DNA from: an uncultured Methanosarcinales archaeon
GTDB taxonomy: Archaea; Nanobdellota; Nanobdellia; Woesearchaeales; CAZOXR01
Direction: 5' to 3'
Length of the DNA stretch: 64,000 nucleotides
Assembly: GCA_964566535.1 (NCBI GenBank)
Contig: CAZMIO010000003.1
Span: forward strand, 89,153-153,152
In this document: one piece after another, positions 1 to 64,000 of the stretch
Layout: every line of letters starts with the position of its first letter
Position numbering within the stretch: the stretch's first letter is position 1
Notes under the pieces: generated by a model
Told to the model about the DNA's origin: nothing
Databases searched by the model: none
The model's input: the letters and a program-made list of their open reading frames with translations, nothing else
Translations under genes and position numbers: made by a program

Positions 1-241
1 CAAAAACAAAAACTTAGTTATAGGCACAAAAAGGACCATGAAGTATGTTAAGTTAGGTAAAGTTGAAAGGATTTATTTAGCCTCAAACTGCAGTGAAGAT
101 GTAAAATCTGATTTGGAATATTATAACAAATTGAGCCCATTAAAGATTAAGAAGCTTAAATATCCAAATGATGAACTGGGTACTCTTTGCAAAAAACCAT
201 ATACTATTTCTGTGTTGTCTATACTAAAGGGTGGAAAGTAG
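1..241 (+). CDS. rpl30e: ribosomal protein L30e, 5'-truncated at the window edge
   Basis: The frame is open from nt 2 with no stop. The text ...LVIGTKRTMKYVKLGKVERIYLASNC...ELGTLCKKPYTISVLSI matches the L30e/L7Ae-fold pattern (ANNCP...ELG..CGK...V..I). It is followed by NusA, as in archaeal operons. Confidence 0.6.
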   Translation, partial: KNKNLVIGTKRTMKYVKLGKVERIYLASNCSEDVKSDLEYYNKLSPLKIKKLKYPNDELGTLCKKPYTISVLSILKGGK

Positions 242-261
242 TGACAAGAATAAAGTATGAC

Positions 262-654
262 ATGAACCTTATGAAGTATATTTCTCTGTTTGAATCTCTA
301 ACTAATACCAAGGTTAAGGATTGTGTAGCTAACGAAAAACTTCTTTTCATAGTTCAAGAAGGCCACATAGGAAAGGCCGTGGGTAAACAAGGAATTAACG
401 TAAAGAAGATTGAAGGTATCTTAAAAAAAGACATTAGAATTGTCGAATTCAGCGAGAATCTTATTCAATTCATACAAAATATGATATATCCATTAAGGGC
501 ATCCAACATAGAAGAAGACCAAGGCACAGTTACAATAACAGGCCCAGACACAAAAACAAAAGGACTTATGATTGGTAGAGAGGGAAAAAACCTAAACTAC
601 CTTAAAGATATCGTAAAAAGGCACTTTAGTGTTGAAGATATTAAAGTGGTGTAA
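262..654 (+). CDS. nusA: archaeal NusA-like KH-domain transcription termination factor
   Basis: It has two KH-like motifs (GKAVGKQGINVKKIEG... and LMIGREGKNLNYLKDIVKRH) and lies immediately downstream of L30e. The start was chosen at MNLMKY after the L30e stop, although the ORF track begins at 187. Confidence 0.6.
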   Translation: MNLMKYISLFESLTNTKVKDCVANEKLLFIVQEGHIGKAVGKQGINVKKIEGILKKDIRIVEFSENLIQFIQNMIYPLRASNIEEDQGTVTITGPDTKTKGLMIGREGKNLNYLKDIVKRHFSVEDIKVV

Positions 655-702
655 TAACAAAACAAAAACCTTTTTAAATAACCAAAATTCTCTAAACTCA
701 TT

Positions 703-1011
703 ATGAAACTTCCTAAAACTTCAAAAAGATATTGCAAATTTTGTAAAAAGCACACTGAACTAAAAATCTCAATAGTTAAGAAGAAGAGTCCTAGAAGTAT
801 GACTTACGGTAGTAAAGTACGTGCTAGGAGAAGGGGAGTTGCAAGAGGCACAGGAAATAGGGGAAGGTATTCTAAACCAGCAATTACTAAATTCAAAAGA
901 ACAGGTAAGAAAGCTACAAAGAAATCAGATTTAAAATATGAATGTAAGGAATGTAAAAAGACTCAGATTCAAAAAAGCGGATTTCGAGCAAAGAAAATCG
1001 AGTTTAAATAA
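703..1011 (+). CDS. rpl44e: ribosomal protein L44e
   Basis: It has a C4 zinc ribbon (CKFCKKH...CKECKK) in a basic protein of about 100 aa with an RARRRG..RG.GN.GR core typical of L44e/L36a. Confidence 0.75.
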   Translation: MKLPKTSKRYCKFCKKHTELKISIVKKKSPRSMTYGSKVRARRRGVARGTGNRGRYSKPAITKFKRTGKKATKKSDLKYECKECKKTQIQKSGFRAKKIEFK

Positions 1012-1025
1012 TTCTATTTAATTAA

Positions 1026-1799
1026 TTATATTATTTCATTTGAATACATATAGATAGATAGAGTAAGCATTACAACAAACATCAACAACCCAGTGATAAT
1101 TACTTTCTGAGTTGGCAGATCTCTTATACTACTTCCAGTCAACCTAGACAATGAGATTGGCTTAACAATAATATTCATTCTAGACCCAAAAACAGAATCT
1201 AAGCAAAGATACTCTCCAGAATCCTTAAACCTAAACTCAACTTCTTCACCAGCAGTATAGAGTTCATCACCTACAAATATCCTTCTGCTGTTGATATAAC
1301 AAACAACTTTATGCCTTCTCGAATCCTCGCTAATCCATCTTATTGTTGTGCCTTCTTCTATTGTTATTATATCCGGAGCAAATGAAAATCTCTCAACAAT
1401 AATTTTCTCTTCAGCAGGCTCAATTGGCACTACCTCTGGTTCCGGCTCAGGTTCTTGATCAATAATTATCTCAACCATATCTTCCGGTTCTATAACTACT
1501 TCTTCACCAGCAGACTCAATATAAATATCATCATCAATAAACATGGGAGTAATCATTATTGCAATTATCACCAGAACAAATAGGAGAATTATATAACCAT
1601 GATGTCTATTTTTCCCTCTAACAGGCCTTCTTCTTTCCTCATGTCTCTGGGCCCTTTCTGGCTGCTCAACTTGAGGCGCAACTTTAGAATTAACTTTCTC
1701 AGCAGCCCTATTACTTACCTTCTTAGCTGCCTTCTTCTCTACTTTAGGCTTCTTCACAGAACCCTTCTTAGTACCCTTTTTCACACTCTTTTTAGCCAT
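1026..1799 (-). CDS. hypothetical membrane protein with a Lys-rich N-terminal tail, a TM helix, an acidic PE-rich linker, a possible cupredoxin-like C-terminal domain and a C-terminal TM helix
   Basis: The long ORF starts at MAKKSVKKGTKKG.... It contains a hydrophobic stretch YIILLFVLVIIAIMITPMF and an EPEPEPE linker. GTTIRWISEDSRRHKVV resembles a cupredoxin strand motif, but no clear Cu ligand set is present. Confidence 0.4.
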   Translation of the reverse strand: MAKKSVKKGTKKGSVKKPKVEKKAAKKVSNRAAEKVNSKVAPQVEQPERAQRHEERRRPVRGKNRHHGYIILLFVLVIIAIMITPMFIDDDIYIESAGEEVVIEPEDMVEIIIDQEPEPEPEVVPIEPAEEKIIVERFSFAPDIITIEEGTTIRWISEDSRRHKVVCYINSRRIFVGDELYTAGEEVEFRFKDSGEYLCLDSVFGSRMNIIVKPISLSRLTGSSIRDLPTQKVIITGLLMFVVMLTLSIYMYSNEII

Positions 1800-1893
1800 A
1801 ATCAGTACTTTAAAAAGGAAGTATTTATAGTTTTTGGTAGAAAACCTTATAAATCCCCTAACATCCACCATTACCTATAATTGGAGGATTAAA

Positions 1894-2076
1894 ATGAAAG
1901 TAAGAGAACCAACAAGCAAATTCATAAAAATAAGATGCCCAAAGTGCAAAAACGAGCAAAACATCTTTGGAAAGACAAGCTCAGAGATAAAATGCCTAGT
2001 TTGCAGTAAGGTATTAGCAGAACCAACAGGCGGAAAAAGCAAAGTTAAAGCTAGAATTCTAGAGGTTTTGGAATAA
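1894..2076 (+). CDS. rps27e: ribosomal protein S27e
   Basis: MKVREPTSKFIKIRCPKCKNEQNIFGKTSSEIKCLVCSKVLAEPTGGK is a C4 zinc finger characteristic of S27e. GGAGG lies about 8 nt upstream of the ATG at 1894. Confidence 0.8.
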   Translation: MKVREPTSKFIKIRCPKCKNEQNIFGKTSSEIKCLVCSKVLAEPTGGKSKVKARILEVLE

Positions 2077-2871
2077 ATGCTTTTAAAAAAACAAGGTTAC
2101 CCTGAAGATGGTGAGCTAGTTTTATGTACCGTTACTAAAATACATTTTCATTCTGTTTTTGTAAACCTAGATGAATACGGAAGATCTGGATTAATCCACA
2201 TTTCTGAAGTTTCTCCAGGAAGAATAAGAAACATTAGAGACTTCGTTTCAGAAGGAAGGAAGGTTGTCTGTAAAGTTCTAAAGGTCAACCAGGAAAAAGG
2301 ACATATTGATCTTTCACTAAGGAGAGTAAACGATAACCAAAAAAGATTAAAGATAAACGAGATAAAACAAGAACAATTAGCAGAAAAGATAGTTGAGTTC
2401 GTAGCAAAAAGCATGGACATGCCCTTGACTACTTTGTACAAACAAGTTACTGAAAAATTACTAAAAAAATATGACGGCCTATACCCCTGCTTCCAGGATG
2501 TGGTAAAGGATGCCGAAATTCTTAAAAAACTAGGCATCGAAGAAAAAGTTGCAAAGACATTAGAAGAAGCAATTAAGCAAAGGATTAAAGAGACAGAAGT
2601 TGAAATAAAGGGAAACTTAACAATACTAACTTACGCCCCAGATGGTGTTGACATAATAAAGCAATCATTAGAAAAAGGAGAAAAAGTAGGAACAGAAATT
2701 GGCAAAGGAAAACTAAGGTTAAGATACGAAGGATCTGGGAAGTATTCTCTCTCAGTAAAATCAGAAAACTACAAGGACGCAGAGAAAATCTTAGAAAAAT
2801 CAACCTCGACAATTATAGGGTTTATTGAAGAGAATGATGGCCAGGCAAGTTTTGCAAGAACTGAAGAATGA
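2077..2871 (+). CDS. eif2a: translation initiation factor 2 alpha subunit (aIF2alpha), S1 domain
   Basis: It has the N-terminal S1 fold (GELVLCTVTKI...GLIHISEV...GRIRNIRDFVSEGRKVVCKVLKV) and is 264 aa long. It follows S27e, which is the conserved archaeal neighbourhood. Confidence 0.85.
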   Translation: MLLKKQGYPEDGELVLCTVTKIHFHSVFVNLDEYGRSGLIHISEVSPGRIRNIRDFVSEGRKVVCKVLKVNQEKGHIDLSLRRVNDNQKRLKINEIKQEQLAEKIVEFVAKSMDMPLTTLYKQVTEKLLKKYDGLYPCFQDVVKDAEILKKLGIEEKVAKTLEEAIKQRIKETEVEIKGNLTILTYAPDGVDIIKQSLEKGEKVGTEIGKGKLRLRYEGSGKYSLSVKSENYKDAEKILEKSTSTIIGFIEENDGQASFARTEE

Positions 2872-3044
2872 AACACATATTTAGATGTCCAGACTGCAAT
2901 ACATATACTCTAAAAGAAGTTTGTCAGAAATGCAATACTAAAACAATTGCCACCCGTCCACCAAAATTCAGTCCTGAAGATAAATACGCAAAATATAGAA
3001 GAACAGTAAAAAAACCATTACTAAAAAAAGAAGGCCTGCTATAA
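2868..3044 (+). CDS. nop10: H/ACA RNP protein Nop10, absent from the ORF track because it is under 60 aa
   Basis: The 58-aa protein MKHIFRCPDCNTYTLKEVCQKCNTKTIATRPPKFSPEDKYAKYRR has a Zn ribbon plus the PP.FSPEDKY motif of Nop10. Its ATG overlaps the aIF2alpha stop as ATGA, and S27e-aIF2a-Nop10 is a conserved archaeal cluster. Confidence 0.7.
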   Translation: MKHIFRCPDCNTYTLKEVCQKCNTKTIATRPPKFSPEDKYAKYRRTVKKPLLKKEGLL

Positions 3045-3045
3045 G

Positions 3046-3834
3046 ATGACAACAATCAAAATAGAAACAATTGGCAAAAAGCCAAAACTAAAAAATCCAA
3101 TTCTAGTTGAAGGTTTACCTGGTATAGGAAATGTTGGAAAAGTAGCAGTTGATTTTATTGTTGAAGAAATAAAAGCAAAAAAATTATTTGAAATCTACTC
3201 TCACACATTCCCACATTCCGTTTTTGTTAACGAAGACAACCTTGTAGAATTACCTAAGGTTGAAATATACTATAAGCAAGGAAAAAGAGACATTTTATTC
3301 CTAGCAGGAGACATCCAACCAATAGATGAAGTATCATCCTACGAATTCTCAGAAAAGATACTCGACATCCTAGAAGAATTCAACGGAAAAGAAGTAATTA
3401 CTCTAGGGGGCATAGGACTTAGTGAAGTTCCAAAAAAACCTAAAATTTACTGTACAGGAAACTCAAAGAAGACAGTAGCAAAATATAAGGACAAGAATGT
3501 CAACCATAAGTTATACGGAGTAGTAGGACCAATTGTGGGAGTCTCAGGCCTTCTCCTAGGCCTAGCACAAAAAAGAAAGATAGATGCAGTATCGTTCCTA
3601 GCAGAAACTTATGCGCATCCAATGTATCTGGGAATGCAAGGCGCAAAAGAAATATTAAAACTACTAAATTCAAAATTAGGATTAAAGATAGACATGAAAA
3701 AGATGGACGAAGAAATACAAGAGATTGAAAAAGATTTGATGAAGAGAACAGAAGAACTAAACGATGTAGTTAAGCAAACTGCAATAAAGAAATTACAAGG
3801 CAAGTTAGGCGAAGAAGTAAATTATATTGGTTGA
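3046..3834 (+). CDS. PAC2-family proteasome-assembly-chaperone-like protein (COG1938)
   Basis: The N-terminal motif NPILVEGLPGIGNVGKVAVDFIVEE is typical of the archaeal PAC2/PbaB family. The gene lies downstream of Nop10, as in many archaea. Confidence 0.6.
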   Translation: MTTIKIETIGKKPKLKNPILVEGLPGIGNVGKVAVDFIVEEIKAKKLFEIYSHTFPHSVFVNEDNLVELPKVEIYYKQGKRDILFLAGDIQPIDEVSSYEFSEKILDILEEFNGKEVITLGGIGLSEVPKKPKIYCTGNSKKTVAKYKDKNVNHKLYGVVGPIVGVSGLLLGLAQKRKIDAVSFLAETYAHPMYLGMQGAKEILKLLNSKLGLKIDMKKMDEEIQEIEKDLMKRTEELNDVVKQTAIKKLQGKLGEEVNYIG

Positions 3835-3880
3835 TTTATTTTCAAAAGGTTTAAATACACATTCTCCAAAGAACTATCTT

Positions 3881-5173
3881 ATGAAAATTAAGAGTGTAAA
3901 AGCAAGAGAAATCCTTAGTTCTGGTTCAACTCCAACAATAGAAGTTACATGTAAGCTAAACTCGGGCATTAAAGGTACTGCTTCTGTTCCCTACGGCGCG
4001 TCTGCTGGTATTCACGAAGCTTTTGTACTCATGGATGGAGGCAAGCGCTATAATGGAAAAGGTATGTTAAAGGCTGTAGGGAATGTAAATAACATAATCT
4101 CTAAAAAAATCATTGGATTAGATGCTTCTAAACAAAGAAAAATTGACGAAACAATGATTGAGCTTGATGGAACAGAAAACAAAAAGAGATTAGGTGCTAA
4201 CGCTATACTCGGAGTAAGCTTAGCAGTCGCAAGAGCAGCAGCAAACCAAAAAAACACACCTATGTACCAACACATAAGGAATATCTTTGCTCTTCCAATA
4301 AAAAAATTCATTCTCCCAAATCCGATGATGGTCATAATTGAAGGAGGAAAGCATGCAGACCAATCTACAGATTTGCAGGAATATCTGGTATCTCCAATTG
4401 GATCAAAGTCTGTTAAGGAAAACATTCGTTCTGGAATTGAGGTTTATTTAGCCCTAAAAAGAATTCTTAAAGAAAAAGGATTAAGTGTAAATGTTGGCAA
4501 CGAAGGAGCTTTTGCTCCAAGCGGATTACCTACAAATGAAACTCCTCTCAAGATTATTAAAGAAGCAATAAGAAAAGCAGGCTACAAAGCAGGAAAAGAC
4601 ATAGGCATCTCATTAGATCCTGCAGCTTCTGAGATATATATAAAAGGTAAATATAAACTTAATAAGGAAAATAAAAAATTAAGTTCTGAACAAATGATAG
4701 ATTACTTCGAAGATTGGGTTAACAAATACCCGATAACAACTTTAGAAGACCCATTGCATGAAGATGACTGGGATAACTGGCCAAAATTAACTGAAAGGTT
4801 AGGCAAAAAAATACCAATTATTGGAGATGATCTAACAGTAACAAATCCTAAAAGATTACAAAAAGCAATTGACCTTAAGGCAATAAATGCAATTTTAATC
4901 AAACTAAATCAAATAGGAACCCTAACAGAAACAGTTGACTGCTGCATGTTGGCAAGAAAACATAAATTCATGACAGTCATAAGTCATAGGGGCGGTGGAG
5001 AAACTAATGACACAACTATGATCGATTTAGCAGTTGCTGTAAACTCTGGCTTTGTCAAAGTAGGACCATCAAGGGGAGAAAGAGTTGGAAAATACAATAG
5101 ATTGATGGAAATAGAAGATGAGTTAGGCACTAAAGCAAAAGTTGCAGGAAAGGATTTTAAGAAGATTGTATAA
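3881..5173 (+). CDS. eno: enolase (phosphopyruvate hydratase)
   Basis: The motifs AREILSSGSTPTIEV, PYGASAGIHEA, KGMLKAVGNVN and IELDGTENKKRLGANAILGVSLAVA are canonical enolase signatures. The start was chosen at MKIKSVKAREIL. Confidence 0.9.
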   Translation: MKIKSVKAREILSSGSTPTIEVTCKLNSGIKGTASVPYGASAGIHEAFVLMDGGKRYNGKGMLKAVGNVNNIISKKIIGLDASKQRKIDETMIELDGTENKKRLGANAILGVSLAVARAAANQKNTPMYQHIRNIFALPIKKFILPNPMMVIIEGGKHADQSTDLQEYLVSPIGSKSVKENIRSGIEVYLALKRILKEKGLSVNVGNEGAFAPSGLPTNETPLKIIKEAIRKAGYKAGKDIGISLDPAASEIYIKGKYKLNKENKKLSSEQMIDYFEDWVNKYPITTLEDPLHEDDWDNWPKLTERLGKKIPIIGDDLTVTNPKRLQKAIDLKAINAILIKLNQIGTLTETVDCCMLARKHKFMTVISHRGGGETNDTTMIDLAVAVNSGFVKVGPSRGERVGKYNRLMEIEDELGTKAKVAGKDFKKIV

Positions 5174-5174
5174 A

Positions 5175-5837
5175 ATGAACCTAAAAATCTACCTATTCAG
5201 ACACGCTCAAACATATTACAACAAAAAGCATTACTTCTGCGGATGGAAAGATTCTAAACTAACTCCCTTTGGCATAAAACAAGCTAAGATAATAGCTGGG
5301 AAACTAAAAAACAAAAAAATAGATATTGCTTACCATACAAGACTTTCAAGATCAAAAGACACCTTAAAAGAAGTTCTAAAATACCACCCTGAATGTAAAA
5401 GAGTAATCACGGATGACCGGATGATTGAACGCTGTTATGGCAAACTGCAAGGCACATCTCATAAAATGTTTATGGAAAAAGAAGGAACAGACTCCTACAA
5501 AACACTTCTACACTGGCACAAAATAGACCACCTAACAGGCAAAGACAAGGCAAAATTTATACAAGAGCTCGGAAAATCAGAGTTTGATATTATCCATAGG
5601 TCCTACAATGTCCCTCCTCCAAAAGGAGAAAGCATAAAGATGGTTGAAAAAAGAGTTCTAGGCTTCATAAAAGACCTTATAAAAAAAGTGAAAAAAGAAA
5701 AGACCCATGTAGCTATCTCTGCTCACGGAAACTCAATGAGGCCATTTCGAAGATATTTTGAAAAACTTAGCATAGAAAAAATGATGAATTTAGAAAATCC
5801 TTGGGATGACTATTTTGAGTATATCATAAAAGCCTAA
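5175..5837 (+). CDS. histidine-phosphatase superfamily protein (phosphoglycerate-mutase-like; candidate phosphoserine phosphatase)
   Basis: It has the N-terminal RHG-type motif (YLFRHAQTYYN) and a later SAHGNSMR motif, which are the branch-1 histidine phosphatase catalytic residues. It sits between enolase and the serine-biosynthesis genes. Confidence 0.55.
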   Translation: MNLKIYLFRHAQTYYNKKHYFCGWKDSKLTPFGIKQAKIIAGKLKNKKIDIAYHTRLSRSKDTLKEVLKYHPECKRVITDDRMIERCYGKLQGTSHKMFMEKEGTDSYKTLLHWHKIDHLTGKDKAKFIQELGKSEFDIIHRSYNVPPPKGESIKMVEKRVLGFIKDLIKKVKKEKTHVAISAHGNSMRPFRRYFEKLSIEKMMNLENPWDDYFEYIIKA

Positions 5838-6035
5838 TCATAACTCCGTAAACCTCACGGACTATTTAAAACCTCTACATTTGAGAATAGAAATATTTTT
5901 ATATAAAACTCCAAATCGTATTCTACTGGTGGACACAATCATCAAAAAAATAATTTGTTCTGGCGGGATGTCATCTAGTAGTTAGTCCAAACTCTTTCTG
6001 GTTCTGTATGAGAACCAGAGAGATAGCTGTACAAA

Positions 6036-7337
6036 ATGGTAACAATAAAACCGTTCAAAGGAATAAGGTACAACAAAGAAAAAGTTATAGACTTCAGTAA
6101 AGTAATAACTCCTCCTTACGATGTCATCAATGAAAAACAAAAACAAGAGTTCCAAGATGCATCAGAATACAATTATGTTAGACTTCTTCTAGGAAAGAAC
6201 GGAGAAAACGGAGAAAAAGATTACAAAGACGTTGCAGAACTTCTAGCAGAATGGCAAAAAAACAAGATCTTAGAACAAGACGGGCAAGATTCAATCTACA
6301 TTTACTCACAAACATTCCAATTAAATGGAAAGCAAGTAACAAGGATAGGGTTTAACTCATTAATAAAACTAGAACCTCACGGACAAGGGGTTCTACCTCA
6401 CGAAAAAACAATGGAAAGACCATTCAAAGATAGGCTAAATTTTATCTCAGCAACAAAAGCAAACCTTGGCTGCATATTCATGCTATATGATGACAGAGAA
6501 AGAATCATCGACACATTAATCAATGAAAAAATAACTAACCTCCAGCCAGATATGGAGTTTACCGATAAAGTCAGCATCCAACATAAATTATGGAAAATCT
6601 CAGACAATGACTTCATAGAAAAAATAAAAACAGAGATGGAAAAATACCAATGCATAATCGCAGATGGCCATCACCGTTACAGATCTAATCTAGAGTACAG
6701 CAACCAAAACCCAGATTTAGAAGATGCAAAATACACCCTCTGCAGTTTTGTAAATTCATTTAATGAAGGCCTTTTAGTTCTACCGATTGACAGATTCATC
6801 CATAGCTTAAAAGAAGCAGATATCGATCATATCTTAACAAAACTAAAAGAATCTTTCGAAATAGAAGAACTAACTAGCCCAGAAGAGCTAGTGGGTAAAA
6901 TAGACTCCACAGATGTAATGATTGACAAAGAAACCAACCAAAAAAACCACGTAATTGGGATGTATTCTTTCCAAAACAAGAAATCTTACTTCCTTAAGTT
7001 AAAAGATAACAACATCCTAAAGGGCATCTATCCAGACAAAACAAACATCTACCAAAGATTAGATATAAACATACTACATAAAATCGTATTCAATAACATT
7101 CTAAATATCAGCGATGAAGACCAATACCAAGGAACCAACATAGAATATACTAAATCAGACCATAGAGCTCTAGACAAACTAGACAACAACAAATACCAGC
7201 TAGCTTTCTTCTTAAATCCCCCATTACTCAGAGAAATATTCTTAACAGCACGAGCAGATGAAACAATGCCTCAGAAATCAACATTCTTCTATCCTAAAAT
7301 ATATTCAGGTTTAGTTATAAATAAAATTGGAGGTTAA
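6036..7337 (+). CDS. DUF1015 family protein
   Basis: The IADGHHRYRS motif and the overall length (433 aa) fit DUF1015. Its 3' end overlaps the downstream aminotransferase gene. Confidence 0.7.
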   Translation: MVTIKPFKGIRYNKEKVIDFSKVITPPYDVINEKQKQEFQDASEYNYVRLLLGKNGENGEKDYKDVAELLAEWQKNKILEQDGQDSIYIYSQTFQLNGKQVTRIGFNSLIKLEPHGQGVLPHEKTMERPFKDRLNFISATKANLGCIFMLYDDRERIIDTLINEKITNLQPDMEFTDKVSIQHKLWKISDNDFIEKIKTEMEKYQCIIADGHHRYRSNLEYSNQNPDLEDAKYTLCSFVNSFNEGLLVLPIDRFIHSLKEADIDHILTKLKESFEIEELTSPEELVGKIDSTDVMIDKETNQKNHVIGMYSFQNKKSYFLKLKDNNILKGIYPDKTNIYQRLDINILHKIVFNNILNISDEDQYQGTNIEYTKSDHRALDKLDNNKYQLAFFLNPPLLREIFLTARADETMPQKSTFFYPKIYSGLVINKIGG

Positions 7338-7341
7338 TAAA

Positions 7342-8403
7342 ATGGCAAAATTGTTTATTCCAGGACCAACAGAAGTAAGAGAAGAGATTAGGCAAGAACT
7401 CGCAAAGCCTATGATTGGCCACAGAAGCGGAGAGTTCAAGAAACTTTTCTCAGACGTTTCTCCAAAACTACAAAAAGTACTCTACACTAATAACAGAGTA
7501 TTCCTATCAACATCATCCGCATTAGGGGTCATGGAAGGCGCTATAAGGAATATTGTCAAAGAACGCTCCCTAAACTTAGTTTGTGGCAGTTTCTCAGACA
7601 GATGGGCAAAAATGGTTGGGGAGTGTGGAAAAGAAGGAGACACCATCGAAGTTGACATGGGCAAAGCAATAAAGTCTGAAATGGTCGAAGAAAAACTATC
7701 TTCAGGAAACTATGACACTCTCTGCTTAACACACAACGAAACATCTACTGGAGTGATGAATCCATTAGAAGAAATCTCGGAGATCGCAAAAAAATATCCA
7801 GACATCGTATTCATGGTAGACGCAACCTCATCAATGTCAGGTGTAAAGATAGACGTAGACAAACTAGGAATTGATGTTTGCTTAGCATCCGTACAAAAAT
7901 GCTTTGCACTACCTCCTGGACTAGCAGTATTCTCATGTTCCGAAAAAGCATTAGAACGTTCAAAAGAAGTCCCAAACAGGGGCTACTACTTTGACTTCCA
8001 GCAATTCCTAAACTACTATGAAAAGCAAAACACAATATCAACACCAGCAATTCCCCATATTTACGCTTTAAACAAACAATTAGACAGAATGTTTGAAGAA
8101 GGAATAGAAAATAGGTTCAATAGACACAAAGAGATGGCAGACTTTACCAGAAAGTGGGCAATAGACAATGGTTTTTCGTTATTTCCTGAAGAAGGATACG
8201 AAAGCATAACTTTAACGTGCATCAACAACACAAAAGGAATAAATGTCGCAGACACAATAAACAAAGTCAAAGAAAAAGGAATGGAATTCGGTAATGGCTA
8301 CCGTGACATCAAAGAAAAGACATTCCGTATCGGCCACATGGGAGATTTAACCTTAGATGAAGTGAGAGAGCTAACTGAGGCTATTAGCGAGGTAATAAAA
8401 TGA
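7342..8403 (+). CDS. class V aminotransferase (phosphoserine / serine-glyoxylate aminotransferase family)
   Basis: It is about 350 aa with an N-terminal IPGPT and a PLP-fold pattern. It is immediately followed by PGDH with an ATGA-type overlap. GGAGG lies 9 nt upstream of ATG 7342. Confidence 0.7.
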   Translation: MAKLFIPGPTEVREEIRQELAKPMIGHRSGEFKKLFSDVSPKLQKVLYTNNRVFLSTSSALGVMEGAIRNIVKERSLNLVCGSFSDRWAKMVGECGKEGDTIEVDMGKAIKSEMVEEKLSSGNYDTLCLTHNETSTGVMNPLEEISEIAKKYPDIVFMVDATSSMSGVKIDVDKLGIDVCLASVQKCFALPPGLAVFSCSEKALERSKEVPNRGYYFDFQQFLNYYEKQNTISTPAIPHIYALNKQLDRMFEEGIENRFNRHKEMADFTRKWAIDNGFSLFPEEGYESITLTCINNTKGINVADTINKVKEKGMEFGNGYRDIKEKTFRIGHMGDLTLDEVRELTEAISEVIK

Positions 8404-9356
8404 AAATACTAATCCCAGACAAAGTAAACGATAAAGCAACTGAAATTCTAAAAACAGCAGGATTCGAAGTCGAAAACAAACCAGGAATCTCACAAGAAGA
8501 ATTAATCCAAATCTGCGCAGATGCAGATGCAATGATAGTCCGTTCAGGAATAAAAATAACAAAGGAAGTCATCCAAGCTGCAAAAAAACTAAAACTAGTT
8601 GTCAGAGCAGGAGTGGGATATGATAACATTGACGCAAATGCAGCAGCAGAAGCAGGAGTCGTTGTTGAAAATACTCCATTTGGAAACACAAATGCAGCAG
8701 CTGAACATACATTAGTTCTATTGATGCTCTTAGCAAAACACATCATCCATGCTCACACCGAATTAAAAGGTGGAATATGGGACAGAAAAAAGTACAAAGC
8801 AACTGAACTAAAAGACAAAACATTAGGAATTATAGGATTAGGAAATGTTGGAAAGAAAGTTGCAAAAGTAGCATTAGCATTCGAGATGAACGTTCTAGTC
8901 CATGACCCATTCGTACTTGACGATGTTCTAACAGAACTCAAGGTAAAAAAAGCAGAACTTGAAGAAATCTTCAAAAACTCAGATTACATTACAGTTCACG
9001 TACCATTAACAGACAAAACAAAAGACATGATTTCAGACGAACAATTCGCTTCAATGAAAGAAGGAGTAAGAATCCTAAATGTAGCAAGAGGCGGAGTAAT
9101 CAACGAAGACGCCCTAGAAAAAGCAATTAATTCTAGAAAAGTAGCAGCAGCAGCATTAGACGTTTACGGCCAAGAACCACCAATCTGCAAATCATTGATA
9201 GCAAACGACAGAGTTATCTGCACACCACATCTAGGCGCATCAACAAAAGAAGCCCAGATTAACGTAGCAGTTGACGCAGCAAACCAGATTGTAGAAGCTT
9301 TAAAGAACAATAAGATTGTCCACTGCGTAAATAAAGTTGAGAAATTGAAGGAATAA
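8400..9356 (+). CDS. serA: D-3-phosphoglycerate dehydrogenase / 2-hydroxyacid dehydrogenase
   Basis: It has the NAD-binding motif GIIGLGNVGKKVA and the catalytic region VNVARGGVINEDAL...CTPHLGAST. It is about 318 aa. Confidence 0.8.
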   Translation: MKILIPDKVNDKATEILKTAGFEVENKPGISQEELIQICADADAMIVRSGIKITKEVIQAAKKLKLVVRAGVGYDNIDANAAAEAGVVVENTPFGNTNAAAEHTLVLLMLLAKHIIHAHTELKGGIWDRKKYKATELKDKTLGIIGLGNVGKKVAKVALAFEMNVLVHDPFVLDDVLTELKVKKAELEEIFKNSDYITVHVPLTDKTKDMISDEQFASMKEGVRILNVARGGVINEDALEKAINSRKVAAAALDVYGQEPPICKSLIANDRVICTPHLGASTKEAQINVAVDAANQIVEALKNNKIVHCVNKVEKLKE

Positions 9357-9360
9357 TCGA

Positions 9361-9672
9361 TTAAAGAAGCTTTTCAAGTGAAACACCCTTCCCCTCTTCC
9401 ACAGCATTTCTGAAGATTACACTAAACTCTTTAGACTCGGGATCTACTTCTTGACCCCAATAATAACCACCCTCCAACCTTACAACTTTTAAGATTGTAG
9501 TATAGAAAGTAGGCCAGGTATTCTCTTTCCCAGTAACGGCACAAATATCAGCAGCAACTTCCTTAGAAACAGGATGATGCATAATTTGATAAAACTTACC
9601 ATTTTTTTCCATGGAGGGTGTTGCATACCTTAACATTACCATTAAAGAAGATAACTTATCTAGATTTATCAA
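9361..9672 (-). CDS. hypothetical protein
   Basis: This 103-aa ORF fills the gap convergent to serA. No motif was recognised. Confidence 0.35.
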   Translation of the reverse strand: MINLDKLSSLMVMLRYATPSMEKNGKFYQIMHHPVSKEVAADICAVTGKENTWPTFYTTILKVVRLEGGYYWGQEVDPESKEFSVIFRNAVEEGKGVSLEKLL

Positions 9673-9732
9673 TCTTATCCTTTCTTATAATTAATAACAA
9701 TTAAATATTTAAAAGAATCTACAAAAAAAGAA

Positions 9733-11280
9733 TTGATGAACTTAGACATTAAAAAACATTGGAATATTGACCAAGAATCAATAAAGGAGCTAGAAAACCA
9801 AAGCCCTTTTTCTAAATCAAAATTCTACATAATAAATGACAAATTCTTTCTGAAGGAAGAAGAAAACAATAAAGCAAAACAAAGAGAACTCAAATTCAAT
9901 GAACTATTGTCAGACAACAACATCTTTATATTAAGAACTTCAAAAGAAGTAATAATCGAAAACAACCATATATACCAATTATTTGATTATCTTCCACAAA
10001 CATCAGAAATAACACCACAACAACTCTCAACTGAACTTTCTAAACTAAAGAAAATCAACACCCAATCAATTAAACACCTTGACAAAGAATCAATTCAATT
10101 CACTCTAAACAACCTAAAATGCAACCTCAAATGCCACTCAGAAAAATTCCCCATAATTAAAAAAACATACGATCATTTAGAAAAAAATCTATTTCCTTTC
10201 CTAAAATACTTCAACTACAATCTCTCACATGGGGACCTTCATCCAAGAAACATCCTATCAAACAAAAACCAAATCTCAATCATTGATTGGGAATTAATAA
10301 ACATCAGAGAAGAACTCTATGACTTAGCATTCTACATCGGCTGCCTAGGAATAGAAGATCCAATGAAACTAACTGACATAGAAGAACTCCTAAACACATT
10401 CACAAATTTAGCCCAACCAACAAAACTATCTGTAACCTTACTCCCAGAACTAGTCTTAGCAACAAGACTAAAGTGGCTAAACAAATGGATTCTAATAAAA
10501 ACAGATCAGAACATAATTCAAATGGAAGTTGATTTGATTGAAATGATCCTAGAAAACATAGACAAACTAAGAAACTTGTGGTTAAACAATTCAAACACCG
10601 ACTTCAAATACTCAAAAAACAACTGGGTCCTACAAGATTCAATGCTAGTAGAAGACATAAATAAAGCAAAAGAAAGATTAAGCAACATAAATATCTTCAA
10701 CCACGAACCAAATGACCTTTCTCAGTTTGCAACTGACTTAAGATTACTAGCAATTGACCACGGCTCTAAAGACAACATCATAGAAGTAATAGAAATCTTA
10801 GAACTAATAGAAGAAAAACAACTTAATCACCAAGATAACACCCCCTTACTAATAGAAAGAGCCATAGCAATGGGAAACTCCTGTTTAGACTTCTCAAAAT
10901 TCAGATTAAAGAACGCACTAGACTATACAAAACAAACAATAAAAAAAATAAAAGACCAAAACAACATCCCAGAACTAAACATCGGCTATTCATTTGTCCT
11001 AAGAAACACTTCAATAGCCTACGCAGAAATGAACCAACTAAATACAGCAATAGATAACGTTGAAGAATTAATCCAATTATCGGAAAACAACGATGACATA
11101 GAAATAAAAGGAGAACTCGGAAGAGCATTATCAAACATAATAACTACACTTCTAGAAAACAAACAAAAGCAACAAACAACCAAATACTTCAATCTCTTAG
11201 AAAAATTATACAACCAAAACAAAACATCAAGAAAAATCAACGGCGCATACCAAGTAGCAAAAGCAAATTTAGCTAAATAA
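9733..11280 (+). CDS. protein-kinase-like (aminoglycoside/choline-kinase fold) protein with a C-terminal helical-repeat domain
   Basis: HGDLHPRNIL (a catalytic-loop HGD motif) and IDWE (DFG-equivalent) are characteristic of the APH/ChoK-like kinase fold. It is 515 aa long. Confidence 0.45.
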   Translation: MMNLDIKKHWNIDQESIKELENQSPFSKSKFYIINDKFFLKEEENNKAKQRELKFNELLSDNNIFILRTSKEVIIENNHIYQLFDYLPQTSEITPQQLSTELSKLKKINTQSIKHLDKESIQFTLNNLKCNLKCHSEKFPIIKKTYDHLEKNLFPFLKYFNYNLSHGDLHPRNILSNKNQISIIDWELINIREELYDLAFYIGCLGIEDPMKLTDIEELLNTFTNLAQPTKLSVTLLPELVLATRLKWLNKWILIKTDQNIIQMEVDLIEMILENIDKLRNLWLNNSNTDFKYSKNNWVLQDSMLVEDINKAKERLSNINIFNHEPNDLSQFATDLRLLAIDHGSKDNIIEVIEILELIEEKQLNHQDNTPLLIERAIAMGNSCLDFSKFRLKNALDYTKQTIKKIKDQNNIPELNIGYSFVLRNTSIAYAEMNQLNTAIDNVEELIQLSENNDDIEIKGELGRALSNIITTLLENKQKQQTTKYFNLLEKLYNQNKTSRKINGAYQVAKANLAK

Positions 11281-11694
11281 TCACTTCTTACCAGGATCTA
11301 TCAAAAAATTACTCCCAAGAATATTCTGCCCAATCAAAATAGCATATTTCATATGAGCCCTATCTGCCAACGTAAACTCTTCCTTTATTTTCTTCCCAGC
11401 AAACTTAACCAAAGTTTCAATAACGGGCCTTAATTTATTCCCGCTTGCCGACTTAACTAACTTAGACCTTATCACAGGACCCAAGTTCAGATTAGCAGCT
11501 AAGTTAACATCAATAGAACTTTTAGTTGCACCAGTATCAATCTTAGCAACAACCTCTTTCTTATGTCCATTATTCCCAAGAACCATAACCTTCTCAGTCA
11601 AACCAATTATCTTCCTCTTATCGTAACGCATTAATCTCCCCTTTAATCGGAGGTATTTAAACCTTTCTGTGATAAATACTACCTGCCAAATCAT
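11281..11694 (-). CDS. retropepsin-like aspartic protease (COG4067 / DUF785-like)
   Basis: IDTGATKSSID carries the D-T/S-G-A aspartyl protease signature. The protein is about 137 aa. Confidence 0.5.
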   Translation of the reverse strand: MIWQVVFITERFKYLRLKGRLMRYDKRKIIGLTEKVMVLGNNGHKKEVVAKIDTGATKSSIDVNLAANLNLGPVIRSKLVKSASGNKLRPVIETLVKFAGKKIKEEFTLADRAHMKYAILIGQNILGSNFLIDPGKK

Positions 11695-11766
11695 GACCGT
11701 TAGTTTGCTACTTTTCCTTTAATCAACAAAACGTTTAAAAACACCCTCTTTCTACCATAACCTATC

Positions 11767-13530
11767 ATGACAATAATAAGAAGCCCAATTTGTACCGTAG
11801 TAGGTCATATTGACCATGGTAAATCATCCATCCTAGATAAGATTAGAGGTACTGCTATCATTGCAGGAGAAGCAGGTAAAATTACTCAAGCAATTGGAGC
11901 ATCTATTATCCCACTAAAAACAATAAGAAAACTTTGCGGAGACTTATTAGACGCACTAAAAATCAAACTTACAATTTCTGGCTTATTATTCATAGACACT
12001 CCAGGTCACGCAGCTTTCAACAACCTAAGAAAGCGTGGTGGAAACTTAGCTGACATTGCAATCATTGTAATAGACATAAACGAAGGAATAAAAGAACAAA
12101 CAATTGAATGTATAGAAATTCTAAAACAATACAAAACACCATTCATCATAGCAGCAAATAAAATTGACTTAATCCCTGGATGGAAAACTAACGACCTACC
12201 TCTACTCCAAAGCCTAGAAGCACAATCTGACACAATAAAAGGAATATTCGAAAAAAAGATGTATGAAATCGTTGGAAAACTAGCAGAATTCGAATTAAAC
12301 TCAGAAAGATTCGATAGAGTAGACGACTTCACAAAACAAATTGCAATTGTACCAACATCAGCAGAAACAGGAGAAGGAATCTCAGAACTTTTAATGGTAA
12401 TAACAGGATTAGCACAAAGATACCTAGAAGACAACCTAGAACTTCATGAACAAGGCCCTGCAAAAGGAACAGTCCTAGAAGTAAAAGAAGACAAAGGACT
12501 AGGAAAAACAATGGATGTTATTCTTTACGATGGAATCCTAAAAAAGAACGACACAATTGTAATCGGCGGATTAAACAACGCAATCTCTACAAGAATAAAA
12601 GCGTTATTAGAACCTGCACCTCTAGCAGAAATGAGGGACAAAAAAAGCAAATTCATGCCAGTAAAAGAAGCAGTAGCAGCAACTGGCGTTAAAATATCAG
12701 CTCCAGAAATTGAAGAAGTAGTAGCAGGCATGCCATTAAGATCATGCAAAAAAGAAGATATTGAAAAAGTAAAAGAAGAGCTGCAAAAAGAAGTAGAAGA
12801 AGTATTGATAGAAACAGATGACAACGGAATAATCCTCAAAGCAGATTCATTAGGGTCCTTAGAAGCATTAACAACTTTACTTAGAGGAAAAAACATCCCA
12901 ATTAGAAAAGCAACAATCGGAGAAATTACAAAAAAAGACATTGCAGAAGCAGAATCAAACTATCAAAAAGACCCATTAACATCAGTTATCTTAGGTTTTA
13001 ATGTGGAAGATGCTTCCCACTTATGTGATGATTATGTAAAAGTCATAACTCACAATGTAATCTACAAATTAATTGAAGATTTTGAAAACTGGCAGCAAGC
13101 ATCATTAAAAAACGCACAAGAACAAGAGTTAGAAGGCCTAGTAAAACCGTGCAAATTCCAAGTGATGAAAGGCTACGTATTCAGACAAAACAATCCAGCA
13201 GTAGTTGGAGTTGATATTTTGGCTGGAATGTTAAAAGTAGGAACTCCAATAATGAACGAACAAGGAGTAGAACTAACTGAAGTAAAAAGCATGCAAGTAG
13301 ACCAGGAAAATGTAGAAAAAGCAGAAAGGGGGAAACAAGCTGCAGTTTCATTGCCAGGAGTTACAGTTGGCAGACAAATAAATGAAGACATGATCTTACT
13401 TTCATCAGTACCAGAAGAACATTTCAAAAAGATGAAAGAATTAAAGAATCTTTTATCCAACGAAGAAAAAGCAATTCTAAAGGAAATAGCAAAGATAAAA
13501 AGAAAAGAAGACCCTGTTTGGGGAATATAA
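11767..13530 (+). CDS. infB: translation initiation factor aIF5B (IF2 homologue), GTPase
   Basis: G1 is VVGHIDHGKSSILDKIRG, with DTPGH and NKID motifs. The 587-aa length is typical of aIF5B. Confidence 0.9.
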   Translation: MTIIRSPICTVVGHIDHGKSSILDKIRGTAIIAGEAGKITQAIGASIIPLKTIRKLCGDLLDALKIKLTISGLLFIDTPGHAAFNNLRKRGGNLADIAIIVIDINEGIKEQTIECIEILKQYKTPFIIAANKIDLIPGWKTNDLPLLQSLEAQSDTIKGIFEKKMYEIVGKLAEFELNSERFDRVDDFTKQIAIVPTSAETGEGISELLMVITGLAQRYLEDNLELHEQGPAKGTVLEVKEDKGLGKTMDVILYDGILKKNDTIVIGGLNNAISTRIKALLEPAPLAEMRDKKSKFMPVKEAVAATGVKISAPEIEEVVAGMPLRSCKKEDIEKVKEELQKEVEEVLIETDDNGIILKADSLGSLEALTTLLRGKNIPIRKATIGEITKKDIAEAESNYQKDPLTSVILGFNVEDASHLCDDYVKVITHNVIYKLIEDFENWQQASLKNAQEQELEGLVKPCKFQVMKGYVFRQNNPAVVGVDILAGMLKVGTPIMNEQGVELTEVKSMQVDQENVEKAERGKQAAVSLPGVTVGRQINEDMILLSSVPEEHFKKMKELKNLLSNEEKAILKEIAKIKRKEDPVWGI

Positions 13531-13985
13531 TGCAAAACATAAAAATCCTCAACAAAAAAGAAATAAAACAAATCCTATCATTAGTAGAACAACAATGGGG
13601 CCCTAACATAGACTTAGATTACGTTTTCTTACAAAACACAAAAAACAAGATCTACATAGTAAACAAAGACATATCTAAACTAAATCTAGACAATCTAAGA
13701 ATAAATTCATTAGGCTTATACTTTGCAGAACTAAACCACAACCAATTAAGGTTAAGTTTCGAAGGCGCTCAAATAATAGGGCCAACCTCAAAGAAAAACG
13801 TCTTAGAGTTAGACGATAATGAACTCAAACAATGGCTAAAAGGAGAAGACCTAGACAAAGAAACTAAACTAAAAGGATACCAAATCATAAAAAACAAAGA
13901 AGATTTCTATGGTTGCGGTAAAGTCATAAACAACAAACTCCTAAATCATGTACCTAAAATAAGAAGAATTTCTGCAATAAACTAA
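13530..13985 (+). CDS. Nip7-like PUA-domain RNA-binding protein (archaeal NIP7 homologue)
   Basis: The pattern ...KIYIVNKDI...LGLYFAELNHNQLRLSFEGAQIIG...GYQII...YGCGKV parallels the Nip7 N-domain plus PUA. The ATG at 13530 overlaps the aIF5B stop, whereas the track start at 13518 is a TTG. Confidence 0.45.
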   Translation: MQNIKILNKKEIKQILSLVEQQWGPNIDLDYVFLQNTKNKIYIVNKDISKLNLDNLRINSLGLYFAELNHNQLRLSFEGAQIIGPTSKKNVLELDDNELKQWLKGEDLDKETKLKGYQIIKNKEDFYGCGKVINNKLLNHVPKIRRISAIN

Positions 13986-13986
13986 A

Positions 13987-14355
13987 TTATCTTTGACTAA
14001 ATGCTTTTCTCTCTGTCCTTACATCTCCAATAATCCTCGAAACCAAATCTCCATGTTCAGATCTAATATCGCTTCTATTTACTCTTTGCTTAAAAGCAAC
14101 ACCATAAATGTCAACTAACATCTTCTCAACATCAGTTACCCTTGCATTGTATAATGTAACAAGAGTATCTTTCCTTCTTGTTAATGGATGAAGTACACCA
14201 TCCTCGCTATTCGAACTAGTCCATCTTAATCCAGGTTTTTGCTCTTGGGCATCATAAATCACATCAAAACCACGGACTTCTCGCCCACCATCAACTTCAC
14301 AACCTACGGTATACGAACCCACATCTACCCATTCTGGCATTTCGTTTTGTTCCAT
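13987..14355 (-). CDS. hypothetical protein (non-host amino-acid composition)
   Basis: This 122-aa protein is Arg/Asp/Glu/Gly-rich with few Lys. It is co-directional with and downstream of the HD-domain ORF. Confidence 0.35.
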   Translation of the reverse strand: MEQNEMPEWVDVGSYTVGCEVDGGREVRGFDVIYDAQEQKPGLRWTSSNSEDGVLHPLTRRKDTLVTLYNARVTDVEKMLVDIYGVAFKQRVNRSDIRSEHGDLVSRIIGDVRTERKAFSQR

Positions 14356-14407
14356 TTTTGTTCATCTGTAATTATAATCTTCACTCCTTGCCTTTTCGAA
14401 TGCTTCC

Positions 14408-15685
14408 CTACCCTTTAATCATAGGAGCTTCATACCTTCCATAAGCTTCCCTAAACTTCCTTATCCCATCAAACACAACATGGCCCATAGCATAATCTTT
14501 GGCACCCCTTCTCCGATAGTGATCTTCCATCTCCTGAATCTCTCCAAAAGTTCTCACAATCAGCTCTGTTCTTAAATCAACTAATAGTTGAGGTTCATAG
14601 TGTTCTAAGAACACATCAATCCCTCTTAACACTTCAATATTCCGCTCAAACCTTTTTACTCTATCCTTAAGTTCAAGTTCATAAAGCCAATTAGTATTAT
14701 CAATAGCATCAGCAGCCTTAACAATCAATGGAGCGGCAATATACAACTCCATTTCTTCGGAATCACCCACTACATTACTAACTAATCCATAATTCTCTAC
14801 ACCTAAACACCCTTCAACCAATTCAGACATATATTCTCCATAATCTTGTCCAACTCCTTTCATATCTCTATCCTTAGTTAACAACCTTAATTGATACAAT
14901 TTTAGTTCTGCATCACTAGAATCAACAACTTCCTTTTCAAGATCATCTTCACCAACAACTACATGACTTCTTCCAAAAGTGAATATTTCTCTAACTCCTT
15001 CATATTCAGGAGGATTACGTATATCTCTAACATATTCAGCTCTCCTAACTTCATCATCAGTCCCTCCAAATAACTCTAATCTATAATCTGTTACATCTTC
15101 AATAACATCGTGCAAAAGACCCAACACTCTATGGTGTAATGGAGCACCATACGCATGAAGATTACCAGCCACCCTGGCAGGATGAACAAAACTACGTGCA
15201 TCCTTCCCAACCTCTCCACCTTTCCTTTGTTTTCCGGTCCAATTATGTCTTCTCTGCGCAAAATTAAATGTTCTAATAGTTCCCTCTCCAACCGCCCATG
15301 GAATCAATATCCTATTTGCAAAATAAAAATCATCTAATCTGCCCCTACCATACCTATCAGCAAAAACTCTCTCTACGCTAACACTATCTTCTCTCAACAA
15401 ACCTCGATCACTAACTTCAAGCCCATCAGTAGAAATTCTATTGTTCCTATAATGCCCCATATCTTCAAGTGTCCTCTGAGGTCCTCTAAGTCTATAAACC
15501 ACTTCTGTAGCAACACTTCTTCTATTAACTCTTCTTCCCGTCCTCACAATATCAAAAACTAGTCTCTGCGCATCAGATTCACTCTCCAACATCCCAGGAA
15601 GTCTACATCTCTTAATACGTTCTTCTAATTTACCGATATCATGTTCAGCCCCATTAATTGGCTCTTTGTCGTCGTCCATAGCCAT
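14408..15685 (-). CDS. HD-domain phosphohydrolase, RelA/SpoT-like (candidate (p)ppGpp hydrolase); non-host composition
   Basis: GLLHDVIEDVT matches the RelA/SpoT HD signature (LLHDVVEDT) and KAADAIDN is similar to the downstream KLADRLHN motif. It has 425 aa and very low Lys content. Confidence 0.45.
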   Translation of the reverse strand: MAMDDDKEPINGAEHDIGKLEERIKRCRLPGMLESESDAQRLVFDIVRTGRRVNRRSVATEVVYRLRGPQRTLEDMGHYRNNRISTDGLEVSDRGLLREDSVSVERVFADRYGRGRLDDFYFANRILIPWAVGEGTIRTFNFAQRRHNWTGKQRKGGEVGKDARSFVHPARVAGNLHAYGAPLHHRVLGLLHDVIEDVTDYRLELFGGTDDEVRRAEYVRDIRNPPEYEGVREIFTFGRSHVVVGEDDLEKEVVDSSDAELKLYQLRLLTKDRDMKGVGQDYGEYMSELVEGCLGVENYGLVSNVVGDSEEMELYIAAPLIVKAADAIDNTNWLYELELKDRVKRFERNIEVLRGIDVFLEHYEPQLLVDLRTELIVRTFGEIQEMEDHYRRRGAKDYAMGHVVFDGIRKFREAYGRYEAPMIKG

Positions 15686-15749
15686 AAGATAACCTTTCGC
15701 GTTTTAAATAGTTTTCCAAACAATCATTACTAAAAAGTAACTAACTACA

Positions 15750-16148
15750 TTATTGGAAACTAACCTTCATTTCAACGTTCCCTTTCAATCCATCAACAAA
15801 TCCCCTATCTAAATCTCTAGCCCCTTTATCACTTCTAATCCCTAAGGTTCTCTTAGAATTAAACTCAGATTTCCTAATAACAATCTCTTCAGAATCATCA
15901 AAGTCAGGATTAATCTGAGCACTTATCACTTCTTCCTTATTCTTCATTTTTATCGTTATTTTCAACGATTTATCATTATTTTTTATTTTATTTTCAATGA
16001 ATTTTTTTAGTAATGGCAGTTCAAAATCAGCCCTGACCCCAACTATACAATCGCCATTTAAAGTTAACTCTTTATCCTTAGTAAACTCAATAGTTGTCTT
16101 ATGATTACTTAATATATTAGAATGTCCAAATGCAGAAAATTCATACAT
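15750..16148 (-). CDS. hypothetical protein (DUF371-like?)
   Basis: The ORF was trimmed to start at MYEFSAFGHSNIL so that it does not overlap the upstream small gene. Confidence 0.35.
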   Translation of the reverse strand: MYEFSAFGHSNILSNHKTTIEFTKDKELTLNGDCIVGVRADFELPLLKKFIENKIKNNDKSLKITIKMKNKEEVISAQINPDFDDSEEIVIRKSEFNSKRTLGIRSDKGARDLDRGFVDGLKGNVEMKVSFQ

Positions 16149-16152
16149 TTTA

Positions 16153-16371
16153 CTAAACAATATCTTCAATTGGTTTCTTGCTCTTCTTCTGAGATTCCTT
16201 AGCCATTTTCTCAAGATCTACGCCCAATTCCTTCAAAGCCTTAACATGCATCTGCATTAACTGCTCTACAACCTGAAGAATCTTAGCCATTTCCTGCCTT
16301 TCTTTAGCCAAAGTACTCAAAGCACCTTTATGAAAGCCAATCTGTTCGTCTTTATTTACTTTTTTTGTCAT
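16153..16371 (-). CDS. small helical hypothetical protein
   Basis: This 72-aa protein is charged and predicted helical. It sits in tandem with the downstream gene. Confidence 0.3.
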   Translation of the reverse strand: MTKKVNKDEQIGFHKGALSTLAKERQEMAKILQVVEQLMQMHVKALKELGVDLEKMAKESQKKSKKPIEDIV

Positions 16372-16408
16372 TTTAACTTAGATTCTTTCCCCTATATTTA
16401 AAACTTCC

Positions 16409-16909
16409 TTAAGAAGACTTATGCCCCTGTTCCATATACCCTAAATGTTTAGGTGGCCTTAATTGTTCTTCTGTAGGTTCAATACCAATCATCTTACAAA
16501 CGTCAATAAATACTTCCCGTTGTTGAACATACCCCGTTAACATACTCAAAGCCTCATCGTAAGAAACCCATTGATAGTCACTATGCTCACCTTCAGCTGT
16601 TGCTATATCTACTTGAGAACCAACAGGCGCACGTACTGCATAAGTTACTAAGTCAATATGTATCGGATTACCACTTTTTTCAGTATCAAATCCAATGTAG
16701 TGTCTCGTATCTTCAATAATCTCTAGATGCCTCAATCCTTGAGCTTCTTCTCTAGTCTCTCTTATCGCTGCCTCAATATCACTCTCCCCTTCTTCTATAC
16801 CTCCACCAGGACTCTCCCAAAATCCTTTCCTAGCTCTAAGTAATAAGAATCTATAATCTCCATTATTTTCATCGTATACTATTGCCCTTACATTATTTCT
16901 TGTTTTCAT
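16409..16909 (-). CDS. Nudix hydrolase
   Basis: The Nudix box GGGIEEGESDIEAAIRETREEAQG matches GX5EX7REUXEEXGU. Confidence 0.75.
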   Translation of the reverse strand: MKTRNNVRAIVYDENNGDYRFLLLRARKGFWESPGGGIEEGESDIEAAIRETREEAQGLRHLEIIEDTRHYIGFDTEKSGNPIHIDLVTYAVRAPVGSQVDIATAEGEHSDYQWVSYDEALSMLTGYVQQREVFIDVCKMIGIEPTEEQLRPPKHLGYMEQGHKSS

Positions 16910-17018
16910 ACGCTAAAGGACCCATAGGCATTATATAAATCTTATGGTAGTAACAACACCAAAAACTCATTCAACAATCTTTATAAATCAAACTACAACC
17001 CATTTCATAAGGGGTAGT

Positions 17019-18896
17019 ATGGATAAAACAAATTTCCTTGATATTATAAACGAGCCAAAAGACTTAAGGCTATTAAACAAAGTACAATTAAAGTACTTAG
17101 CAAACGAACTAAGGCAATACATAATTAACACAGTTTCTAAAACAGGCGGACATCTAGCACCATCTTTAGGAGTAGTAGAGCTAACAATAGCGCTACATTA
17201 CGTTTTCAACTCTCCAACTGACAGAATTGTATGGGACGTAGGTCACCAGTCTTATCCTCACAAACTTCTAACAGGCAGAAAAGACATTTTTAGCACATTA
17301 AGACAATATAAGGGAATGTCAGGCTTCCCAAAAACAGAAGAATCTGATCATGACGCATTCAATACTGGACATTCCTCAACTTCAATCTCAGCAGCGCTAG
17401 GGATAGCCAAAGCAAGAGACCTAAAAGAGGAAGATCATAAAGTCATAGCTGTAATAGGGGACGGAGCAATGACTGGCGGATTAGCCTTTGAAGGACTTAA
17501 TCATGCAGGATCTTCAAAAACAAATCTTATAGTTATCCTAAATGACAACAAGATGTCCATCTCCCCAAATGTTGGAGCTCTCTCATCATACCTAGGTAAA
17601 ATGGTTACTAATCCTAAGTACCATGAAATAAGAAAAAAACTAGAACATTCACTAAGAAGAGTTCCAAGAATTGGTTCAAAGGCAGCTGAAAAAGCAATGA
17701 ATTTAGAAGATACCTTACGAGCATTATCAAATCCAGGAATGTTGTTCAAAGAACTCGGTTTTAGCTACTTCGGCCCAATTGATGGACATAACCTTGATGA
17801 CCTAATCAAAGCACTTCACAACATAAAGCTAATAGAAGGCCCAATCCTTCTACATATACACACAAAAAAAGGAAAAGGCTACTCTCATGCAGAAAACAAT
17901 AAAACAAAGTTCCATGGAATAAGTCCTTTCAATATAGACGATGGAGAAAAGGTAAAATGCGCAAATGCTCCAACTTACACCGAAATATTCTCAAAAACAA
18001 TCGTAAAGTTAGCCCAAGAAAACGAAAAAATAACTGCAATAACAGCAGCAATGGCACCAGGAACTGGACTCGATGATTTCTCAAAACAATTCCCAGAAAG
18101 ATTCTTCGATGTAGGCATAGCAGAACAGCATGCAGTTACTTTTGCAGCAGGATTAGCAATAAACGGATTCAAACCAATCTGCGCAATCTACTCAACTTTC
18201 CTACAAAGAGCATTCGATCAAATCATACATGATGTTTGCCTACAAAAACTTCCAGTCATCTTCGCAATTGACCGTGCAGGCTTAGTTGGAGAAGACGGAC
18301 CAACACATCACGGACCATTTGACATCTCATTCCTAAGACACATTCCTAACCTAGTAATTATGGCACCAAAAGACGAAAACGAATTCCAACACATGTTAAA
18401 AACAGCAGAGCAACATAACGGCCCAGTTGCAATAAGATACCCAAGAGCTTGTGGGTTAGGAATAGAATTAGATGAAAAACTAACCTCATTACCAATGGGA
18501 AAAGCAGAGATAATTGAGGAAGGAAAAGATGTTTTAATCCTAGCAATCGGAACGTGCGTTCAAAAATCAATAGAAGCAGCAGAAGAACTAGAAAAAAACA
18601 ATATCAAACCAACAATAGTAAACGCAAGATTCGCAAAACCTCTAGACGAACAATTAATAATTAAATTAGCAAACAAAATCCCAAATATCCTAACAGTAGA
18701 AGAAAACACCCTAGAAGGCGGCTTCGGCTCATCAATATTAGAAATTCTAGAGAAGAACAACATCAAAGCAAACGTCGAAAGAATAGGGGTCCCAGATAAG
18801 TTCGTCGAAGCAGGACCAATCGACGTTTTAAAGAAAAGTATAGGCCTAACAAAAGAGAATATTGCAAAAGTTGCAACTAAATTAGTAAAAAAATGA
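17019..18896 (+). CDS. dxs: 1-deoxy-D-xylulose-5-phosphate synthase
   Basis: GGHLAPSLGVVELTIALHYVFNSPTDRIVWDVGHQSYPHKLLTGR, the TPP motif GDGAMTGGLAFEGLNHAG and ILNDN match Dxs. The start was chosen at MDKTNFLD. Confidence 0.9.
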   Translation: MDKTNFLDIINEPKDLRLLNKVQLKYLANELRQYIINTVSKTGGHLAPSLGVVELTIALHYVFNSPTDRIVWDVGHQSYPHKLLTGRKDIFSTLRQYKGMSGFPKTEESDHDAFNTGHSSTSISAALGIAKARDLKEEDHKVIAVIGDGAMTGGLAFEGLNHAGSSKTNLIVILNDNKMSISPNVGALSSYLGKMVTNPKYHEIRKKLEHSLRRVPRIGSKAAEKAMNLEDTLRALSNPGMLFKELGFSYFGPIDGHNLDDLIKALHNIKLIEGPILLHIHTKKGKGYSHAENNKTKFHGISPFNIDDGEKVKCANAPTYTEIFSKTIVKLAQENEKITAITAAMAPGTGLDDFSKQFPERFFDVGIAEQHAVTFAAGLAINGFKPICAIYSTFLQRAFDQIIHDVCLQKLPVIFAIDRAGLVGEDGPTHHGPFDISFLRHIPNLVIMAPKDENEFQHMLKTAEQHNGPVAIRYPRACGLGIELDEKLTSLPMGKAEIIEEGKDVLILAIGTCVQKSIEAAEELEKNNIKPTIVNARFAKPLDEQLIIKLANKIPNILTVEENTLEGGFGSSILEILEKNNIKANVERIGVPDKFVEAGPIDVLKKSIGLTKENIAKVATKLVKK

Positions 18897-19936
18897 TAAG
18901 AAAGCCAACCAAAGAGATTAAAATCGGTAACGTAACCATCGGCAACAATAATCCTATCGCCATCCAATCGATGACAAACACATTAACTAAGGATGTAACT
19001 GCCACAATTAACCAAATCAAAGAACTCCAAGAATTAGGCTGCGAAATAGTAAGAGTTTCTGTACCAGACCAAGAATCAGTCAACGCCTTAAAAGAAATAA
19101 AACAAAACATAAACATACCGTTAGTAGCAGATATTCATTTCGACGCAAAACTAGCAATTGAAGCAGCAAAATACGCAGACAAACTAAGAATCAATCCAGG
19201 AAACATCGGTAATGAAGAAAAAATTAAGCAAGTTATCAACGCAGCAAAAGAAAACAACATCCCAATCAGAATTGGAGTTAACCTAGGCTCATTAGAAAAA
19301 GACCTAGAAAAAGAATACGGCTTAACACCAAAAGCAATGCTAGAATCAGTTAAAAGACAAATAGCAATCTTCGAAAAAAACGATTTCCATAACATCGTAG
19401 TAGCACTAAAAACGTCAGACATCAAAAAAACAATTGAAGTCAACAGAATGTTCGCAAAAGAATACGACTACCCTATACATCTAGGAATAACAGAAGCAGG
19501 CTCTGGGTTCTCAGGCACAATAAAATCATCAATTGGAATTGGAACATTACTACAAGATGGAATCGGAGACACAATCAGAGTTTCACTATCAGCCCAACCA
19601 AACGAAGAAGTAAAAGTAGCAAAACAAATATTATCTTCATTAAAGATAAGAAAGTTCGGTGTAGAAATAACCTCTTGCCCAACCTGCGCAAGAGCAAACC
19701 TTGACGTAATCCAAACAACAAAAGAATTAGAAAAACTAACCGAAAAAAGTAAAACTCCAATCAGCATAGCAGTAATGGGCTGCGCAGTAAACGGACCAGG
19801 CGAAGCAAAAGAAGCCGATATTGGCGTAGTCGGGGGAATTGACGAATGCCTACTCTACAAAAAAGGAGAGATAATAAGAAAAATAAAAAAAGAAGATATT
19901 TCTAAAGTTTTATTGGATGAGATTGAAGGAAGATGA
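18893..19936 (+). CDS. ispG: 4-hydroxy-3-methylbut-2-enyl diphosphate synthase
   Basis: PIAIQSMTNT, VRVSVPD, LVADIHFD, LRINPGNIG, HLGITEAG and CPTC...GCAVNGPGE are collinear with bacterial GcpE. It overlaps the dxs stop. Confidence 0.9.
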   Translation: MIRKPTKEIKIGNVTIGNNNPIAIQSMTNTLTKDVTATINQIKELQELGCEIVRVSVPDQESVNALKEIKQNINIPLVADIHFDAKLAIEAAKYADKLRINPGNIGNEEKIKQVINAAKENNIPIRIGVNLGSLEKDLEKEYGLTPKAMLESVKRQIAIFEKNDFHNIVVALKTSDIKKTIEVNRMFAKEYDYPIHLGITEAGSGFSGTIKSSIGIGTLLQDGIGDTIRVSLSAQPNEEVKVAKQILSSLKIRKFGVEITSCPTCARANLDVIQTTKELEKLTEKSKTPISIAVMGCAVNGPGEAKEADIGVVGGIDECLLYKKGEIIRKIKKEDISKVLLDEIEGR

Positions 19937-20361
19937 AGGCAAGAATAATCCCAATGCCGCCGAGGGGGAGCGTAGGTGAAGATTACACTCAAGTTGGTGG
20001 TCCACCTTATTTATTATTTGAAGGCGAAGCTGAAGGATATGATATAGTTCTTGGTTATAGGATCATTCCCGGAGACTCACAGCAGGTTGCACACAGAGTC
20101 CAATCTGCAGATCTTAGATTAGAGACCGATATCAGAGCAATACCTACAGGAGACATTTCAATCGCAGCAGAATATGAAAGCGAGAGTACTGGTGATTTAG
20201 TAGAAGCAGTAATTAGGGAGTCTAGAAACTTTGCTAAATTAGGAAATGCTGACTACTATTTTGTTGATTTGACTAGTCCAGGAATTATAACTTCACCCGT
20301 GCCACCATTCCGAGGGAGACCATATGTTGTTGTTAGACCTTTATTATTTAGAGGGATATAA
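19933..20361 (+). CDS. hypothetical protein (non-host composition), translationally coupled to ispG
   Basis: An ATGA overlap joins it to the ispG stop. It is 142 aa, Gly/Pro/Arg/Asp/Glu-rich, with 2 Lys. Confidence 0.35.
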   Translation: MKARIIPMPPRGSVGEDYTQVGGPPYLLFEGEAEGYDIVLGYRIIPGDSQQVAHRVQSADLRLETDIRAIPTGDISIAAEYESESTGDLVEAVIRESRNFAKLGNADYYFVDLTSPGIITSPVPPFRGRPYVVVRPLLFRGI

Positions 20362-20424
20362 TAACTATTCCTTGTTCTTATCCTAACAACACATTTATAA
20401 ACAAATTCTTTAGATTAATTACCT

Positions 20425-21642
20425 ATGTACGAAATACTAAAACTATCATTAATCTTAATAGTAATGATAATTATTATAGCTAGAAAGCTAGACCTAATCT
20501 ACGCCATCTTATCAGGAATCATACTAACAGGATTCTTATTCAACCACTCGAGAGGATTCATACCTGACTTCACAGAAACAATAACTGACTTCAAAGTAAT
20601 CAATATCCTAATTGTCTTCTACTTCGTATTCTACCTAAGTAACCTACTCACAGACGCAGGAATCTTAAAAAAAATGCTAGCATCATTAGAAAAGTTCATC
20701 AAAGACATACGTTTCGTAATAATCTCATTACCTTTGATGATAGGTATTGTTCCAGCACCATCCGGAGCAATGCTCTCAGCACCCTTTGTCAACGAATTAG
20801 GGGACAGAGTAAAATTATCACCAACTAGAAAATTAATAATCAACTATTGGTATAGGCATGTAACAGAATACCTAAATCCAATCTATCCAGGACCAATTAT
20901 CTTAACTGCCCTATTAGGAATTACCTTCACCCAATTATTCACATTAAACATACCTATAATGTTGTTCGTAATAATCCTAGGATTCTTCATGTTTGTCATA
21001 AACATAAAATCAACCGAAAAAAACGATGAAAAACCAACAAAGAATGACCTTAAAAACATACTAAATGGAATACTTCCGATCTTCATAGCAATCCTACTAC
21101 CAATAATCTTCAAGATAAATATTTCAATATCATTAATAGTTGCAATCCTCCTAATAATTGTAGTAAACAAATTAAACATCCAAACGCTAAAGCCAGTCTT
21201 CAAAAAAGCATTCAAACCAAATATTTTAGTCTTAATATTCCTGATAATGTACTTCAAAGTTATCTTAGAAAACTCAAAAGCAGTTGAATTAGTCTCAAAT
21301 CAATTCATAACATTAGGATTCCCACCAATCTTCTTAATAATCTTACTACCTTTGGTTGTAGGTTTCATGACTGGAATGACAATAGCTTATGTTGGACTAG
21401 CCTTCCCCTTACTAATACCACTTATGCAAACTCCAACAGGACTAAATATGTCATTTGTCATGCTCGCCTATGTAGCAGGATTCGTAGGCGTATTAGCAAC
21501 ACCAACTCACTTATGTTTCTCAGTAACGAAAGAATACTTCAAGGCCCCATACACAAAACTCTACAAAAAACTATTACCTGCATTAACACTTCTACTAACA
21601 TTCGCAATAATTCTAGCTCTATTCGGTTGGAGCGGGTTCTAG
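20425..21642 (+). CDS. polytopic membrane protein / putative permease
   Basis: It is 405 aa with about 10-12 hydrophobic segments. Confidence 0.5.
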   Translation: MYEILKLSLILIVMIIIIARKLDLIYAILSGIILTGFLFNHSRGFIPDFTETITDFKVINILIVFYFVFYLSNLLTDAGILKKMLASLEKFIKDIRFVIISLPLMIGIVPAPSGAMLSAPFVNELGDRVKLSPTRKLIINYWYRHVTEYLNPIYPGPIILTALLGITFTQLFTLNIPIMLFVIILGFFMFVINIKSTEKNDEKPTKNDLKNILNGILPIFIAILLPIIFKINISISLIVAILLIIVVNKLNIQTLKPVFKKAFKPNILVLIFLIMYFKVILENSKAVELVSNQFITLGFPPIFLIILLPLVVGFMTGMTIAYVGLAFPLLIPLMQTPTGLNMSFVMLAYVAGFVGVLATPTHLCFSVTKEYFKAPYTKLYKKLLPALTLLLTFAIILALFGWSGF

Positions 21643-21709
21643 AACACCACTATAAAGTGATAACAAACCAAAAGCTTTATATACTAGTAATTGAGTCTTA
21701 CTTACTGAT

Positions 21710-22705
21710 ATGTTACAAAATCAATTTGCAGATCCAAGATATACAGGTTTAGATACTTTTCTAGCTGGCGATACATTTGCAGGCATAGAAAGCGCTTATT
21801 CTCCAGACACTGCACATCATGTTCAAAGAATGACTGCACAGTTTTACAAAGTACTGGGTCGAAATCCCGCTAAAGAAGCTGAAATTCCATCAAGAGTAGC
21901 AGCAGCTGAAGCAATTGTAGAACAATTAACAACAGATGAAGTAGTAAATTCAATTGATAAGTGGAGACAACTAATCTATAGCTGTACTGATGCACCAGAT
22001 TTTATGCCAGATGATCTTCCTTCATGGGTAACCCCTGACGAATATCCAGGAGACCTCACTTCAGGTATACTAGCTTATTTTATAAGACCTAGTGAAGCTT
22101 TAGCCGAATCTGCTCATTTAGATGAGGCATACGATATTGTTGATAAGTTACCTGACTTCATGAAACCTAGGACAGTTAGAGCAATTACAAGAGCAGGACA
22201 ATCGCCATCTACTCATCTAGTAGGAAGAAATACTTTTGGATTACCCTCAGCAAAATATGCTCATGACATTGCAGAAAATGTTTACGCAACAGAAGAGCTA
22301 GCTGAACTTACCGAAGTTTATACTCGTTTCCTTAGAAATCCAGATAATACGCAAGTTGAGAATCTAGCAAGAATAGTATTAAACCCACTCCACGCAAAAG
22401 TAGAGGCAGATTATAGGAAAACACCTTACCATTCACCAGAACATTGGCAGGGATTAAGAAATTATGCATCTGCTATGGCACAACCCGAGGGAAGAACAAA
22501 TGTTGGTTTAAATATTGCTAATAAACTTGCAAGAACTGGTTTAAAAGAATCTGGAATGCAAAGTATCATGGATTATGCCCAACAAAAACAAGTTGGTAGA
22601 GATCAACTAAGAGGGCAAGTTGCAAAGCTCTCAAGAAAATTACGTGACGGTACTACGCCACAACCACAAACCTTAGGTGATTTTAATCAATTACTAATGT
22701 CTTAA
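21710..22705 (+). CDS. hypothetical protein (non-host composition)
   Basis: It is 331 aa with about 4 percent Lys against a host-typical content well above 10 percent. No motif was recognised. Confidence 0.35.
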   Translation: MLQNQFADPRYTGLDTFLAGDTFAGIESAYSPDTAHHVQRMTAQFYKVLGRNPAKEAEIPSRVAAAEAIVEQLTTDEVVNSIDKWRQLIYSCTDAPDFMPDDLPSWVTPDEYPGDLTSGILAYFIRPSEALAESAHLDEAYDIVDKLPDFMKPRTVRAITRAGQSPSTHLVGRNTFGLPSAKYAHDIAENVYATEELAELTEVYTRFLRNPDNTQVENLARIVLNPLHAKVEADYRKTPYHSPEHWQGLRNYASAMAQPEGRTNVGLNIANKLARTGLKESGMQSIMDYAQQKQVGRDQLRGQVAKLSRKLRDGTTPQPQTLGDFNQLLMS

Positions 22706-22817
22706 ATTTCTAACATCGTGGATACCTTAAAATCTTTGAAAACTAATTCTAGCTATATTCGGTTGGAGTGGATTTTAACAACAAAATATTTATATCATCT
22801 AATCACAAAAGAAAGGT

Positions 22818-23360
22818 ATGGTACTACTAAAATCTATAACTAAACTGAATAAAGGAGAATCCGCGCCAGACTTCTCATTAGAGAACATTGATGATACAGT
22901 TACAAACCTATCTGACTTCAAAGGAAAAGCAGTTGTAATCATATTCATGTGCAATCACTGCCCCTATGTCAAACCAAAACTGCAGGAGATAGCTGATATT
23001 GATAATGACTATGAAGATGTCGTAGTCATTGGCATAAACTCAAATGACCCAACTAACTATGAAGAAGACAATTTCGAAAACATGAAAATTATAGCTAAAC
23101 AATTTGGTTATAAACATTATCTAGTTGACGAAACTCAAGAAGTAGCAAAAAGCTATGGTGCAACTTGTACTCCAGACCCTTTCATTTTTGATAAAGATCA
23201 TAAATTAGTATTTCACGGAAGAATAAATGATTCTATGGAACCAACTGACCCAATAACTGAAAAAACAATGAGAAATGTCTTAGATAAACTGTTAGCTGGA
23301 GAAGAAATCACTGAATGGTTCTTACCTAGTCTTGGTTGCAGTATTAAGTGGAAGAATTAA
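22818..23360 (+). CDS. thioredoxin-fold redoxin (AhpC/TSA or PRX-like family)
   Basis: The FMCNHCPYV CxxC-type motif follows a beta-strand (KAVVIIF), which is a Trx-fold arrangement. Confidence 0.6.
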   Translation: MVLLKSITKLNKGESAPDFSLENIDDTVTNLSDFKGKAVVIIFMCNHCPYVKPKLQEIADIDNDYEDVVVIGINSNDPTNYEEDNFENMKIIAKQFGYKHYLVDETQEVAKSYGATCTPDPFIFDKDHKLVFHGRINDSMEPTDPITEKTMRNVLDKLLAGEEITEWFLPSLGCSIKWKN

Positions 23361-23673
23361 AGTCCAACTGATCATCCTGGACATAATTAAGATTCTGTTT
23401 CAACGATATTTCCGCTTTCGTTAATTCTTTTGCAAGATATGCTAAATGTTGATTTTTCAATTTTATATGTTTAATAACAGTATTATACACAGAAGGCACA
23501 TCATGACCTTTAAACAAATATTCAATCACATTATCCTTCTTACAAAATCCTGCTTCTATCTGATTCTCATTAATTCTAATCAGAAAATATCCATGGTCCA
23601 TGTCAAATTCTTTATCAGAGTCAAACGTACATTCAATTATCTTACAATCCTCACTTAAAGTCGGTTTTGTCAT
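23344..23673 (-). CDS. hypothetical protein
   Basis: This 109-aa protein overlaps the redoxin 3' end convergently. Confidence 0.3.
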   Translation of the reverse strand: MTKPTLSEDCKIIECTFDSDKEFDMDHGYFLIRINENQIEAGFCKKDNVIEYLFKGHDVPSVYNTVIKHIKLKNQHLAYLAKELTKAEISLKQNLNYVQDDQLDFNSST

Positions 23674-23749
23674 TATATTGGTTATCTATTATCACTATAT
23701 AAATTTTAGGGTTACCTTTAAAAACTAATTCTTACTCCCTATCTACAGC

Positions 23750-24880
23750 ATGAAAACACTATCAATATTAGGCTCAACAGGATCAATAGGAACACAAACA
23801 CTAGAGTTAGTTAGAAACAATCCTAATGAATTCAAAGTCCTAGGCTTAACTGTAAACAAAAACATCGAACTTCTAAAACAACAAATAGACGAATTCAATC
23901 CAGTTTCAGTTGCAGTAATGGACGAACAAAAAGCAGACGAACTAAAAGTTGACATCCCAGTCTACAAAGGATTAGAAGGAATAAACAAAATTGCAACATT
24001 ACAAGAATCAAACACAATCATAAACTCCCTTGTAGGATCAATAGGAGTAATTCCAACAATAAAAGCAATTAAAGAAAAAAAGAACATTGCTTTAGCAAAC
24101 AAAGAAACATTAGTAACAGCAGGAGACATAGTAATGGAAGAAGTAAGAAAACATCAAGTAAACTTAATGCCAATTGATTCTGAACATTCTGCAATATTTC
24201 AATGCCTAAACGGAGAAAAAATAAACGAACTAAAAAAAATAATCATAACTTGCTCAGGCGGAGCATTCAAAAACAAAACAGAAGAAGAACTAAAAACAGT
24301 AACAGCAAAAGACGCTTTAAAACACCCTACCTGGAACATGGGTGCAAAGATAACGATTGACTCAGCAACTCTAATGAACAAAGGCTTTGAAGTTATTGAA
24401 GCACATCACTTATACAACATTCCTTACGAACAAATTGAAGTTATCATACATCCAGAGTCAATCATCCATTCATTAGTTGAATTCCAAGACACCTCAATCA
24501 TAGCACAATTAGGATACCCAGATATGAAAATACCTATCCAATACGCATTAACATATCCAAAGAGAATAAAGAACAACTTAAAATCCCTAAACCTCAACGA
24601 ATTAAAGCAATTAAACTTCAAAACCCCTAACCATCAATTATTCCCATGCCTAAATTACGCTTACGAAGCAGGAAAAACAAAAGGAACCTTACCAGCAGTA
24701 CTAAACGCAGCAAACGAAGTTGCAGTACAACAATTCTTAGAAAATAAAATATCTTTCCTAGACATCGCAAAAACAATAAAACAAGCCCTAGACTCACATA
24801 ATATAATCAAAAACCCAGACTTAGCTGAAATCTTAGAAGTTGATAAGCAAACAAGAGAAAACGCTTCACTCAAAAGCTAA
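23750..24880 (+). CDS. dxr: 1-deoxy-D-xylulose-5-phosphate reductoisomerase
   Basis: LSILGSTGSIGTQTL, LANKE(T/S)LV, DSEHSAIFQ, GSGGAF and HP.W.MG are Dxr signatures. It is about 376 aa. Confidence 0.9.
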   Translation: MKTLSILGSTGSIGTQTLELVRNNPNEFKVLGLTVNKNIELLKQQIDEFNPVSVAVMDEQKADELKVDIPVYKGLEGINKIATLQESNTIINSLVGSIGVIPTIKAIKEKKNIALANKETLVTAGDIVMEEVRKHQVNLMPIDSEHSAIFQCLNGEKINELKKIIITCSGGAFKNKTEEELKTVTAKDALKHPTWNMGAKITIDSATLMNKGFEVIEAHHLYNIPYEQIEVIIHPESIIHSLVEFQDTSIIAQLGYPDMKIPIQYALTYPKRIKNNLKSLNLNELKQLNFKTPNHQLFPCLNYAYEAGKTKGTLPAVLNAANEVAVQQFLENKISFLDIAKTIKQALDSHNIIKNPDLAEILEVDKQTRENASLKS

Positions 24881-24948
24881 TCTCCTTCTCGACCTATATT
24901 CAATAACAATTAACCTTATATATACCATAACCCCTTAATTTACTTACA

Positions 24949-25092
24949 ATGGTAGAAACATTTAAGTGCGATTGCGGCAATGTATGTACCTTAGAGGACG
25001 GAGAAGAACAGACAGAACACTTCGGAGATGGTGACATGAACAATGTAGGCATCATCTCAAAATGCAAATGTTGCAATAAGATACTAAATTAA
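24949..25092 (+). CDS. small Cys-rich (zinc-ribbon-like) protein, absent from the ORF track
   Basis: This 47-aa protein, MVETFKCDCGNVCTLEDGEEQTEHFGDGDMNNVGIISKCKCCNKILN, carries two Cys pairs (CDC and CKCC) flanking an acidic loop. Confidence 0.3.
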   Translation: MVETFKCDCGNVCTLEDGEEQTEHFGDGDMNNVGIISKCKCCNKILN

Positions 25093-25094
25093 CG

Positions 25095-25562
25095 ATGGAA
25101 GACAAGAAGCTAGTCTGTAAGGAAGACAAAGAAGGTAAACTTCACTGTACAGAACAAAAAGTACACAAATTCATAGATGATAAGCTATTAGGGATGCTAG
25201 ATGTAGTTCTACACATCCTTCTATTCATTTTAATTGTAGCTTTGTTGGTAGCAATACTATTCGAGCTAAAAACATTATTCTTCGTACACCTATTCAATGC
25301 AAGCGTAAATGTAATTATAGACCACATCTTATTCGCATTCATTTTAGTAGAGTTATTCACAATTCTTTACTCTTACCTAAAGAAACACTACATAAAAGTT
25401 GAACGTGTAGTAGAAGTAGGAATAATCTCATTAGTAAGAGACCTAATATTCCGAATCCCAGACATAGAAACAGGTAAAATCTACGCAATCGCAGTAACCT
25501 TATTAGTTTTAGGCGCAATATTCTTTGTAGAAAAGCACTTCTCAAAAGATAGGAATAATTAA
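25095..25562 (+). CDS. small 4-TM membrane protein (PsiE-like?)
   Basis: It is 155 aa with four hydrophobic helices. The family assignment is tentative. Confidence 0.4.
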   Translation: MEDKKLVCKEDKEGKLHCTEQKVHKFIDDKLLGMLDVVLHILLFILIVALLVAILFELKTLFFVHLFNASVNVIIDHILFAFILVELFTILYSYLKKHYIKVERVVEVGIISLVRDLIFRIPDIETGKIYAIAVTLLVLGAIFFVEKHFSKDRNN

Positions 25563-25634
25563 CACTAATTCTTGTTTAACCTAAGAACATTAAACCAAAA
25601 AAGTTATAACTAAATCCTCATTTCTTAACCGGAT

Positions 25635-26258
25635 ATGGCAGTCATATCTTCAGAACAATATCAAGCAAGACTTCTAGCTACCTTGGCACATTTACAAGAT
25701 TCGGATATAAAAGATCAAATAGGCCCTAAATTAGGAGGGCGGGGAGGTACAGCTTTTTATCCTATGGGTGATGTACAATTGCCTGGAGAGGATCCATTAT
25801 ACTTAGGTCTTAAATTAAGAAGTAATTCTGAAGAAGAAATCGCAAAAGAATTACAACTCTTTGAATTCTTGTACACCTTAGGCTGCCCAGTACCTTATTT
25901 AAGTGTTGTTGTAACCAATGGGGAAGATGTAGGAATATTAACAGAAGACCTTACACGTAATGGGGAACTAGACTTAACAGAGATTATCCTACCTCACTTT
26001 ATCCCTGACTCATTGGACAACTGTGCAGAACTAAGGGAACAATACGGAGGTTCTTGTATGGATATAAACCAAACAGGCATTACAGCTTATGGAAAATCTT
26101 ACTTCGTTGCTCATGAACCATACACAACAGGGATAGGAAGAGGCTGTTTTCTTGATATAGAACATTTTGAATTCCCACCAGACATAAAAGAACTAGAACA
26201 ACAAGTAAAACAAGAAGCACCAAAGTATCTCAGAGAACCATTATTATTAAGGGTATAA
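25635..26258 (+). CDS. hypothetical protein (non-host composition)
   Basis: It is 207 aa, Gly/Leu/Glu/Pro-rich with few Lys. Confidence 0.35.
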   Translation: MAVISSEQYQARLLATLAHLQDSDIKDQIGPKLGGRGGTAFYPMGDVQLPGEDPLYLGLKLRSNSEEEIAKELQLFEFLYTLGCPVPYLSVVVTNGEDVGILTEDLTRNGELDLTEIILPHFIPDSLDNCAELREQYGGSCMDINQTGITAYGKSYFVAHEPYTTGIGRGCFLDIEHFEFPPDIKELEQQVKQEAPKYLREPLLLRV

Positions 26259-26270
26259 TATTTTAGAAAA

Positions 26271-27122
26271 TCAAAGCAGCTCAACAATTCCAGAAGGCAA
26301 CTTAGCAACCTTAACACCAGCTTCCTCAAAAGCTTTAATCTTAGATTCAGCAGTTCCAGAATCACCAGAAATAATAGCACCTGCATGACCCATCCTCTTT
26401 CCTTTAGGCGCAGTAATTCCAGCAATGTAAGCTACAACCTTCTTAGTAACGTTCTTCTTAATAAACTCAGCAGCTTTTTCTTCCTGGTCTCCACCAATCT
26501 CACCAAGTAAAACAATCTTCTCAGTATCCTTATCCTTTTCAAACAACTTCAAAACATCAATAAAGTTAGTTCCAATTATAGCATCCCCACCAATTCCAAT
26601 ACAAGTACTTTGTCCTATACCTTTACGCGTTAACTCATTAATAACTTCATAAGTAAGTGTACCAGACCGAGAAACAACACCAACATTACCTTCTAAAAAG
26701 ATATGATTTGGCATTATCCCAATCTTAGACTGCCCAGGAGATATCATCCCAGGACAATTAGGACCAACAACAATCTTACCTTTATCCCGAGCAACATCCA
26801 TAACCTTAATCACATCATGAATTGGAGTATCTTCTGTAATAAAGACAACATTCAAACCATTTGAAAGTGCATCAATTGCAGCATCTTTAGCAAACTTTGC
26901 AGGAACAAACAAAACTGAAAAATCTGCCGAATGTTCAGCAACAGCCTCCGCCATTGAATTATAAACAGGAACTCCATGAACTTCCTGACCACCTTTCCCA
27001 GGAGTCACTCCAGCAACTACTTGAGTCCCGTAATCAATCATCCTCCGAGTATGAAAACTACCTTGCGTTCCAGTTATACCTTGAACAATTACTTTAGTAT
27101 TTTTATCAATCAATATGCTCAT
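26271..27122 (-). CDS. sucD: succinyl-CoA synthetase alpha subunit
   Basis: VIVQGITGTQGSFH, the phosphohistidine loop and the CoA-binding fold place it as SucD. It is 283 aa. Confidence 0.9.
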   Translation of the reverse strand: MSILIDKNTKVIVQGITGTQGSFHTRRMIDYGTQVVAGVTPGKGGQEVHGVPVYNSMAEAVAEHSADFSVLFVPAKFAKDAAIDALSNGLNVVFITEDTPIHDVIKVMDVARDKGKIVVGPNCPGMISPGQSKIGIMPNHIFLEGNVGVVSRSGTLTYEVINELTRKGIGQSTCIGIGGDAIIGTNFIDVLKLFEKDKDTEKIVLLGEIGGDQEEKAAEFIKKNVTKKVVAYIAGITAPKGKRMGHAGAIISGDSGTAESKIKAFEEAGVKVAKLPSGIVELL

Positions 27123-28223
27123 TTATTTCACCAACGAAACTATCTTCTCTGCACATTCTCCCATCGTAGCTAATGTATCTATCTTATTCTCAGTAAGTAT
27201 CTTCTGACCTTCAGCCTCATTAGTACCAATTAACCTTACAACCATAGGAATCTTAATCTCATTCTTAGATATATAATCAACTAAACCTTGAGCAATATTA
27301 TCACACCTTGTAATCCCGCCAAAAATATTAATAAATATCCCTTTTGGATCCTTCTTCATACAAATTTCCAAACTCTTCTCCATCTTCTCTACAGATGCTC
27401 CACCACCAACATCTAAAAAGTTAGCAGGCTTTCCACCATAATGACCGATTGCATCAAGTGTTGCCATAACCAACCCAGCGCCATTCCCAATTATCGCAAT
27501 ATTTCCATCAAGCTCAACATATGCAACTCCAGCTTTATTAGCTTCCTTCTCTATAGGGGTCAATTCACTCTCTTTCTGAGAAGTAAACTCAGGGTGCCTA
27601 AATAAAGCATTATCATCAATTATAACTTTAGAATCTGCAGCAACTAAACCTTTAGGAGTTATCGCAAGAGGATTAATCTCAACTAGTTCAGCATCACTCT
27701 CAACCATACTCTTAGCTAATTTCTCAACAATCTCAACCAATTCAGTAGCATGTTCAAAACCTTTCAACTTCTCCATCAAACTTCCAGGAGAAAACTCACT
27801 CATTGGCATCTTAATTACTTTGGAAGGAGAGGTCTTTGCAAGCTCCTCAATATCAACTCCTCCTTCAAGAGATACTATCAGTGTCAAGCCCTTCTCAACT
27901 CTGTTAACCACAATAGAAACATAAAGCTCTCCAAGAAAATCTAACTTTTCACATACTAAAATCTGATCAACCTTTTCTCCTTTCAGATCCATACCAAGAA
28001 TTGACTTAGCAACATCCTCAATATCCTCTTTAGTTGCAAACTTAACCCCGCCAGATTTACCTCTACCACCGACCAAAACCTGAGCCTTAATCACATACTC
28101 AGAACTATCTAACTCACTCAACTTACCTTGGATCTCATCAACAGAATTAACTGGAAAACCTTCCTGGATCCTAATTCCGTTCTTCTTGAAAATCGCCTTA
28201 CCTTGATATTCTTTCAGTTTCAT
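27123..28223 (-). CDS. sucC: succinyl-CoA synthetase beta subunit (ATP-grasp)
   Basis: MKLKEYQGKAIFKKNGI is the ATP-grasp N-terminus typical of SucC. It lies immediately upstream of sucD. Confidence 0.85.
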   Translation of the reverse strand: MKLKEYQGKAIFKKNGIRIQEGFPVNSVDEIQGKLSELDSSEYVIKAQVLVGGRGKSGGVKFATKEDIEDVAKSILGMDLKGEKVDQILVCEKLDFLGELYVSIVVNRVEKGLTLIVSLEGGVDIEELAKTSPSKVIKMPMSEFSPGSLMEKLKGFEHATELVEIVEKLAKSMVESDAELVEINPLAITPKGLVAADSKVIIDDNALFRHPEFTSQKESELTPIEKEANKAGVAYVELDGNIAIIGNGAGLVMATLDAIGHYGGKPANFLDVGGGASVEKMEKSLEICMKKDPKGIFINIFGGITRCDNIAQGLVDYISKNEIKIPMVVRLIGTNEAEGQKILTENKIDTLATMGECAEKIVSLVK

Positions 28224-29227
28224 AAAGCATCCCTAAAACTAAACCCATATTTTATTGCCTGTACATTCTTATCCACAAACTTAGGCGGAAGAACATCTTC
28301 AATATTTATAAGCATTATGTTTATCCCCAAATACTTCAGTATTTTCCCCAAAGCAATCATATTAACAAAAACCTTATTCCCGAACTTAGAAACCGCATCT
28401 TCCTTAAATCCAAACTGATCCCTATTTTTACATTGAACAGCACAATCAATACATTTTTTACCACAGATTGTATCGTCAATTATCAATTCCTTAGCTGGAA
28501 ACCACTGTCTTGTCCTTGCAAACTTCAACAACAAATCAGCTTCATCAATTATCGGATTCTCAATCTTATTCTCAGAAAATATCAAATCAGCAGAAATATT
28601 ACCGCTCCTAACTGCAGAGTCATACTCCATATTCAAAGAAACCTCATTACCAAGCTGAGATAATATATGTGCAAGCGAAAATGACAACAGCTTTATCCCC
28701 TGACCAGCTTCTCCAACAATCTTAATCCTCCTTTCTTTCTCCGCATTCTCATAATCTCCAATGTGTTTGATCAGCTTCTGTATCTCTATTCCAAACATAC
28801 TCTTCTTTAGTAAAACACCTTTCTCAAAACCAAACTTAGATATATTCTCAATAAACTTATTCTTTGAGTAAGCATACATTACAATCTTATAACAACCAGT
28901 CTCAATCAACTTCTTCTCCAAATGCTCCATAAGCTTCCTAATGTAACCTTTACCTCTATGTTCCTTACTATTATATACCCAGTAAATTGTAAAAACATTA
29001 AACAGCAACCATCCAAATAAGAACGCAACGACTTCCCCATTCTCTTCAACAACATAAAATGCCGCCTGTTTATCCTTCATTAACTCAGCAAGACCATCAC
29101 CAGTAAAATTAGCTTTCAAAGCCTTACGAATCTTATCAGGCTCTTTATCGTAAGTCTCATCAATAACATTCTCCATCAGCTTACCGACAGCTTCAGCATC
29201 CTTCTTCTCAATCTTCCTAATTTCCAT
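28220..29227 (-). CDS. GNAT acetyltransferase fused to a 2-oxoacid:ferredoxin oxidoreductase gamma subunit
   Basis: The N-terminal about 150 aa have a GNAT fold (FLFGW...HRGKGYIRKLMEH). The C-terminal about 180 aa (KIVGEAGQGIKLLSFSLAHILSQLG...) match the Por/Kor gamma subunit. Confidence 0.6.
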   Translation of the reverse strand: MEIRKIEKKDAEAVGKLMENVIDETYDKEPDKIRKALKANFTGDGLAELMKDKQAAFYVVEENGEVVAFLFGWLLFNVFTIYWVYNSKEHRGKGYIRKLMEHLEKKLIETGCYKIVMYAYSKNKFIENISKFGFEKGVLLKKSMFGIEIQKLIKHIGDYENAEKERRIKIVGEAGQGIKLLSFSLAHILSQLGNEVSLNMEYDSAVRSGNISADLIFSENKIENPIIDEADLLLKFARTRQWFPAKELIIDDTICGKKCIDCAVQCKNRDQFGFKEDAVSKFGNKVFVNMIALGKILKYLGINIMLINIEDVLPPKFVDKNVQAIKYGFSFRDAL

Positions 29228-29957
29228 TTTTCACAATACCTAACTCACCATCCTTTAACAACCCAGTTGGATTTAGATTAATCTTATAATCATCCTTAAC
29301 CTTTTCCAACATTTCATAACCATTCTTAAATCCTAATCTTCTTCCATTATTCTCAATACAATTAGAAATAACATCAATAAAAGCAAAACCATCCCATTCA
29401 ATCGCTTCCTTCATACATTTCTTAAGATGCTCTATCTGATAAACTGAACATCGAGCATAAAAGTGATTCTTATTAGAAGTTATTATCCCTTGGATATTCA
29501 AAGGACTAAATGTATTACCTAACGGACTAGTCAACGTCTTAATCCCCTCAGGTGTAGTCGGAGCCATCTGCCCCCCAGTCATACCATAAATCTCATTATT
29601 AATACAAATAACTGTAATATTCACATCTCTCCTAGAAGTATGTAGTAAATGATTCCCACCAATTCCAGTCAAATCTCCATCACCACTAAAAACAACAACA
29701 TTTAATTTCTCATTCCCCCCCTTAATTCCTTCAGCAAACGAAAGTGCCCTTCCATGAGTTCCATGTACACTATCTATATTGTAATATCCTGCAGCCCTTC
29801 CGCTGCACCCAATACCTGAAACAATAGCCAACTCCTCTTTCTTAAGCCCCATAGACTCAAAAGTAAAAGCTAACTGCTTAAACACAGTCCCAATCGAACA
29901 TCCAGGACACCATGTTGTAGGCATTCTATCCCATTTGATATAATCTTTATAGTTCAT
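29217..29957 (-). CDS. 2-oxoacid:ferredoxin oxidoreductase beta subunit (TPP-binding)
   Basis: WCPGCSIGT, GIGCSGRA and the TPP motif FSGDGD match the Por/Kor beta subunit. Confidence 0.8.
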   Translation of the reverse strand: MNYKDYIKWDRMPTTWCPGCSIGTVFKQLAFTFESMGLKKEELAIVSGIGCSGRAAGYYNIDSVHGTHGRALSFAEGIKGGNEKLNVVVFSGDGDLTGIGGNHLLHTSRRDVNITVICINNEIYGMTGGQMAPTTPEGIKTLTSPLGNTFSPLNIQGIITSNKNHFYARCSVYQIEHLKKCMKEAIEWDGFAFIDVISNCIENNGRRLGFKNGYEMLEKVKDDYKINLNPTGLLKDGELGIVKNGN

Positions 29958-30964
29958 TTTAATTTCTCTTTGATATCTTTAAGCTTAATCTCTCCACCTA
30001 ATACTGCAATACCTTCAACCTCTCTCTTCAACACCTTCTCAACCTCCCCTTTGTACTGACCATCGTTCATCTCAATTACCACAATCCGTTTATACTTCTC
30101 ACATACTTTCTTAAGTTCAGAATCAAGCATAGGAAATATCCTAATAGGCCTAAAGATAGAATATTCTTTCTTAAGCGGCAAGATTACTCTAGACGCAATA
30201 CCAAAAGAAATCAGCAAAGTATCAGAATCCTTATTCTCAAGGTACTCATAAAAATTATACTTCTTAGCAACGTCATTAATCCTCTTCTTATAGTCAGCAT
30301 ACCACTTTCTGTAATAAACAGGATCCTTGGTATGGGGGATTCCGTCCTTAGATAACAAACCAGTAAAATGCCTAGTACCCGAACCAAGCGGTTTCATCTC
30401 CCTAGGCTTAACCTTAATATCAACACCCTCAACATCAACAGTCTCAGACAAATGTCCTAAAAAACCATCTAATAATAAAATCACAGGACTTCTTGATTCT
30501 TCAGCAGCATTAAAAGCCTCAATTGAATACTTATAGCACTCTTCAACAGAGTTCGGATAAAAAACAATTGGATTGTAATCTCCATGACTTCCATACTTAG
30601 TCTGTAAAATATCTCCCTGTGAAGGCAGCGTAGGCATACCGGTACTCGGGCCAACTCTTTGTACATTTACTACTACCAGCGGAACTTCCATCATATGTGC
30701 TAACCCAATTGACTCTTGCTTAAGTGAAATCCCAGGACCAGATGAACTAGTCATAGACTTCCTACCAGCCAAACTTGCACCAATTACAATATTAATCGCA
30801 GCAATCTCATCCTCTGCATGTACAAATCCAATCTCTTCACTTTTCTTCGCAAGAATATGCATAATCTCAGAAGCAGGAGTAATGGGATAAGCTGCAAAAA
30901 AACTCATACCTGCCTTCATTGCTCCAATCGCAACAGCCTCATTACCCATCATTAACTTCTTCAT
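29954..30964 (-). CDS. 2-oxoacid:ferredoxin oxidoreductase alpha subunit
   Basis: MMGNEAVAIGAMKAG..AAYPITPASEI is the typical N-terminus of the Por/Kor alpha subunit. Confidence 0.8.
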   Translation of the reverse strand: MKKLMMGNEAVAIGAMKAGMSFFAAYPITPASEIMHILAKKSEEIGFVHAEDEIAAINIVIGASLAGRKSMTSSSGPGISLKQESIGLAHMMEVPLVVVNVQRVGPSTGMPTLPSQGDILQTKYGSHGDYNPIVFYPNSVEECYKYSIEAFNAAEESRSPVILLLDGFLGHLSETVDVEGVDIKVKPREMKPLGSGTRHFTGLLSKDGIPHTKDPVYYRKWYADYKKRINDVAKKYNFYEYLENKDSDTLLISFGIASRVILPLKKEYSIFRPIRIFPMLDSELKKVCEKYKRIVVIEMNDGQYKGEVEKVLKREVEGIAVLGGEIKLKDIKEKLK

Positions 30965-31173
30965 TTTTTTGGCGCAACCTCAATCGAAAAGTCAGGGCAA
31001 TACTTCATGCAAAGCTGACATTGAATACATTTATTTAAAGAAATCATCTCATCTTCCTTAAACTCAAGATTCTTAACAGGGCAGATATTAATACAGATAA
31101 AGCAGTGCTTACAATAATCTCCGCACCATGTCAATACATTATCCAGTTTCTTCCTTTCTTTCTCTTCAACCAT
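30961..31173 (-). CDS. 2-oxoacid:ferredoxin oxidoreductase delta subunit (2x[4Fe-4S] ferredoxin)
   Basis: It has two CxxCxxCxxxCP motifs (CKHCFICINICP and CIQCQLCMKYCP). Confidence 0.7.
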   Translation of the reverse strand: MVEEKERKKLDNVLTWCGDYCKHCFICINICPVKNLEFKEDEMISLNKCIQCQLCMKYCPDFSIEVAPKK

Positions 31174-31317
31174 TAAAAAGAAGGTGCATCATCTATATAT
31201 AAATTTAATGTTTGGATAATTACAAAATCCCACCAAAACAACCATAACCTTTTTAAACTAACTAACAATCCAACACACCATAAACACTTATACTATATAC
31301 TACTAAATACATACAAA

Positions 31318-32199
31318 ATGGACATTAGGAACATACAAAAAACAGGCAACATGCACTATGTTTACCTGCCAACAAGTTGGTGTAAAAAATACAATATCAG
31401 TTCAGATTCTAAAGTAGGCTTAACCACAAATAGTGATGGTTCAATCTCAATCTCACAGCAAACTAAAGAAGTAGAAGGCAAAATATTAAACCTAACTCTA
31501 TCAGAAGCAACATCTGATATCTTAATAAAACTGATCATGGCATGCTACATCAACCCAATAAAATCATTCAAAATCAAATTCGAAAAAAAAGTAGACCTAG
31601 CAAAAATCTTAGGACAAAAGAAATCAATCAGCGCATTAGAATTCGTTGAGCTCGACGGAAACCACATAACTCATGAATCATCAATATTTGTTAAGGACAC
31701 TCATTCTCTGTTAAAAACAATGGTAAAAAAGATTAAAAACCTAATTGGCGTAATGATCAACCATTATGACAGAGAAATCATCGAAAAATATGAAGAAGAA
31801 ATTGACAGAAGTAAACTGTTCATTACAAAATCAGTTACTGGCTCGTTAGTCTTAAACGAACCAACAAAACTAAAGACCATTGAACTACATTACATAGCTT
31901 TACTAACTTACGACCTTGAAAGGATGGTAGACTCTCTTATACTTGTAGACCCAAAAGAAAAAGATTTACTAAAAAAGACATTATCAGTAATCGATACAAT
32001 CTCAAATATTCTTGAAGAGCTAGACCAACTTACATTCACTAAAGTAATAGCATTAGAAAAGAAAATCTCATTGATTAAAACCCCAGTCGTCGAGAATTTA
32101 AAAACTTACGGTCAAAGAAGGATAAAAAGACACTTCTCAAACATCTCTGTAGTGCTGTTTGACTGGGCAATTACAAAGGAGGTAGAGAAAACTAAATAG
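31318..32199 (+). CDS. AbrB/SpoVT-type DNA-binding domain fused to a PhoU-like domain (putative phosphate-uptake regulator)
   Basis: The N-terminal swapped-hairpin motif (KTGNMHYVYLPTSWCKKYNI) is followed by a helical domain of about 200 aa. The architecture is known from archaeal PhoU-domain proteins. Confidence 0.45.
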   Translation: MDIRNIQKTGNMHYVYLPTSWCKKYNISSDSKVGLTTNSDGSISISQQTKEVEGKILNLTLSEATSDILIKLIMACYINPIKSFKIKFEKKVDLAKILGQKKSISALEFVELDGNHITHESSIFVKDTHSLLKTMVKKIKNLIGVMINHYDREIIEKYEEEIDRSKLFITKSVTGSLVLNEPTKLKTIELHYIALLTYDLERMVDSLILVDPKEKDLLKKTLSVIDTISNILEELDQLTFTKVIALEKKISLIKTPVVENLKTYGQRRIKRHFSNISVVLFDWAITKEVEKTK

Positions 32200-32224
32200 T
32201 ATACATAAAGTATAGACTATAACG

Positions 32225-32261
32225 TTTTAAATACATAAATTTCTTATTTGATAGGGGGGAG
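32225..32261 (+). promoter_or_regulatory. candidate promoter and ribosome-binding region of the ATP synthase operon
   Basis: A TATA-like ttttaaatac box lies about 40 nt upstream of the atpH ATG. A purine-rich GGGGGGAG Shine-Dalgarno-like run sits 6-13 nt upstream. Confidence 0.3.
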
Positions 32262-32266
32262 TAAAA

Positions 32267-32575
32267 ATGTTTGAAATACTAAAAGACCTAAAAAAAGCAG
32301 AAGAAGAATCAAAGGATATACTAATTGATGCAAAAGAAAAAGCAGATCTTTCTATAAAGAACGCTAAAGAAAAAGGAAAAGAAAACCTAGCGAAGCTTGC
32401 TGAAAAGTTCAACAAGCAAAAAGAAGAACAATTAGAAACCACAAAAACAGAACTAGAAACAGAAACAAACGACATCGAAGACAAAGGAAAAAAAGACATT
32501 GCAGAGTTAAAAAAGAACTCTACATCAAATAAAACAACAGCAATAGACGAAACAAAAAAAGCAATACTAAAATAA
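32267..32575 (+). CDS. atpH: A-type ATP synthase subunit H
   Basis: It is a small, highly charged helical protein (102 aa) at the head of an atpHIKECFABD-ordered operon. Confidence 0.55.
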   Translation: MFEILKDLKKAEEESKDILIDAKEKADLSIKNAKEKGKENLAKLAEKFNKQKEEQLETTKTELETETNDIEDKGKKDIAELKKNSTSNKTTAIDETKKAILK

Positions 32576-32578
32576 AAA

Positions 32579-34555
32579 ATGTTCAGATCGCACGATATGA
32601 AGAAGGTAGTGATTTTTGCTCTTAATAATCACAGAGACACTATCCTTTCAAAGATACAAAAACTAGGTTTAATGCAGCCTGTTGACCTCAAAAAAAGCGA
32701 AGTCAAAGAGCTAAACAAACCATTAGATAATTCTAACTTAAGGAAAATATCAGATTCCCTCCTAAGAATCTCAAGGTTAGTTAACATATTAAAAATTCCC
32801 CCTAAGAAACCCTCATTTGTCCAATCAATTCTTGGACTAGACTTATTAGATAAAAAACCAGTCCAGCATCAAAATTACACTAAAGTACTACAAGAATCGG
32901 AATCATTTCTAAATAAACACGAAAAAGAATTAATCAATCTAGAAGACGACCACTCAAAACTCCTGGAAAGAGAAGAAGAACTTGGTGGGTTTCATGTAAT
33001 TGTAGAACTATTTGGTCAGCACAACATCCCCTTAGAACTCCTAGCATCAACTGAAAAGATCTCAATCGTAACTGGACGTGTCTCAAATGAACACAAGCAA
33101 AAACTAGAGCAGGAATTAAACGAAAAATTAAACTCAGAAGTCCATATCATCACAAAAGAACAAGATAAGAAAGAATCAATCATAACTGTAGTCTCATTAA
33201 AAGAAAAACTTCCAGACTTAAACTTCTTAATGAAGAAATATAACGTTTCACAATTCACGATTCCAGAATGGGGAATAAAAAAGGACCCTAAGAACTATGT
33301 TGAAACAGAACTCAAGAGTGTTGAGCTAAAAAAGGAAGAGATTATGGGCAAAATAAGCAAATATGCCTCTAACACATTTGAAGGAGCAGTAATCCTAAGA
33401 GAAGAACTAGAAATTCTAAAACACCGTTACGAGACAATACATTCTATGCTCGACTCAGAAAAATTCTTCGTACTTCAAGGATGGATTCTAGCAAACAAAC
33501 TAAAACATTTCGAAACTGAACTAAAGACATCAGTAAACGAAAGTATAATAATCAAAGTAGAAGACCCCAAGAAAGATGACAATCCACCAGTAGAATTATC
33601 AAATAAAAAACACTTCAAGCCATTTGAGATGCTAACTGAACTTTATGCACTACCTAAATATAAAGACCTAGACCCCACTTTCATCGTAGGTCCATTATTC
33701 CTTATTTTCGCAGCATTCATGTTAACAGATGCAGTTTACGGATTTTTCTTAGTTATACTAGGGATATTAATCTTAAAGAAATTCGCAAAATACTCAGAAA
33801 GTATGAAACAAATTGCAGTTATCATCTTAGGCATGGGGCTACTCACTGTAATGTTTGGTATTTTAACGGGTTCCTATTTTGGTGACTTCCCAAAGTACAT
33901 CTGGGGAATGGAACCTAAAGATTTAGCAATATGGAAAGACCCGCTAGAAGATCCATTATATTTCCTAATCATCGCAATTGGAACAGCAGTCATTTACTTA
34001 AACATCGGATTCATCCTAGGAGTTATTGAAGACTTCAGGAAACGAGACTTCAAAACAATGTTTAAGGAAAGATTAGTCTGGTTTATGCTCCAGGCAGGGA
34101 TAGCATTACTAATATTGAAGGCAAATCCAATTTTATTCTCACTCCTTGGCAAAGATATTGGTTTAGCAACATTAATCATCACAATTTCAGTACTATCTAT
34201 AGTGATAACATCAGGACCATTAGGTTTACTATCTATAACAGGACTCATGGGGGACATGATTTCATTTTCACGTCTTTTCGCACTATCATTATCTACAGCA
34301 GGAATTGCCCTAGCAGTCAACTTGCTGGCAAATCTTGTTAAAGACACACCATTTGTGGGAATAATCTTGGCAGCAATCATATTCTTAATTGGACATGCAT
34401 TTGGGTTTGTAATGAATTCAATAGGTAGTTTTGTACATTCACTAAGGTTACAATTCGTAGAATTCTTCGGAAGATTCTATGAAGGTGGTGGAGATAAATT
34501 CACCCCACTAAAGGAAGACCGTTATTATACAGAGGTTAAAGAAGATGACAATTGA
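32579..34555 (+). CDS. atpI: A-type ATP synthase subunit I (stator a-subunit)
   Basis: It is 658 aa, with a soluble N-terminal half and a C-terminal polytopic membrane domain containing the conserved Arg-bearing helix (..SFSRLFALSLS..). Confidence 0.85.
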   Translation: MFRSHDMKKVVIFALNNHRDTILSKIQKLGLMQPVDLKKSEVKELNKPLDNSNLRKISDSLLRISRLVNILKIPPKKPSFVQSILGLDLLDKKPVQHQNYTKVLQESESFLNKHEKELINLEDDHSKLLEREEELGGFHVIVELFGQHNIPLELLASTEKISIVTGRVSNEHKQKLEQELNEKLNSEVHIITKEQDKKESIITVVSLKEKLPDLNFLMKKYNVSQFTIPEWGIKKDPKNYVETELKSVELKKEEIMGKISKYASNTFEGAVILREELEILKHRYETIHSMLDSEKFFVLQGWILANKLKHFETELKTSVNESIIIKVEDPKKDDNPPVELSNKKHFKPFEMLTELYALPKYKDLDPTFIVGPLFLIFAAFMLTDAVYGFFLVILGILILKKFAKYSESMKQIAVIILGMGLLTVMFGILTGSYFGDFPKYIWGMEPKDLAIWKDPLEDPLYFLIIAIGTAVIYLNIGFILGVIEDFRKRDFKTMFKERLVWFMLQAGIALLILKANPILFSLLGKDIGLATLIITISVLSIVITSGPLGLLSITGLMGDMISFSRLFALSLSTAGIALAVNLLANLVKDTPFVGIILAAIIFLIGHAFGFVMNSIGSFVHSLRLQFVEFFGRFYEGGGDKFTPLKEDRYYTEVKEDDN

Positions 34556-37500
34556 GGATGTAGCTAACATCATCACAATTCCAATACAAAAGAATGGAGT
34601 TCCAGCTACTATCCAGGTTATTAACCAAACAGTAGCAGATACAGCATCTACTGCAATAACCAACATCTCAAACACAGCAGCAGATGCAGTAATCACCGTT
34701 TCAAACACAGCAGCAGATGTAGCAGTTAATACAACTAAAGCAGCAACAGTTCTATTAGGAATGGATTTCGGGAACCTAGATGGAAAAGCAGTAGCAATCA
34801 TTGGAGCAGGAATAGCAGTTGCAGCAGCAGGAATTGCATCAGCAATCGGAGCAGGAATTGTTGGTTCTACTGGAGCAAGAGAATCTGCAGAGGATCCAAA
34901 AAGATTTTCACAATCATTACTATTCCAAGCCCTACCTCAAACTCAGGGAATTTATGGTTTTTTAATAGCAATCCTAATCATGTTAGGCGCAGGAGTAATA
35001 GGCCCTGCAAAAGAAATAACTTTATCTCAAGGACTTGGCGCCCTAGGAGCTGGGTTAGCAGTTGGACTTGCAGCAGTATCAGCAATCGGTCAAGGGTTAG
35101 CCGCATCTGCTGGATTAGGAGCAACAGCAAGAGACAAAAAGATGTTCGGAAAATCAATCCTATTCTCAGTACTTCCAGAAACACAAGCACTATACGGATT
35201 CCTTGTAGCTATCCTTATATTAGTAGGATTCGGACTTTTCGGAACTGCACCAGTAGACATACCAATCGCAGCTGGTTGGGCAGCAGTTGGAGCAGGTCTT
35301 GCAATAGGTCTTGCAGGTATCAGTGCAATCGGTCAGGGAATCGCTGCAGCAGGAAGCATTGGGGCAGTCTTAGAAAAAAGCAAGGCATTTGGTAAATCAG
35401 TTATATTCGCAGTACTCCCAGAAACACAAGCCCTATACGGATTCATAATCGCAATCTTAATCCTCATTGGATTCGGAATCCTAGGAACAGCAACTACAGC
35501 ACTTTCATTTGGAGCAGCACTATTCACAATTGCAGCAGGATTAAGTGTTGGTCTTGCAGCAGTATCGGCAATCGGTCAGGGAATCGCAGCATCTTCAGGG
35601 GTAAATGCAGTAGCCTCAAATGACAAATCATTCGGAAAATCAATCCTATTCTCAGTACTCCCAGAAACACAAGCACTATACGGCTTTTTAATTGCCATCC
35701 TTCTTCTAGTTGGAGCAGGAATAATTGGAGCTGCAAAAGCAGGCATAACTACCCCAATAGGAGTCATTGCAATCGGTGCAGGACTTGCAGCAGGTATTGC
35801 AGGTATCAGTGCAATCGGTCAGGGAATCGCAGCCAGCGCAGGAATTAATGCAGTAAGTCAAAAACCAAAATCATTCGGAAAAGCTATTCTTTTCAGTGTC
35901 CTCCCAGAAACACAAGCACTATACGGCTTCCTAATAGCTATCCTCTTATTAGTTGGAGGGGGAATATTAGGAACAGCAAAGCTTGGAATTGAAATTCACG
36001 TTGGATTAATAGCAATCGGAGCAGGCCTTGCAACAGGTCTTGCAGCAATCTCAGCAGTAGGTCAGGGAATCGCAGCCTCATCAGGAATAGCAACAGTAGC
36101 TAAAGACGAAAAATCATTCGGAAAATCAATCCTATTCAGCGTCTTACCAGAAACACAAGCACTATACGGCTTCCTAATAGCAATCTTATTAATGGTAGGC
36201 GGAGGATTACTAGGTGCAATCAAATCAGGATTAAATATATCAACAGGACTTATTGCAATCGGTGCAGGCTTAGCAACTGGTCTTGCAGCAGTATCAGCAA
36301 TCGGTCAGGGAATCGCAGCCTCATCAGGCATTAACACAGTTTCAAAAAATCCAAAATCATTCGGAAAATCAATCCTATTCTCAGTACTTCCAGAAACACA
36401 AGCCCTATACGGCTTCCTAATAGCAATCCTACTAATGGTAGGCGGAGGAATAGTTGGAGCAACAACAACTGGATTATCATCCGGAATTGGATTAATCGCA
36501 GTTGGATGTGGTATAGCAGTTGGATTTGCAGCAGTCTCAGCAGTAGGTCAGGGAATCGCAGCCAGCGCAGGAATCAATGCAGTAAACGAAAACCCAAAAT
36601 CATTCGGAAAATCAATCCTATTCTCAGTCTTACCAGAAACACAAGCACTATACGGCTTCCTAATAGCAATCCTACTAATGGTAGGCGGAGGATTAGTTGG
36701 AATAGTCAAACAAGGAATAGACCTCCCTATAGGATTAGTGGCAATCGGAGCTGCCATTGCAACAGGAATTGCAGGTATCAGCGCAGTAGGTCAGGGAATG
36801 GCAGCATCATCTGGAATAGCAACAGTAGCTAAAGACGAAAAATCATTCGGAAAATCAATCCTATTCTCAGTCTTACCAGAAACACAAGCACTATACGGCT
36901 TCCTAATAGCAATCCTACTAATGGTAGGGGGAGGATTATTGGGTGTAATCAAAGAAGGCATAAGCATAGCTATTGGTTTTGTGGCAATCGGTGCAGGACT
37001 TGCAGCAGGTTTAGCAGCAGTCTCAGCAGTTGGTCAAGGAATCGCGGCCTCATCCGGTATTAATACAGTTTCAAGAAATCCAAAATCATTCGGAAAATCA
37101 ATCCTATTCAGCGTCTTACCAGAAACACAAGCACTATACGGCTTCCTAATCGCTGTACTTCTACTTGTAGGCGGAGGAATAATCGGAGTAATAAATCCTA
37201 ATATCAACTTACCAGTTGGATTAATAGCAATCGGTGCAGGACTTGCAACAGGTTTAGCAGCAGTCTCAGCAGTAGGTCAGGGAATGGCAGCAGCTGCAGG
37301 AGCAGAAGCAGCATCTGAAGATCCAAAATCATTCGGAAAATCAATCCTATTCAGCGTCTTACCAGAAACACAAGCACTATACGGCTTCCTAATAGCAATC
37401 CTACTAGTAGCTTCAGGAGGAATACTGGGAGCAGCAAAACCAGGCCTTACAGTACCGATTGGACTTGTAGCAGTTGGTGCAGGAGTATCTATCGGAGTTG

Positions 37501-37916
37501 CATGTTTGTCTGCTCTTGGTCAAGGAATCGCAGCATCCTCCGGTATCGGATCTATACTTGAAAGAAAGAATATTTTTGGAAAGTCAGTATTGTTCTCAGT
37601 ACTTCCAGAAACACAAGCTCTTTACGGAATTATCATATCCATACTTCTTTTGACAGGAGTTGGACTTTTAGGTACAATAAAATCAGGGATAACAATTACA
37701 CAAGGTATTGGTGGAATTGGAATTGGAATAGCAATGGGTCTAGCCGCAGTTAGTGCAGTAGGTCAAGGAATTGTGTCTGCATCTTCAATAGGTGCTGCAG
37801 TAAGAGACCAAAAATCAACTGGAAAAAGCCTAGTATTAAGTGTTATTCCAGAAACATACGCAATATTTGGATTATTAATATCAATACTATTATTGATAGG
37901 ATTAAAATTTATATGA
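34545..37916 (+). CDS. atpK: A-type ATP synthase proteolipid (c subunit), 13 fused hairpins in one 1123-aa polypeptide
   Basis: Thirteen tandem units of about 81 aa have the form GAGLA.GLAA.SA.GQG.A...KSFGKSILFSVLPETQALYGFLIAILL. Twelve carry the E of P-E-T-Q, and the first has P-Q-T-Q. The start is uncertain, either M at 34545 or MDFGNLD at 34758. Confidence 0.85.
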   Translation: MTIEDVANIITIPIQKNGVPATIQVINQTVADTASTAITNISNTAADAVITVSNTAADVAVNTTKAATVLLGMDFGNLDGKAVAIIGAGIAVAAAGIASAIGAGIVGSTGARESAEDPKRFSQSLLFQALPQTQGIYGFLIAILIMLGAGVIGPAKEITLSQGLGALGAGLAVGLAAVSAIGQGLAASAGLGATARDKKMFGKSILFSVLPETQALYGFLVAILILVGFGLFGTAPVDIPIAAGWAAVGAGLAIGLAGISAIGQGIAAAGSIGAVLEKSKAFGKSVIFAVLPETQALYGFIIAILILIGFGILGTATTALSFGAALFTIAAGLSVGLAAVSAIGQGIAASSGVNAVASNDKSFGKSILFSVLPETQALYGFLIAILLLVGAGIIGAAKAGITTPIGVIAIGAGLAAGIAGISAIGQGIAASAGINAVSQKPKSFGKAILFSVLPETQALYGFLIAILLLVGGGILGTAKLGIEIHVGLIAIGAGLATGLAAISAVGQGIAASSGIATVAKDEKSFGKSILFSVLPETQALYGFLIAILLMVGGGLLGAIKSGLNISTGLIAIGAGLATGLAAVSAIGQGIAASSGINTVSKNPKSFGKSILFSVLPETQALYGFLIAILLMVGGGIVGATTTGLSSGIGLIAVGCGIAVGFAAVSAVGQGIAASAGINAVNENPKSFGKSILFSVLPETQALYGFLIAILLMVGGGLVGIVKQGIDLPIGLVAIGAAIATGIAGISAVGQGMAASSGIATVAKDEKSFGKSILFSVLPETQALYGFLIAILLMVGGGLLGVIKEGISIAIGFVAIGAGLAAGLAAVSAVGQGIAASSGINTVSRNPKSFGKSILFSVLPETQALYGFLIAVLLLVGGGIIGVINPNINLPVGLIAIGAGLATGLAAVSAVGQGMAAAAGAEAASEDPKSFGKSILFSVLPETQALYGFLIAILLVASGGILGAAKPGLTVPIGLVAVGAGVSIGVACLSALGQGIAASSGIGSILERKNIFGKSVLFSVLPETQALYGIIISILLLTGVGLLGTIKSGITITQGIGGIGIGIAMGLAAVSAVGQGIVSASSIGAAVRDQKSTGKSLVLSVIPETYAIFGLLISILLLIGLKFI
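34830..37900 (+). repeat. intragenic tandem repeat with a period of about 243 nt and about 13 copies, encoding the c-subunit hairpins
   Basis: The string ccagaaacacaag recurs near 35175, 35418, 35661, 35904, 36148, 36390, 36634, 36877, 37120, 37360 and 37605. The central copies are nearly identical over more than 100 nt. Confidence 0.9.
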
Positions 37917-37919
37917 TGA

Positions 37920-38489
37920 ATGGTGATACAAATGAACGGTGCGCAAAATATAAAAAACAAAATTTTGGAAGAAGCAAAGATAGAAGCTGATAAAATATTA
38001 GCAGAAGCTAAACTAGAAGAAGATAAGATAGCTAGCAACAACAAAAAGGAAGAAGAAAACTACACAAAAAAAAGAGAAGACGAAATAGAAAAAGCAGTAA
38101 AACTCTTCAAAGACAAAACATTAGCTCAAGCTAGATTAAAGGCAAAAAGAGATTACTTAGATGAACGTGAAACAATTATAGAAAAATACATCAAAGAAGG
38201 CATAAAATCAATAAGCAGTTCATCAAAGGACTACCAGGAATATATGAAAAAAATCCTGACAAAAAACATAAAACTCCTTTCAGGAGAGATAACAGTTTTC
38301 TGCAACAAAAGTGACCAACCACTGGTAAAAAAGATTGTAGGGGATGAAGCAAAAGTAGAAACCGCTAGAATTACTGGTGGAGTTACTATGGAAGACTCAA
38401 CCGGAGTTAAAATTGACGAGTCAATTGAATCAAAGGTAGAAAGAGTTAAGGATACGTTAAGACAAAAAATAGTAAAGTCAATCGAGTAA
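37920..38489 (+). CDS. atpE: A-type ATP synthase subunit E
   Basis: It is 189 aa, with a charged helical N-terminus (ILEEAKIEADKILAEAK), and sits at the operon position after K. Confidence 0.7.
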   Translation: MVIQMNGAQNIKNKILEEAKIEADKILAEAKLEEDKIASNNKKEEENYTKKREDEIEKAVKLFKDKTLAQARLKAKRDYLDERETIIEKYIKEGIKSISSSSKDYQEYMKKILTKNIKLLSGEITVFCNKSDQPLVKKIVGDEAKVETARITGGVTMEDSTGVKIDESIESKVERVKDTLRQKIVKSIE

Positions 38490-38493
38490 AAAA

Positions 38494-39537
38494 ATGGATG
38501 TAACAATACCTTTAGTAATAGGAGCAGCAACTTTAGCAGGAGTTGTAGTAATAGCTCCAGTTACAAAGTACGCATTGGATATCTATCCTTTCCTGTATGC
38601 CAACACAAGGTGTTCTTCTAGACTAAGTTTTTTACTGACTAAGAAGTCATACGAAGAATTATTGGCATCAACAAGTAAAGATGAGGCTTTTGCTTTGCTA
38701 GAGGATTCCTATTATAGTAAGATTGTTGAACATTCAAAAGATTTTTTTTCATTTTCAGAATCATTAGAAGATGACGCTTACAATACTTATAACTGGCTTT
38801 CAACAATTGTACCTCCAGTTATAGCTCCAATAATCAATTCCCTAAATATGAAGTTCGAGATTAGTGAAATAAAAAAGATATTAAATGCATTAAAGGAAAA
38901 CAAGGATGTCGAAGAAATAAAGTTCATAAGTGACCCTGAGTTGAAATTAAAACTAGAGTCAGCAAAAGACTTCCAGTCATTAACAGTAGCATTAGAGGGG
39001 ACCCATTACAATGTAGTATTTCAGAATAAATCATTAGACCAATTAAGTGAACTCAATACTCAACTTGACAAATATTATCTTGGGAACCTTATTAGTACAA
39101 TCAATGTTGTTACAGACAAAAAGGCAGCAGAACCATTCTTGGAATATGCAAGGGTTCTTATTGACATGTTTAACATTAGAGCGTTGATAAGAGGGATAGG
39201 CGCAAACAAAAACACCGAGCTTATAGAATCTGGAAATCTAAACAAGGAAGAACTCACCGGGGTAACTGATATTGCTCAATTAGGATCAACACTAACTAAC
39301 AGCATATATGGGGAGTTCATTGGAGATATCAACAATTTGAATATTGAAAATGGATTCTATAAATTCTTTTTGAAACAAGCAGGTAACGTAGTAGCAAAAT
39401 ACACAATTAAGTCAGGTTCAGTTGTAAGGTTCATAATCATGAAAGAAATAGAAACAAGAAACTTAAATTCATTAATAAAACTAAAATCAGAAGGCTTCCA
39501 ACAGGAAAAAATAAGGCCTTTGTTGATGGTGGAATAA
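38494..39537 (+). CDS. atpC: A-type ATP synthase subunit C
   Basis: It is 347 aa and helical, in the operon position between E and F. Confidence 0.7.
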   Translation: MDVTIPLVIGAATLAGVVVIAPVTKYALDIYPFLYANTRCSSRLSFLLTKKSYEELLASTSKDEAFALLEDSYYSKIVEHSKDFFSFSESLEDDAYNTYNWLSTIVPPVIAPIINSLNMKFEISEIKKILNALKENKDVEEIKFISDPELKLKLESAKDFQSLTVALEGTHYNVVFQNKSLDQLSELNTQLDKYYLGNLISTINVVTDKKAAEPFLEYARVLIDMFNIRALIRGIGANKNTELIESGNLNKEELTGVTDIAQLGSTLTNSIYGEFIGDINNLNIENGFYKFFLKQAGNVVAKYTIKSGSVVRFIIMKEIETRNLNSLIKLKSEGFQQEKIRPLLMVE

Positions 39538-39538
39538 G

Positions 39539-39838
39539 ATGGACATAGCAATAATAGCAGATAAAGACACAATAATTGGATTCAAATTAGCAGGAGTAAG
39601 AAACTCAGCAGTATTCAACGAAAAAACAATAAAAGAAGACATAATAAAATTCAAAGAGTCTCATATTTTAATCTTGACAGAAAATATTGCAAAGACTGTA
39701 AGGGAAAACAAATTAGAAAAACTAATTGAAGGAGTGATTGTTGAAGTTCCTGATAAAAATGGATCAACAGGACTTGCAACAAACGAAATATCAAGATTAT
39801 TTGAAGAGGCAATAGGTGTAAAACTTAAAGAAAATTAA
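39539..39838 (+). CDS. atpF: A-type ATP synthase subunit F
   Basis: It is 99 aa, starting [20 protein letters not shown], which is typical of A/V-type F subunits. Confidence 0.7.
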
Positions 39839-39854
39839 CCTCGGAGGGATTATA

Positions 39855-41639
39855 ATGGAATCAAAAACAGAATCAAACGGAAAAATCATCAAAATTGCAG
39901 GACCAGTTGTAGTTGCATCTGGTATGGCTGGAGTTAAGATGTATGAGGTCGTAAGAGTGGGAAAAGAAAGACTTATTGGAGAAGTCATTGAGCTCTTAGA
40001 AGACAAAGCAACAATCCAGGTTTATGAAGAAACATCTGGAATTGCACCAGGAGCAGAAGTTGTAGCAACAGGATCATCACTATCAGTTGAATTAGGTCCA
40101 GGAGTCATCGGAAATATCTATGACGGAATCATGAGGCCTTTAAACATCATCCAGGAAAAGTCTGGAGAATTCATTGCTAGAGGAATTGAAGCTGACTCAA
40201 TTGACCACAAAAAGAAATGGCCCTTTAAGCCACTAGCAAAAAAAGGCGACAAAGTAACTGGTGGACAGATCATAGGAGAAGTTACAGAAACATCAATGGT
40301 CGTACAAAGAATAATGGTCCCTTCAGATGTTGAGGGGGAACTTACCGAGATAGTTGGTGAAGGATCTTATACCGTAAAATCAACAATAGCAAAAGTAAAA
40401 ACAAAAGATGGAGAAACAGAAATTAATCTGATGCAAAAATGGCCAGTTAGGATTCCAAGACCTAACAAAGACAAACAAGAACCATCAATCCCATTAATAA
40501 CTGGACAAAGAATATTAGATACATTTAATCCATTAGCAAAAGGGGGAACAGCAGCTATCCCAGGTGGATTCGGAACTGGTAAGACTGTAACTCAGCAATC
40601 ATTGGCTAAATGGTGTGATGCAGATATCATAGTCTACATTGGATGTGGAGAACGAGGAAATGAGATGACAGATGTTCTAAAAACATTCCCTCATCTAACA
40701 GATCCAAGATCAGGTAAACCATTATTAGAAAGAACAGTTATCATCGCAAATACATCAAACATGCCAGTGGCAGCAAGAGAAGCATCAGTCTATACTGGAA
40801 TTACAATTGCTGAATATTTCAGAGACATGGGCTATGATGTAGCATTGATGGCTGACTCAACCTCAAGATGGGCAGAAGCAATGAGAGAAATTTCATCTAG
40901 ACTGGAAGAGATGCCAGGGGAAGAAGGTTATCCCGCTTATTTAGCTACAAGACTTTCTCAATTCTATGAAAGAGCAGGCCGTGTCAAAACCTTAAGCGGG
41001 AAAGAAGGCTCAGTTTCAGTTATTGGAGCTATCAGTCCTCCAGGTGGAGACTTCTCAGAACCAGTTACTCAAAATACGCTAAGAGTTAACAAAACATTCT
41101 GGGCATTAGACAAGAGCTTAGCATCCAGAAGACATTTCCCGGCAATTAATTGGTTAAACTCTTATTCATTATACTTAGAAAGCGTAACAGCTTGGTTTAA
41201 TGAACATTCAGGGGAATCATGGAGAGACTTAAGGAACAAAGCAATGGAACTTCTACAAAAAGAAGAACAATTGCAAGAAATTGTTCAATTGGTTGGTCCT
41301 GATGCTTTACCAGACACCGAAAGGTTGATCTTGGAAGTTACCAAAATCTTAAGAGAAGACTTCCTTCAGCAAAACGCTTATCACGATGTGGATGCTTTCT
41401 GTCCAATCAGAAAACAGACTTTAATGTTGAAATTAATACTAGAGTTCTATGATATGGCACAGGCTGCATTAAAAGAAGGAGCTCCAATTGACTCAATTGC
41501 AGGAATGAAGATAAAAGATTCACTTGCAAGGATGAAAGAACATAGCAACGACACATTTGAACAACATTACGAGGAGTTGAAGAAAAACATGACAACAGAG
41601 TTTAGCCAGATTAAATCTGGGGGTGATTCAAATGAGTAG
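39855..41639 (+). CDS. atpA: A-type ATP synthase catalytic subunit A
   Basis: It has the P-loop [10 protein letters not shown], is 594 aa, and contains the non-homologous insert typical of A/V-type A subunits. Confidence 0.95.
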
Positions 41640-43008
41640 TATAATAGAATATTCAAGCATAAAAGAAATCGCAGGACCGTTGATGATAGTTGAAAAGGTA
41701 AAAAACGTTGCTTACGGTGAATTAGTTGAAATAAAGATAGGAAAAGAAAAAAGAACCGGACAAGTTCTTGAAGCAAGAGACGACATAGCAGTTGTTCAGG
41801 TGTTCGAAGGAACTAGGGGCCTTGCAACAAAAGGAGTAACAGCAAGATTCACTGGGGAAACAATGAAGGTTGGCTTAAGCAAAGATGTTATTGGTAGAAT
41901 CTTTAACGGAATTGGAAAGCCAATTGACAAGGGTCCTGAAATCATAGCAGAAAAGAGAATGGATGTTAATGGACTAGCAATAAATCCAACTGCAAGAGAA
42001 TTCCCAGAGGAATTCATTCAAACAGGAATTTCCACAATTGATGTGATGAACACATTAGTGAGAGGTCAAAAACTTCCATTATTCTCAGAAGCGGGACTTC
42101 CTCATAATGAGATTGCAGCTCAGATTGCAAGACAGGCAGCTGTTAAGGGAAAAGATAATTTTGCGGTAATATTTGCAGCAATGGGAATCACTTTCGAAGA
42201 AGCAAAATTCTTCATGAATGACTTCGAAAGAACAGGAGCAATTGAAAACATGGTGGCTTTCATCAACCTAGCTGACGACCCAGCAATTGAAAGGATCATT
42301 ACACCAAGAATCGCCTTAACAACTGCTGAATACCTAGCTTACGAAAAAGACATGCATATCTTAGTTATTTTAACTGATATGACAAACTATTGCGAAGCTT
42401 TAAGGGAAATTGCAGCAGCTAGAAACGAGATTCCTGGAAGACGTGGATATCCTGGATACATGTATACTGACCTAGCAATGAACTACGAAAGAGCTGGAAA
42501 GATACACGGCAAAAAAGGATCTGTAACTCAGATTCCTATATTGACAATGCCGCAAGGGGACATTTCTCACCCAATTCCAGACCTAACTGGCTACATTACA
42601 GAAGGACAGATTGTAGTTTCAAAAGAACTACACAGAAAAGGAATCTATCCACCGATAAATCCATTACCATCTTTATCTAGATTGATGAACGAAGGTATAG
42701 GGGAAGGAAAAACAAGAGAAGACCATTCTGGAGTTTCTAACCAGCTTTATGCTGGCTATGCAGAAGGAAACGACTTAAGAGACTTAGTAGCAGTTGTTGG
42801 AGAAGAAGCACTGTCTGATAAGGATAAAAAGTTCTTAAAGTTCGCAGAAGGCTTTGAAGACAAGTTCATAAGACAAGGTAGAGATGAAAATAGGGACATT
42901 GATTTATCCTTACAAGTTGGATGGGATTTATTCAAGTCATTACCTGTCGAAGAATTAAAGAAACTAGACTTAAAGCACATTGAAAAGTTTTTGAAGAAAC
43001 AAGCATAA
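41623..43008 (+). CDS. atpB: A-type ATP synthase subunit B
   Basis: It is 461 aa and homologous to A/V-type B subunits (..[18 protein letters not shown]..). It overlaps the atpA 3' end. Confidence 0.95.
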
Positions 43009-43012
43009 GAAC

Positions 43013-43642
43013 ATGGCGTCTCAAATAAAAGCAGCAACACGAATGGAATTGTTAAGGCTGAAGAAAAAAGTAGCTTTAGCTGGAAAAGGACATAAATTGC
43101 TGAAAGAAAAGAGAGATGCCCTAGTTTCTGAATTCTTCAAATTAATCGACAGCCTAAAAGCAATAAGAAAAGAAATGGAAGACAAGATTTCAGTTGCATT
43201 CAACTCTTTAATCATGGCACAAGCAATTTCTGGTGTTGGAGAAATTGAACGTGCAGCAGACTCCACAAAAGAAGTGGGAGAAATAGAATTCAAACCCAAT
43301 AACATAATGGGAGTTAAAGTTCCTATTTTTAATTTTAAGAAGGCTGAAACAACAATAGCAGATAAAGGATATTCTTTGTTCTCAACATCTTTAGAGTTAG
43401 ACACTGCATCAAAGAACTTCGAAGAAGTTCTAAATATAATCGTAAAGCTAGCAGAAGCAGAAGCAACAGTAAGAAGACTAGCAGAAGAAATAAAGAAAAC
43501 CAAAAGAAAAGTAAACGCTTTAGAAAGAATCTTAATCCCAAGACTAAATGACGATATTGTATATATTAAGATGCGTTTAGAAGAGATGGAAAGAGAAAAC
43601 TTCTCAAGATTAAAGGTAATTAAGAAGCGTATTTCAGAATGA
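43013..43642 (+). CDS. atpD: A-type ATP synthase subunit D (central stalk)
   Basis: It is a 209-aa coiled-coil protein starting MASQIKAATRMELLRLKKKVALAGKGHKLLKEKRDAL. Confidence 0.85.
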   Translation: MASQIKAATRMELLRLKKKVALAGKGHKLLKEKRDALVSEFFKLIDSLKAIRKEMEDKISVAFNSLIMAQAISGVGEIERAADSTKEVGEIEFKPNNIMGVKVPIFNFKKAETTIADKGYSLFSTSLELDTASKNFEEVLNIIVKLAEAEATVRRLAEEIKKTKRKVNALERILIPRLNDDIVYIKMRLEEMERENFSRLKVIKKRISE

Positions 43643-43788
43643 AACCAATCCCCATCTGGGAAAAATGGATAAAAAACCCAGAACAAAGAGAAAAGCTATT
43701 CAAAGTCATCTTCTTCTTAATGATTTTAGTTAACGTAATGATTGTAGTTGGATTTTTTCTGTTTGTTTGTTTTATGTTTAATAGGTAA
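43639..43788 (+). CDS. small hydrophobic ORF (49 aa) overlapping the atpD stop, absent from the ORF track
   Basis: The protein MKPIPIWEKWIKNPEQREKLFKVIFFLMILVNVMIVVGFFLFVCFMFNR has a single TM helix. The ATG at 43639 overlaps the atpD TGA. Confidence 0.25.
   Translation: MKPIPIWEKWIKNPEQREKLFKVIFFLMILVNVMIVVGFFLFVCFMFNR
43751..43778 (+). terminator. oligo-T tract at the end of the ATP synthase operon
   Basis: The sequence gattttttctgtttgtttgttttatgttt is a T-rich run, and archaeal terminators are oligo-T tracts. It is followed by a gap of about 70 nt before the next gene. Confidence 0.3.
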
Positions 43789-43850
43789 AACAATCTTTAA
43801 ATTATATATTATAATAAACTTTATATTGACTGGCCAGTTCCACACTTACA

Positions 43851-44171
43851 ATGAATGAGGCAAAAAAATACTCAGTAATCGGAGGTTTAGCCGGAGTAGT
43901 AACTTTGGCCATACTAGATTTTACAATAGTTGGGAACGGATTAGATATGGATACAATCAGAACATTTGGTGCTAGTAGCATACTTGCAGCTTATACACTT
44001 GGCTCGGCGGTTGGAGGAGCAGCTTCAACCTACAGAGAACAAGCAAGAATTAGAGAATCAGGGCAAGGTATAGGCACATATTCACGATCAGATGTTCCTT
44101 TTATACTTGGAAATTCAACTCTATCGCTGCTTGGAAGTTATGCTACATATGCTAATAAATTTGGATTATAA
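43851..44171 (+). CDS. small Gly/Ala/Ser-rich membrane protein (non-host composition)
   Basis: It is 106 aa with 3 Lys and two hydrophobic segments. Confidence 0.3.
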   Translation: MNEAKKYSVIGGLAGVVTLAILDFTIVGNGLDMDTIRTFGASSILAAYTLGSAVGGAASTYREQARIRESGQGIGTYSRSDVPFILGNSTLSLLGSYATYANKFGL

Positions 44172-44191
44172 GGGAAAAGTTATTCAACAAC

Positions 44192-44974
44192 CTACCCCTC
44201 ACACTTCAACTTAAGCTTCTCAATAAACTTCTTATTTTTCTCAGAAATATCTTTAAGTTCAATATTCACTTCACTAAATTTTGAAAAGAGTTCTCCAACC
44301 TGTTTGTCAGAAAGGTTTCTATCAAGCCAAGGGTAAAGCACTTCATCTTCCTTTTTTATATGCTCATCTAAAAGCTCTTTATATTCAACAAGATGTTTCT
44401 TAATAGTATCTACATCTTTTTCTTCTAAAGCAGATAAAATCTTCTTCACATGATTCCTTCCAGTATCGTGGTCTTCAAGCATTACCTTAATTATATCCAA
44501 ATCTTCATCAAAACATTTGAAAAGAATATCTTCTTCCTTTGCATGATGATATTTATCTGCATATTCTTTAATAAAGCTAACAATCTCTTTAATTAGATCC
44601 TCATCAGATTCAACATCCAGTTTCTCAACAATTGTAGGTATTAATCTTAAAAGCCCCTTAATTACAACATGTTCTTCAACAAGTCCCTTTATCGGAGGAG
44701 AGTACTGCAATTCTCCTTCCGCTTTTACTTTCCGCTCTATCTTAGGTAATTCTCCAGTCTGACCAGGATATATAACTTCTCTAATTTTCAATAACAATTC
44801 CCTCTCCTGCTCCTCAGTAATGTTATGAATCTCAATAATATCTCTAAGCTTACACGTCCCAACACCACAAGTAGTACATGCAATCCCAGCTTTTTCAAGA
44901 ATATCTCCAACCTCTGAAAACTCATCAATAATATCCTTGATGTTCCTATCCAATTGATAATTCATATCACTCAT
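44192..44974 (-). CDS. hemerythrin-like (HHE) domain protein with an N-terminal Cys-cluster domain (RIC/ScdA-like architecture)
   Basis: The N-terminal motif is ACTTCGVGTC. The C-terminal H..E....LFP-type repeats are HHAKEEDILFKCF and DEHIKKEDEVLYPWL. Confidence 0.45.
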   Translation of the reverse strand: MSDMNYQLDRNIKDIIDEFSEVGDILEKAGIACTTCGVGTCKLRDIIEIHNITEEQERELLLKIREVIYPGQTGELPKIERKVKAEGELQYSPPIKGLVEEHVVIKGLLRLIPTIVEKLDVESDEDLIKEIVSFIKEYADKYHHAKEEDILFKCFDEDLDIIKVMLEDHDTGRNHVKKILSALEEKDVDTIKKHLVEYKELLDEHIKKEDEVLYPWLDRNLSDKQVGELFSKFSEVNIELKDISEKNKKFIEKLKLKCEG

Positions 44975-45097
44975 TTTTAAATCCTCACCATAACCAGAGA
45001 AACACTTAACCTATTTTTAAATCTTCTCATTAACCTCATTTTCTGTTAAAATAAAAACAAAAACTATATATAATCCAAATCCAAAAATTAACCTAAC

Positions 45098-45517
45098 ATG
45101 AAAGTCTCAGACATTATGACTAAAATAATAAAAACTTCTTCACATGCAACAATCAGTGAAGCAGCTAAACTTATGGACTCAAAGAACATTGGTTCATTAC
45201 TAGTGGAAGAAGATTCAAGAATAACAGGAATAATAACAGAAAGAGACATCCTAAAAAAAATAGTAGCCAAGGACAAAGACCCAAGAACCACATCCATAAA
45301 AGAAGTCATGAGAGCTCCAATCATAACAATCAGCTCAGATCAAAGCATAGAAGAAGCAAATGATATAATGATTAAAAATCAAATAAGAAGACTCCCAGTT
45401 GAAAGTGCAGGAACAATAACTGGTATGATAACATCAAGAGACGTCTCTAAAAACTTAAAATTCCTGTTAGGAAGAAAACTAACCAGCTACAACAGGACAG
45501 AGTATAAAAAAGATTAA
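45098..45517 (+). CDS. CBS-domain pair protein
   Basis: It has two CBS motifs (...SLLVEEDSRITGIITERDIL... and ...RLPVESAGTITGMITSRDV...). Confidence 0.7.
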   Translation: MKVSDIMTKIIKTSSHATISEAAKLMDSKNIGSLLVEEDSRITGIITERDILKKIVAKDKDPRTTSIKEVMRAPIITISSDQSIEEANDIMIKNQIRRLPVESAGTITGMITSRDVSKNLKFLLGRKLTSYNRTEYKKD

Positions 45518-46869
45518 CTTCTCTCATTCAAAGGCTTATAACTGCCAATATCCAACACATTCTTATAAGCAGGCCTTATAATTCTTTTACCGCTTATCAA
45601 CTCCTCGATCCTATGCGCAGACCATCCAACAATCCGGGCCATAGCAAACAATGGGGTATAAACCTCAATTGGAATTCCCAAGCAATCATAAACAAAACCT
45701 GAATAAAAGTCAACATTAGGCGAAATAACCTTTGCATTCTTTTTATACTCAGCAAAAACCTTAGGTGTCAATTTCTCAACAGCCACGTAAAGCTCATACT
45801 CATCTAATCGTCCACTTTCTTCAGCCAGTTCCCTAGCCTTCTCTTTCAATAAAACAGCCCGAGGATCAGATTTAGTATAAACTGCATGACCTAACCCAAA
45901 TACCTTACCAGATTTATCAAAAGCCTCTTTCTTCATAATCTTAAGCAAGTACTCAGAAACCTCTTCCTCACTCTTCCAATCGGAAACATTCTCCTTAATA
46001 TCAGCCATCATCTGACTAACTTTAATATTAGCTCCACCATGCAATGGCCCCTTCAACGAACCAATAGCAGCAGCAATTGCAGAGTAAGTATCAGTTCCAG
46101 AAGAACTAACAACATGTGTTGTAAACGAAGAATTATTCCCACCACCATGTTCTGCATGCAGTACCATAACTAAATCAAGCAACTTAGCCTGCAATTCAGT
46201 ATACTTCTTATTCCCTTTCAACATATAAAGGAAGTTCTCAGCAGTACCAAGCTCAGCCTTAGGGTGCCTAATTATCAAATGCTTATGGTCATAGATATGC
46301 CTTCTTGCATAATATGAATAAGCTATTATTGTTGGAAACTTAGCAATAAGATTCACACTCTGCTTAATTAAGTTCAAAGATGATGTATCATCAGCATTCT
46401 CATCAAGTGCATACAAAGCCAGTACACATCTTGCTAACATATTCATAACATCCTTACCTTTTAGATTCAATATCATATCTTTTGTAAAGTGTTCAGGCAA
46501 ATCCCTTAAACTAGCCAAATATTTAGAGAACTCATCAAGTTCCCCCTTATTAGGAAGCCGACCACACAATAAAAGAAATGCAGTTTCACCAAAACCATGC
46601 CTATTGTCTGCCTGAAACCCTTTTACAAGATCAAAAACATCAACACCACTGTATGCCAACCTTCCATCTATAGGCTGAGCCTTCCCATCAACCTTATCAT
46701 AACCCCTAACATCTCCAACATGTGTTAACCCTACTAAAACACCTGTAAAATCTTCATTCCGAAGCCCTCTCTTAACACTATATTTATTGTACAATTCTTC
46801 CTTAATAACACTTGATTGTTCAGAAAGTTCAGAAAGTTTTTTCAAAAATTCTCCATTCATATTAATCAC
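45514..46869 (-). CDS. gltA: citrate synthase
   Basis: [18 protein letters not shown], the [14 protein letters not shown] region and HAVY..DPR match citrate synthase active-site regions. Confidence 0.85.
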
Positions 46870-47956
46870 TCCCCATCTTGTTTATTATAGCATCCGCCAT
46901 ATGACTAGTACCAACAGCACTAGGATCATCACGACTTGGCTTAAAATCATAAGTAACATCCTTACCCTCTTTAATAACTTCAGCAACTGCCTTGTCTAAT
47001 TTATCAGCAGCCTCATTCTCACCCAAATACCTCAGCATCATAACCCCACTCAGTATCAAAGCAGTAGGGTTAACCTTATTCATTCCCTTATACTTTGGCG
47101 CAGAACCATGAGTTGCTTCAAAAACCGCAATCTCATCTCCAATGTTAGCTCCAGGCGCAACTCCAAGGCCCCCAATTAATCCAGCGCCTAAATCAGAAAT
47201 TATATCTCCATAAAGATTAGGTAAAACTAAAACATCATACAGTTCAGGCTTTTGAACTAGCTGCATACACATATTATCAATCAACATATGTTCATACGAA
47301 ACATCAGAATACTCTTTTGCAACTGACTCAGAAACTTGCTGAAACAATCCGTCTGTAAACTTCATAATATTTGATTTTGTAATTGAAGTAACTTTCTTCC
47401 TATTATTTTTCTTAGCATAATCAAAAGCAAACTTCACAATTCTTTCTGTTCCAAAAACAGATATTGGTTTTATACTTACTGCAGAATCTTCTCTTATTTT
47501 CTTCCCACCCAAACCGTTAATATCAGAAATCAGCTTCTTAACATCATCAGAATCCTTCTCAAACTCAATCCCTGCATACAAATCCTCAGTATTTTCCCGA
47601 ACAATAACAATGTCAACATCCTCAGGTTTCTTAAGCAGAGACTTTACACCAGGATAATATTTACAAGGCCTAACACAAGCATACAAATCAAGCTCCTGCC
47701 TTAACTGAACATTCACACTTCTAAAACCAGAACCAAGCGGAGTAGTGATAGGTGCTTTCAAAGCAACCTTATTTTTCTTTATAGAATCAATAACAGATTG
47801 GGGAAGTGGTGTTCCTTCTTTCTCCATAACATCAATGCCCGCATCAACAATATCCCATTCGAACTCAACACCAGTTGCATCAAGACATCTTTTAGTAGCC
47901 TCTGCTAACTCTGGACCCACACCATCTCCTCGAATTAAAGTAACTTTATGCGCCAT
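46862..47956 (-). CDS. isocitrate / isopropylmalate dehydrogenase family, probably isocitrate dehydrogenase given the TCA context
   Basis: [29 protein letters not shown] and the D..D metal site NLYGDIISD match the family. It is 364 aa. Confidence 0.75.
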
Positions 47957-47957
47957 T

Positions 47958-49892
47958 TTATGATCTGAAATAATTAAGCTTTCCGCCTTTCAATAATATT
48001 TCAATATCTTTACTACTTAATTGGCAATTTAGCCCTATTTTTATATTTTTAGTTTTATTAACGAGAATTAGCTGTTTTCCTGCCTTCAAACCATCTCTCA
48101 TCCCATTTATCTCCAACTCATCACCTAACTCAATCTTATCATAATCCTCAGAATTCTCAAAAAACAAAGGAACAATACCAAAATTAATCAGATTCTGCAA
48201 ATGTATCCTTTCAATTGACTTAGCAATAACAGCCTTAACACCTAAGTTAGCTGGACACAAAGCAGCATGCTCTCTTGATGAACCTTGACCATAGCTTGCT
48301 CCAGCAATTATAACATTTCCAATTCCTTTTCCCTTATTCTCTAAAGCCCTAGAAACAAATTTGTCATCAACAGACTCAAAAACAAAAGTGGAATACTTCT
48401 CAACATTAGATCTAAACTTCAATCTTGGACCAGCAGGCATAATATCATCCGTTGTTATTTTATCTCCAACTTTAATAGCAACAACACCAGAAATATCATC
48501 AACTTCAGAAAACTTTGGCAATTCCTTAATATTTGGACCCTTAACTACATCTCCAGAACCATCAGGCTGAATAACCATACTATCATCAACAAAATAACTC
48601 TCTGGAACATCAACAGAAGGAATCTCAGAATCATTAGAATCAACAACCTCTCCACTCAAAGCAGAAACAGCAGCAACAATTGGACTAACTAAATAAATTT
48701 CAGCATCTTTTGTACCAGACCTACCTAAAAAATTCCTATTATTTGTCCGTAAACTTACACCTTTACTCTTAGGACTATGTCCAGCTCCAATACAAAATCC
48801 ACAAGCAGACTCAACAATCCGAGCACCAGCTTTAATCATCTCAGACAAAGCACCATTCTCAGAAATCATCTCCAAAACTTGTCTAGAACCTGGAGAAATT
48901 ATCAATTCAACATCAGAACTAACTTTTTTACCTTTTAAAATTCCAGCAACTGTCATCAAATCCTCATAAGAAGAGTTCGTACAGCTGCCAATACAAACTT
49001 GATCAACTTTCATCCCTTTAATATTAGAAACCATATCAATATTATCAGGAGAATGAGGTTTTGCAACCATCGGCTCTAATTCATCTAAATTTATTGAAAT
49101 TACCTTCTCATACTCAGCATCTGAATCAGCCTTTAACTCAATCCAATCTCCATCACGACCTTGTTTCTGAAGAAAGTCCTTAGTAACATCATCACTTGGA
49201 AAAATAGAAGTGGTAACTCCTAATTCAGCCCCCATATTAGTTATTGTTGCTCGCATAGGAACCGATAATTCATTAATACCTCCACCATACTCAACAGCAT
49301 AACCAACATTTCCTTTTGTTGTTAAGGTTGAAAGAACTTTTAGAATAATATCTTTAGCACTAACATATGATTTTAATTTACCTTTCAATTCAACTTTAAT
49401 AACCTTAGGAACAACAATATCATAAGAATAACCAGCCATTGCTAATGCAACATCTAATCCTCCAGCCCCCATTGCCAGGCAACAAATACCGCCAGCAGTG
49501 GGAGTATGACTGTCAGATCCTAGTAAAGTTTTCCCAGGCTTTGCAAACCGTTCTAAATGAACCTGATGACAAATCCCATTCCCAGCCTTAGAAAACAATA
49601 TTCCATATTTATTAGCAACAGTTTGCAAATATTTGTGATCATCCGCATTCTCAAAACCTTGCTGCAGAGTATTATGATCGACATAACTAATAGAAAGCTC
49701 AGTCTTAACTTTAGGAACGCTCAAAGCCTCAAACTGCAGATAAGCCATAGTCCCAGTAGCATCCTGAGTCAGAGTCTGATCTATCTTCAACCCTACTTCC
49801 TTACCTGAATTCTCCTCAATACCATGCATTGAGAATATTTTCTGATATATATTCTTACCACTAGTCATGTTATTTCCCTTATAAAATAGCAA
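47958..49892 (-). CDS. aconitase-family hydratase (fused catalytic and swivel domains)
   Basis: GSDSHT, the [11 protein letters not shown] region, the C..C cluster ligands (SCTNSS, CGFCIG) and the C-terminal swivel motif [15 protein letters not shown] match aconitase. It is 644 aa. Confidence 0.8.
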
Positions 49893-49972
49893 ACATGCCT
49901 CTTTTTTAAAGTTTGTCTAAAAATAGGTTAATTCAAAATATTTTTATACAAACTACCATTCCTCAACATAAA

Positions 49973-50296
49973 ATGCCAGATGCTAGTAGAAGACAAGTTA
50001 TTGATGACCTATTTAGTGAAAGAGCAGTAAGTGGTACAGAATTAATAACAGCTCTTCTATCAGACGCTGTAGGATTAATACGTCCGCCAGGAAATACAAG
50101 GGCAGCTGCTGTAGTAGCGTATGATAATCAACCAAAAGGAATAGCCATCCTTGCATCAACAAGAGAGGGATTAGAAGGAAGATTACCTAAAACTTTCCCA
50201 AGTAGAGCAAGAGAAGTCCGTGTCTACTATGGCCATGGTTCAGATGATTACGTCACATTCACAAACCAAGGCGGAAGATATCAATTAAGCCAGTAA
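49973..50296 (+). CDS. hypothetical protein (non-host composition)
   Basis: It is about 107 aa from MPDASRRQ and is Arg/Gly/Ala-rich. Confidence 0.3.
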   Translation: MPDASRRQVIDDLFSERAVSGTELITALLSDAVGLIRPPGNTRAAAVVAYDNQPKGIAILASTREGLEGRLPKTFPSRAREVRVYYGHGSDDYVTFTNQGGRYQLSQ

Positions 50297-50359
50297 ATTT
50301 CTCAAATCCAAGAACAAAAATTCTAAATTAAATTTAAGAAATATTAACAAAAACACAAT

Positions 50360-50707
50360 CTATCGTCCTTGAACAATACCGTATAATGCTACAATTATTC
50401 CATCTTCTCTATCTTGAACTGCTTTAACATCTTCATCACTCACACCCTCAGGTACTGGCCTATACGGTAACATAAAAGTATAATCTCGACTACCATCACC
50501 AGAAGTACCAGCACTTGCAAATTGATAAGGAAAATGATCCTGAGCAACCGGAATACCATCCTCTCCTTGACGTACAGTTATCCTTACTGAATGTAAAATA
50601 GGTTCTAACTCATCAACAAAACCCCTCATTCTTTCTTCTGGAACAGGACCAATCTCAATCATCCTTTGTCCCATAACATTCATATCAAGAGGTTGTTGTG
50701 TTGCCAT
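50360..50707 (-). CDS. hypothetical protein (non-host composition)
   Basis: It is 115 aa, Pro/Gly/Asp/Glu/Arg-rich, with about 1 Lys. Confidence 0.3.
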   Translation of the reverse strand: MATQQPLDMNVMGQRMIEIGPVPEERMRGFVDELEPILHSVRITVRQGEDGIPVAQDHFPYQFASAGTSGDGSRDYTFMLPYRPVPEGVSDEDVKAVQDREDGIIVALYGIVQGR

Positions 50708-50756
50708 ATTTTACGGATAATCTAAGTTAATTTATAAATTTTTTCTAATATTAAAC

Positions 50757-51344
50757 CTACTTCTGATACCATTCCCTCTCAGGCACTTCAACTTTCTGTA
50801 TCTCTTTATCCTTAACCTTCTTACCTTCCCTAATAATGTACTTCCCTAATTCTCCAACAACAGTTGAATCAGCAGGAACATCCTTAATGATAATAGCCCC
50901 AGCACCAATCTTAGAATTATCTCCAACTTTAGAAGGACCTAAAATTTTACAACCAACACCCAAAACAACATGATTCCCAATGGTAGGGTGCCTTTTCTCT
51001 CCTTTCTTATCAGTCCACCAACCATGACCACCTAAAGTAACTTCATGATACATCATAACATCATTACCAATTTCAGCAGTTTCTCCAATAACAATACCCA
51101 TTCCATGATCAATAAAGAATCTCTTCCCAATCTTCGCTCCAGGATGAATCTCAATACCAGTAAAAAATCTACCTAACTGAGAAATCAAACGAGGAACAAA
51201 AGGAATATTAAGCTTAAAAAGAAAGTGGGCCACCCTATGTAAAAGAATAGCATGAACCCCTTGGTAGAGGAATACCTCTAAAAAATTAATCCCTTTCTTT
51301 AATGCAGGATCCTTTCTATAAGCCGTCCTTATTGTATCAAACAT
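50757..51344 (-). CDS. cysE: serine O-acetyltransferase (hexapeptide-repeat)
   Basis: It has the N-terminal SAT helical domain and the hexapeptide region ([31 protein letters not shown]). Confidence 0.8.
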
Positions 51345-52265
51345 CTATTCTTCTCCAAACAAAGGAGTGCTTAAATACCTTTCGCCGTGGTCAGGTAAAA
51401 CAACAACAACTTTCTTACCCTTACCAAGTTTATTAGCAACTTGCAAAGCAGCCCAAGCAGCAGCACCAGAAGAAATTCCAACAAAAAGCCCTTCTTCTTT
51501 AGCTAACTTCCTAGCTGTTTCAAAAGCATCCTCATTACTTACCTTAACAATTTCATCATACACTTCAGTATTCAAAACAGTAGGAACAAAACCAGCTCCA
51601 ATACCTTGAATCTTATGCGGTCCAGGATCTCCACCGGATAAAACAGCAGAATCAACCGGCTCAACAGCAACTACATGAACTTTCTTCCCCTTCTCCTTTA
51701 GCAATTCACCAACACCAGTTATTGTTCCACCAGTTCCAATTCCAGATACAAAAGCATCCAGTTCAGGAACCTGCTCTATAACTTCAACTGCGGTAGTCTT
51801 CCTATGCACTTCAGGATTTGCAGGATTATTAAACTGCTGCGGTTGAACCCATCCTTTCTCTTCAGATAATTCTTTAGCCTTATCAATAGCACCTTTCATC
51901 CCTTTAGTACCATCGGTCAGAACAAGTTCAGCTCCAAAAGCCTTAAGAACCTTCCTCCGCTCAACACTCATAGTCTCAGGCATAGTTAATACCATCTTAT
52001 AACCCTTAACAGCTGCAACAAAAGCTAGTGCAATACCAGTATTGCCAGATGTTGGCTCAACTAAAGTATCTCCTGCCTTAAGCTTACCTTCTTTTTCAGC
52101 AGCCTCAATCATACTTAACCCAATTCTATCTTTTACAGAACTCAAAGGATTAAACATCTCAAGCTTTGCATATATTTCAGCAGAATCCTCTCCACCTAAC
52201 TTATTTAACTTAACAACTGGTGTATCACCAATCAATTCCAATACATTATTTACAACTTTTGCCAT
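51345..52265 (-). CDS. cysK: cysteine synthase / O-acetylserine sulfhydrylase (PLP fold type II)
   Basis: [15 protein letters not shown] is the PLP-lysine motif. [10 protein letters not shown] and [10 protein letters not shown] match the family. Confidence 0.9.
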
Positions 52266-52279
52266 TTTACATCCTCCTT

Positions 52280-52516
52280 CTATATGTTATATTCAATCTT
52301 ACCTTTTCCAAATTCAATTTTAGCCCATGCCCTCTCATGAGCATAGTAAGTGAACAATTTTATAATTGTATCAATAGAACCAATAGTTAAAGCTAAAGCT
52401 ACTTCTTTTGTAAGAAAGTAAGCAACCAAAGAAGTGATTACAACAGCTATTACTCTCCATGAGATAGCCTTCACAATACTTCTTTTATGGGTTTCGCCCA
52501 TTTTACTTTTCCTCAA
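52280..52516 (-). CDS. small 2-TM membrane protein (DUF2061-like?)
   Basis: It is 78 aa and includes [25 protein letters not shown]. Confidence 0.35.
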
Positions 52517-52803
52517 AATCTACTGATCTGTCATCAGCAGTAATTGATATCATTTTTTGCATTTTATGCACCTCCGAGTTAAAGGGAGCTAAAAGCTATA
52601 GCTCTTAGTCTCCAGAAGATCTAGTATATATCTATTATAGAATCGCTATTTTAAACAATGAATTGTGTATTAACAACACATGCAACAACATCTACTTAAA
52701 GAAAAAATACTTGTTTCCTTCTTAATCTCTTCTCTCATAAAAAACAGTATTATTTACAAGTTTATAAAGGTTTTGTTTTAGACTATTAATTAGAAATACG
52801 TTC

Positions 52804-53673
52804 TTATCCTAAATAGAATGTACTTCCCTTATAACCTTCCTGAAGGCCACTAACGGGAGTCATTCTAACAGCAACATTACCATCAGGCATAAGTGTTTGA
52901 AGTTTCCCAGTTAAATCTGCCTTATCAATAGGCCCTTTTAACGCAGACATATGTTGCAAAACTCCTAATCCAAAATTCCTTCCACCTTCTCTTAATTCTA
53001 AATACACTGGCATAAACATCAATTCAACTAGGTCAAGAGGACTTCCATCTTCCATCGCTAGATGTTCAACACCAATATCAGTTCCTTCAAAACGTGAAGC
53101 AAAATCACCTGCATCAAAGTCTACAGTATTTCTTTGAAAATCTCCAAAGTATGCCCTAAGTCCTCTTTCAAAATCAACATCTCCATCTAATTGATTTACT
53201 CTTAATCCATCACTATTAGAAAAACCAACCTTCCCTGTTACATAGCCAGCTCCATCATTAGTCCCAAACAATGCTTTTAATCCATATTTAATCTCAGTTG
53301 CTACACGAACCCCTCCCCTATCAACATGTTTACGGGGCGCATCTGGACTAATTGATAGCATATAGAGATCTCCTTCCATTCTACGTCCTAAAAGCGCGTG
53401 AGCCCCAACTAAATAACTATCTAATGATGTTCGATCTTCTGGAAAATGAATCTCTGCTGTTGCTGTATGTGATTTAACATAAGGAACCCTCTTAAAAGCG
53501 CGTGAGCCCCAACCTCCAGTTGTATCTCTTTCCCCAATTACCACAGAATTACCAATAGAAGCCAATACATGAGGTTGACCTTGAGCTAAAACCCTTAAAT
53601 CTTGTTTTAAACCAAGAGCACCATAAACATCTTCTGGTGTAACTCCTCTTAAAGAACCCTCATCTGGTGCCAT
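52804..53673 (-). CDS. hypothetical beta-rich protein (non-host composition)
   Basis: It is 289 aa, Gly/Asp/Arg-rich, with alternating hydrophobic patterns (VRVATEIKYGLKALF, YVTGKVGF) suggestive of beta-strands. Confidence 0.35.
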   Translation of the reverse strand: MAPDEGSLRGVTPEDVYGALGLKQDLRVLAQGQPHVLASIGNSVVIGERDTTGGWGSRAFKRVPYVKSHTATAEIHFPEDRTSLDSYLVGAHALLGRRMEGDLYMLSISPDAPRKHVDRGGVRVATEIKYGLKALFGTNDGAGYVTGKVGFSNSDGLRVNQLDGDVDFERGLRAYFGDFQRNTVDFDAGDFASRFEGTDIGVEHLAMEDGSPLDLVELMFMPVYLELREGGRNFGLGVLQHMSALKGPIDKADLTGKLQTLMPDGNVAVRMTPVSGLQEGYKGSTFYLG

Positions 53674-53776
53674 ATCACTAACCTAAATAAGAACTCATAT
53701 AAAAATAATTTCTTTATGAAAATAACCTCATAGTAATCATACAATCAATAAATTTATACAAATTATCAGCCATAAC

Positions 53777-54187
53777 ATGAAACCTATGTACGCGTTAATG
53801 GGTGTAGCTGCTCTATACGCTGCTGCTACAATAGGATGTTCTCAAGGTCCTGAATATAGTAATATAAAAGCTCTAGGTCCTACACTCCCCAGAGGTGCTA
53901 TTAATGCAATAGTAGATGCTAGAGAAACAGTAAAAGGAAGAGATGGAGTAGTAGAAGATCGAGAAACTACAGTGGATGATTTTGGTGGAGTAAGAGACCA
54001 ATATCCTAACATTGGTAACAGAGCTACAGCACTTCTAGCAGCTTCTAATACATCGGCAAAAGATGTAATGGGAATTTATGATTGGGTAAGAGAACAAAAT
54101 CCTGACTATACCCATGAACAAGCAGCAGCTGGTCCTCCACTTGCAGAAGTTAGGATCCGTGCAGAAAGCGTAGTCGATACTTTATAA
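53777..54187 (+). CDS. putative secreted or lipoprotein (non-host composition)
   Basis: The N-terminal MKPMYALMGVAALYAAATIGCSQG resembles a signal peptide with a lipobox-like Cys. It is 136 aa. Confidence 0.35.
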   Translation: MKPMYALMGVAALYAAATIGCSQGPEYSNIKALGPTLPRGAINAIVDARETVKGRDGVVEDRETTVDDFGGVRDQYPNIGNRATALLAASNTSAKDVMGIYDWVREQNPDYTHEQAAAGPPLAEVRIRAESVVDTL

Positions 54188-54258
54188 TATTTGTAAATAT
54201 AACTTCAATTCTAGCCTTAACTGGATATGTGATACTATCTAAAGAAAACAGAATTTTT

Positions 54259-55464
54259 TTAATACTTAGAATTTCGTTGAATCATTCTTAATCTCCAACC
54301 AGGATCTTCTAGAGCCCGAGCATATACCTTTTCAAGATCTTCCATTATCCCATTTGGAGTATCCGGATCAACACCAAACCTATCAATCACTCTCCTTCTC
54401 TCATCTGGATGGAAAAGAAAAACTTGTCTATCAACTAAATCCACAAGCCAATCGTAAAAAAATGTTGGCTCTCCTAAGATCCTATCAATCCCTCTCAGTA
54501 TAACTGCACCTTTCTTTGCTAATCCATTTGGTGTATTAATTGGTTTTCCACCTAATCCAGCAATATTCCTCATCATAATAGTTAATTCTCTCTGACTTGG
54601 TGCATCACTTTGAGCAACAACATATGTATCTTGATATTGTTCTTCACTTCCAATTGCGCTAAGAATAACATCCGATACTTTATCAACATGGATATAAGGA
54701 CTTCTACCACTACCTTCTCCTGGAATAAAAGCTCTCATTGCATGTTGTTTAATTTTTACTAGCCCACCCTTTACTGAAGAACTATCTGTTAGAGGTATAA
54801 AACCATACAATAACATATCTAAAATTGGTGATTCTGAATCTGGTGTTGAATAAACTATTAGTAACCTTAAAATTAAGTGATTATCAGGTAATCCAATTCT
54901 AATTCTTTCTTCTGCCCTAAGCTTAGACTTACTGTAAGGCATAATTGGCCCTTCATCTATCCCTAAATCTACAGAACGACCATACCTAAGATAATGCTCT
55001 TCTGTTAATCCATCCCTAGTAAAGGCAGAGTAATCTTCATCTCTAACATCTGTTACTGACATTGGTTCATATACAGTAGTCCCACTAGTTTGTATAAAAA
55101 GGGGTTTATCACCCTCACATACTCTTTCTAAGCTTGTAGCAAATTTATCAATTGGACCAACATTTACTGATTGATATTCATCAAAATACTTATCTTTAAA
55201 TGAAATAAATGTAGCAGCACTTACTATTGCACGAATATCATGATTCCCAAAAAGTCTTTCTAAAAAAGCATCATAATCTTCTTGAGGATTTCTTAAATCA
55301 AATATTTCCTCTTTATACAAGGGGTTGGCAATATCTTGAGGATTTCTAGTTACCCCAACTACTTCATAACCTTCATTTAATAGCCTTTGAACTAAGTTTG
55401 ACCCAACAAACCCAGAACAGCCTGTAAGTACAACAGTTCCTTTATTTTCTTCTAATCTATTCAT
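54259..55464 (-). CDS. extended SDR NAD-dependent epimerase/dehydratase-like protein with a C-terminal extension (non-host composition)
   Basis: It has the Rossmann motif TGCSGFVGSNL and the catalytic YSKSK (YxxxK). It is 401 aa. Confidence 0.55.
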   Translation of the reverse strand: MNRLEENKGTVVLTGCSGFVGSNLVQRLLNEGYEVVGVTRNPQDIANPLYKEEIFDLRNPQEDYDAFLERLFGNHDIRAIVSAATFISFKDKYFDEYQSVNVGPIDKFATSLERVCEGDKPLFIQTSGTTVYEPMSVTDVRDEDYSAFTRDGLTEEHYLRYGRSVDLGIDEGPIMPYSKSKLRAEERIRIGLPDNHLILRLLIVYSTPDSESPILDMLLYGFIPLTDSSSVKGGLVKIKQHAMRAFIPGEGSGRSPYIHVDKVSDVILSAIGSEEQYQDTYVVAQSDAPSQRELTIMMRNIAGLGGKPINTPNGLAKKGAVILRGIDRILGEPTFFYDWLVDLVDRQVFLFHPDERRRVIDRFGVDPDTPNGIMEDLEKVYARALEDPGWRLRMIQRNSKY

Positions 55465-55588
55465 TTTAAATTAACACTTAAGTTAAAGCAGTGGTTAAAA
55501 TGAATGGTATTAAAAATCTTCCTATATTTATCACTATTAAGAAGTCATTTTCATAATATTTTTAAAGCCTTTACCGTTATCCAGCCCC

Positions 55589-56986
55589 ATGGAGCTTAAA
55601 TCTGGAGATAATGTTGTAATAGCTGGTGGTGGACCTGCTGGTAGTTTAGCAGCTATCATTCTCATGGATCATGCTAGTACAATGGACCTTCCCCTAGAAG
55701 TAACAGTCCTCGAAAAAAAAGATTTTGATAAACAAGGTCATGGAGGATGCAATTCTTGTGCTGGAGTAGTTTCTACCCAATTAGTTGATGATTTATCCAA
55801 AATGGGGATCCACATCCCTGAACATGTAATTCAAAGATATATTGACGGTTACACTGTCGAAACACCTAGGGAATCTTTATCTATGACAGATGCTAATGAG
55901 CATATTGTTACAGTATTTAGAGGAAATGGACCTGGACGTGCAAGTTATGACGAATCTGTAAGTTTTGATGGATTTTCAAAAAGTGAAGCAGAAAAAAGAG
56001 GAGCTCAGTTCGTAAATACAACTGTAACCTCAATAACACCTCCCAAATCTTTAGAAGAAAGAGTAGCAATTACTACAAAGGTTTCAGCAAAAGAAGGTGA
56101 AGTTGTTTATGAAGCTGACCTTCTTATTGGAGCTCTTGGAATGCCTGGAGTAAAAATCTTTGAAGATGCAGGTTTTGGTTACAAGAAAGCAAGAACTGTT
56201 AGACTTGCTCAAACTGAAATTGCAATGGATCCAGAAACAATAGGGGATATATTTGGGAAACACGTTCATGTTTACTACCTTGATATTCCTGGAATCTGGC
56301 ATGCTGCAATTACTCCAAAAAGAGAATACATAACTGTCTCAATTTTAAGTTCAGGCAATTCATCCAGAGAAACCTCTCGCTCCTTAAGACAAAAATTAGA
56401 TCAATTTCTTAATCATGATGCAATAACAAGGAAAGTCACAGATAGACTACCAGACGATCAAGCAATTGCCGATGCTTTAGAACGGGGGATGGTACTAGAA
56501 CCAAGTTGTTTTTGTGCTCCAGAAATGCCCTACAAAGATTCAGTTAATCCTTATGGGGATAGAATTGCCATTATAGGGGATGCAGCATATTCAAGATTAT
56601 TCAAAAACGGCGTTGAGTCCGCTTTTACAACAGCTGAAATGGCAGTAAAAGCAGCACTAGATCATGGAGTATCAAGAGAAGAATTAAAAGCGCATTATCA
56701 TGAACCAGCAGCTAGGAGATTTAATGATGATAACCGATATGGTAGGGCCCTTTTTAGAATTGGGGGTTACTCATCAAGAGTTAGAGGGATGGTTGATTCC
56801 CACCTTAGGGTTGCTCAAACTGACTCAGATAATGGAAGAAGATTAAAAGACATGTACTGGTCAATGTCTACTGCTGGTAAGCCCTATAGAGATATTTTTG
56901 CAGATGTATTACACCCGGGTCTTTTAATGGAAATAGGCATTGCCTCAGTAAGAGGTGTAGTACCAGCTTATGTTAGAAGAAGATAA
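55589..56986 (+). CDS. FAD-dependent oxidoreductase (geranylgeranyl-reductase / flavin monooxygenase-like; non-host composition)
   Basis: The N-terminal VVIAGGGPAGSLAA is a dinucleotide-binding motif. It is 465 aa. Confidence 0.5.
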   Translation: MELKSGDNVVIAGGGPAGSLAAIILMDHASTMDLPLEVTVLEKKDFDKQGHGGCNSCAGVVSTQLVDDLSKMGIHIPEHVIQRYIDGYTVETPRESLSMTDANEHIVTVFRGNGPGRASYDESVSFDGFSKSEAEKRGAQFVNTTVTSITPPKSLEERVAITTKVSAKEGEVVYEADLLIGALGMPGVKIFEDAGFGYKKARTVRLAQTEIAMDPETIGDIFGKHVHVYYLDIPGIWHAAITPKREYITVSILSSGNSSRETSRSLRQKLDQFLNHDAITRKVTDRLPDDQAIADALERGMVLEPSCFCAPEMPYKDSVNPYGDRIAIIGDAAYSRLFKNGVESAFTTAEMAVKAALDHGVSREELKAHYHEPAARRFNDDNRYGRALFRIGGYSSRVRGMVDSHLRVAQTDSDNGRRLKDMYWSMSTAGKPYRDIFADVLHPGLLMEIGIASVRGVVPAYVRRR

Positions 56987-57072
56987 ATAATCTATTCCTA
57001 AAACCAAACATACACTCCAAACTATATGTTAAATCAATACCTTTTTATACCACCACATTAACCAAAACTTCA

Positions 57073-57618
57073 ATGGAAAACAAAAAAAATTACATCAAAG
57101 GAATGGTTTTTGCAGCGTTATTCGCAGCATTAACAGCAGCAGTTTCTCCAATCAAAATTCCGTTAGGATTCACACCAGTCCCAATCACATTACAAACATT
57201 GATGGTACTTTTAGCAGGAGCGCTACTAGGAGCTAACCTAGGAGCTTTATCTCAATTTCTATATGTATTAGTTGGAGCATTAGGATTACCAGTATTTGCA
57301 GGTGGCGGCTCAGGTTTTGGAGCTTTATTCGGACCAACCGGCGGTTATCTTTTCGGTTTCATTGCAGCAGCTTATGCAGTAGGAAAACTAGTTGAAAAAA
57401 CAAAAAAACCTTCTCTAGTACAAATAATCATAGCAATGGTTGTTGGATCATTAGTAATATATGTGTTCGGGGTAACTGGAGCAATAGTCGTAACAGGAAG
57501 ACCTTTAACTGAAATTCTAATTGGATGGGTTCTACCCTTCCTTATTGGAGATACAGTAAAACTAATTGCAGCAGCACTAATAGCAAGAAAAGTAGATATG
57601 AGTAGATATCTCCAATAA
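57073..57618 (+). CDS. bioY: biotin ECF transporter S component
   Basis: It is about 180 aa with six TM helices and a Gly-rich core (GGSGFGALFGPTGGYLFGF) typical of BioY. Confidence 0.8.
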   Translation: MENKKNYIKGMVFAALFAALTAAVSPIKIPLGFTPVPITLQTLMVLLAGALLGANLGALSQFLYVLVGALGLPVFAGGGSGFGALFGPTGGYLFGFIAAAYAVGKLVEKTKKPSLVQIIIAMVVGSLVIYVFGVTGAIVVTGRPLTEILIGWVLPFLIGDTVKLIAAALIARKVDMSRYLQ

Positions 57619-57631
57619 TTCTACTAATAGA

Positions 57632-58330
57632 ATGATACAAATATCCAATATCAGCTATAAGTATGAAGACGCATTAATTCTAAAAGATATTAACCTAAAT
57701 ATAAAAGAAAAAGATTTCTTAGCAATCATAGGCCACAACGGCTCAGGTAAAACAACCCTAATAAAACACATCAACGGACTATTAACACCATTAAAAGGAA
57801 CCGTAACAGTAGATAACCTAAACACAAAAAACAACGATTGGGAAATCAAACAAAAAGTGGGAATAGTCTTCCAAAACCCAGAAGACCAACTAATTAGTTC
57901 TATTGTTGAAGAAGACATTGCATTTGGACTAGAAAATCTAAACATACCTTCAAATGAAATTCAAGATAAAGTAAAAAACATCCTAAAAAAGCTAAACATA
58001 GAACACTTAGCCAAAAAAAACGTAAATAATCTTTCTTTTGGTCAAAAACAACTCGTAGCACTAGCAGGAGTCTTAGTGATGAGGCCAAAATACATAATCT
58101 TTGACGAACCAACAACCGTTCTTGACCCCAAAAACAAATCAAACATCTTAAAAACAATGGACGAGTTAAACAAAGAAGGAATTACAATCATCTTAATCAC
58201 AAACAACTTAGCTGACATTGAAAAATACGTAAAAGATATCGTTCTACTTAAAAAAGGAGAAATAATCTTCAACAACAAAAAAGAAAAGCTTACCAAGGAT
58301 ATACTAAAAGAGGCTGATATGCATGAATAG
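57632..58330 (+). CDS. ECF transporter ATPase component (EcfA/CbiO)
   Basis: It has Walker A GHNGSGKTT, the ABC signature LSFGQKQ and Walker B IIFDEPT. Confidence 0.8.
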   Translation: MIQISNISYKYEDALILKDINLNIKEKDFLAIIGHNGSGKTTLIKHINGLLTPLKGTVTVDNLNTKNNDWEIKQKVGIVFQNPEDQLISSIVEEDIAFGLENLNIPSNEIQDKVKNILKKLNIEHLAKKNVNNLSFGQKQLVALAGVLVMRPKYIIFDEPTTVLDPKNKSNILKTMDELNKEGITIILITNNLADIEKYVKDIVLLKKGEIIFNNKKEKLTKDILKEADMHE

Positions 58331-59042
58331 TCTATTCGGCCAATACCAATACAAAAACACATTCATACATAGATTAGACCCAAGAATAAAAATAATTCTC
58401 GTCTTATTCACAAGTATGTTACTATTCTCATTAAAAACTTACACATCTTTCATTATAATCACTGTTTTAATCTCAACATTGTTAATCATCTCAAAAATAA
58501 ACATAACTACATTACTAAAAAACCTAAGACCGTTCTTATTCTTCTTCACTTTTATTTTCCTAATGTATTTTTTCTTCTCAAGAGAAGAATTAGCTAAAGG
58601 AATATTGACAATCTGGAGATTTGTACTACTTATCCTAACCTCATCAATACTAACATTCACAACCTCCATAAGCAATATGGTCTACGCAATTGAAAAACTA
58701 GGAAGGCCATTAAAAATAATAAAAGTCAGTCCAAGAAACATAGCAGTGATGTTATCAATAACAATAAGATTCATACCATTACTATTCACAGAAGCAAATA
58801 TAGTCAGAGACGCACAAAAATCAAGAGGGGCAGATCTTAAAAAACCAAAACACATCATAGGCTTCGTAAATGCTTTACTAAGAAAAACATTTAATAAAGC
58901 CTCTACTTTAGCAGATTCAATGGAATCAAGATGTTATAGGGATTATAGTTACTCTCATTTTAAAGAATTAAAACTAACAACAAAAGATATCGTATCTTTT
59001 GCCATCATCATAACTTTATTCGGTGCTTTAATATGGGTATAG
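58323..59042 (+). CDS. ECF transporter transmembrane component (EcfT/CbiQ)
   Basis: It is 239 aa and polytopic, with the conserved ARG motif region (AQKSRGAD). It overlaps the ecfA 3' end. Confidence 0.7.
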   Translation: MNSLFGQYQYKNTFIHRLDPRIKIILVLFTSMLLFSLKTYTSFIIITVLISTLLIISKINITTLLKNLRPFLFFFTFIFLMYFFFSREELAKGILTIWRFVLLILTSSILTFTTSISNMVYAIEKLGRPLKIIKVSPRNIAVMLSITIRFIPLLFTEANIVRDAQKSRGADLKKPKHIIGFVNALLRKTFNKASTLADSMESRCYRDYSYSHFKELKLTTKDIVSFAIIITLFGALIWV

Positions 59043-59293
59043 ACGAAGACTTCGGAGAAGACATACTGGTTAAAGTAATCAGCGTTAAAGGAAAATGCGA
59101 ATATGGTCACCATAAAGGCCACAAATTCCCTCATCCCTTCCTTGGCTTATGCCCTTACGCACAACATACTTTATGGCCCTACATTACTGCAAAAAGATTT
59201 GGCGGAAAAATACCTTGGGAGAAAAACAATAAACTAAAAATCAGCTGCCCAAACCCAGATGACTTAGTAGTTTTCGAATTAAGCATAAAATGA
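59033..59293 (+). CDS. small Cys/His-rich protein (TIGR04076-like?)
   Basis: It is 86 aa. The motifs CEYGHHKGHKF and CPYAQH suggest metal binding. Confidence 0.35.
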   Translation: MGIDEDFGEDILVKVISVKGKCEYGHHKGHKFPHPFLGLCPYAQHTLWPYITAKRFGGKIPWEKNNKLKISCPNPDDLVVFELSIK

Positions 59294-59652
59294 ACCTAAG
59301 AGCACATCATCTTCTCTGTAAGAAATACTTTCAAGGCAAAGGTTATAGTGATGAATTCGTTAAAAACTACTACGAAGTTCTAAAACAACTAAACTCAAAC
59401 CCAACAATAAGAGTAACCAACTCACCAGACATCCTCTGCAGCAAATGTCCACATCTCAACAACAACAAATGCTCAAAAAAACCAGATTCCGAAATAAAAG
59501 TTAGCAAAAAAGACACCAAAATAATAAACATTCTTAAACTAAAACCAAACCAAGAAATAAAAGTAAACGAAGCAGACGAATTAGTTAACCTTAATCTAAA
59601 CGAATTAAAAGAACTCTGCAAAAACTGTGAATGGAAAGAGTATTGTAAATAA
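59290..59652 (+). CDS. DUF1284-like Cys-rich protein
   Basis: The N-terminal LRAHHLLC, plus CSKCPHLNNNKC and the C-terminal CKNCEW..C, match the LRPHHLLC-type DUF1284. Confidence 0.5.
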   Translation: MNLRAHHLLCKKYFQGKGYSDEFVKNYYEVLKQLNSNPTIRVTNSPDILCSKCPHLNNNKCSKKPDSEIKVSKKDTKIINILKLKPNQEIKVNEADELVNLNLNELKELCKNCEWKEYCK

Positions 59653-59693
59653 CTTTTTATTTAAGCTATGTTCTTATATTCTAAGCTAAAAAG

Positions 59694-60875
59694 ATGGGAA
59701 ACGCTATTTATCTATCAAATAGACATTTTGTACCTGACCACCCCATAGAACAATTAGCAGTTTTAGACAGCCTCAACCTCAGAAAACCAGGCCATGCTGA
59801 ATATTTCATTGAAACTCACTTCGGAGAAAAAGGTGTTTCAACAACTACAGAAAAGAGTACCAGAACAAGAGAAGAAATTGCTGCCATCTACTGCGGTGAC
59901 CCAGATATAAGAAATATTTACTGGCGCTATCTTAATCTAACATTAGCACGAGCCAAAGACGAAGTAGCAGAACAACTACAACCCCACCAAAGAAAATTAT
60001 ACTTTGATCGTGAACGAGACGCTGCAAGAGAAAGGGAATCGGAAGGTCCATCTGTACAAAGACTAAATGATTTAGTTGAAAATACACTTGGGGGATATCT
60101 ACCAAGAACTGAATTAGAAGAAAGGACTGAATCTAGAGAGTTTAGAGCATGGACATATGAAGCTGCCAGGCCCTACCTCCCAGGGGATTATTATGAATTT
60201 TGGGATGACAAACAGGGTTATAAGGATAAACTCAATGCCATTGACTTAAATGATCCAGATGAACTATATCTATTTGTCAGGAACCTGTTAGGCATAACAG
60301 TAACTAGAGCAGAAATAGATCACTTAATGACTGATGATACAAGAGATAAAATACTAGACTTAACTGCAGAATGTAGAACTGATTTCGTAGAATTTCAAAA
60401 ATACCAAACAGTCGATGATGATGGGTCCTTTATATCTCAAATGAGAAAATGGAATCCTTATGCATTTTGGGACGGGAATGTTTGGGATAGGTTAGATGGC
60501 AGACATATAGATTCAGAAGGGGATGTTCGAAAAGCATCAGCCATAATGAGAGGTTTATTTCGTTTTCATGGTTCCAACAGAAAATTGCTTTATAAAGATC
60601 CACGGAACGGAGATATGAGAGTTAGAGTAGAAAAATACCCTCAAATGAAAAATCTCAGAGAAGCTAACGAACTTTGTGATTACACTGATTACCAATTAGA
60701 GGTTATTTTAGAAGCCCCAATTAGAGGAATAGATAAACTATTCTTAATAGTTGATTTTGACAAGGAAATGGAGGAAAGAGATCAACAAGAGATACTAAAT
60801 AACCTCCATGCACTATATGCAAGAGACTTTGAATTAAGAAGGAGAAGTTTTAAGCAAAGAAGAAGACCATTGTAA
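59694..60875 (+). CDS. hypothetical protein (non-host composition)
   Basis: It is 393 aa, Arg/Asp/Glu-rich with low Lys. No motif was recognised. Confidence 0.35.
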   Translation: MGNAIYLSNRHFVPDHPIEQLAVLDSLNLRKPGHAEYFIETHFGEKGVSTTTEKSTRTREEIAAIYCGDPDIRNIYWRYLNLTLARAKDEVAEQLQPHQRKLYFDRERDAARERESEGPSVQRLNDLVENTLGGYLPRTELEERTESREFRAWTYEAARPYLPGDYYEFWDDKQGYKDKLNAIDLNDPDELYLFVRNLLGITVTRAEIDHLMTDDTRDKILDLTAECRTDFVEFQKYQTVDDDGSFISQMRKWNPYAFWDGNVWDRLDGRHIDSEGDVRKASAIMRGLFRFHGSNRKLLYKDPRNGDMRVRVEKYPQMKNLREANELCDYTDYQLEVILEAPIRGIDKLFLIVDFDKEMEERDQQEILNNLHALYARDFELRRRSFKQRRRPL

Positions 60876-61240
60876 CTAAAAAGTCAAAAACAAATCAAAT
60901 ACCGAACCACAATGCGTCTTCTCAACAACCCCTTGAGTTGCTTGATCAGGAAGATAATAACTACTACACCAAATCGGAAGAATCATCAGTATCAACAACA
61001 CAACCAAAATAATTATCACAATCAACCACTTCTTTGATATCATTATACTATACATCAACTATTTAGTTTATAATATTTTCCCTAAAAAAAGCACACTTCA
61101 CCTATAATTTAAAAAGTTAGACATATAAATAAACTCAAAGTATTCACTCTTTACAGTACATAACCCATTCCTATTTTAACAAACTTTAAATACCCACTTA
61201 AGTTAACAACCATAAACAATATTTATAGCGAGGTGCTAAA

Positions 61241-62020
61241 ATGGTAATATTTGATAAAGTTGAAGAAAAAGATGTAACAAGAGCAATTATTTCAGGTTTT
61301 GAAAAAGATCTTCTAGACCATGTTGAGAGCGACGTAATAATTGTAGGGGGAGGCCCTTCTGGTTTAACAGCAGCAAAAGTTTTAGCAGAAAAAGGCGTTA
61401 AAGTTCTAATTGTAGAAAGAAACAATTATCTAGGCGGCGGATTCTGGATTGGTGGATTCTTAATGAACAAAATTACTGTTAGGGCTCCAGGACAAAAAGT
61501 GCTTGATGAAATCGGAGTTCCATACAAAGAATATGTAAAAGGACTATATGTGGCAGACGGACCACATGCCTGCTCAAAATTAATAGCAGCAGCTTGCGAT
61601 GCAGGAGCAAAAATACTTAACATGACAAAGGTTGATGATGTAGTTATTAGGGAAAATTGTGTTGCAGGAGTTGTTATCAACTGGACTCCAATATCAGCAT
61701 TACCTAGGGAAATAACCTGTGTTGATCCTATCGCAATACAATCAAAAGTTGTAATTGACGGAACAGGTCATGATGCAGAAGTTCTAAAAGCATTAGAGTC
61801 AAGAGGAATCCTAAAAACAAAAGGCTTTGGTGCAATGTGGGTTGAAAAATCAGAAGATGCAGTAGTTGAGCATACTGGAGAAGCATACCCTGGACTAATT
61901 GCGATGGGAATGGCTGTATCAACCTTACACGGATTGCCAAGAATGGGTCCAACATTCGGATCAATGCTTCTATCTGGAAAGAAAGCAGCAGAAGAAGCAT
62001 TAAAAATGCTTGGAAAATAA
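61241..62020 (+). CDS. thi4: thiazole synthase / ribose-1,5-bisphosphate isomerase family (Thi4)
   Basis: The FAD/NAD motif [14 protein letters not shown] is followed by ERNNYLGGG. The protein is 259 aa, and these are archaeal Thi4 hallmarks. Confidence 0.85.
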
Positions 62021-62043
62021 TTTTTTATTTTTTTATCTAATTT

Positions 62044-63315
62044 CTACAAACCCCAAGGCTTCAAAACCCTTCTCAAAGTTTCCTTACCTTGCATATAAGC
62101 TAAGAAAACCCCATAATTAGTAATTGGAACTCCAACCGACTCCAAATCACGAAGCCGAGCAGCAAGCTTCTGACTATCTATCATACACCCACCACAATGA
62201 ATTATTAATTTATATTTAGAAATATCTTTCTTATCTCTAAACTCCCTCCCAAATGCATACTCCACTTCCACCCCAGAATATTTCTTCTTAATAAAGTTAG
62301 GTATCTGCACCGTTCCAATATCTTCAGCAATCCTAGAATGGTTGCAAGCCTCCGTAATCAATATCTTATCTCCCTCACATAAATCATCCATCGCCTTGAT
62401 TCCATCAGCAAACAACGTAAGCTTCCCCTTACTCATAAAGTTAATCATCATAATAGAAAAAGTAGTAACATCATACTCGGGAGGCGTCCAAGGATCAATA
62501 ATATCAATTGCTTGTGAATCAGTAACTATACACTTAATCTTCTTCTCCTTCAAACCATCAAGAACCTTAAGATACCTCTCTTTCTCTAAAACATCTCCTG
62601 CACGAGCCTTACCCAAATCCATCCTAAATGAAACAGGATAAGCAAAGTTCCGAGTAATATACTCCTCAGCCATCAATTGAGGTCTCAAGTATCTCCCAGG
62701 CGGAGTCTCTGCATCCATAGGAATATTCAACAAATAGTATTCATCCCTCACAACAAAAGGAAGTAATTCCAATTTCTTATTCTTAGATGTAAAATTCTCA
62801 AGAATAAAATTCAATAACCGAGCTCTATCATTTTCATCAACAGCTTTTAATTTTATTTTTTTTATAAAGTTATTTTCAATGATATTTTTTCCAATGGAAT
62901 TTAAGTCAATTTCATTATCATTAAAAATATTATAAACAATAAATATTTGCTTATCATATTCTCTAGCCTGAGAAATAATTCCATTCTCAACCCCAAAATC
63001 AGAATCACTAGGATTTACCACCAAAAGCACTAAATCACACTCTTTAAGGTCATTCTCAGCCTTCTTCCTTTTCTTCTCACCTAATTCTCCACTTTCATCC
63101 ATCCCAGCAGTATCAAATAACTTTACAGGACCCATTCCATGAATCTCACATAAAGTAATTTTAGTATCAGCAGTCGTCCCAGGCGTAACATCAACAATAG
63201 AACATTCCTGCTGAGTCAAAAGATTCATCAAACTACTTTTACCAGAATTAACCTTCCCAAATATCCCAATATTATCTCTTTGGATCACCATAACCATCCC
63301 CCATTCTCCTACCAA
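62044..63315 (-). CDS. hydF: [FeFe]-hydrogenase maturase GTPase HydF
   Basis: It has the N-terminal GTPase motifs (GKVNSGKSSLMN, DTAG). The C-terminal CNH...(46 aa)...HCGGC matches the HydF CxHx44-53HCxxC [4Fe-4S] motif. Confidence 0.7.
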   Translation of the reverse strand: MVGEWGMVMVIQRDNIGIFGKVNSGKSSLMNLLTQQECSIVDVTPGTTADTKITLCEIHGMGPVKLFDTAGMDESGELGEKKRKKAENDLKECDLVLLVVNPSDSDFGVENGIISQAREYDKQIFIVYNIFNDNEIDLNSIGKNIIENNFIKKIKLKAVDENDRARLLNFILENFTSKNKKLELLPFVVRDEYYLLNIPMDAETPPGRYLRPQLMAEEYITRNFAYPVSFRMDLGKARAGDVLEKERYLKVLDGLKEKKIKCIVTDSQAIDIIDPWTPPEYDVTTFSIMMINFMSKGKLTLFADGIKAMDDLCEGDKILITEACNHSRIAEDIGTVQIPNFIKKKYSGVEVEYAFGREFRDKKDISKYKLIIHCGGCMIDSQKLAARLRDLESVGVPITNYGVFLAYMQGKETLRRVLKPWGL

Positions 63316-64000
63316 CCGACCTCACAACTCTCGTAACACAACCAGCACAATCAATAGGATTCTCATAAATGCAAACTTTGTCAGGATACAACTGATAAAA
63401 TTCCCTATATTTCATTGGAGTAATATTCGGCATCAATAAATTAGCACCAGACTGCAATGCCTTCTCCCTACCATCGCTAGGATTCAAAGTTTGCAAAGCA
63501 GTTGTAGCAGAAATAAAAATATCCTTACATACCAATCTAGTAACAGCAATCATTTTCAAACTCATATCAAAACTCCCATCCTTCTCTCCAACTAAAGGAG
63601 TTTCAGGATGGCAAATATATGGCCCCATCCCAGCCATGTTAATTCCTAATTCTTCATAAAGCAAAATATCATCAGCTAAATCAGAAACTGTTTGACCAGG
63701 CAACCCAATCATCGGACCAGTTCCAACTTGATAACCAACCTCTTTCAACTTCTTAATCAACAAAAGCCTCTCATCAAAAGAATTCTTAGTAGCAGAACCA
63801 GCAGGATGCAAACTCTCAAACAATTCCTTATTAGAAGTCTCAAACCTTATCAAACATCTTTTAGCACCAGCAGAAAAAAACTTCTTATACTCCTCAACCG
63901 ACCTCTCACCCAAACTCAAAGCAACCCTACAATCACACTTCTCCAAAATCTTCTTAATCAACCCTTCAATCACTTCAGCAGAATAATAATCATCCTCACC
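63272..64000 (-). CDS. hydE: radical-SAM maturase, HydE/BioB-like, 5'-truncated by the window edge
   Basis: The C-terminal two-thirds of a BioB/HydE-type TIM barrel are present (...GYQVGTGPMIGLPGQT...GMGPYICHPETPL). It overlaps the HydF start, and its N-terminal CxxxCxxC lies beyond nt 64000. Confidence 0.55.
   Translation of the reverse strand, partial: GEDDYYSAEVIEGLIKKILEKCDCRVALSLGERSVEEYKKFFSAGAKRCLIRFETSNKELFESLHPAGSATKNSFDERLLLIKKLKEVGYQVGTGPMIGLPGQTVSDLADDILLYEELGINMAGMGPYICHPETPLVGEKDGSFDMSLKMIAVTRLVCKDIFISATTALQTLNPSDGREKALQSGANLLMPNITPMKYREFYQLYPDKVCIYENPIDCAGCVTRVVRSVGRRMGDGYGDPKR

Follow-up and report, generated by a model that had tools for sequence, protein, structure and literature searches.

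In ordinary ATP synthases the size of the membrane rotor ring is set by the packing of identical c subunits. In a single-chain rotor the ring size is written in the DNA as the number of repeats. The DNA analyzed here, a stretch of 64,000 nt (the window) from a Woesearchaeota (DPANN) archaeon, holds a full A-type ATP synthase operon that includes such a repeat array, atpK. A first-pass annotation had described near-identical units in this gene and proposed concerted evolution and a hotspot for recombination or misassembly. This raises the question of how parts of the array have come to be nearly identical, and whether the same process can change the number of units.

The atpK gene and its operon

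The operon has the gene order I-K-E-C-F-A-B-D, with every gene confirmed by Pfam and lying on the forward strand. The stator a-type subunit is encoded by atpI (32579-34555; 658-aa ORF; V_ATPase_I, E 1e-19), which adjoins atpK and overlaps its start by 11 nt at the 3' end. The remainder of the operon downstream of atpK (37920-43642) consists of atpE (37920-38489), atpC (38494-39537), atpF (39539-39838), atpA (39855-41639), atpB (41623-43008) and atpD (43013-43642). The atpK gene itself (34545-37916) is a single ORF of 3,372 nt, coding for 1123 aa in which PF00137 (ATP-synt_C) matches 13 stretches (E 2.5e-221; 716.7 bits, cutoff 24), and at least six contigs carry this sequence intact. An AF2 model of the protein is confident overall (pTM 0.79) and contains 26 transmembrane helices. 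Judged from its sequence, atpK is one gene coding for the whole membrane rotor of the enzyme, a chain of 13 two-helix hairpins joined covalently, and this single chain is predicted to close into one ring that would turn against subunit a. This architecture is already known from Methanopyrus kandleri.

Ahead of the repeats, and outside the array, lies an N-terminal extension of 72 aa (34545-34760, forward strand) rich in N, T, S and A. Residues 1-77 of the model have a pLDDT below 50, and among atpK homologues the extension is 0-146 aa long and unconserved in sequence. Public annotation of atpK in two GenBank MAGs comprises the last 237 aa only, and the gene can be missed altogether.

Layout of the repeat units

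The tandem array of 243-nt units that had been proposed within atpK is real. TRF reports a period of 243 (8.0 copies, 76% matches, 35550-37484), and the translation contains 13 in-frame units of 81 aa, the same number as the Pfam stretches. Units start at 34761, at 35001 and then every 243 nt from 35244; the full array covers 34761-37916 and is wider than the 35090-37650 first given for it.

The second-helix carboxylate is the Glu of a P-E-T-Q/Y motif in 12 of the 13 hairpins, the exception being hairpin 1 with a Gln. Unit 1 (34761-35003) is a diverged hairpin that reads PQTQ, without Glu, and has GAG replacing GQG; it presumably lacks an ion site and forms an inert hairpin. All DPANN homologues examined that extend over the first hairpin likewise have Q at this position. 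Units 2-5 (35001-35972) are of intermediate divergence and partly homogenised in helix 2 (71-87% identical to units 6-11), units 6-11 (35973-37430) form a homogenised central block (72-85% over the whole unit, 84-100% in helix 2), and units 12-13 (37431-37916) are diverged terminal hairpins that are not homogenised, unit 13 having PETY with an F at the Tyr position. Positional orthologues in relatives were found for unit 1 and for units 2-5, and in all relatives for units 12-13. The Gln in helix 1 together with E-T-Q...Y in helix 2 suggests Na+ specificity, in our own reading of the motif. Single-chain rotors with one inert hairpin appear, from these sequences, to be common in DPANN archaea, beyond the textbook Methanopyrus case.

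Near-identity is confined to the helix-2 segment

The description of the central 9-10 units as almost identical proved to be overstated, as whole-unit identity is 72-85% for units 5-11 and 55-74% for the others, and identity to the central consensus is at most 87% in any unit. The divergence of the terminal units was confirmed for units 1-3, 12 and 13. An 80-mer quoted as recurring with few substitutions is indeed present, with 0 mismatches in unit 8, two in unit 9 and three each in units 7 and 11, rising to 6-7 in units 6 and 10, 9-12 in units 2, 4 and 5 and 18-26 in units 1, 3, 12 and 13; shuffles gave 0 matches. Near-identity (84-100%) is confined to unit offset ~135-227, the ~90 nt coding for helix 2, in the six units 6-11. 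The first 135 nt of these units (the N-part, helix 1 plus loop) are only 59-79% identical.

The longest exact repeats in atpK are 90, 76, 73 and 69 nt long and are spaced at multiples of 243 nt. The 90-nt repeat, longest in the gene, has its copies in unit 8 (36596-36685) and unit 9 (36839-36928). The helix-2 tract of unit 6 (36108-36199) holds copy 1 of the 76-nt repeat (36110-36185), with copy 2 in unit 11 (37325-37400), and the 73-nt repeat is found in unit 10 (37078-37150) and again at 37321-37393. The helix-2 tract of unit 7 lies at 36351-36442; all are on the forward strand. An RNA element or other nucleotide-level function of the tract was rejected, as the window gave neither Rfam hits nor tRNAs and the synonymous states are not conserved between genomes.

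Origin of the helix-2 identity

The most likely explanation, which we hold with good though not full confidence, is that short-tract intragenic gene conversion homogenises the helix-2 segment of units 6-11 on an old 13-unit array. Concerted evolution by gene conversion had been suggested for the 243-nt units; our results support it for the ~90-nt helix-2 tract of six units and not for the units as a whole. Saturation of synonymous sites, put forward beforehand as the observation that would speak against exchange, is not seen in helix 2 of units 6-11 (pS 0.18) and is nearly reached in the N-part (pS 0.46), as compared to 0.55-0.58 between these units and the terminal ones.

Similar DNA could also result with no exchange at all, from extreme purifying selection on the helix-2 peptide combined with genome-preferred codons. 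The peptide FGKSILFSVLPETQALYGFLIAILL is almost invariant both within genomes and between them, and the codon-bias baselines are already high (0.57-0.74), which speaks for this explanation. However, when the same amino acid at the same site was compared across helix 2 of units 6-11, codon identity was 0.88, against 0.57 when identical residues at different sites were compared, and a within-unit codon-shuffle null gave 0.738 +/- 0.017 with a maximum of 0.81 in 2000 shuffles (P <= 0.0005). The codon used varies by site yet is constant across units, leucine being TTA at VLP and CTA at ILF, ALY and FLI. Moreover, helix 2 of the terminal units, in the same genome and with equal codon bias, has no such excess (0.52 vs 0.54), and the set of similar units changes from genome to genome. 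Codon bias as the sole cause was rejected on the codon-identity comparison and the shuffle test, and codon bias together with selection, in the absence of exchange, is a highly improbable explanation.

Between genomes, codon identity over the helix-2 peptide is only 0.21-0.50, a level also seen in the flanking atp genes (0.34-0.60). Across six DPANN genomes a same-genome paralogue is the nearest nucleotide neighbour for helix 2 in 51 of the 58 central units, as compared to 35 of 58 when helix 1 plus loop is taken. Within the window, the best paralogue of helix 2 in units 6-11 is 90-100% identical and the best unit of any other genome 80-85%. A Sawyer-type permutation test was significant in four genomes (SSCF P <= 0.0005), also on third codon positions alone, where the longest single fragment is not always significant (P 0.025-0.15) but the summed statistic is. 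The homogenised units differ between relatives, being 6/7/10 and 4/9 in L006, 6/7/9 in L007, 4/5/6 in L008, 5/6/7 in L010, 5/8 in L013 and almost none in L017. In Methanopyrus sp. KOL6, whose genome record is complete (CP019470.1), units 3 and 5 share an exact repeat of 143 nt, and homogenisation is therefore not solely a metagenome effect. No clear GC3 signature of GC-biased conversion was seen (0.32 in the homogenised tracts vs 0.24 in terminal helix 2, a difference too small to interpret). We infer conversion, rather than another templated process, as the molecular mechanism. All relatives are synonymously saturated against the window genome, and because of this the events are neither dated nor polarised.

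Recent tandem amplification, the other process named in the first-pass annotation, would mean that units 6-11 arose by duplication of whole units or three-unit blocks and that their helix 2 has not yet diverged. The N-parts do hold a signal of this kind, since the similarity of units 6 and 9 (79%), 7 and 10 (77%) and 6 and 11 (75%) exceeds that of any match outside this genome; in their N-parts, units 9-11 are 75-79% identical to units 6 and 7, and 60-72% to other-genome units. For this reason whole-unit duplication and loss may have contributed somewhat in the 9-11 region. The spacing of the pairs hints at a 729-nt block, and several relatives have 12 units. A three-unit (729-nt) higher-order repeat was nevertheless rejected, as 6/9 and 7/10 pair in the N-part but 8/11 do not (64%). 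Recent copies should have a uniformly low pS, which is not what the two values above show, and the two halves of the units disagree: the helix-2 segments of units 8 and 9 match at 100%, yet these units are the least similar pair in the N-part (59%), where the pairings are instead 6 with 9 and 7 with 10, and the two halves show no correlation in similarity (Mantel r = -0.37). Units 5-8 also have position-specific best matches in L007, and 13 is the usual unit number in full-length DPANN relatives as well as in Methanopyrus. On the sequence comparisons the 13-unit array is old, because units 1-6, 12 and 13 have position-specific orthologues in synonymously saturated genomes. Taken together, this does not favour recent amplification, which we regard as an unlikely main source of the helix-2 identity, and short-tract conversion is the reading that we follow below.

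Unit number and assembly

The expectation that copy number would vary, or collapse in short-read assemblies, was borne out by otherwise matching contigs that carry 12 and 8 units. The 12-unit contig (L004) equals the window minus 243 nt, with its junction inside the 90-nt repeat (copy 1, unit 8), and the 8-unit contig (L005) equals the window minus 1215 nt, with its junction inside the 76-nt repeat (copy 2, unit 11), and otherwise differs by scaffold gaps only. The only base changes of L004 over 6.3 kb are T>C at 36186 and 36189, in the helix-2 tract of unit 6, which turn this unit to the state of units 7-9 and 11; this may reflect either a true allele or a switch of path by the assembler. A second species gives a further 13/12 pair (L013 and L014), one unit apart at a 28-nt repeat. 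A search of the metagenome collection for more contigs with an exact 38-mer unique to unit 6 found none, and a protein-based metagenome scan added only L017 and L018.

Contigs of 13, 12 and 8 units from the same population, the low coverage of L005 (a 2.9x scaffold with two N gaps) and the chimera-like two-base change in L004 could all be expected if short-read assemblers had merged similar paths, so that the true helix-2 divergence or unit number differs from what is assembled. Some of the homogenisation could come from such assemblers, as the comparison was made on assembled sequence. As an account of the whole pattern this is quite unlikely, however. JGI and NCBI assemblies yielded an identical 13-unit sequence in six contigs or more, along with a one-residue allele. 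At 90 nt the longest exact repeat would fit within a single read of typical length (assumed to be 150 nt), and helix-2 identity is graded (84-100%) rather than all-or-none. Like tracts are also present in relatives whose contig names point to other assemblers and in the complete Methanopyrus record. Given the at least six contigs with 13 units, those with 12 and 8 units are probably misassemblies for the most part.

A different view of the same contigs takes the forms with 12 and 8 hairpins, together with the 13/12 pair of the second species, as true alleles that segregate in natural populations and arose through unequal recombination at helix-2 repeats that conversion maintains. A single event would then shift the ion/ATP ratio, with conversion keeping the substrate of a "gear-shift". 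We consider this doubtful. If such alleles were true, one recombination event would alter both the number of ion-binding sites per turn and the ion/ATP ratio.

A model for the history of atpK

Helix 2 is the ion-binding helix and faces the stator in solved c/K rings, and homogenisation falls exactly on the segment that codes for it. We propose that purifying selection would hold the helix-2 protein uniform, giving DNA identity sufficient for recombination, and that short-tract intragenic conversion would repeatedly copy ~50-150 nt between units, mostly of the helix-2 segment. Conversion would then wipe out synonymous differences and make the loop self-reinforcing, possibly most advanced in units 6-11 of this lineage. 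This selective rationale for helix-2 uniformity is one that we infer. The exact repeats so produced may promote unequal recombination in vivo and may equally mislead short-read assemblers into taking wrong paths.

The 70-90-nt exact repeats coincide with the unit-number differences between otherwise identical contigs. This offers a concrete, testable way in which a single step could change rotor stoichiometry and, with it, the ion/ATP ratio. A practical consequence is that atpK is easily mis-assembled, because the helix-2 stretches of its central units are nearly identical, and hairpin counts from short-read MAGs are unreliable, as illustrated by the 13, 12 and 8 units obtained out of one population.

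Comparison with known systems

The closest likeness is to Methanopyrus, where one ORF of ~1000-1100 aa in an A-type operon likewise codes for 13 tandem two-helix hairpins, with homologues ~50% identical over 89% of the query (E 1.5e-273) and with occasional exact repeats, as long as 143 nt, shared by units. In M. kandleri the complete set of ion-binding residues is retained by each of the 13 hairpins (PMC2359735), whereas in the window hairpin 1 lacks both Glu and Gln (GAG, PQTQ) and hairpin 13 is a variant (PETY...F), leaving the set incomplete. The window units are a uniform 81 aa as compared to 74-81 aa in Methanopyrus, atpK has the additional 72-aa N-terminal extension, and its helix-2 homogenisation is far more extensive. 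When hairpins were compared one by one, the positional counterpart in Methanopyrus was the best match only for hairpins 1 and 2, with no diagonal in the others; as no hairpin-by-hairpin orthology is detectable, a common 13-mer ancestor is unproven. In the literature searched for a DPANN single-chain rotor or for concerted evolution of c/K subunits, only the M. kandleri case was found.

The closest solved structure by sequence is NtpK of the Enterococcus hirae V-type Na+-ATPase (PDB 2BL2, E 2.4e-19), which is also the closest in fold: over two adjacent hairpins of the atpK model it gives TM 0.87, rmsd 1.6 A and 36% identity. The Gln in helix 1 and the E-T-Q...Y in helix 2 of atpK resemble, in our reading, the Na+-binding motif described in PMC2359735. 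Each NtpK protein has two hairpins with a single ion site, and copies of it form a homo-oligomeric ring, whereas atpK has 13 fused hairpins, almost all with a site, and a PDB fold search with atpK recovers one- or two-hairpin c/K chains only.

Polyubiquitin genes are head-to-tail coding repeats in one ORF that undergo concerted evolution. In these genes synonymous sites resemble each other more within a genome than across genomes, a pattern ascribed to unequal crossing-over and gene conversion, and the number of repeats is labile. Like them, atpK has tandem in-frame repeats that code for a strongly conserved peptide. It differs in that homogenisation reaches roughly half of the units and, within a unit, about a third of the length, the terminal units keep position-specific identities, and the repeat number of 13 appears constant across species.

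Architecture of the atpK rotor gene

The atpK gene (34545-37916, + strand) is a single ORF of 1123 aa with atpI (32579-34555) upstream and atpE, atpC, atpF, atpA, atpB and atpD on its other flank, each of these neighbours confirmed by Pfam, in a window of 35.8% GC. Pfam detected 13 ATP-synt_C stretches in the gene (E 2.5e-221), and the close homologues carry the labels Nanoarchaeota or Nanobdellota. With the hairpin boundaries set relative to the P-[EQ]-T-[QY] motif, the protein divided into a 72-aa N-terminal extension and 13 hairpin units of 81 aa/243 nt, starting at 34761, at 35001 and then every 243 nt from 35244. Units 2-12 have the motif PETQALY and unit 13 has PETY; unit 1 has PQTQ, together with GAG in place of the GQG found elsewhere. 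An AlphaFold2 model built from 11 homologues (mean pLDDT 75, pTM 0.79) contained 26 transmembrane helices, and its neighbouring hairpins superposed on Enterococcus hirae NtpK (2bl2_A, TM 0.87, rmsd 1.6 A), which is also the nearest solved structure by sequence.

The N-terminal extension (34545-34760), predicted to be disordered in the model, is rich in N, T, S, A and V and holds the N-X-S/T sequons NQT, NIS and NTT as well as an imperfect internal repeat (SNTAADAVITV / SNTAADVAVNT). In homologues it spans 0-146 aa and shows no conservation; if translated, it would form a tail on the rotating ring. Immediately 5' of atpI, a 102-aa ORF (32267-32575) gave no more than a weak match to V-ATPase_G, below threshold (E 0.005, 17.7 bits vs. 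a cutoff of 28.6), and probably encodes the peripheral-stalk subunit H. The 293-aa ORF 5' of it (31318-32199) had no Pfam match. In the 64-kb window, ARAGORN detected no tRNA genes, and none of the Rfam families attained its gathering score.

Near-identity of the central units is confined to helix 2

TRF reported a period of 243 nt with 8.0 copies and 76% matches (35550-37484). Whole-unit nucleotide identity was 72-85% among units 5-11. Units 2-4 were 62-74% identical to these, and units 1, 12 and 13 gave values of 44-63%. The first-pass annotation had described nine to ten central units as almost identical; this is true of the helix-2 segment in units 6-11, not of whole units. The 80-mer quoted there had at most three mismatches in four units only (7, 8, 9 and 11) and in no shuffled sequence, with 6-7 mismatches in units 6 and 10, 9-12 in units 2, 4 and 5, and 18-26 in the remaining units. 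A sliding profile of units 6-11 showed near-identity only at unit offset ~135-227, which encodes helix 2 (KSFGKSILFSVLPETQALYGFLIAILL), and a second, smaller peak over the GQG motif. Within these units the helix-2 segment was 84-100% identical, exactly so between units 8 and 9, and the first 135 nt (the N-part) were 59-79% identical. The longest in-register exact repeats of atpK were 90 nt between units 8 and 9 (36596-36685 and 36839-36928), 76 nt between units 6 and 11 (36110-36185 and 37325-37400), 73 nt between units 10 and 11 (37078-37150 and 37321-37393) and 69 nt between units 6 and 10 (36110-36178 and 37082-37150).

Four lines of evidence show that the helix-2 DNA identity exceeds protein conservation plus codon bias. 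In units 6-11, codons agreed in 88% of comparisons where both site and amino acid were shared, as compared to 57% where the amino acid was shared but the site was not. Permuting codons among same-amino-acid positions inside each unit gave a null of 0.738 +/- 0.017 (maximum 0.81; P <= 0.0005 for helix 2 of units 6-11), and helix 2 of units 2, 3, 12 and 13 showed no excess over this shuffle (0.52 vs. 0.54). Among units 6-11, the N-part had a pS of 0.46 and helix 2 one of 0.18, and comparison with the terminal units gave 0.55-0.58. The relatives' DNA for the same helix-2 peptide had a codon identity to the window of just 0.21-0.50, the same level as the 0.34-0.60 of the single-copy atp genes on either side, and synonymous sites are therefore saturated between genomes, unlike those of the paralogous helix-2 segments, which are not. 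Codon bias and peptide conservation are thus very unlikely to be the sole cause of the helix-2 identity.

Probable short conversion tracts rather than recent duplication

The helix-2 and N-part histories of the units conflict. Units 8 and 9 have an identical helix 2, yet their N-parts form the least similar pair (59%), and the N-parts instead pair unit 6 with 9 and unit 7 with 10; the two identity matrices were negatively correlated (Mantel r = -0.37). Diverged sequence on both sides of the 90-nt identical patch points to a short non-reciprocal tract and not to a whole-unit copy. In a Sawyer-type permutation of polymorphic sites the summed-squared-fragment statistic lay above all permutations (P <= 0.0005), a result that persisted with third positions only and was seen in four genomes. 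Of the two processes proposed earlier, gene conversion is thus supported by the codon excess and the Mantel correlation as short tracts in helix 2, and not beyond it, and the conflicting histories make recent amplification unlikely. Some unit turnover may have taken place at positions 9-11, as no foreign unit matches the N-parts of these units as closely as units 6 and 7 do.

Comparison with atpK DNA from six further DPANN genomes (L006, L007, L008, L010, L013 and L017) showed the age of the array. In the closest relatives the best protein matches of window units 1-6, 12 and 13 were their positional counterparts, and in the wider set this was consistent for units 1-3, 12 and 13 only; N-part DNA gave the same positional pattern. 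The array is therefore older than these lineages. For helix 2 of window units 6-11 the best paralogue was 90-100% identical and the best unit of any other genome 80-85%. Across six genomes, 51 of 58 central units had a paralogue from their own genome as the nearest neighbour in helix 2, and 35 of 58 did so in helix 1 plus loop. Which units are homogenised varies by genome: 6/7/10 and 4/9 in L006, 6/7/9 in L007, 4/5/6 in L008, 5/6/7 in L010, 5/8 in L013 and hardly any in L017. Among the DPANN genes examined, homogenisation is most extensive and the exact repeat longest in the window.

Contigs differing in unit number

Three contigs from JGI (L001-L003) and two from NCBI MAGs (L019, 3343-6714; L020, 3137-6508) carried the 13-unit atpK base for base, and an additional 13-unit allele differed by one residue. 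Contig L004 differed from the window over 6.3 kb solely by a 243-nt deletion, with its junction within the 90-nt repeat, and by T>C at 36186 and 36189 (L004 4047 and 4050). These two changes, 3 nt apart and directly after the 76-nt repeat, convert TTATTA of unit 6 to CTACTA as in units 7-9 and 11, a paralogue-templated change: a conversion allele may be segregating, or the assembler may have switched paths. L005, a scaffold of 2.9x coverage with two N gaps, was otherwise identical to the window but five units (1215 nt) shorter, the break falling within the 76-nt repeat. In another species the contigs L013 and L014 differed by a single unit and in nothing else, and here the junction fell in a helix-2 repeat of 28 nt. 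The suspected hotspot is real among the contigs, whether it arises by recombination or by assembly. That the L004 and L005 deletions fall in the two longest exact repeats fits homologous recombination and assembler path errors alike; we consider misassembly the likelier by a fair margin, and real in vivo deletion a lesser but substantial possibility, because 13 units occur in at least six contigs and L005, with 8, is a scaffold of low coverage.

Two Candidatus Woesearchaeota archaeon MAGs (GCA_030750365.1 and GCA_030752895.1) hold an intact 3372-nt atpK identical to window 34545-37916. In both, the annotation covers just the C-terminal 237 aa (units 11-13), under the name 'V-type ATP synthase subunit K', and ~2.6 kb of the gene is apparently without annotation.

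A possible basis for helix-2 homogeneity

Helix 2 bears the carboxylate in the AtpK hairpins, and in solved c/K rings it lies on the outside and contacts the stator. Each hairpin would have to offer subunit a an identical surface in passing, which may keep the helix-2 peptide uniform, and helix 1, the linkers and the terminal hairpins, needing only to pack on fixed neighbours, would be free to diverge and gain position-specific identities. A uniform peptide would leave residual DNA identity that makes conversion possible, and conversion, by erasing synonymous differences, would lengthen the identical tracts. The terminal units have diverged helix-2 peptides that are conserved across species, and are presumably shielded by selection and lack of identity.

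From the motifs, 12 Glu-bearing hairpins are predicted to carry 12 ions in each turn, which would make 4 for every ATP if the enzyme has three catalytic sites, and the Q...ETQ..Y pattern appears to fit the Na+ motif described in PMC2359735. In many DPANN homologues (P0005-P0016) units 6 and 9/10, like unit 1, have Gln in place of Glu (PQTQ), so that ion sites per 13-hairpin ring would vary from 10 to 12 with hairpin number constant.

Comparison with known single-chain rotors

Reviews list c subunits of '1, 2, 3, or even 13 hairpins' (PMC9171764). Multi-hairpin single-chain c/K proteins appear to occur well outside Methanopyrus and DPANN (P0042-P0070, P0019, P0021, P0023, P0035, P0071-P0087). 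Thermoplasmata proteins of ~620 aa carry 6 hairpins behind N-terminal PKD domains, others of 1118-1186 aa combine 12 hairpins with a PF22619 domain at the N-terminus, those of Asgard (Promethearchaeota) are 1108-1147 aa long, and F-type c proteins of ~750-900 aa are present in Gracilibacteria and Vampirococcus. A folded extracellular domain joined to a rotor is unusual. In the papers searched we found no description of DPANN single-chain rotors or of concerted evolution in c/K genes.

The 13-hairpin single-chain rotor itself is already known from the K subunit of Methanopyrus kandleri (Lolkema & Boekema 2003, as cited in PMC2359735), and the window atpK is a further example. The Methanopyrus homologues are ~50% identical to the window AtpK, but their units vary in length where those of the window have 81 aa, all 13 hairpins carry Glu whereas window unit 1 has Gln, and no hairpin-by-hairpin orthology was detected. 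Homogenised unit pairs are sporadic in Methanopyrus. They include a 143-nt exact direct repeat between atpK units 3 and 5 (gene positions 547-689 and 1015-1157) in the complete genome record of Methanopyrus sp. KOL6 (CP019470.1), which exceeds every repeat in the DPANN genes examined, and conversion therefore seems to be general to these genes and not a metagenomic artefact.

Follow-up and report, generated by a model that had tools for sequence, protein, structure and literature searches.

Lineage-specific hypothetical proteins and lateral gene acquisition are described as typical of the Woesearchaeota (PMC8204110), and lipobox proteins, whose archaeal lipoprotein members depend on AliA/AliB, are reported to be prevalent in DPANN (PMC12462473). 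Here we describe four neighbouring genes from a marine Woesearchaeota (DPANN) archaeon, represented by a metagenome-assembled genome (MAG). The genes lie within a 64-kb stretch of DNA, referred to below as the window, and all coordinates are positions in that window. In our reading, which the evidence favours by a little, they are four independent lineage-restricted accessory genes that were acquired later from an AT-rich source pool and do not form one machine.

Gene layout and assembly

ORF calling identified four maximal ORFs, encoding in order proteins of 289, 136, 401 and 465 aa (Table 1). The alternating orientation noted earlier is reproduced exactly by their coordinates and strands, and the flanks are also as first described, with cysK and a small membrane gene to the left and a BioY-ECF transporter to the right. 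Exact copies of the proteins are named 'Candidatus Woesearchaeota archaeon' in NCBI, and fragments from the Tara station 137 DCM are among the records.

Contigs from NCBI, ENA, JGI and Logan match the window at 99.99-100% identity. Since independent assemblies are nearly identical to the window, chimerism is excluded. Foreign DNA mis-joined into a Woesearchaeota contig during assembly or binning would produce a sharp composition change at gene borders such as that described below, but we give this explanation almost no weight. The junctions on both sides of the four-gene region are 100% identical in the NCBI (two MAGs), ENA, JGI and Logan assemblies, and overall GC and 4-fold GC equal the host values.

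Table 1. Features of the window discussed in the text
Position	Strand	Feature	Remarks
13987..15685	-	122-aa ORFan and 425-aa protein with HD phosphohydrolase motif (LLHDVIEDV)	Class members; R/(R+K).72 and.75; HD match to phrog_990, residues 166-206; no Pfam match
16409..16909	-	166-aa NUDIX hydrolase	Class member; PF00293 at 9e-20; R/(R+K).67
19933..20361	+	142-aa ORFan	Class member; R/(R+K).86; no Pfam match; start overlaps end of IspG/GcpE
21710..22705	+	331-aa ORFan	Class member; R/(R+K).62; no Pfam match
49913..50707	+ and -	127-aa (+) and 115-aa (-) ORFans	Class members; between aconitase gene and cysE; R/(R+K).75 and.90; no Pfam/NCBIfam match
50757..52516	-	cysE, cysK, DUF2061	Left flank, host class; Lys-rich, full strand skew
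51345-52265		cysK	Left flank
52280-52516		DUF2061 membrane protein	Left flank
52804..53673	-	289-aa acidic (pI 5.3), Gly/Asp-rich, predicted soluble protein	Strict ORFan; maximal ORF
53777..54187	+	136-aa acidic protein with N-terminal signal peptide	Putative membrane-anchored extracytoplasmic lipoprotein
54259..55464	-	401-aa highly diverged extended SDR	NAD(P)-dependent epimerase/dehydratase/reductase fold
55589..56986	+	465-aa FAD-dependent PHBH-fold flavoprotein	Group A / GGR-FixC-like; uncharacterised family
57073..59042	+	BioY-EcfA-EcfT	Right flank, host class; Lys-rich, full strand skew
59694..60875	+	393-aa Arg/Asp-rich ORFan	Class member; just past ECF transporter operon; R/(R+K).69; no Pfam, NCBIfam or PHROG match

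Products of the four genes

The 289-aa protein has no match in Pfam, NCBIfam, PHROG or PADLOC, and a word-index search and an exhaustive phmmer search of 1.84e9 representatives returned only the protein itself. Its maximal ORF starts MAPDEGSLRG and has a codon periodicity of GC1.58, GC2.42 and GC3.18. A 21-nt GC-rich sequence occurs in two exact copies inside the ORF (53389-53409 and 53493-53513, 104 nt apart), where 0 are expected by chance, and the reading frame differs between the copies, which give GWGSRAFK and VGAHALLG. The protein had been likened to a bacterial outer-membrane beta-barrel. It is Gly-rich, its beta-type amphipathicity is mildly raised (1.02 vs 0.83 +/- 0.07 in shuffles, about 2.6 sd higher) and aromatics are present near the C-terminus, and the likeness extends only to these features. 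The terminal residue is Gly and not an aromatic, and the hydrophobic h-region, signal peptide and transmembrane segment are all absent (Kyte-Doolittle mean <=1.02 in every 19-residue window). Self-alignment gives no internal repeat (score 32; shuffles 32.4 +/- 5.1), and with a pLDDT of 33.6 the AlphaFold model carries no structural information. The barrel is unsupported because there is neither a signal peptide nor a confident fold, and the terminal Gly and the archaeal host also speak against it. Woesearchaeota are not known to have an outer membrane or BAM machinery. The product is more probably a soluble cytoplasmic protein, to which no fold is assigned.

For the 136-aa protein, the signal peptide and lipobox-like Cys proposed earlier are borne out. 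An n-region and an h-region are followed by ATIG-C21, and MKPMYALMGVAALYAAATIGC fits a permissive PROSITE-style lipobox pattern. It is the only protein with such a match among 65 window proteins scanned, a set that leaves out the fused K-subunit gene at 34545-37916. As in the archaeal lipobox lipoproteins (PMC12462473), the n-region is short and positively charged, the hydrophobic h-region spans 17 residues, and Cys21 is preceded by Gly (-1) and Ile (-2); the protein differs from them at position -3, which is Thr and not Leu, Val or Ile. The protein has no match in Pfam, NCBIfam, PHROG or PADLOC, its acidic mature domain of about 115 aa matches nothing in the family libraries, and its 90% cluster contains this species only. 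From its N-terminal motif it is a plausible secreted lipoprotein, with a lipid anchor that would probably hold the exported product to the external side of the cytoplasmic membrane.

The assignment of the 401-aa protein as an extended SDR is upheld by PF01370, which scores 45.4 bits (cut-off 20.9; 8.4e-12) over residues 11-138, and by the Rossmann motif TGxxGxxG at residues 14-21 (TGCSGFVG) and the catalytic YxxxK at 177 (YSKSK). The best full-length match is to the nucleotide-sugar epimerase profile phrog_540 (4.4e-13, residues 6-306). The closest known enzymes are the extended SDRs, among them NADPH-dependent aldehyde reductase, DFR and CCR-like enzymes, with which the protein shares the two motifs and a profile alignment as far as about residue 306. 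The protein differs from extended SDRs in aligning to the first ~125 Pfam model positions only, in having an 18-aa duplication after beta-2 (RNPQ at 40 and 58) and some 90 additional aa at the C-terminus, and in having no homologue above threshold among 5.8e9 proteins. PDB matches are confined to the Rossmann N-terminus, and none of the NCBIfam equivalog cut-offs is reached. Its motifs suggest an active-looking, extremely diverged extended SDR that would use NAD(P)(H). The 18-aa duplicated loop is polymorphic in the population.

The 465-aa protein had been described as an FAD enzyme, which agrees with its GGGPAG motif at residue 13 and with an AlphaFold model (pLDDT 89.7) that matches PHBH-fold flavoproteins at probability 1.0. 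GxGxxG FAD and GD motifs are shared with the fold of geranylgeranyl reductase, FixC (ETF-QO) and the group A flavoprotein monooxygenases and halogenases. Foldseek matches are to FixC, KMO, squalene epoxidase and the halogenases PltA and Mpy16 (TM 0.57-0.66, 13-18% identity), and profile searches against the PDB also return FixC and halogenases. Compared with these enzymes, the protein falls far below every curated family cut-off (TIGR02032, GG-red-SF, 42.7 bits over residues 9-303 against a cut-off of 158.8); no member of its family is characterised, and gene neighbourhood is not conserved within the family. Of the 179 homologues, the closest show 48-50% identity; the remainder, from Scalindua, Aminicenantes, Acidobacteriota and Methanoperedens, show about 29-35%. 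A further difference is that four Cys, at residues 54, 57, 307 and 309 (CxxC and CxC), are invariant and define the family; they are the only four in the protein and may form a metal or redox centre. The product belongs to a widespread, uncharacterised GGR/FixC-like family of PHBH-fold FAD enzymes, and most likely it reduces or dehydrogenates a hydrophobic substrate of the isoprenoid or quinone type.

The preliminary description combined these proteins into one horizontally acquired envelope or surface module, consisting of a beta-barrel, a lipoprotein and two sugar-nucleotide or redox enzymes. Its attractions are the signal peptide and lipobox of the 136-aa product, the epimerase profile as best full-length match of the SDR, and the adjacency and similar composition of the four genes. 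This reading is largely refuted and we regard it as very improbable. The 289-aa protein lacks a signal peptide, a C-terminal aromatic residue and a confident barrel, and the host is archaeal. The genes are four separate transcription units, and family searches and neighbour annotation found no glycosyltransferase, flippase or polysaccharide gene near them. In five other genomes the neighbours of flavoprotein homologues are unrelated and never include an SDR or either ORFan. The same composition also recurs in unrelated genes elsewhere, including the NUDIX and HD hydrolases. The four products would not act together as one machine.

Composition of the four genes and of a dispersed class

Total GC is 0.368 in the four-gene region and 0.358 in the window, and the region is therefore not GC-atypical. 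Three separate measures nonetheless distinguish it from its immediate flanks, each at p of about 1e-10: Arg:Lys is 91:55 in the four genes vs 36:118 in six flanking genes (Fisher p = 7e-12), the + strand purine fraction at 4-fold sites is 0.487 vs 0.684 (p = 4e-11), and + strand C/(C+T) at 2-fold sites is 0.24 vs 0.54 (p = 9e-11). At 4-fold sites the four genes have A.44 and T.41. The boundaries are sharp at cysK/DUF2061 and at BioY, and the data support the conclusion that the four genes are foreign in composition to the genes around them. The atypical composition claimed earlier thus holds for the proteins (Arg-rich, Lys-poor, acidic) and for synonymous sites, where the skew is mostly missing, but not for total GC.

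The signature of the four genes recurs in at least eight further ORFs, which lie at six separate sites elsewhere in the window, so the genes belong to a dispersed class and there is no single island. This scattered class has at least 12 members in the 64-kb window. Values of R/(R+K) range from.59 to.90 for class members and from.00 to.45 for 52 of the 53 remaining genes, and a weaker outlier outside the class has.50 (25635-26258). Class proteins have a pI of 4.5-6.1, except for 49913-50296 at 9.7, and the host median is 7.6. Nearly all ORFs of at least 100 aa without a Pfam match are in the class. Its fingerprint combines Arg-rich, Lys-poor, acidic proteins with synonymous sites that are AT-rich like those of housekeeping genes and that show little of the pyrimidine-side strand asymmetry (+ strand T depletion) typical of such genes. 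In a population variant, the gene for the 393-aa member is shortened in frame by about 36 nt.

At 4-fold sites, host genes have + strand frequencies of A.60, C.12, G.04 and T.24 in either orientation. Because this asymmetry is the same whatever the direction of the gene, it is linked to the strand and not to transcription or codons. For class genes the corresponding frequencies, again in both orientations, are A.47, C.12, G.045 and T.37, and the per-gene + strand purine fraction is.626 +/-.08 in the host and.524 +/-.04 in the class (Mann-Whitney p = 8e-5). Whatever the codon type, the odds ratio of class vs host is 3-4.5 at + strand C/T sites and 1.2-1.4 at + strand G/A sites. Codon-level selection cannot produce a difference so concentrated on the C/T side, which fits non-equilibrium. 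Skew is also weak in some housekeeping genes (for example 187-654, 3827-5173 and 22818-23360) and in 3.8 kb of intergenic DNA (A.38, T.33). Given the weak intergenic skew, a purely neutral equilibrium may not be what underlies the strong skew in housekeeping genes.

Origin of the class

Later acquisition is plausible because composition is foreign and the 289-aa protein and SDR have no detectable relatives outside the species. The four genes and the rest of the class would be more recent arrivals in their current chromosomal surroundings than the housekeeping genes, probably from an unsampled gene pool with AT-rich third positions that were unskewed or orientation-averaged; AT-rich archaea related to the host, or mobile elements of such archaea, would be examples. 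The class genes are predicted to be weakly expressed. Distribution is restricted for the flavoprotein as well, whose closest relatives lie in unrelated contexts. As searches for the 289-aa protein and SDR gave neither a donor nor a relative, the case for acquisition is one from composition only. Scans of genome contigs and metagenome contigs likewise gave no relatives with which the syntenic site could be compared. Against it, an AT-rich source does not account for Arg-rich acidic proteins.

A donor of about 50% GC or more, caught in mid-amelioration with third positions already AT-rich and amino acids still donor-like, would account for them, since the proteins resemble those of organisms with 50-60% GC. 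R/(R+K) follows host GC across the flavoprotein family, from.30 to.90, and the copy in the window (.59) is far above its closest relatives (.31-.48). An unskewed start at ~50-60% GC followed by complete G->A and C->T decay also predicts 4-fold A of ~.46 and T of ~.40, close to the values observed in the four genes. A GC-rich source would thus fit the proteins and 4-fold sites, but it is contradicted at 2-fold sites, where an import should approach the host C/(C+T) of.54 from above and the observed.24 lies below it. Donors would moreover be expected at 70-85% identity, and the best match is 50%, for one gene, with none for the 289-aa protein and SDR. We consider such a donor improbable.

The class could instead consist of native, ancient, fast-evolving and weakly expressed lineage genes, without horizontal transfer. 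Their protein composition would then be maintained by selection on the proteins themselves, and their odd synonymous sites would stem from a different balance of mutation and repair in poorly transcribed DNA or from frequent local inversion. The absence of a detectable donor for the 289-aa protein and SDR and of mobility signatures is consistent with this, as are the host-like AT-rich 4-fold positions, the similarly weak A/T skew of intergenic DNA and the abundance of lineage-specific hypothetical proteins in DPANN genomes (PMC8204110). The in-frame indel variants of two class members suggest relaxed constraint. A long-standing AT bias, however, should make weakly constrained proteins the richest in Lys, Asn and Ile, and those of the class are the poorest. 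The class difference is tied to the replication strand and not to codon type, and class genes alternate with fully skewed ones over distances of kilobases. An expression-dependent process is hard to reconcile with host genes that show no transcription-strand component. Native origin is therefore an explanation that we take seriously and still judge unlikely.

Comparison with genomic islands

Checks for the hallmarks of integration were negative: there is no tRNA in the 64-kb window, no direct repeat flanking the four-gene region and no integrase among its neighbours. The horizontal acquisition suggested in the preliminary description accordingly remains plausible from foreign composition and restricted distribution, but not from such hallmarks. 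The four genes resemble classical genomic islands, as understood under the amelioration model, in being distinct in composition, lineage-restricted, apparently non-essential and sharply bounded. They differ from them in lacking a tRNA, integrase or direct repeat and in having the total GC of the host. The class to which they belong consists of singletons and pairs dispersed among housekeeping genes and not of one block, and what sets it apart from the host is amino-acid usage and strand skew, not GC.

Arrangement and assembly support of the four genes

The region consists of four maximal open reading frames (see table), and the positions assigned to them in a preliminary description agree exactly with the ORF listing. 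On its left lie cysE, cysK and a gene for a 78-aa DUF2061 membrane protein, and on its right BioY, EcfA and EcfT, followed by a TIGR04076 protein and a DUF1284 protein. Identical proteins are recorded in two NCBI MAGs labelled 'Candidatus Woesearchaeota archaeon' (GCA_030750365.1 and GCA_030752895.1), and ENA, JGI and Logan assemblies contain the same proteins, as do fragments from Tara Oceans station 137 DCM. Since contigs assembled independently match the window at 99.99-100% identity through both of the region's borders, the four-gene arrangement is real and does not reflect a mis-join. A literature search on the MAG accessions found no publication. The archaeal identity of the host is confirmed by the A-type ATPase operon, aIF5B and DUF371 found elsewhere in the window.

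The rotor (K/c) subunit of the A-type ATPase is encoded as a single chain of 1123 aa, in which Pfam matches ATP-synt_C hairpins 13 times (716 bits); its composition is 16% Gly, 16% Ala and 13% Ile. An identical full-length call is present in JGI; in one NCBI annotation the gene is split and a 237-aa fragment results, and assembly of the repeat may therefore be difficult. Methanopyrus kandleri is described as having a single-chain rotor of 13 hairpins and 1021 aa (PMC2359735, citing Lolkema & Boekema 2003). The window rotor looks like a second such example, here in a low-GC marine DPANN archaeon.

A search of genome contigs with cysK, made for sister-genome synteny, gave among the matches listed only bacterial-like cysK genes of 60-70% identity (Bacillales, Staphylococcus and Omnitrophota) and no closer archaeal relative. 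The gene is probably an old bacterial acquisition, yet in composition and skew it is fully of the host type. A metagenome-contig search with EcfT, whose peptide patterns are of low complexity, gave at least one relative, at 29% identity, among the matches listed.

Positions of the features discussed, numbered along the window
Feature	Position	Strand	Remark
289-aa ORF, ORFan	52804-53673	-	maximal ORF
136-aa ORF, lipoprotein-like	53777-54187	+	maximal ORF
401-aa ORF, SDR	54259-55464	-	maximal ORF
465-aa ORF, flavoprotein	55589-56986	+	maximal ORF
Class ORF	13987-14355
Class ORF, 425 aa	14408-15685	-
Class ORF	16409-16909
Class ORF	19933-20361
Class ORF	21710-22705
Class ORF	49913-50296
Class ORF	50360-50707
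Class ORF, 393 aa	59694-60875
Weaker class signature	25635-26258
Weaker class signature	43851-44171
21-nt repeat, two copies	53389-53409, 53493-53513		inside 289-aa ORF
54-nt deletion site	55280-55347		inside SDR gene
~36-nt deletion site	60030-60064		inside 393-aa ORF
cysK	51345-52265	-
ATPase rotor subunit	34545-37916	+
MEP/DOXP genes	16944-19936, 23750-24880		class ORFs between
HydF, HydE/HydG	62044-63973	-	and beyond

The four genes belong to a dispersed compositional class

The preliminary description called the four genes atypical in composition. This holds for their protein composition and synonymous sites, but not for total GC, which is 0.368 in the region and 0.358 in the window. The four encoded proteins are all acidic, rich in Arg and poor in Lys, with R/(R+K) of.59-.69 against about.2 in the neighbours and pI values of 4.8-6.1 against a median of 7.6. 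Arg:Lys is 91:55 in these genes, and the six genes on their flanks have 36:118 (p = 7e-12). By codon position, GC is high at the first and second (GC1 and GC2) and very low at the third (GC3).

The same signature recurs in eight further ORFs at six other sites in the window, with weaker instances in two more. No paralogy was detected when the class proteins were compared among themselves. Because the signature is carried by eight other, non-paralogous ORFs, the four genes are the largest cluster of a dispersed class and not a unique island. Pfam matches are absent for nearly all class proteins, and the exceptions with a family match are all diverged enzymes: a NUDIX hydrolase, an HD phosphohydrolase, the SDR and the flavoprotein. 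The 425-aa class protein contains LLHDVIEDV, which we read as a motif of HD hydrolases of the RelA/SpoT type; among PHROGs it weakly matches an HD phosphohydrolase over residues 166-206, and it has no Pfam match at E below 0.01.

Class ORFs also lie between bacterial-type MEP/DOXP genes (DXS, IspG/GcpE and DXR), genes already reported to be widespread in one Woesearchaeota clade (PMC8204110). Towards the end of the window, HydF and the radical-SAM HydE/HydG, which are [FeFe]-hydrogenase maturases, are encoded beside Thi4 (contig records L001 and L094); the window shows no structural gene for a hydrogenase.

Strand asymmetry at synonymous sites separates the class from housekeeping genes

At 4-fold sites of housekeeping genes the + strand carries A.60, C.12, G.04 and T.24, whichever way the gene is oriented. 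This asymmetry is strand-linked and presumably replication-linked, with no transcription-strand component. Cumulative GC skew declines over all 64 kb of the window. In the class the corresponding + strand values, again in both orientations, are A.47, C.12, G.045 and T.37, so that 4-fold GC equals that of the housekeeping genes and purines and pyrimidines are near balance. A second difference appears at 2-fold C/T sites, where C on the + strand is about.54-.60 in host genes and.24-.30 in the class, in NNY codons of + genes and NNR codons of - genes alike. G/A sites on the + strand give about.1 in both classes; in host genes a C/(C+T) of about.55-.60 stands against a G/(G+A) of about.1. Compared with their six immediate neighbours, the four genes have a + strand 4-fold purine fraction of.487 versus.684 (p = 4e-11) and a 2-fold C/(C+T) of.24 versus.54 (p = 9e-11), and a per-gene comparison of the class with other genes over the window gives p = 8e-5.

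Our initial reading of the codon differences was translational selection for NNC codons, which was rejected when splitting the genes by strand showed the excess to go with the DNA strand, whatever the codon type. CpG or next-base context was rejected as a cause as well, the difference being present in each next-base context. A difference that tracks the strand and survives every next-base context is explained neither by codon selection nor by dinucleotide effects. The simplest reading is that class genes would have resided for a shorter time in their present strand context than housekeeping genes, with the caveat that A/T skew is likewise weak in intergenic DNA and that skew is weak in a few housekeeping genes too. 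The fast G->A system may already have reached equilibrium in class genes, and the C/T and A/T systems may not yet have done so.

Where the class came from was also considered. The proteins and the 4-fold sites would be compatible with a GC-rich donor, but such a donor is contradicted by the 2-fold sites, at which C/(C+T) lies below the host value and not above it. A source with AT-rich third positions, either unskewed or orientation-averaged, fits better, and candidates would be related AT-rich archaea or their mobile elements. Such a source leaves the Arg-rich, acidic protein composition unexplained. The unusually strong, orientation-independent asymmetry of this genome offers an internal, clock-like test that distinguishes long-resident genes from later arrivals, and it separates out about a fifth of the window's genes.

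The two orphan proteins

No match to the 289-aa protein was found in Pfam, NCBIfam, PHROGs or PADLOC, and no relative in a word-index search of 5.8 billion proteins; an exhaustive phmmer search of 1.84 billion representatives returned the protein itself only. The ORF is coding-like: in a genome of 36% GC it stays open for 289 sense codons, and its GC1, GC2 and GC3 are.58,.42 and.18. It contains two copies of an exact, GC-rich 21-nt repeat (coding strand, GTTGGGGCTCACGCGCTTTTA), where no such repeat is expected by chance. The copies are 104 nt apart and are therefore translated in two frames. K61R and V63A are the only amino-acid variants seen; both are located at one copy of the repeat and occur together in P0001, from a contig of 1.2x coverage, and cluster member P0126 has V63A alone. 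The repeat has no match in viral contigs (IMG/VR).

The 289-aa protein had been likened to a bacterial outer-membrane barrel. Bacterial outer-membrane proteins have a cleavable Sec signal peptide and an aromatic C-terminal end, whereas this protein has neither. The maximal ORF begins with MAPDEGSLRGVTPEDVYG (charge +1/-2 over residues 1-10), has a top 10-residue Kyte-Doolittle mean of 0.36 in its first 35 residues, and ends in KGSTFYLG, with Gly as the final residue in place of an aromatic beta-signal. It has no hydrophobic segment and no internal protein repeat, and its AlphaFold model, built from the single sequence as there are no homologues to align, is uninformative, with a pLDDT of 33.6. 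The barrel is left with no support beyond a mild beta-type amphipathicity, the beta hydrophobic moment being 1.02 against 0.83 +/- 0.07 in shuffles (about 2.6 sd above). A barrel of this kind would also call for a host with an outer membrane and an Omp85/BAM insertase, and no outer membrane is known in Woesearchaeota.

The signal peptide and lipobox-like Cys described for the 136-aa protein are credible. Its N-terminus, MKP followed by MYALMGVAALYAAATIG, has n- and h-regions and a 10-residue Kyte-Doolittle mean of 1.95, and the candidate lipobox is ATIG followed by C21. The strict lipobox is [LVI] at -3, [ASTVI] at -2, [GAS] at -1 and C at +1 (PMC12462473); Ile at -2 and Gly at -1 fit this motif, position -3 is Thr, and a permissive PROSITE-style pattern fits. 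Lipobox proteins are reported to be prevalent in DPANN, which makes the 136-aa protein an ordinary one, and arCOG02177 (the AliA/AliB lipidation machinery) is reported to be present there 'with some gaps' (PMC12462473).

The SDR and the flavoprotein

The enzyme classes first proposed for the two larger proteins are upheld. The SDR scores 45.4 bits against PF01370 (Pfam gathering threshold 20.9), over model positions 1-125 of 240 only, and retains intact TGxxGxxG (TGCSGFVG, 14-21) and YxxxK (YSKSK, 177-181) motifs. Pfam and PDB sequences match just the Rossmann N-terminus, and a nucleotide-sugar epimerase profile aligns over residues 6-306. Nothing was found above threshold in a large protein database, and no equivalog (GalE, RmlD, HpnA, YfcH or others) can be assigned, all NCBIfam matches scoring 15-34 bits against cut-offs of 207-1509. 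Two features may point to NADP(H) as the cofactor: the enzymes matched include NADPH-dependent aldehyde reductase, DFR and CCR, and beta-2 is followed by the sequence VGVTR. In an otherwise 100% identical ENA assembly (L003), 54 nt are missing between two 14-nt direct repeats (TCTTGAGGATTTCT); the deletion removes one copy of an 18-aa 'RNPQ(D/E)...' duplication after beta-2 and yields a 383-aa variant (P0132). A second in-frame indel polymorphism in a class member affects the 393-aa ORF, of which about 36 nt are absent from the otherwise 100% identical JGI contig L094, giving a 381-aa variant (P0140).

The flavoprotein has the two-domain PHBH (group A) fold, and its GxGxxG and GD motifs are GGGPAG (13-18) and IIGDAA (328-333). 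Its model (pLDDT 89.7 overall) resembles FixC, kynurenine monooxygenase (KMO), squalene epoxidase (SQLE) and flavin halogenases, with a Foldseek probability of 1.0 and TM values of 0.57-0.66, and a profile search likewise matched FixC and halogenases. The best curated match, to the geranylgeranyl reductase superfamily, falls far below cut-off (TIGR02032, 42.7 against 158.8 bits; TIGR02023, 42.0 against 343.3). We found 179 homologues, the three closest at 48-50% identity, one of them from a Nanoarchaeia MAG, and the remainder at about 29-35% from Scalindua and other Planctomycetota, Aminicenantes, Acidobacteriota, Poribacteria and Methanoperedens. The protein's only four cysteines (C54, C57, C307 and C309) are invariant in 45 aligned homologues and fall in the two least confident loops of the model. 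Composition within the family tracks host GC, R/(R+K) running from.30 to.90 (proteins P0003-P0122; family alignment A1).

No conserved gene neighbourhood emerged across the homologues examined. The Nanoarchaeia homologue has a paralogue and RNR as neighbours, in Scalindua the next gene is a paralogue fused into a 907-aa protein, and others, Methanoperedens among them, have cytochromes or unrelated genes. In none of these genomes does an SDR or either ORFan lie beside the flavoprotein gene.

Module and mobility

An envelope- or surface-modification module, as suggested in the preliminary description, is not borne out. The alternating orientation of the four genes implies four transcription units, no glycosyltransferases, flippases or other envelope genes lie near them, and the flavoprotein homologues examined never neighbour an SDR. 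Flanking repeats and tRNA genes were sought as well: no repeat pair brackets 52.5-57.1 kb, the window has no tRNA and no Rfam matches, and there is no integrase among the annotated neighbours of the region. A viral or mobile-element origin was considered and rejected, as IMG/VR holds no relatives of the 289-aa, SDR, 393-aa, 425-aa or flavoprotein sequences. PHROG matches are to generic enzyme families only (epimerase, HD hydrolase), with no structural or replication families, and PADLOC defence models gave no match.

Discussion

The best explanation is that the four are later-acquired, lineage-restricted accessory genes of a DPANN genome, in which they form one cluster of the dispersed class. 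They are probably weakly expressed. Of the preliminary description the foreign-looking composition is retained, with later acquisition plausible, and the single island, the barrel and the envelope module are given up; showing the last two to be unsupported averts a misleading annotation.

A broader proposal, which we consider improbable, is that the Arg-rich, acidic, skew-deficient ORFs constitute a single, coherent pool of flexible genes in marine Woesearchaeota. Its members would include host-interaction or 'symbiosis' genes moving in random orientation among related cells or their unsampled mobile elements, and their composition would be selected for a common reason such as acting outside the cell or within a partner cell. 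If this were true, R/(R+K) and the strand-corrected 4-fold purine fraction of each gene would reveal the accessory or interaction genome of an uncultured DPANN lineage, for which one assembly would be enough.

As a gene cluster the region is of little importance, comprising two orphans, an SDR that has diverged very far and a flavoprotein from an uncharacterised family. That family has hundreds of members (Scalindua, Aminicenantes, Acidobacteriota, Methanoperedens and DPANN) and four invariant cysteines, and it is tractable for biochemistry. A classical integrative genomic island has a tRNA/tmRNA target, an integrase and direct repeats, and the region differs from it in all three respects. Its setting is a phylum in which lineage-specific hypothetical proteins and laterally acquired genes are already known (PMC8204110).

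Follow-up and report, generated by a model that had tools for sequence, protein, structure and literature searches.

A bacterial-type hydG-hydE-hydF maturase operon in a Woesearchaeotal archaeon, found apart from hydrogenase structural genes

What are genes for maturing the H-cluster of [FeFe]-hydrogenase doing at the end of a stretch of archaeal DNA, and which hydrogenase do they serve? The labor is divided among three proteins: HydG splits tyrosine to yield an Fe(CO)2(CN)-cysteine synthon, HydE converts two such synthons to a di-iron precursor, and HydF keeps that precursor beside its own [4Fe-4S] cluster (the CxH...HCxxC motif) and hands it over to apo-HydA. A first-pass annotation of the 64,000-nt stretch analysed here ("the window") had placed HydF and a BioB/HydE-type radical-SAM protein at its very edge. 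The DNA comes from an archaeon: genes for aIF2alpha, aIF5B, PAC2 and an A-type ATPase in the window mark it as such, and near-identical proteins are named Ca. Woesearchaeota by NCBI. It is a marine small-genome Woesearchaeote, and its habitat is probably oxygen-deficient water. (A technical note: tRNA and Rfam scans of the window gave no matches.)

The HydF candidate is an open reading frame at 62044-63315 on the minus strand; translation probably begins at the ATG at 63297, with AGGAG 8 nt before it, which gives a 417-aa product. Its features are:

62044..63297, minus strand: hydF, H-cluster scaffold with a GTPase-type domain, 417 aa (TIGR03918, Pfam, PDB 5KH0)
63235..63258, minus strand: HydF G1/P-loop, GKVNSGKS (motif position)
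63103..63114, minus strand: HydF G3, DTAG (motif position and 12-sequence alignment)
62917..62934, minus strand: HydF G4-equivalent, YNIFND, aligned with NKID of Thermosipho/Thermotoga HydF (5KH0, 3QQ5)
62185..62346, minus strand: HydF [4Fe-4S]/[2Fe] motif, C318-N-H320, 46 aa, H367-C-G-G-C371 (CxHx46-53HCxxC)
62338-62346, minus strand: CNH, part of the iron-sulfur motif
62185-62199, minus strand: HCGGC, part of the iron-sulfur motif

The crystallised HydF 5KH0 aligns over the full length of this protein (E=5.5e-53), and two other crystallised HydF proteins, 3QQ5 and 5LAD, are also full-length homologues. When the sequence is put to profile models, the thresholds for HydF_tetramer (PF18133; 134.6 bits, threshold 22.6), HydF_dimer (PF18128; 30.8 bits, threshold 23.4) and MMR_HSR1 (68.9 bits) are all passed; the match to NCBIfam TIGR03918 GTP_HydF (E=1.4e-93, 313.8 bits) stops just short of the equivalog cut-off of 325.55, and it is because of this narrow shortfall that the protein bears generic names in GenBank ("GTP-binding protein", "50S ribosome-binding GTPase"). 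The spacing from CNH to HCGGC is exactly the 46 residues that had been read from the sequence at first pass, and it lies within the published consensus CxHx46-53HCxxC (PMC6212873). The accompanying appeal to GTPase motifs needs qualification: G1, G3 and the HydF domains are there, but the G4 motif NKxD is not. G19, K20 and S21 of the P-loop are invariant in a 12-sequence alignment, the P-loop is kept in 82 of 82 tabulated members of the HydF subfamily, and the G2 Thr is present, in TPGTT. The guanine-specificity motif (N/T)KxD lacks its canonical Lys and Asp; nearly all of the 82 members, archaeal and bacterial, have Y/F-N-x-F instead (a few begin with C, H or L). Since the loss extends across the subfamily, including bacterial members encoded beside hydA, it argues for a variant nucleotide pocket and does not contradict HydF function. 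The score below the equivalog cut-off and the missing canonical G4 both count against the explanation that is favored below. The identical 417-aa protein is found on 7 metagenome contigs, and a 415-aa version (a later start codon; the DNA is the same) on three NCBI MAG contigs.

The hydF start overlaps the upstream gene by 26 nt. What lies beyond nt 64000 can be read from metagenome contigs that are 100% nucleotide-identical across hydGEF:

63272..64000, minus strand: hydE, C-terminal 242 of 351 aa, running past the window edge (TIGR03956)
63338..63373, minus strand: HydE C-terminal accessory-cluster motif C-x7-C-x2-C, CIYENPIDCAGC (motif position)
4225-5598 of contig L001, entirely past nt 64000 and directly upstream of hydE: hydG, 457 aa (TIGR03955)

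Even the partial HydE scores 234 bits on TIGR03956 as against 47 on BioB. At full length, on L001, it reaches 349.7 bits (cut-off 254.6), and the rival models BioB (82), PylB (160) and ThiH (84) all stay far under their respective cut-offs. The overlapping radical-SAM gene is thus HydE and not biotin synthase; bioA, bioD and bioF are absent as neighbors, and a BioY biotin transporter is found instead. The radical-SAM CX3CX2C motif, which was to be looked for past the edge, is CKNDCLYC; the spacing of the C-terminal Cx7Cx2C motif is that of the Cys311/319/322 site of Thermotoga HydE. HydG, likewise to be sought there, scores 507.3 bits on TIGR03955 (cut-off 312.15) and has both an N-terminal CSNDCLYC (CX3CX2C) and a C-terminal CTSC-x22-C (CX2CX22C). 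With hydG upstream and the HydE CxxxCxxC in hand, the operon hydG-hydE-hydF is complete, and the window ends in the 3' two-thirds of it, on the minus strand. HydF, HydE and HydG are genuine, intact H-cluster maturases; on the strength of their sequences, they would be active in this organism. The operon recurs on L001-L006 and L146-L148, and because the hydGEF DNA is 100% identical in all nine of these contigs, a population pN/pS cannot be calculated for it.

Where, then, is the hydrogenase? The neighborhood offers two landmarks:

61241..62020, plus strand: Thi4-type thiazole synthase, transcribed toward hydF with 23 nt between the two (Pfam annotation)
32579..43642, plus strand: A-type ATPase operon, which in relatives has hydCBA on one or the other flank

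Thi4 is the operon boundary and also a synteny anchor: the order hydF-Thi4-DUF1284 is repeated in another relative, L093. Relatives use three positions for hydCBA, one upstream of hydG and one on each flank of the ATPase operon (31318-32575 upstream, 44192-45517 downstream), and hydCBA is absent from all three. More broadly, hydA, hydB and hydC were not found in the 64-kb window or in ~10 kb past its edge (contig L146), ~74 kb in total. Regular expressions for the HydA motifs P1 (TSCCP/TTCCP), P2 (MPCxxK) and P3 (ExMxCxxGCxxG) find nothing in the six frames of the window; phmmer with bacterial HydA, HMM searches with the filters off and tblastn with Woesearchaeotal HydA return only ferredoxin-domain noise there, and no HydA match by phmmer, HMM or tblastn comes from the window, L001 or L146. 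A search by tblastn for a hydA pseudogene remnant found none, so that any loss was not a recent decay in place. In the genome collection, 12 archaeal relatives have no HydA homologue or H-cluster motif within 10 kb on either side of hydGEF. With no hydA at any examined position, the earlier expectation of an [FeFe]-hydrogenase nearby is left unsupported. Two other candidates were considered and set aside. One was the 293-aa, Pfam-less product of 31318-32199, next to a 2-oxoacid:ferredoxin oxidoreductase, as an "ultraminimal" group E hydrogenase: it has only 2 Cys, shows weak PhoU and AbrB-like matches, and its gene is conserved in relatives just ahead of the ATPase operon. The other was a 206-aa ORF upstream of hydG, as a possible hydrogenase or accessory factor: it lacks cysteine, matches no family and is restricted to the lineage.

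The relatives show what is missing. In L092 (HydF 76% identical) and L094 (66%), which share the downstream synteny with the window, hydC-hydB-hydA stand immediately upstream of hydGEF; the HydA of these two reaches 803 bits on NF040763 (group A6), with P1, P2 and P3 intact. The six-gene cluster hydC-hydB-hydA-hydG-hydE-hydF of these close relatives is an NADH-dependent HydABC-type group A [FeFe]-hydrogenase with its maturases. The Thi4, DUF1284, ATPase and CBS neighborhood of the sister lineages is syntenic with the window. At the hydA position of L092/L094, upstream of hydG, the window lineage has the 206-aa ORFan and metYXW; after atpD-CBS, the site of hydCBA in four relatives, it has TCA-cycle genes. 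Linkage is not obligatory: hydCBA lie beside the ATPase operon in other relatives and on a separate contig in two related MAGs with unlinked hydGEF (MP5_5_87, proteins MBW2974811.1 and MBW2975151.1; SRP062349_co5_67, contigs 80 and 70).

The origin of these genes probably lies outside the archaea. GTDB species genomes yield 273 HydF relatives, and among the best 80 of them 69 are bacterial; in a neighbor-joining tree the archaeal HydF fall in at least 2 separate groups. HydF, sitting in a mostly bacterial subfamily, was probably acquired from bacteria, as judged from these sequence relationships. Spirochaetes/Syntrophales loci (L045, L056, L065 and L070) have HydF of the same subfamily (57-64% identity) and the same G-E-F order, with hydA directly upstream, but their hosts are bacterial. 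The order hydA-hydG-hydE-hydF is common to loci of the window's family and a spirochaete locus, and the whole Woesearchaeotal hyd locus most likely came as a block from bacteria, in what we presume to be the direction of transfer. The window group and the spirochaete differ unevenly: HydE is only ~39% identical, HydG and HydF ~63%. In L092, HydE appears to have been replaced.

The explanation that we favor, with a probability of about 0.7, is that hydGEF came with a bacterial block, that hydCBA have become uncoupled from them, and that the maturases work for a HydA whose gene lies elsewhere in the genome. The operon of the window would be part of a Woesearchaeotal hyd locus that the sister lineages have in fuller form; in the window lineage the structural genes would have been separated from the maturases, with the ORFan and the met genes now at the hydA site; and the maturases may still have their HydA at some other place in the genome. 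A fermentative H2 metabolism, claimed at the outset for this genome, can reasonably be inferred.

Are the maturases instead orphans? If the lineage recently lost hydCBA, then the intact hydGEF would be a targetless leftover that will decay. The three syntenic sites without hydCBA fit such a loss, and so do the lineage-specific genes at the L092/L094 hydA position and the TCA-cycle genes after atpD-CBS. No HydA is traced to the three MAGs of the window lineage, either: of 14 HydA matches followed up by accession (6 of them also by contig; among the best 120), none belongs to GCA_030750365.1, GCA_030752895.1 or GCA_030749885.1. That tracing, however, drew on the best 120 matches, and the MAGs are probably only ~70-78% complete (on an inferred mapping). 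By the spacing of WGS prefixes against BioSample numbers, JASMDH, JASMIE and JASMJD would correspond to ETNP3_MAG_36, ETNP7_MAG_89 and ETNP8_MAG_29 of PMC10936187, with a chance of coincidence roughly estimated at 2-4%. That paper describes ETNP7_MAG_89, from KOfam/Prokka annotation, as having an FeFe-type hydrogenase; since the maturases could have set off that annotation, it is not used as evidence here. The genes themselves do not look abandoned: none of the three ORFs is broken, each catalytic motif is kept, and tblastn turned up no pseudogene remnant of hydA. Nor are their rates accelerated relative to lineages that keep hydA: HydG, HydE and HydF of the window are as distant from outgroups as those of hydA-keeping relatives (HydG against L013 is 65.8% for the window, 65.6-67.2% for these relatives), and there is no sign of relaxed constraint. 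We regard this loss as unlikely.

A more radical proposal keeps the maturases at work in a lineage without any HydA: constrained HydGEF would make Fe-carbonyl-cyanide species for some other client, for example an apo-hydrogenase made by a host or partner cell. We consider it highly improbable; if it were true, such a maturase-only lineage would be the counterpart of the many archaea with HydA but without maturases. The general form of the idea, in which the Fe-CO/CN species go to a non-HydA protein or, in a DPANN symbiosis, to the apo-hydrogenase of a partner, is likewise highly improbable. Maturases that are intact and apparently constrained while their hydrogenase is not found do hint at it indirectly, as does the mirror-image puzzle that most archaeal HydA-encoding genomes are without HydEFG (PMC11216029), but there is no conserved candidate beside hydGEF (the ORFan upstream being cysteine-free and confined to the lineage), and bacteria and sister archaea have genes of this subfamily in physical linkage with hydA. 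That the proteins are a generic Era/Der-like GTPase and a BioB/PylB/ThiH-like radical-SAM enzyme, as the GenBank names, the sub-threshold TIGR03918 score and the missing G4 might suggest, is effectively refuted by domains and context: Der and MnmE models reach at most 76 bits on HydF, the HydF dimerisation and tetramerisation domains and CxHx46HCxxC are present, HydE and HydG exceed their equivalog cut-offs by ~95 and ~195 bits with BioB, PylB and ThiH far under theirs, and the same HydF subfamily adjoins hydA in several loci.

How does the operon compare with what is known? The proteins are the same three, with the same cofactor-binding motifs, as in the bacterial (Thermotoga, Clostridium, Shewanella) and algal HydE/HydF/HydG systems, but the host is a DPANN archaeon. 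The window HydF is ~35% identical (by eye) to that of Thermotoga, on a long branch in a divergent subfamily in which Y-N-[LIV]-F replaces the G4 NKxD. The Woesearchaeotal/DPANN HydABC loci of group A3 (NCBI "A6") belong to the same phylum and locus family; unlike them, the window genome shows the maturase half only, the structural genes not being found in 74 kb. To call all this notable for a small-genome archaeon, as was first done, overstates its novelty. [FeFe]-hydrogenases of Woesearchaeota/DPANN were published in 2021 (Huang et al. 2021, PMC8421398), in a paper that leaves the maturases unmentioned, and those of archaea generally thereafter (Greening et al. 2024, Cell, PMC11216029), with full HydEFG sets in 5 of 130 HydA-encoding archaeal genomes; most archaea with HydA being without HydEFG, an alternative archaeal maturation route has been proposed (PMC11216029). 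What the present locus and its relatives add is that one Woesearchaeotal clade uses canonical bacterial-type maturases, sometimes in a six-gene hydCBA-hydGEF cluster, which helps to delimit the scope of the "alternative pathway" question. The window genome is a test case for distinguishing gene scattering from a true maturase-only lineage. The maturases also support, short of proving, an anaerobic, H2-evolving fermentative lifestyle in oxygen-deficient waters. A minor point concerns expression: hydG appears to have a TATA-like promoter element of its own, TTTATAA, ~30 nt 5' of its ATG.

Two overlapping reading frames lie on the minus strand of 62044-64000, at the edge of the window:

62044-63315, minus strand: hydF, 417 aa from the likely ATG start at 63297, which has AGGAG eight nt before it
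63272-64000, minus strand: hydE, partial; shares 26 nt with the beginning of hydF and runs off the window

The ATG at 63297 is also the choice of two independent gene callers on seven metagenome contigs. The first-pass annotation had taken these genes for the hydrogenase maturases HydF and HydE, and rightly so. The hydF product scores 313.8 bits (E=1.4e-93) on NCBIfam TIGR03918, slightly under the equivalog cut-off of 325.55 bits, and at most 76 bits on Der, MnmE and similar general GTPase models; Pfam finds HydF-specific tetramerisation (134.6 bits) and dimerisation (30.8 bits) domains together with MMR_HSR1; and the whole protein can be aligned to the HydF crystal structures from Thermosipho and Thermotoga (5KH0, E=5.5e-53). 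Its cluster motif is exactly the CxH-46aa-HCxxC noted earlier: C318-N-H320, 46 residues, H367-C-G-G-C371, fitting the published consensus CxHx46-53HCxxC (PMC6212873). The GTPase motifs claimed for it are there as G1 (GKVNSGKS), G2 (TPGTT) and G3 (DTAG), but G4 is not: NKxD is absent from this HydF, and where the solved structures have NKID the alignment shows YNIFND (62917-62934, minus strand).

Seven metagenome contigs from ENA and JGI carry exactly this HydF protein, and three MAG contigs at NCBI carry it with another start called. Across hydG-hydE-hydF (hydGEF), all nine loci compared are 100% identical in DNA to one another and to the window, and were therefore used as its continuation past nt 64000 (for one of these contigs, L001, window coordinate w = 69903 minus L001 coordinate). 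The radical-SAM gene does continue there, as had been predicted. On the HydE model the partial protein reaches 234 bits, versus 47 on BioB. The full protein (351 aa; CKNDCLYC in its N-terminal part, Cx7Cx2C in its C-terminal part) reaches 349.7 bits on TIGR03956, above the cut-off of 254.6, versus 82 on BioB, and is no biotin synthase. Among the genes around hydGEF there is no bioA, bioD or bioF; what the neighborhood offers instead is a transporter gene:

57073-57618: BioY transporter

Directly upstream of hydE lies the anticipated hydG, whose 457-aa product (CSNDCLYC and CTSC-x22-C) reaches 507.3 bits on TIGR03955, where 312 is the cut-off. The operon thus runs hydG-hydE-hydF, its reading frames overlapping. 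A cysteine-free 206-aa ORFan stands 62 nt upstream of hydG, and past it metY, metX and metW diverge on the opposite strand. AAAATTTTATAAAC (L001 4185-4200, beyond the window end), some 30 nt ahead of the ATG of hydG, includes TTTATAA and looks like an archaeal BRE/TATA element; once separated from hydA, an operon of bacterial derivation may have come under an archaeal promoter of its own. (In the sister Woesearchaeotal locus L092, hydG begins only 19 nt after hydA.)

Where, then, is the hydrogenase, which was expected nearby? No HydA homologue or H-cluster motif is found in any frame of the window or of L001 and L146, which extend about 10 kb past nt 64000; nor does either turn up in the 10 kb on each side of hydGEF at 12 archaeal loci from the genome collection. 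We favor, at a probability of roughly 0.7, a canonical maturase operon that would have been taken up by horizontal transfer and would serve a HydABC hydrogenase encoded elsewhere in the same small genome. A metagenome scan located the full order hydC-hydB-hydA-hydG-hydE-hydF in L092 (HydF 76% identical) and in a second sister locus, L094 (66%). Their 568-aa HydA, with TTCCPAW, MPCTAKK and EIMACYGGCIGGGGQ, scores 803 bits on NF040763, 'NADH-dependent [FeFe] hydrogenase, group A6', the HydABC type named A3 by Huang et al. (PMC8421398) and Greening et al. (PMC11216029). The downstream order hydF, Thi4, DUF1284, ECF transporter is common to L092, another relative (L093) and the window. With L092 HydA as query, the matches listed include a large clade from Woesearchaeota, Nanoarchaeota and Altiarchaeota, several of them on the same contig as a HydF match, as equal contig sizes show (200370, 80787, 23980, 11160, 7645).

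Separation of the two gene sets has precedents in genomes without hydA beside hydGEF: MP5_5_87 has hydGEF on JAHWHQ010000045 (MBW2974811.1) and hydCBA on JAHWHQ010000068 (MBW2975151.1), and SRP062349_co5_67 has them on contigs 80 and 70. In four relatives (L153, L149, L157, L159) hydCBA follows atpD-CBS; in L155 it precedes a PhoU-like gene and atpH-atpI. Both of these ATPase flanks lie within the window, at 31318-32575 and 43013-45517, complete with the homologous PhoU-like and CBS genes, and hydCBA is on neither. There is an oxidoreductase operon on one of them and, on the other, the genes for citrate synthase, isocitrate dehydrogenase and aconitase. Among the HydA matches traced, none comes from GCA_030750365.1, GCA_030752895.1 or GCA_030749885.1, the (incomplete) MAGs carrying near-identical HydF, or from the 184,902-bp contig recorded for this HydF.

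Might hydCBA simply have been lost, leaving orphan maturases? We consider this, the main rival, unlikely. All HydG, HydE and HydF motifs are intact, and in ungapped alignments the three proteins stand as far from outgroups as do their counterparts in L092 and L094, which keep hydA (HydG against the related locus L013, 65.8% versus 65.6-67.2%; HydF against a spirochaete, 63.3% versus 60.9-63.6%). Selection thus shows no sign of having relaxed, which favors a living system with a client, although a very recent loss would be compatible with unrelaxed maturases; a tblastn search of the region upstream of hydG brings up no remnant of hydA. A different or external client is more doubtful still. (Two HydE types occur in otherwise orthologous Woesearchaeotal clusters, L092 8964-10001 versus L001 5576-6631: HydE of L092, L013 and others is only ~44% identical to the window type and 56-57% identical among themselves and to spirochaete HydE, while HydG and HydF remain 72-77% identical, a pattern that suggests single-gene replacement inside the operon.)

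HydF homologues more than 60% identical are very many. With one genome taken for each GTDB species, a scan gave 273 relatives, the best 80 comprising 69 bacterial proteins (Phycisphaerae/Sedimentisphaerales, Prolixibacteraceae including cultured Prolixibacter, Spirochaetes, Syntrophales, Margulisiibacteria) and 11 archaeal ones, all Woesearchaeota-like. Every subfamily member has EACNHSR...HCGGCM, and nearly all have Y/F-N-x-F for NKxD (a few with C, H or L first), so that G4 loss is a subfamily trait and not a gene defect. This subfamily (L008-L089) is widespread, from Prolixibacter, Sedimentisphaerales, Syntrophales and Spirochaetes to Woesearchaeota; it may have a nucleotide specificity other than that of the HydFs studied to date, and the NCBI model misses its members, which receive generic GTPase names. 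A hydA gene adjoins hydF in six bacterial loci (L041, L045, L050, L056, L065, L070), the order in spirochaetal L045 being hydA-hydG-hydE-hydF. In a neighbor-joining tree (100 bootstraps) a long branch separates the whole subfamily from Thermotoga HydF, and archaeal HydFs form at least two separate groups among bacteria (69% support for the window's group, 85% for the second). Phylogeny had been proposed to settle archaeal versus bacterial origin; with deep nodes without resolution, a bacterial origin is the parsimonious reading, not a proven one.

The archaeal host is sound: the window (35.8% G+C) encodes aIF2alpha, PAC2, aIF5B and an A-type ATPase operon, alongside enolase, serine and cysteine branches, TCA enzymes and 2-oxoacid:ferredoxin oxidoreductase, and near-identical HydFs (MDP7115819.1 and two others) are 'GTP-binding protein [Candidatus Woesearchaeota archaeon]' in GenBank. 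Maturases and host stand, the nearby hydrogenase does not, and the significance is smaller than first thought: a 2021 paper, in which maturases go unmentioned, described the A3 hydrogenases of Woesearchaeota (PMC8421398), and a 2024 Cell paper reports full HydEFG sets in 5 of 130 archaeal genomes, with hydF among hydA neighbors (PMC11216029). Judging by the accession series of the MAGs and by relatives from Saanich Inlet and trench sites, the habitat is probably oxygen-deficient marine water. Four third-party MAGs titled 'uncultured Methanosarcinales archaeon' (L011, L028, L071, L085) have low-G+C, Woesearchaeota-type hydGEF clusters, one (L028/L150) also hydCBA of that type; the label is probably wrong.

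Bacterial-type MEP genes (DXS, IspG, DXR; 16944-19936 and 23750-24880, plus strand) match the set described for Woesearchaeota subgroup J (Huang et al., PMC8421398). The TCA complement is unusually full for a Woesearchaeote: citrate synthase, isocitrate dehydrogenase and aconitase lie at 45098-49892, on the opposite strand directly past CBS, the place of hydCBA in four relatives, and succinyl-CoA synthetase and 2-oxoacid:ferredoxin oxidoreductase at 26271-31173. The gene at 28220-29227 (minus strand) joins a GNAT acetyltransferase domain, at the N-terminus, to an oxidoreductase gamma-type subunit (POR domain).

Scattered genes, many without a family match, differ greatly from their neighbors in amino-acid make-up (K+I+N 9-15% versus 22-38%; rich in R, G, A and P), with GC3 even lower (0.15-0.26):

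13987-15685
16409-16909
19933-20361
21710-22705
25635-26258
49913-50296
52804-57618
59694-60875 (393 aa)
L001 3542-4162

Two such genes, the 393-aa one and the 206-aa ORF upstream of hydG, flank the hyd operon and are confined to the window lineage.

The ATPase proteolipid (c/K) gene (34545-37916, plus strand) has a 1123-aa product in which the ATP-synt_C hairpin is repeated 13 times (716 bits); L155 has a lone c subunit of 76 aa at this position. TRF finds eight tandem copies of a 243-nt unit, and since these are only ~76% alike in DNA the fusion is real and not an assembly artefact. It recalls the K subunit of Methanopyrus kandleri, which likewise has 13 hairpins.
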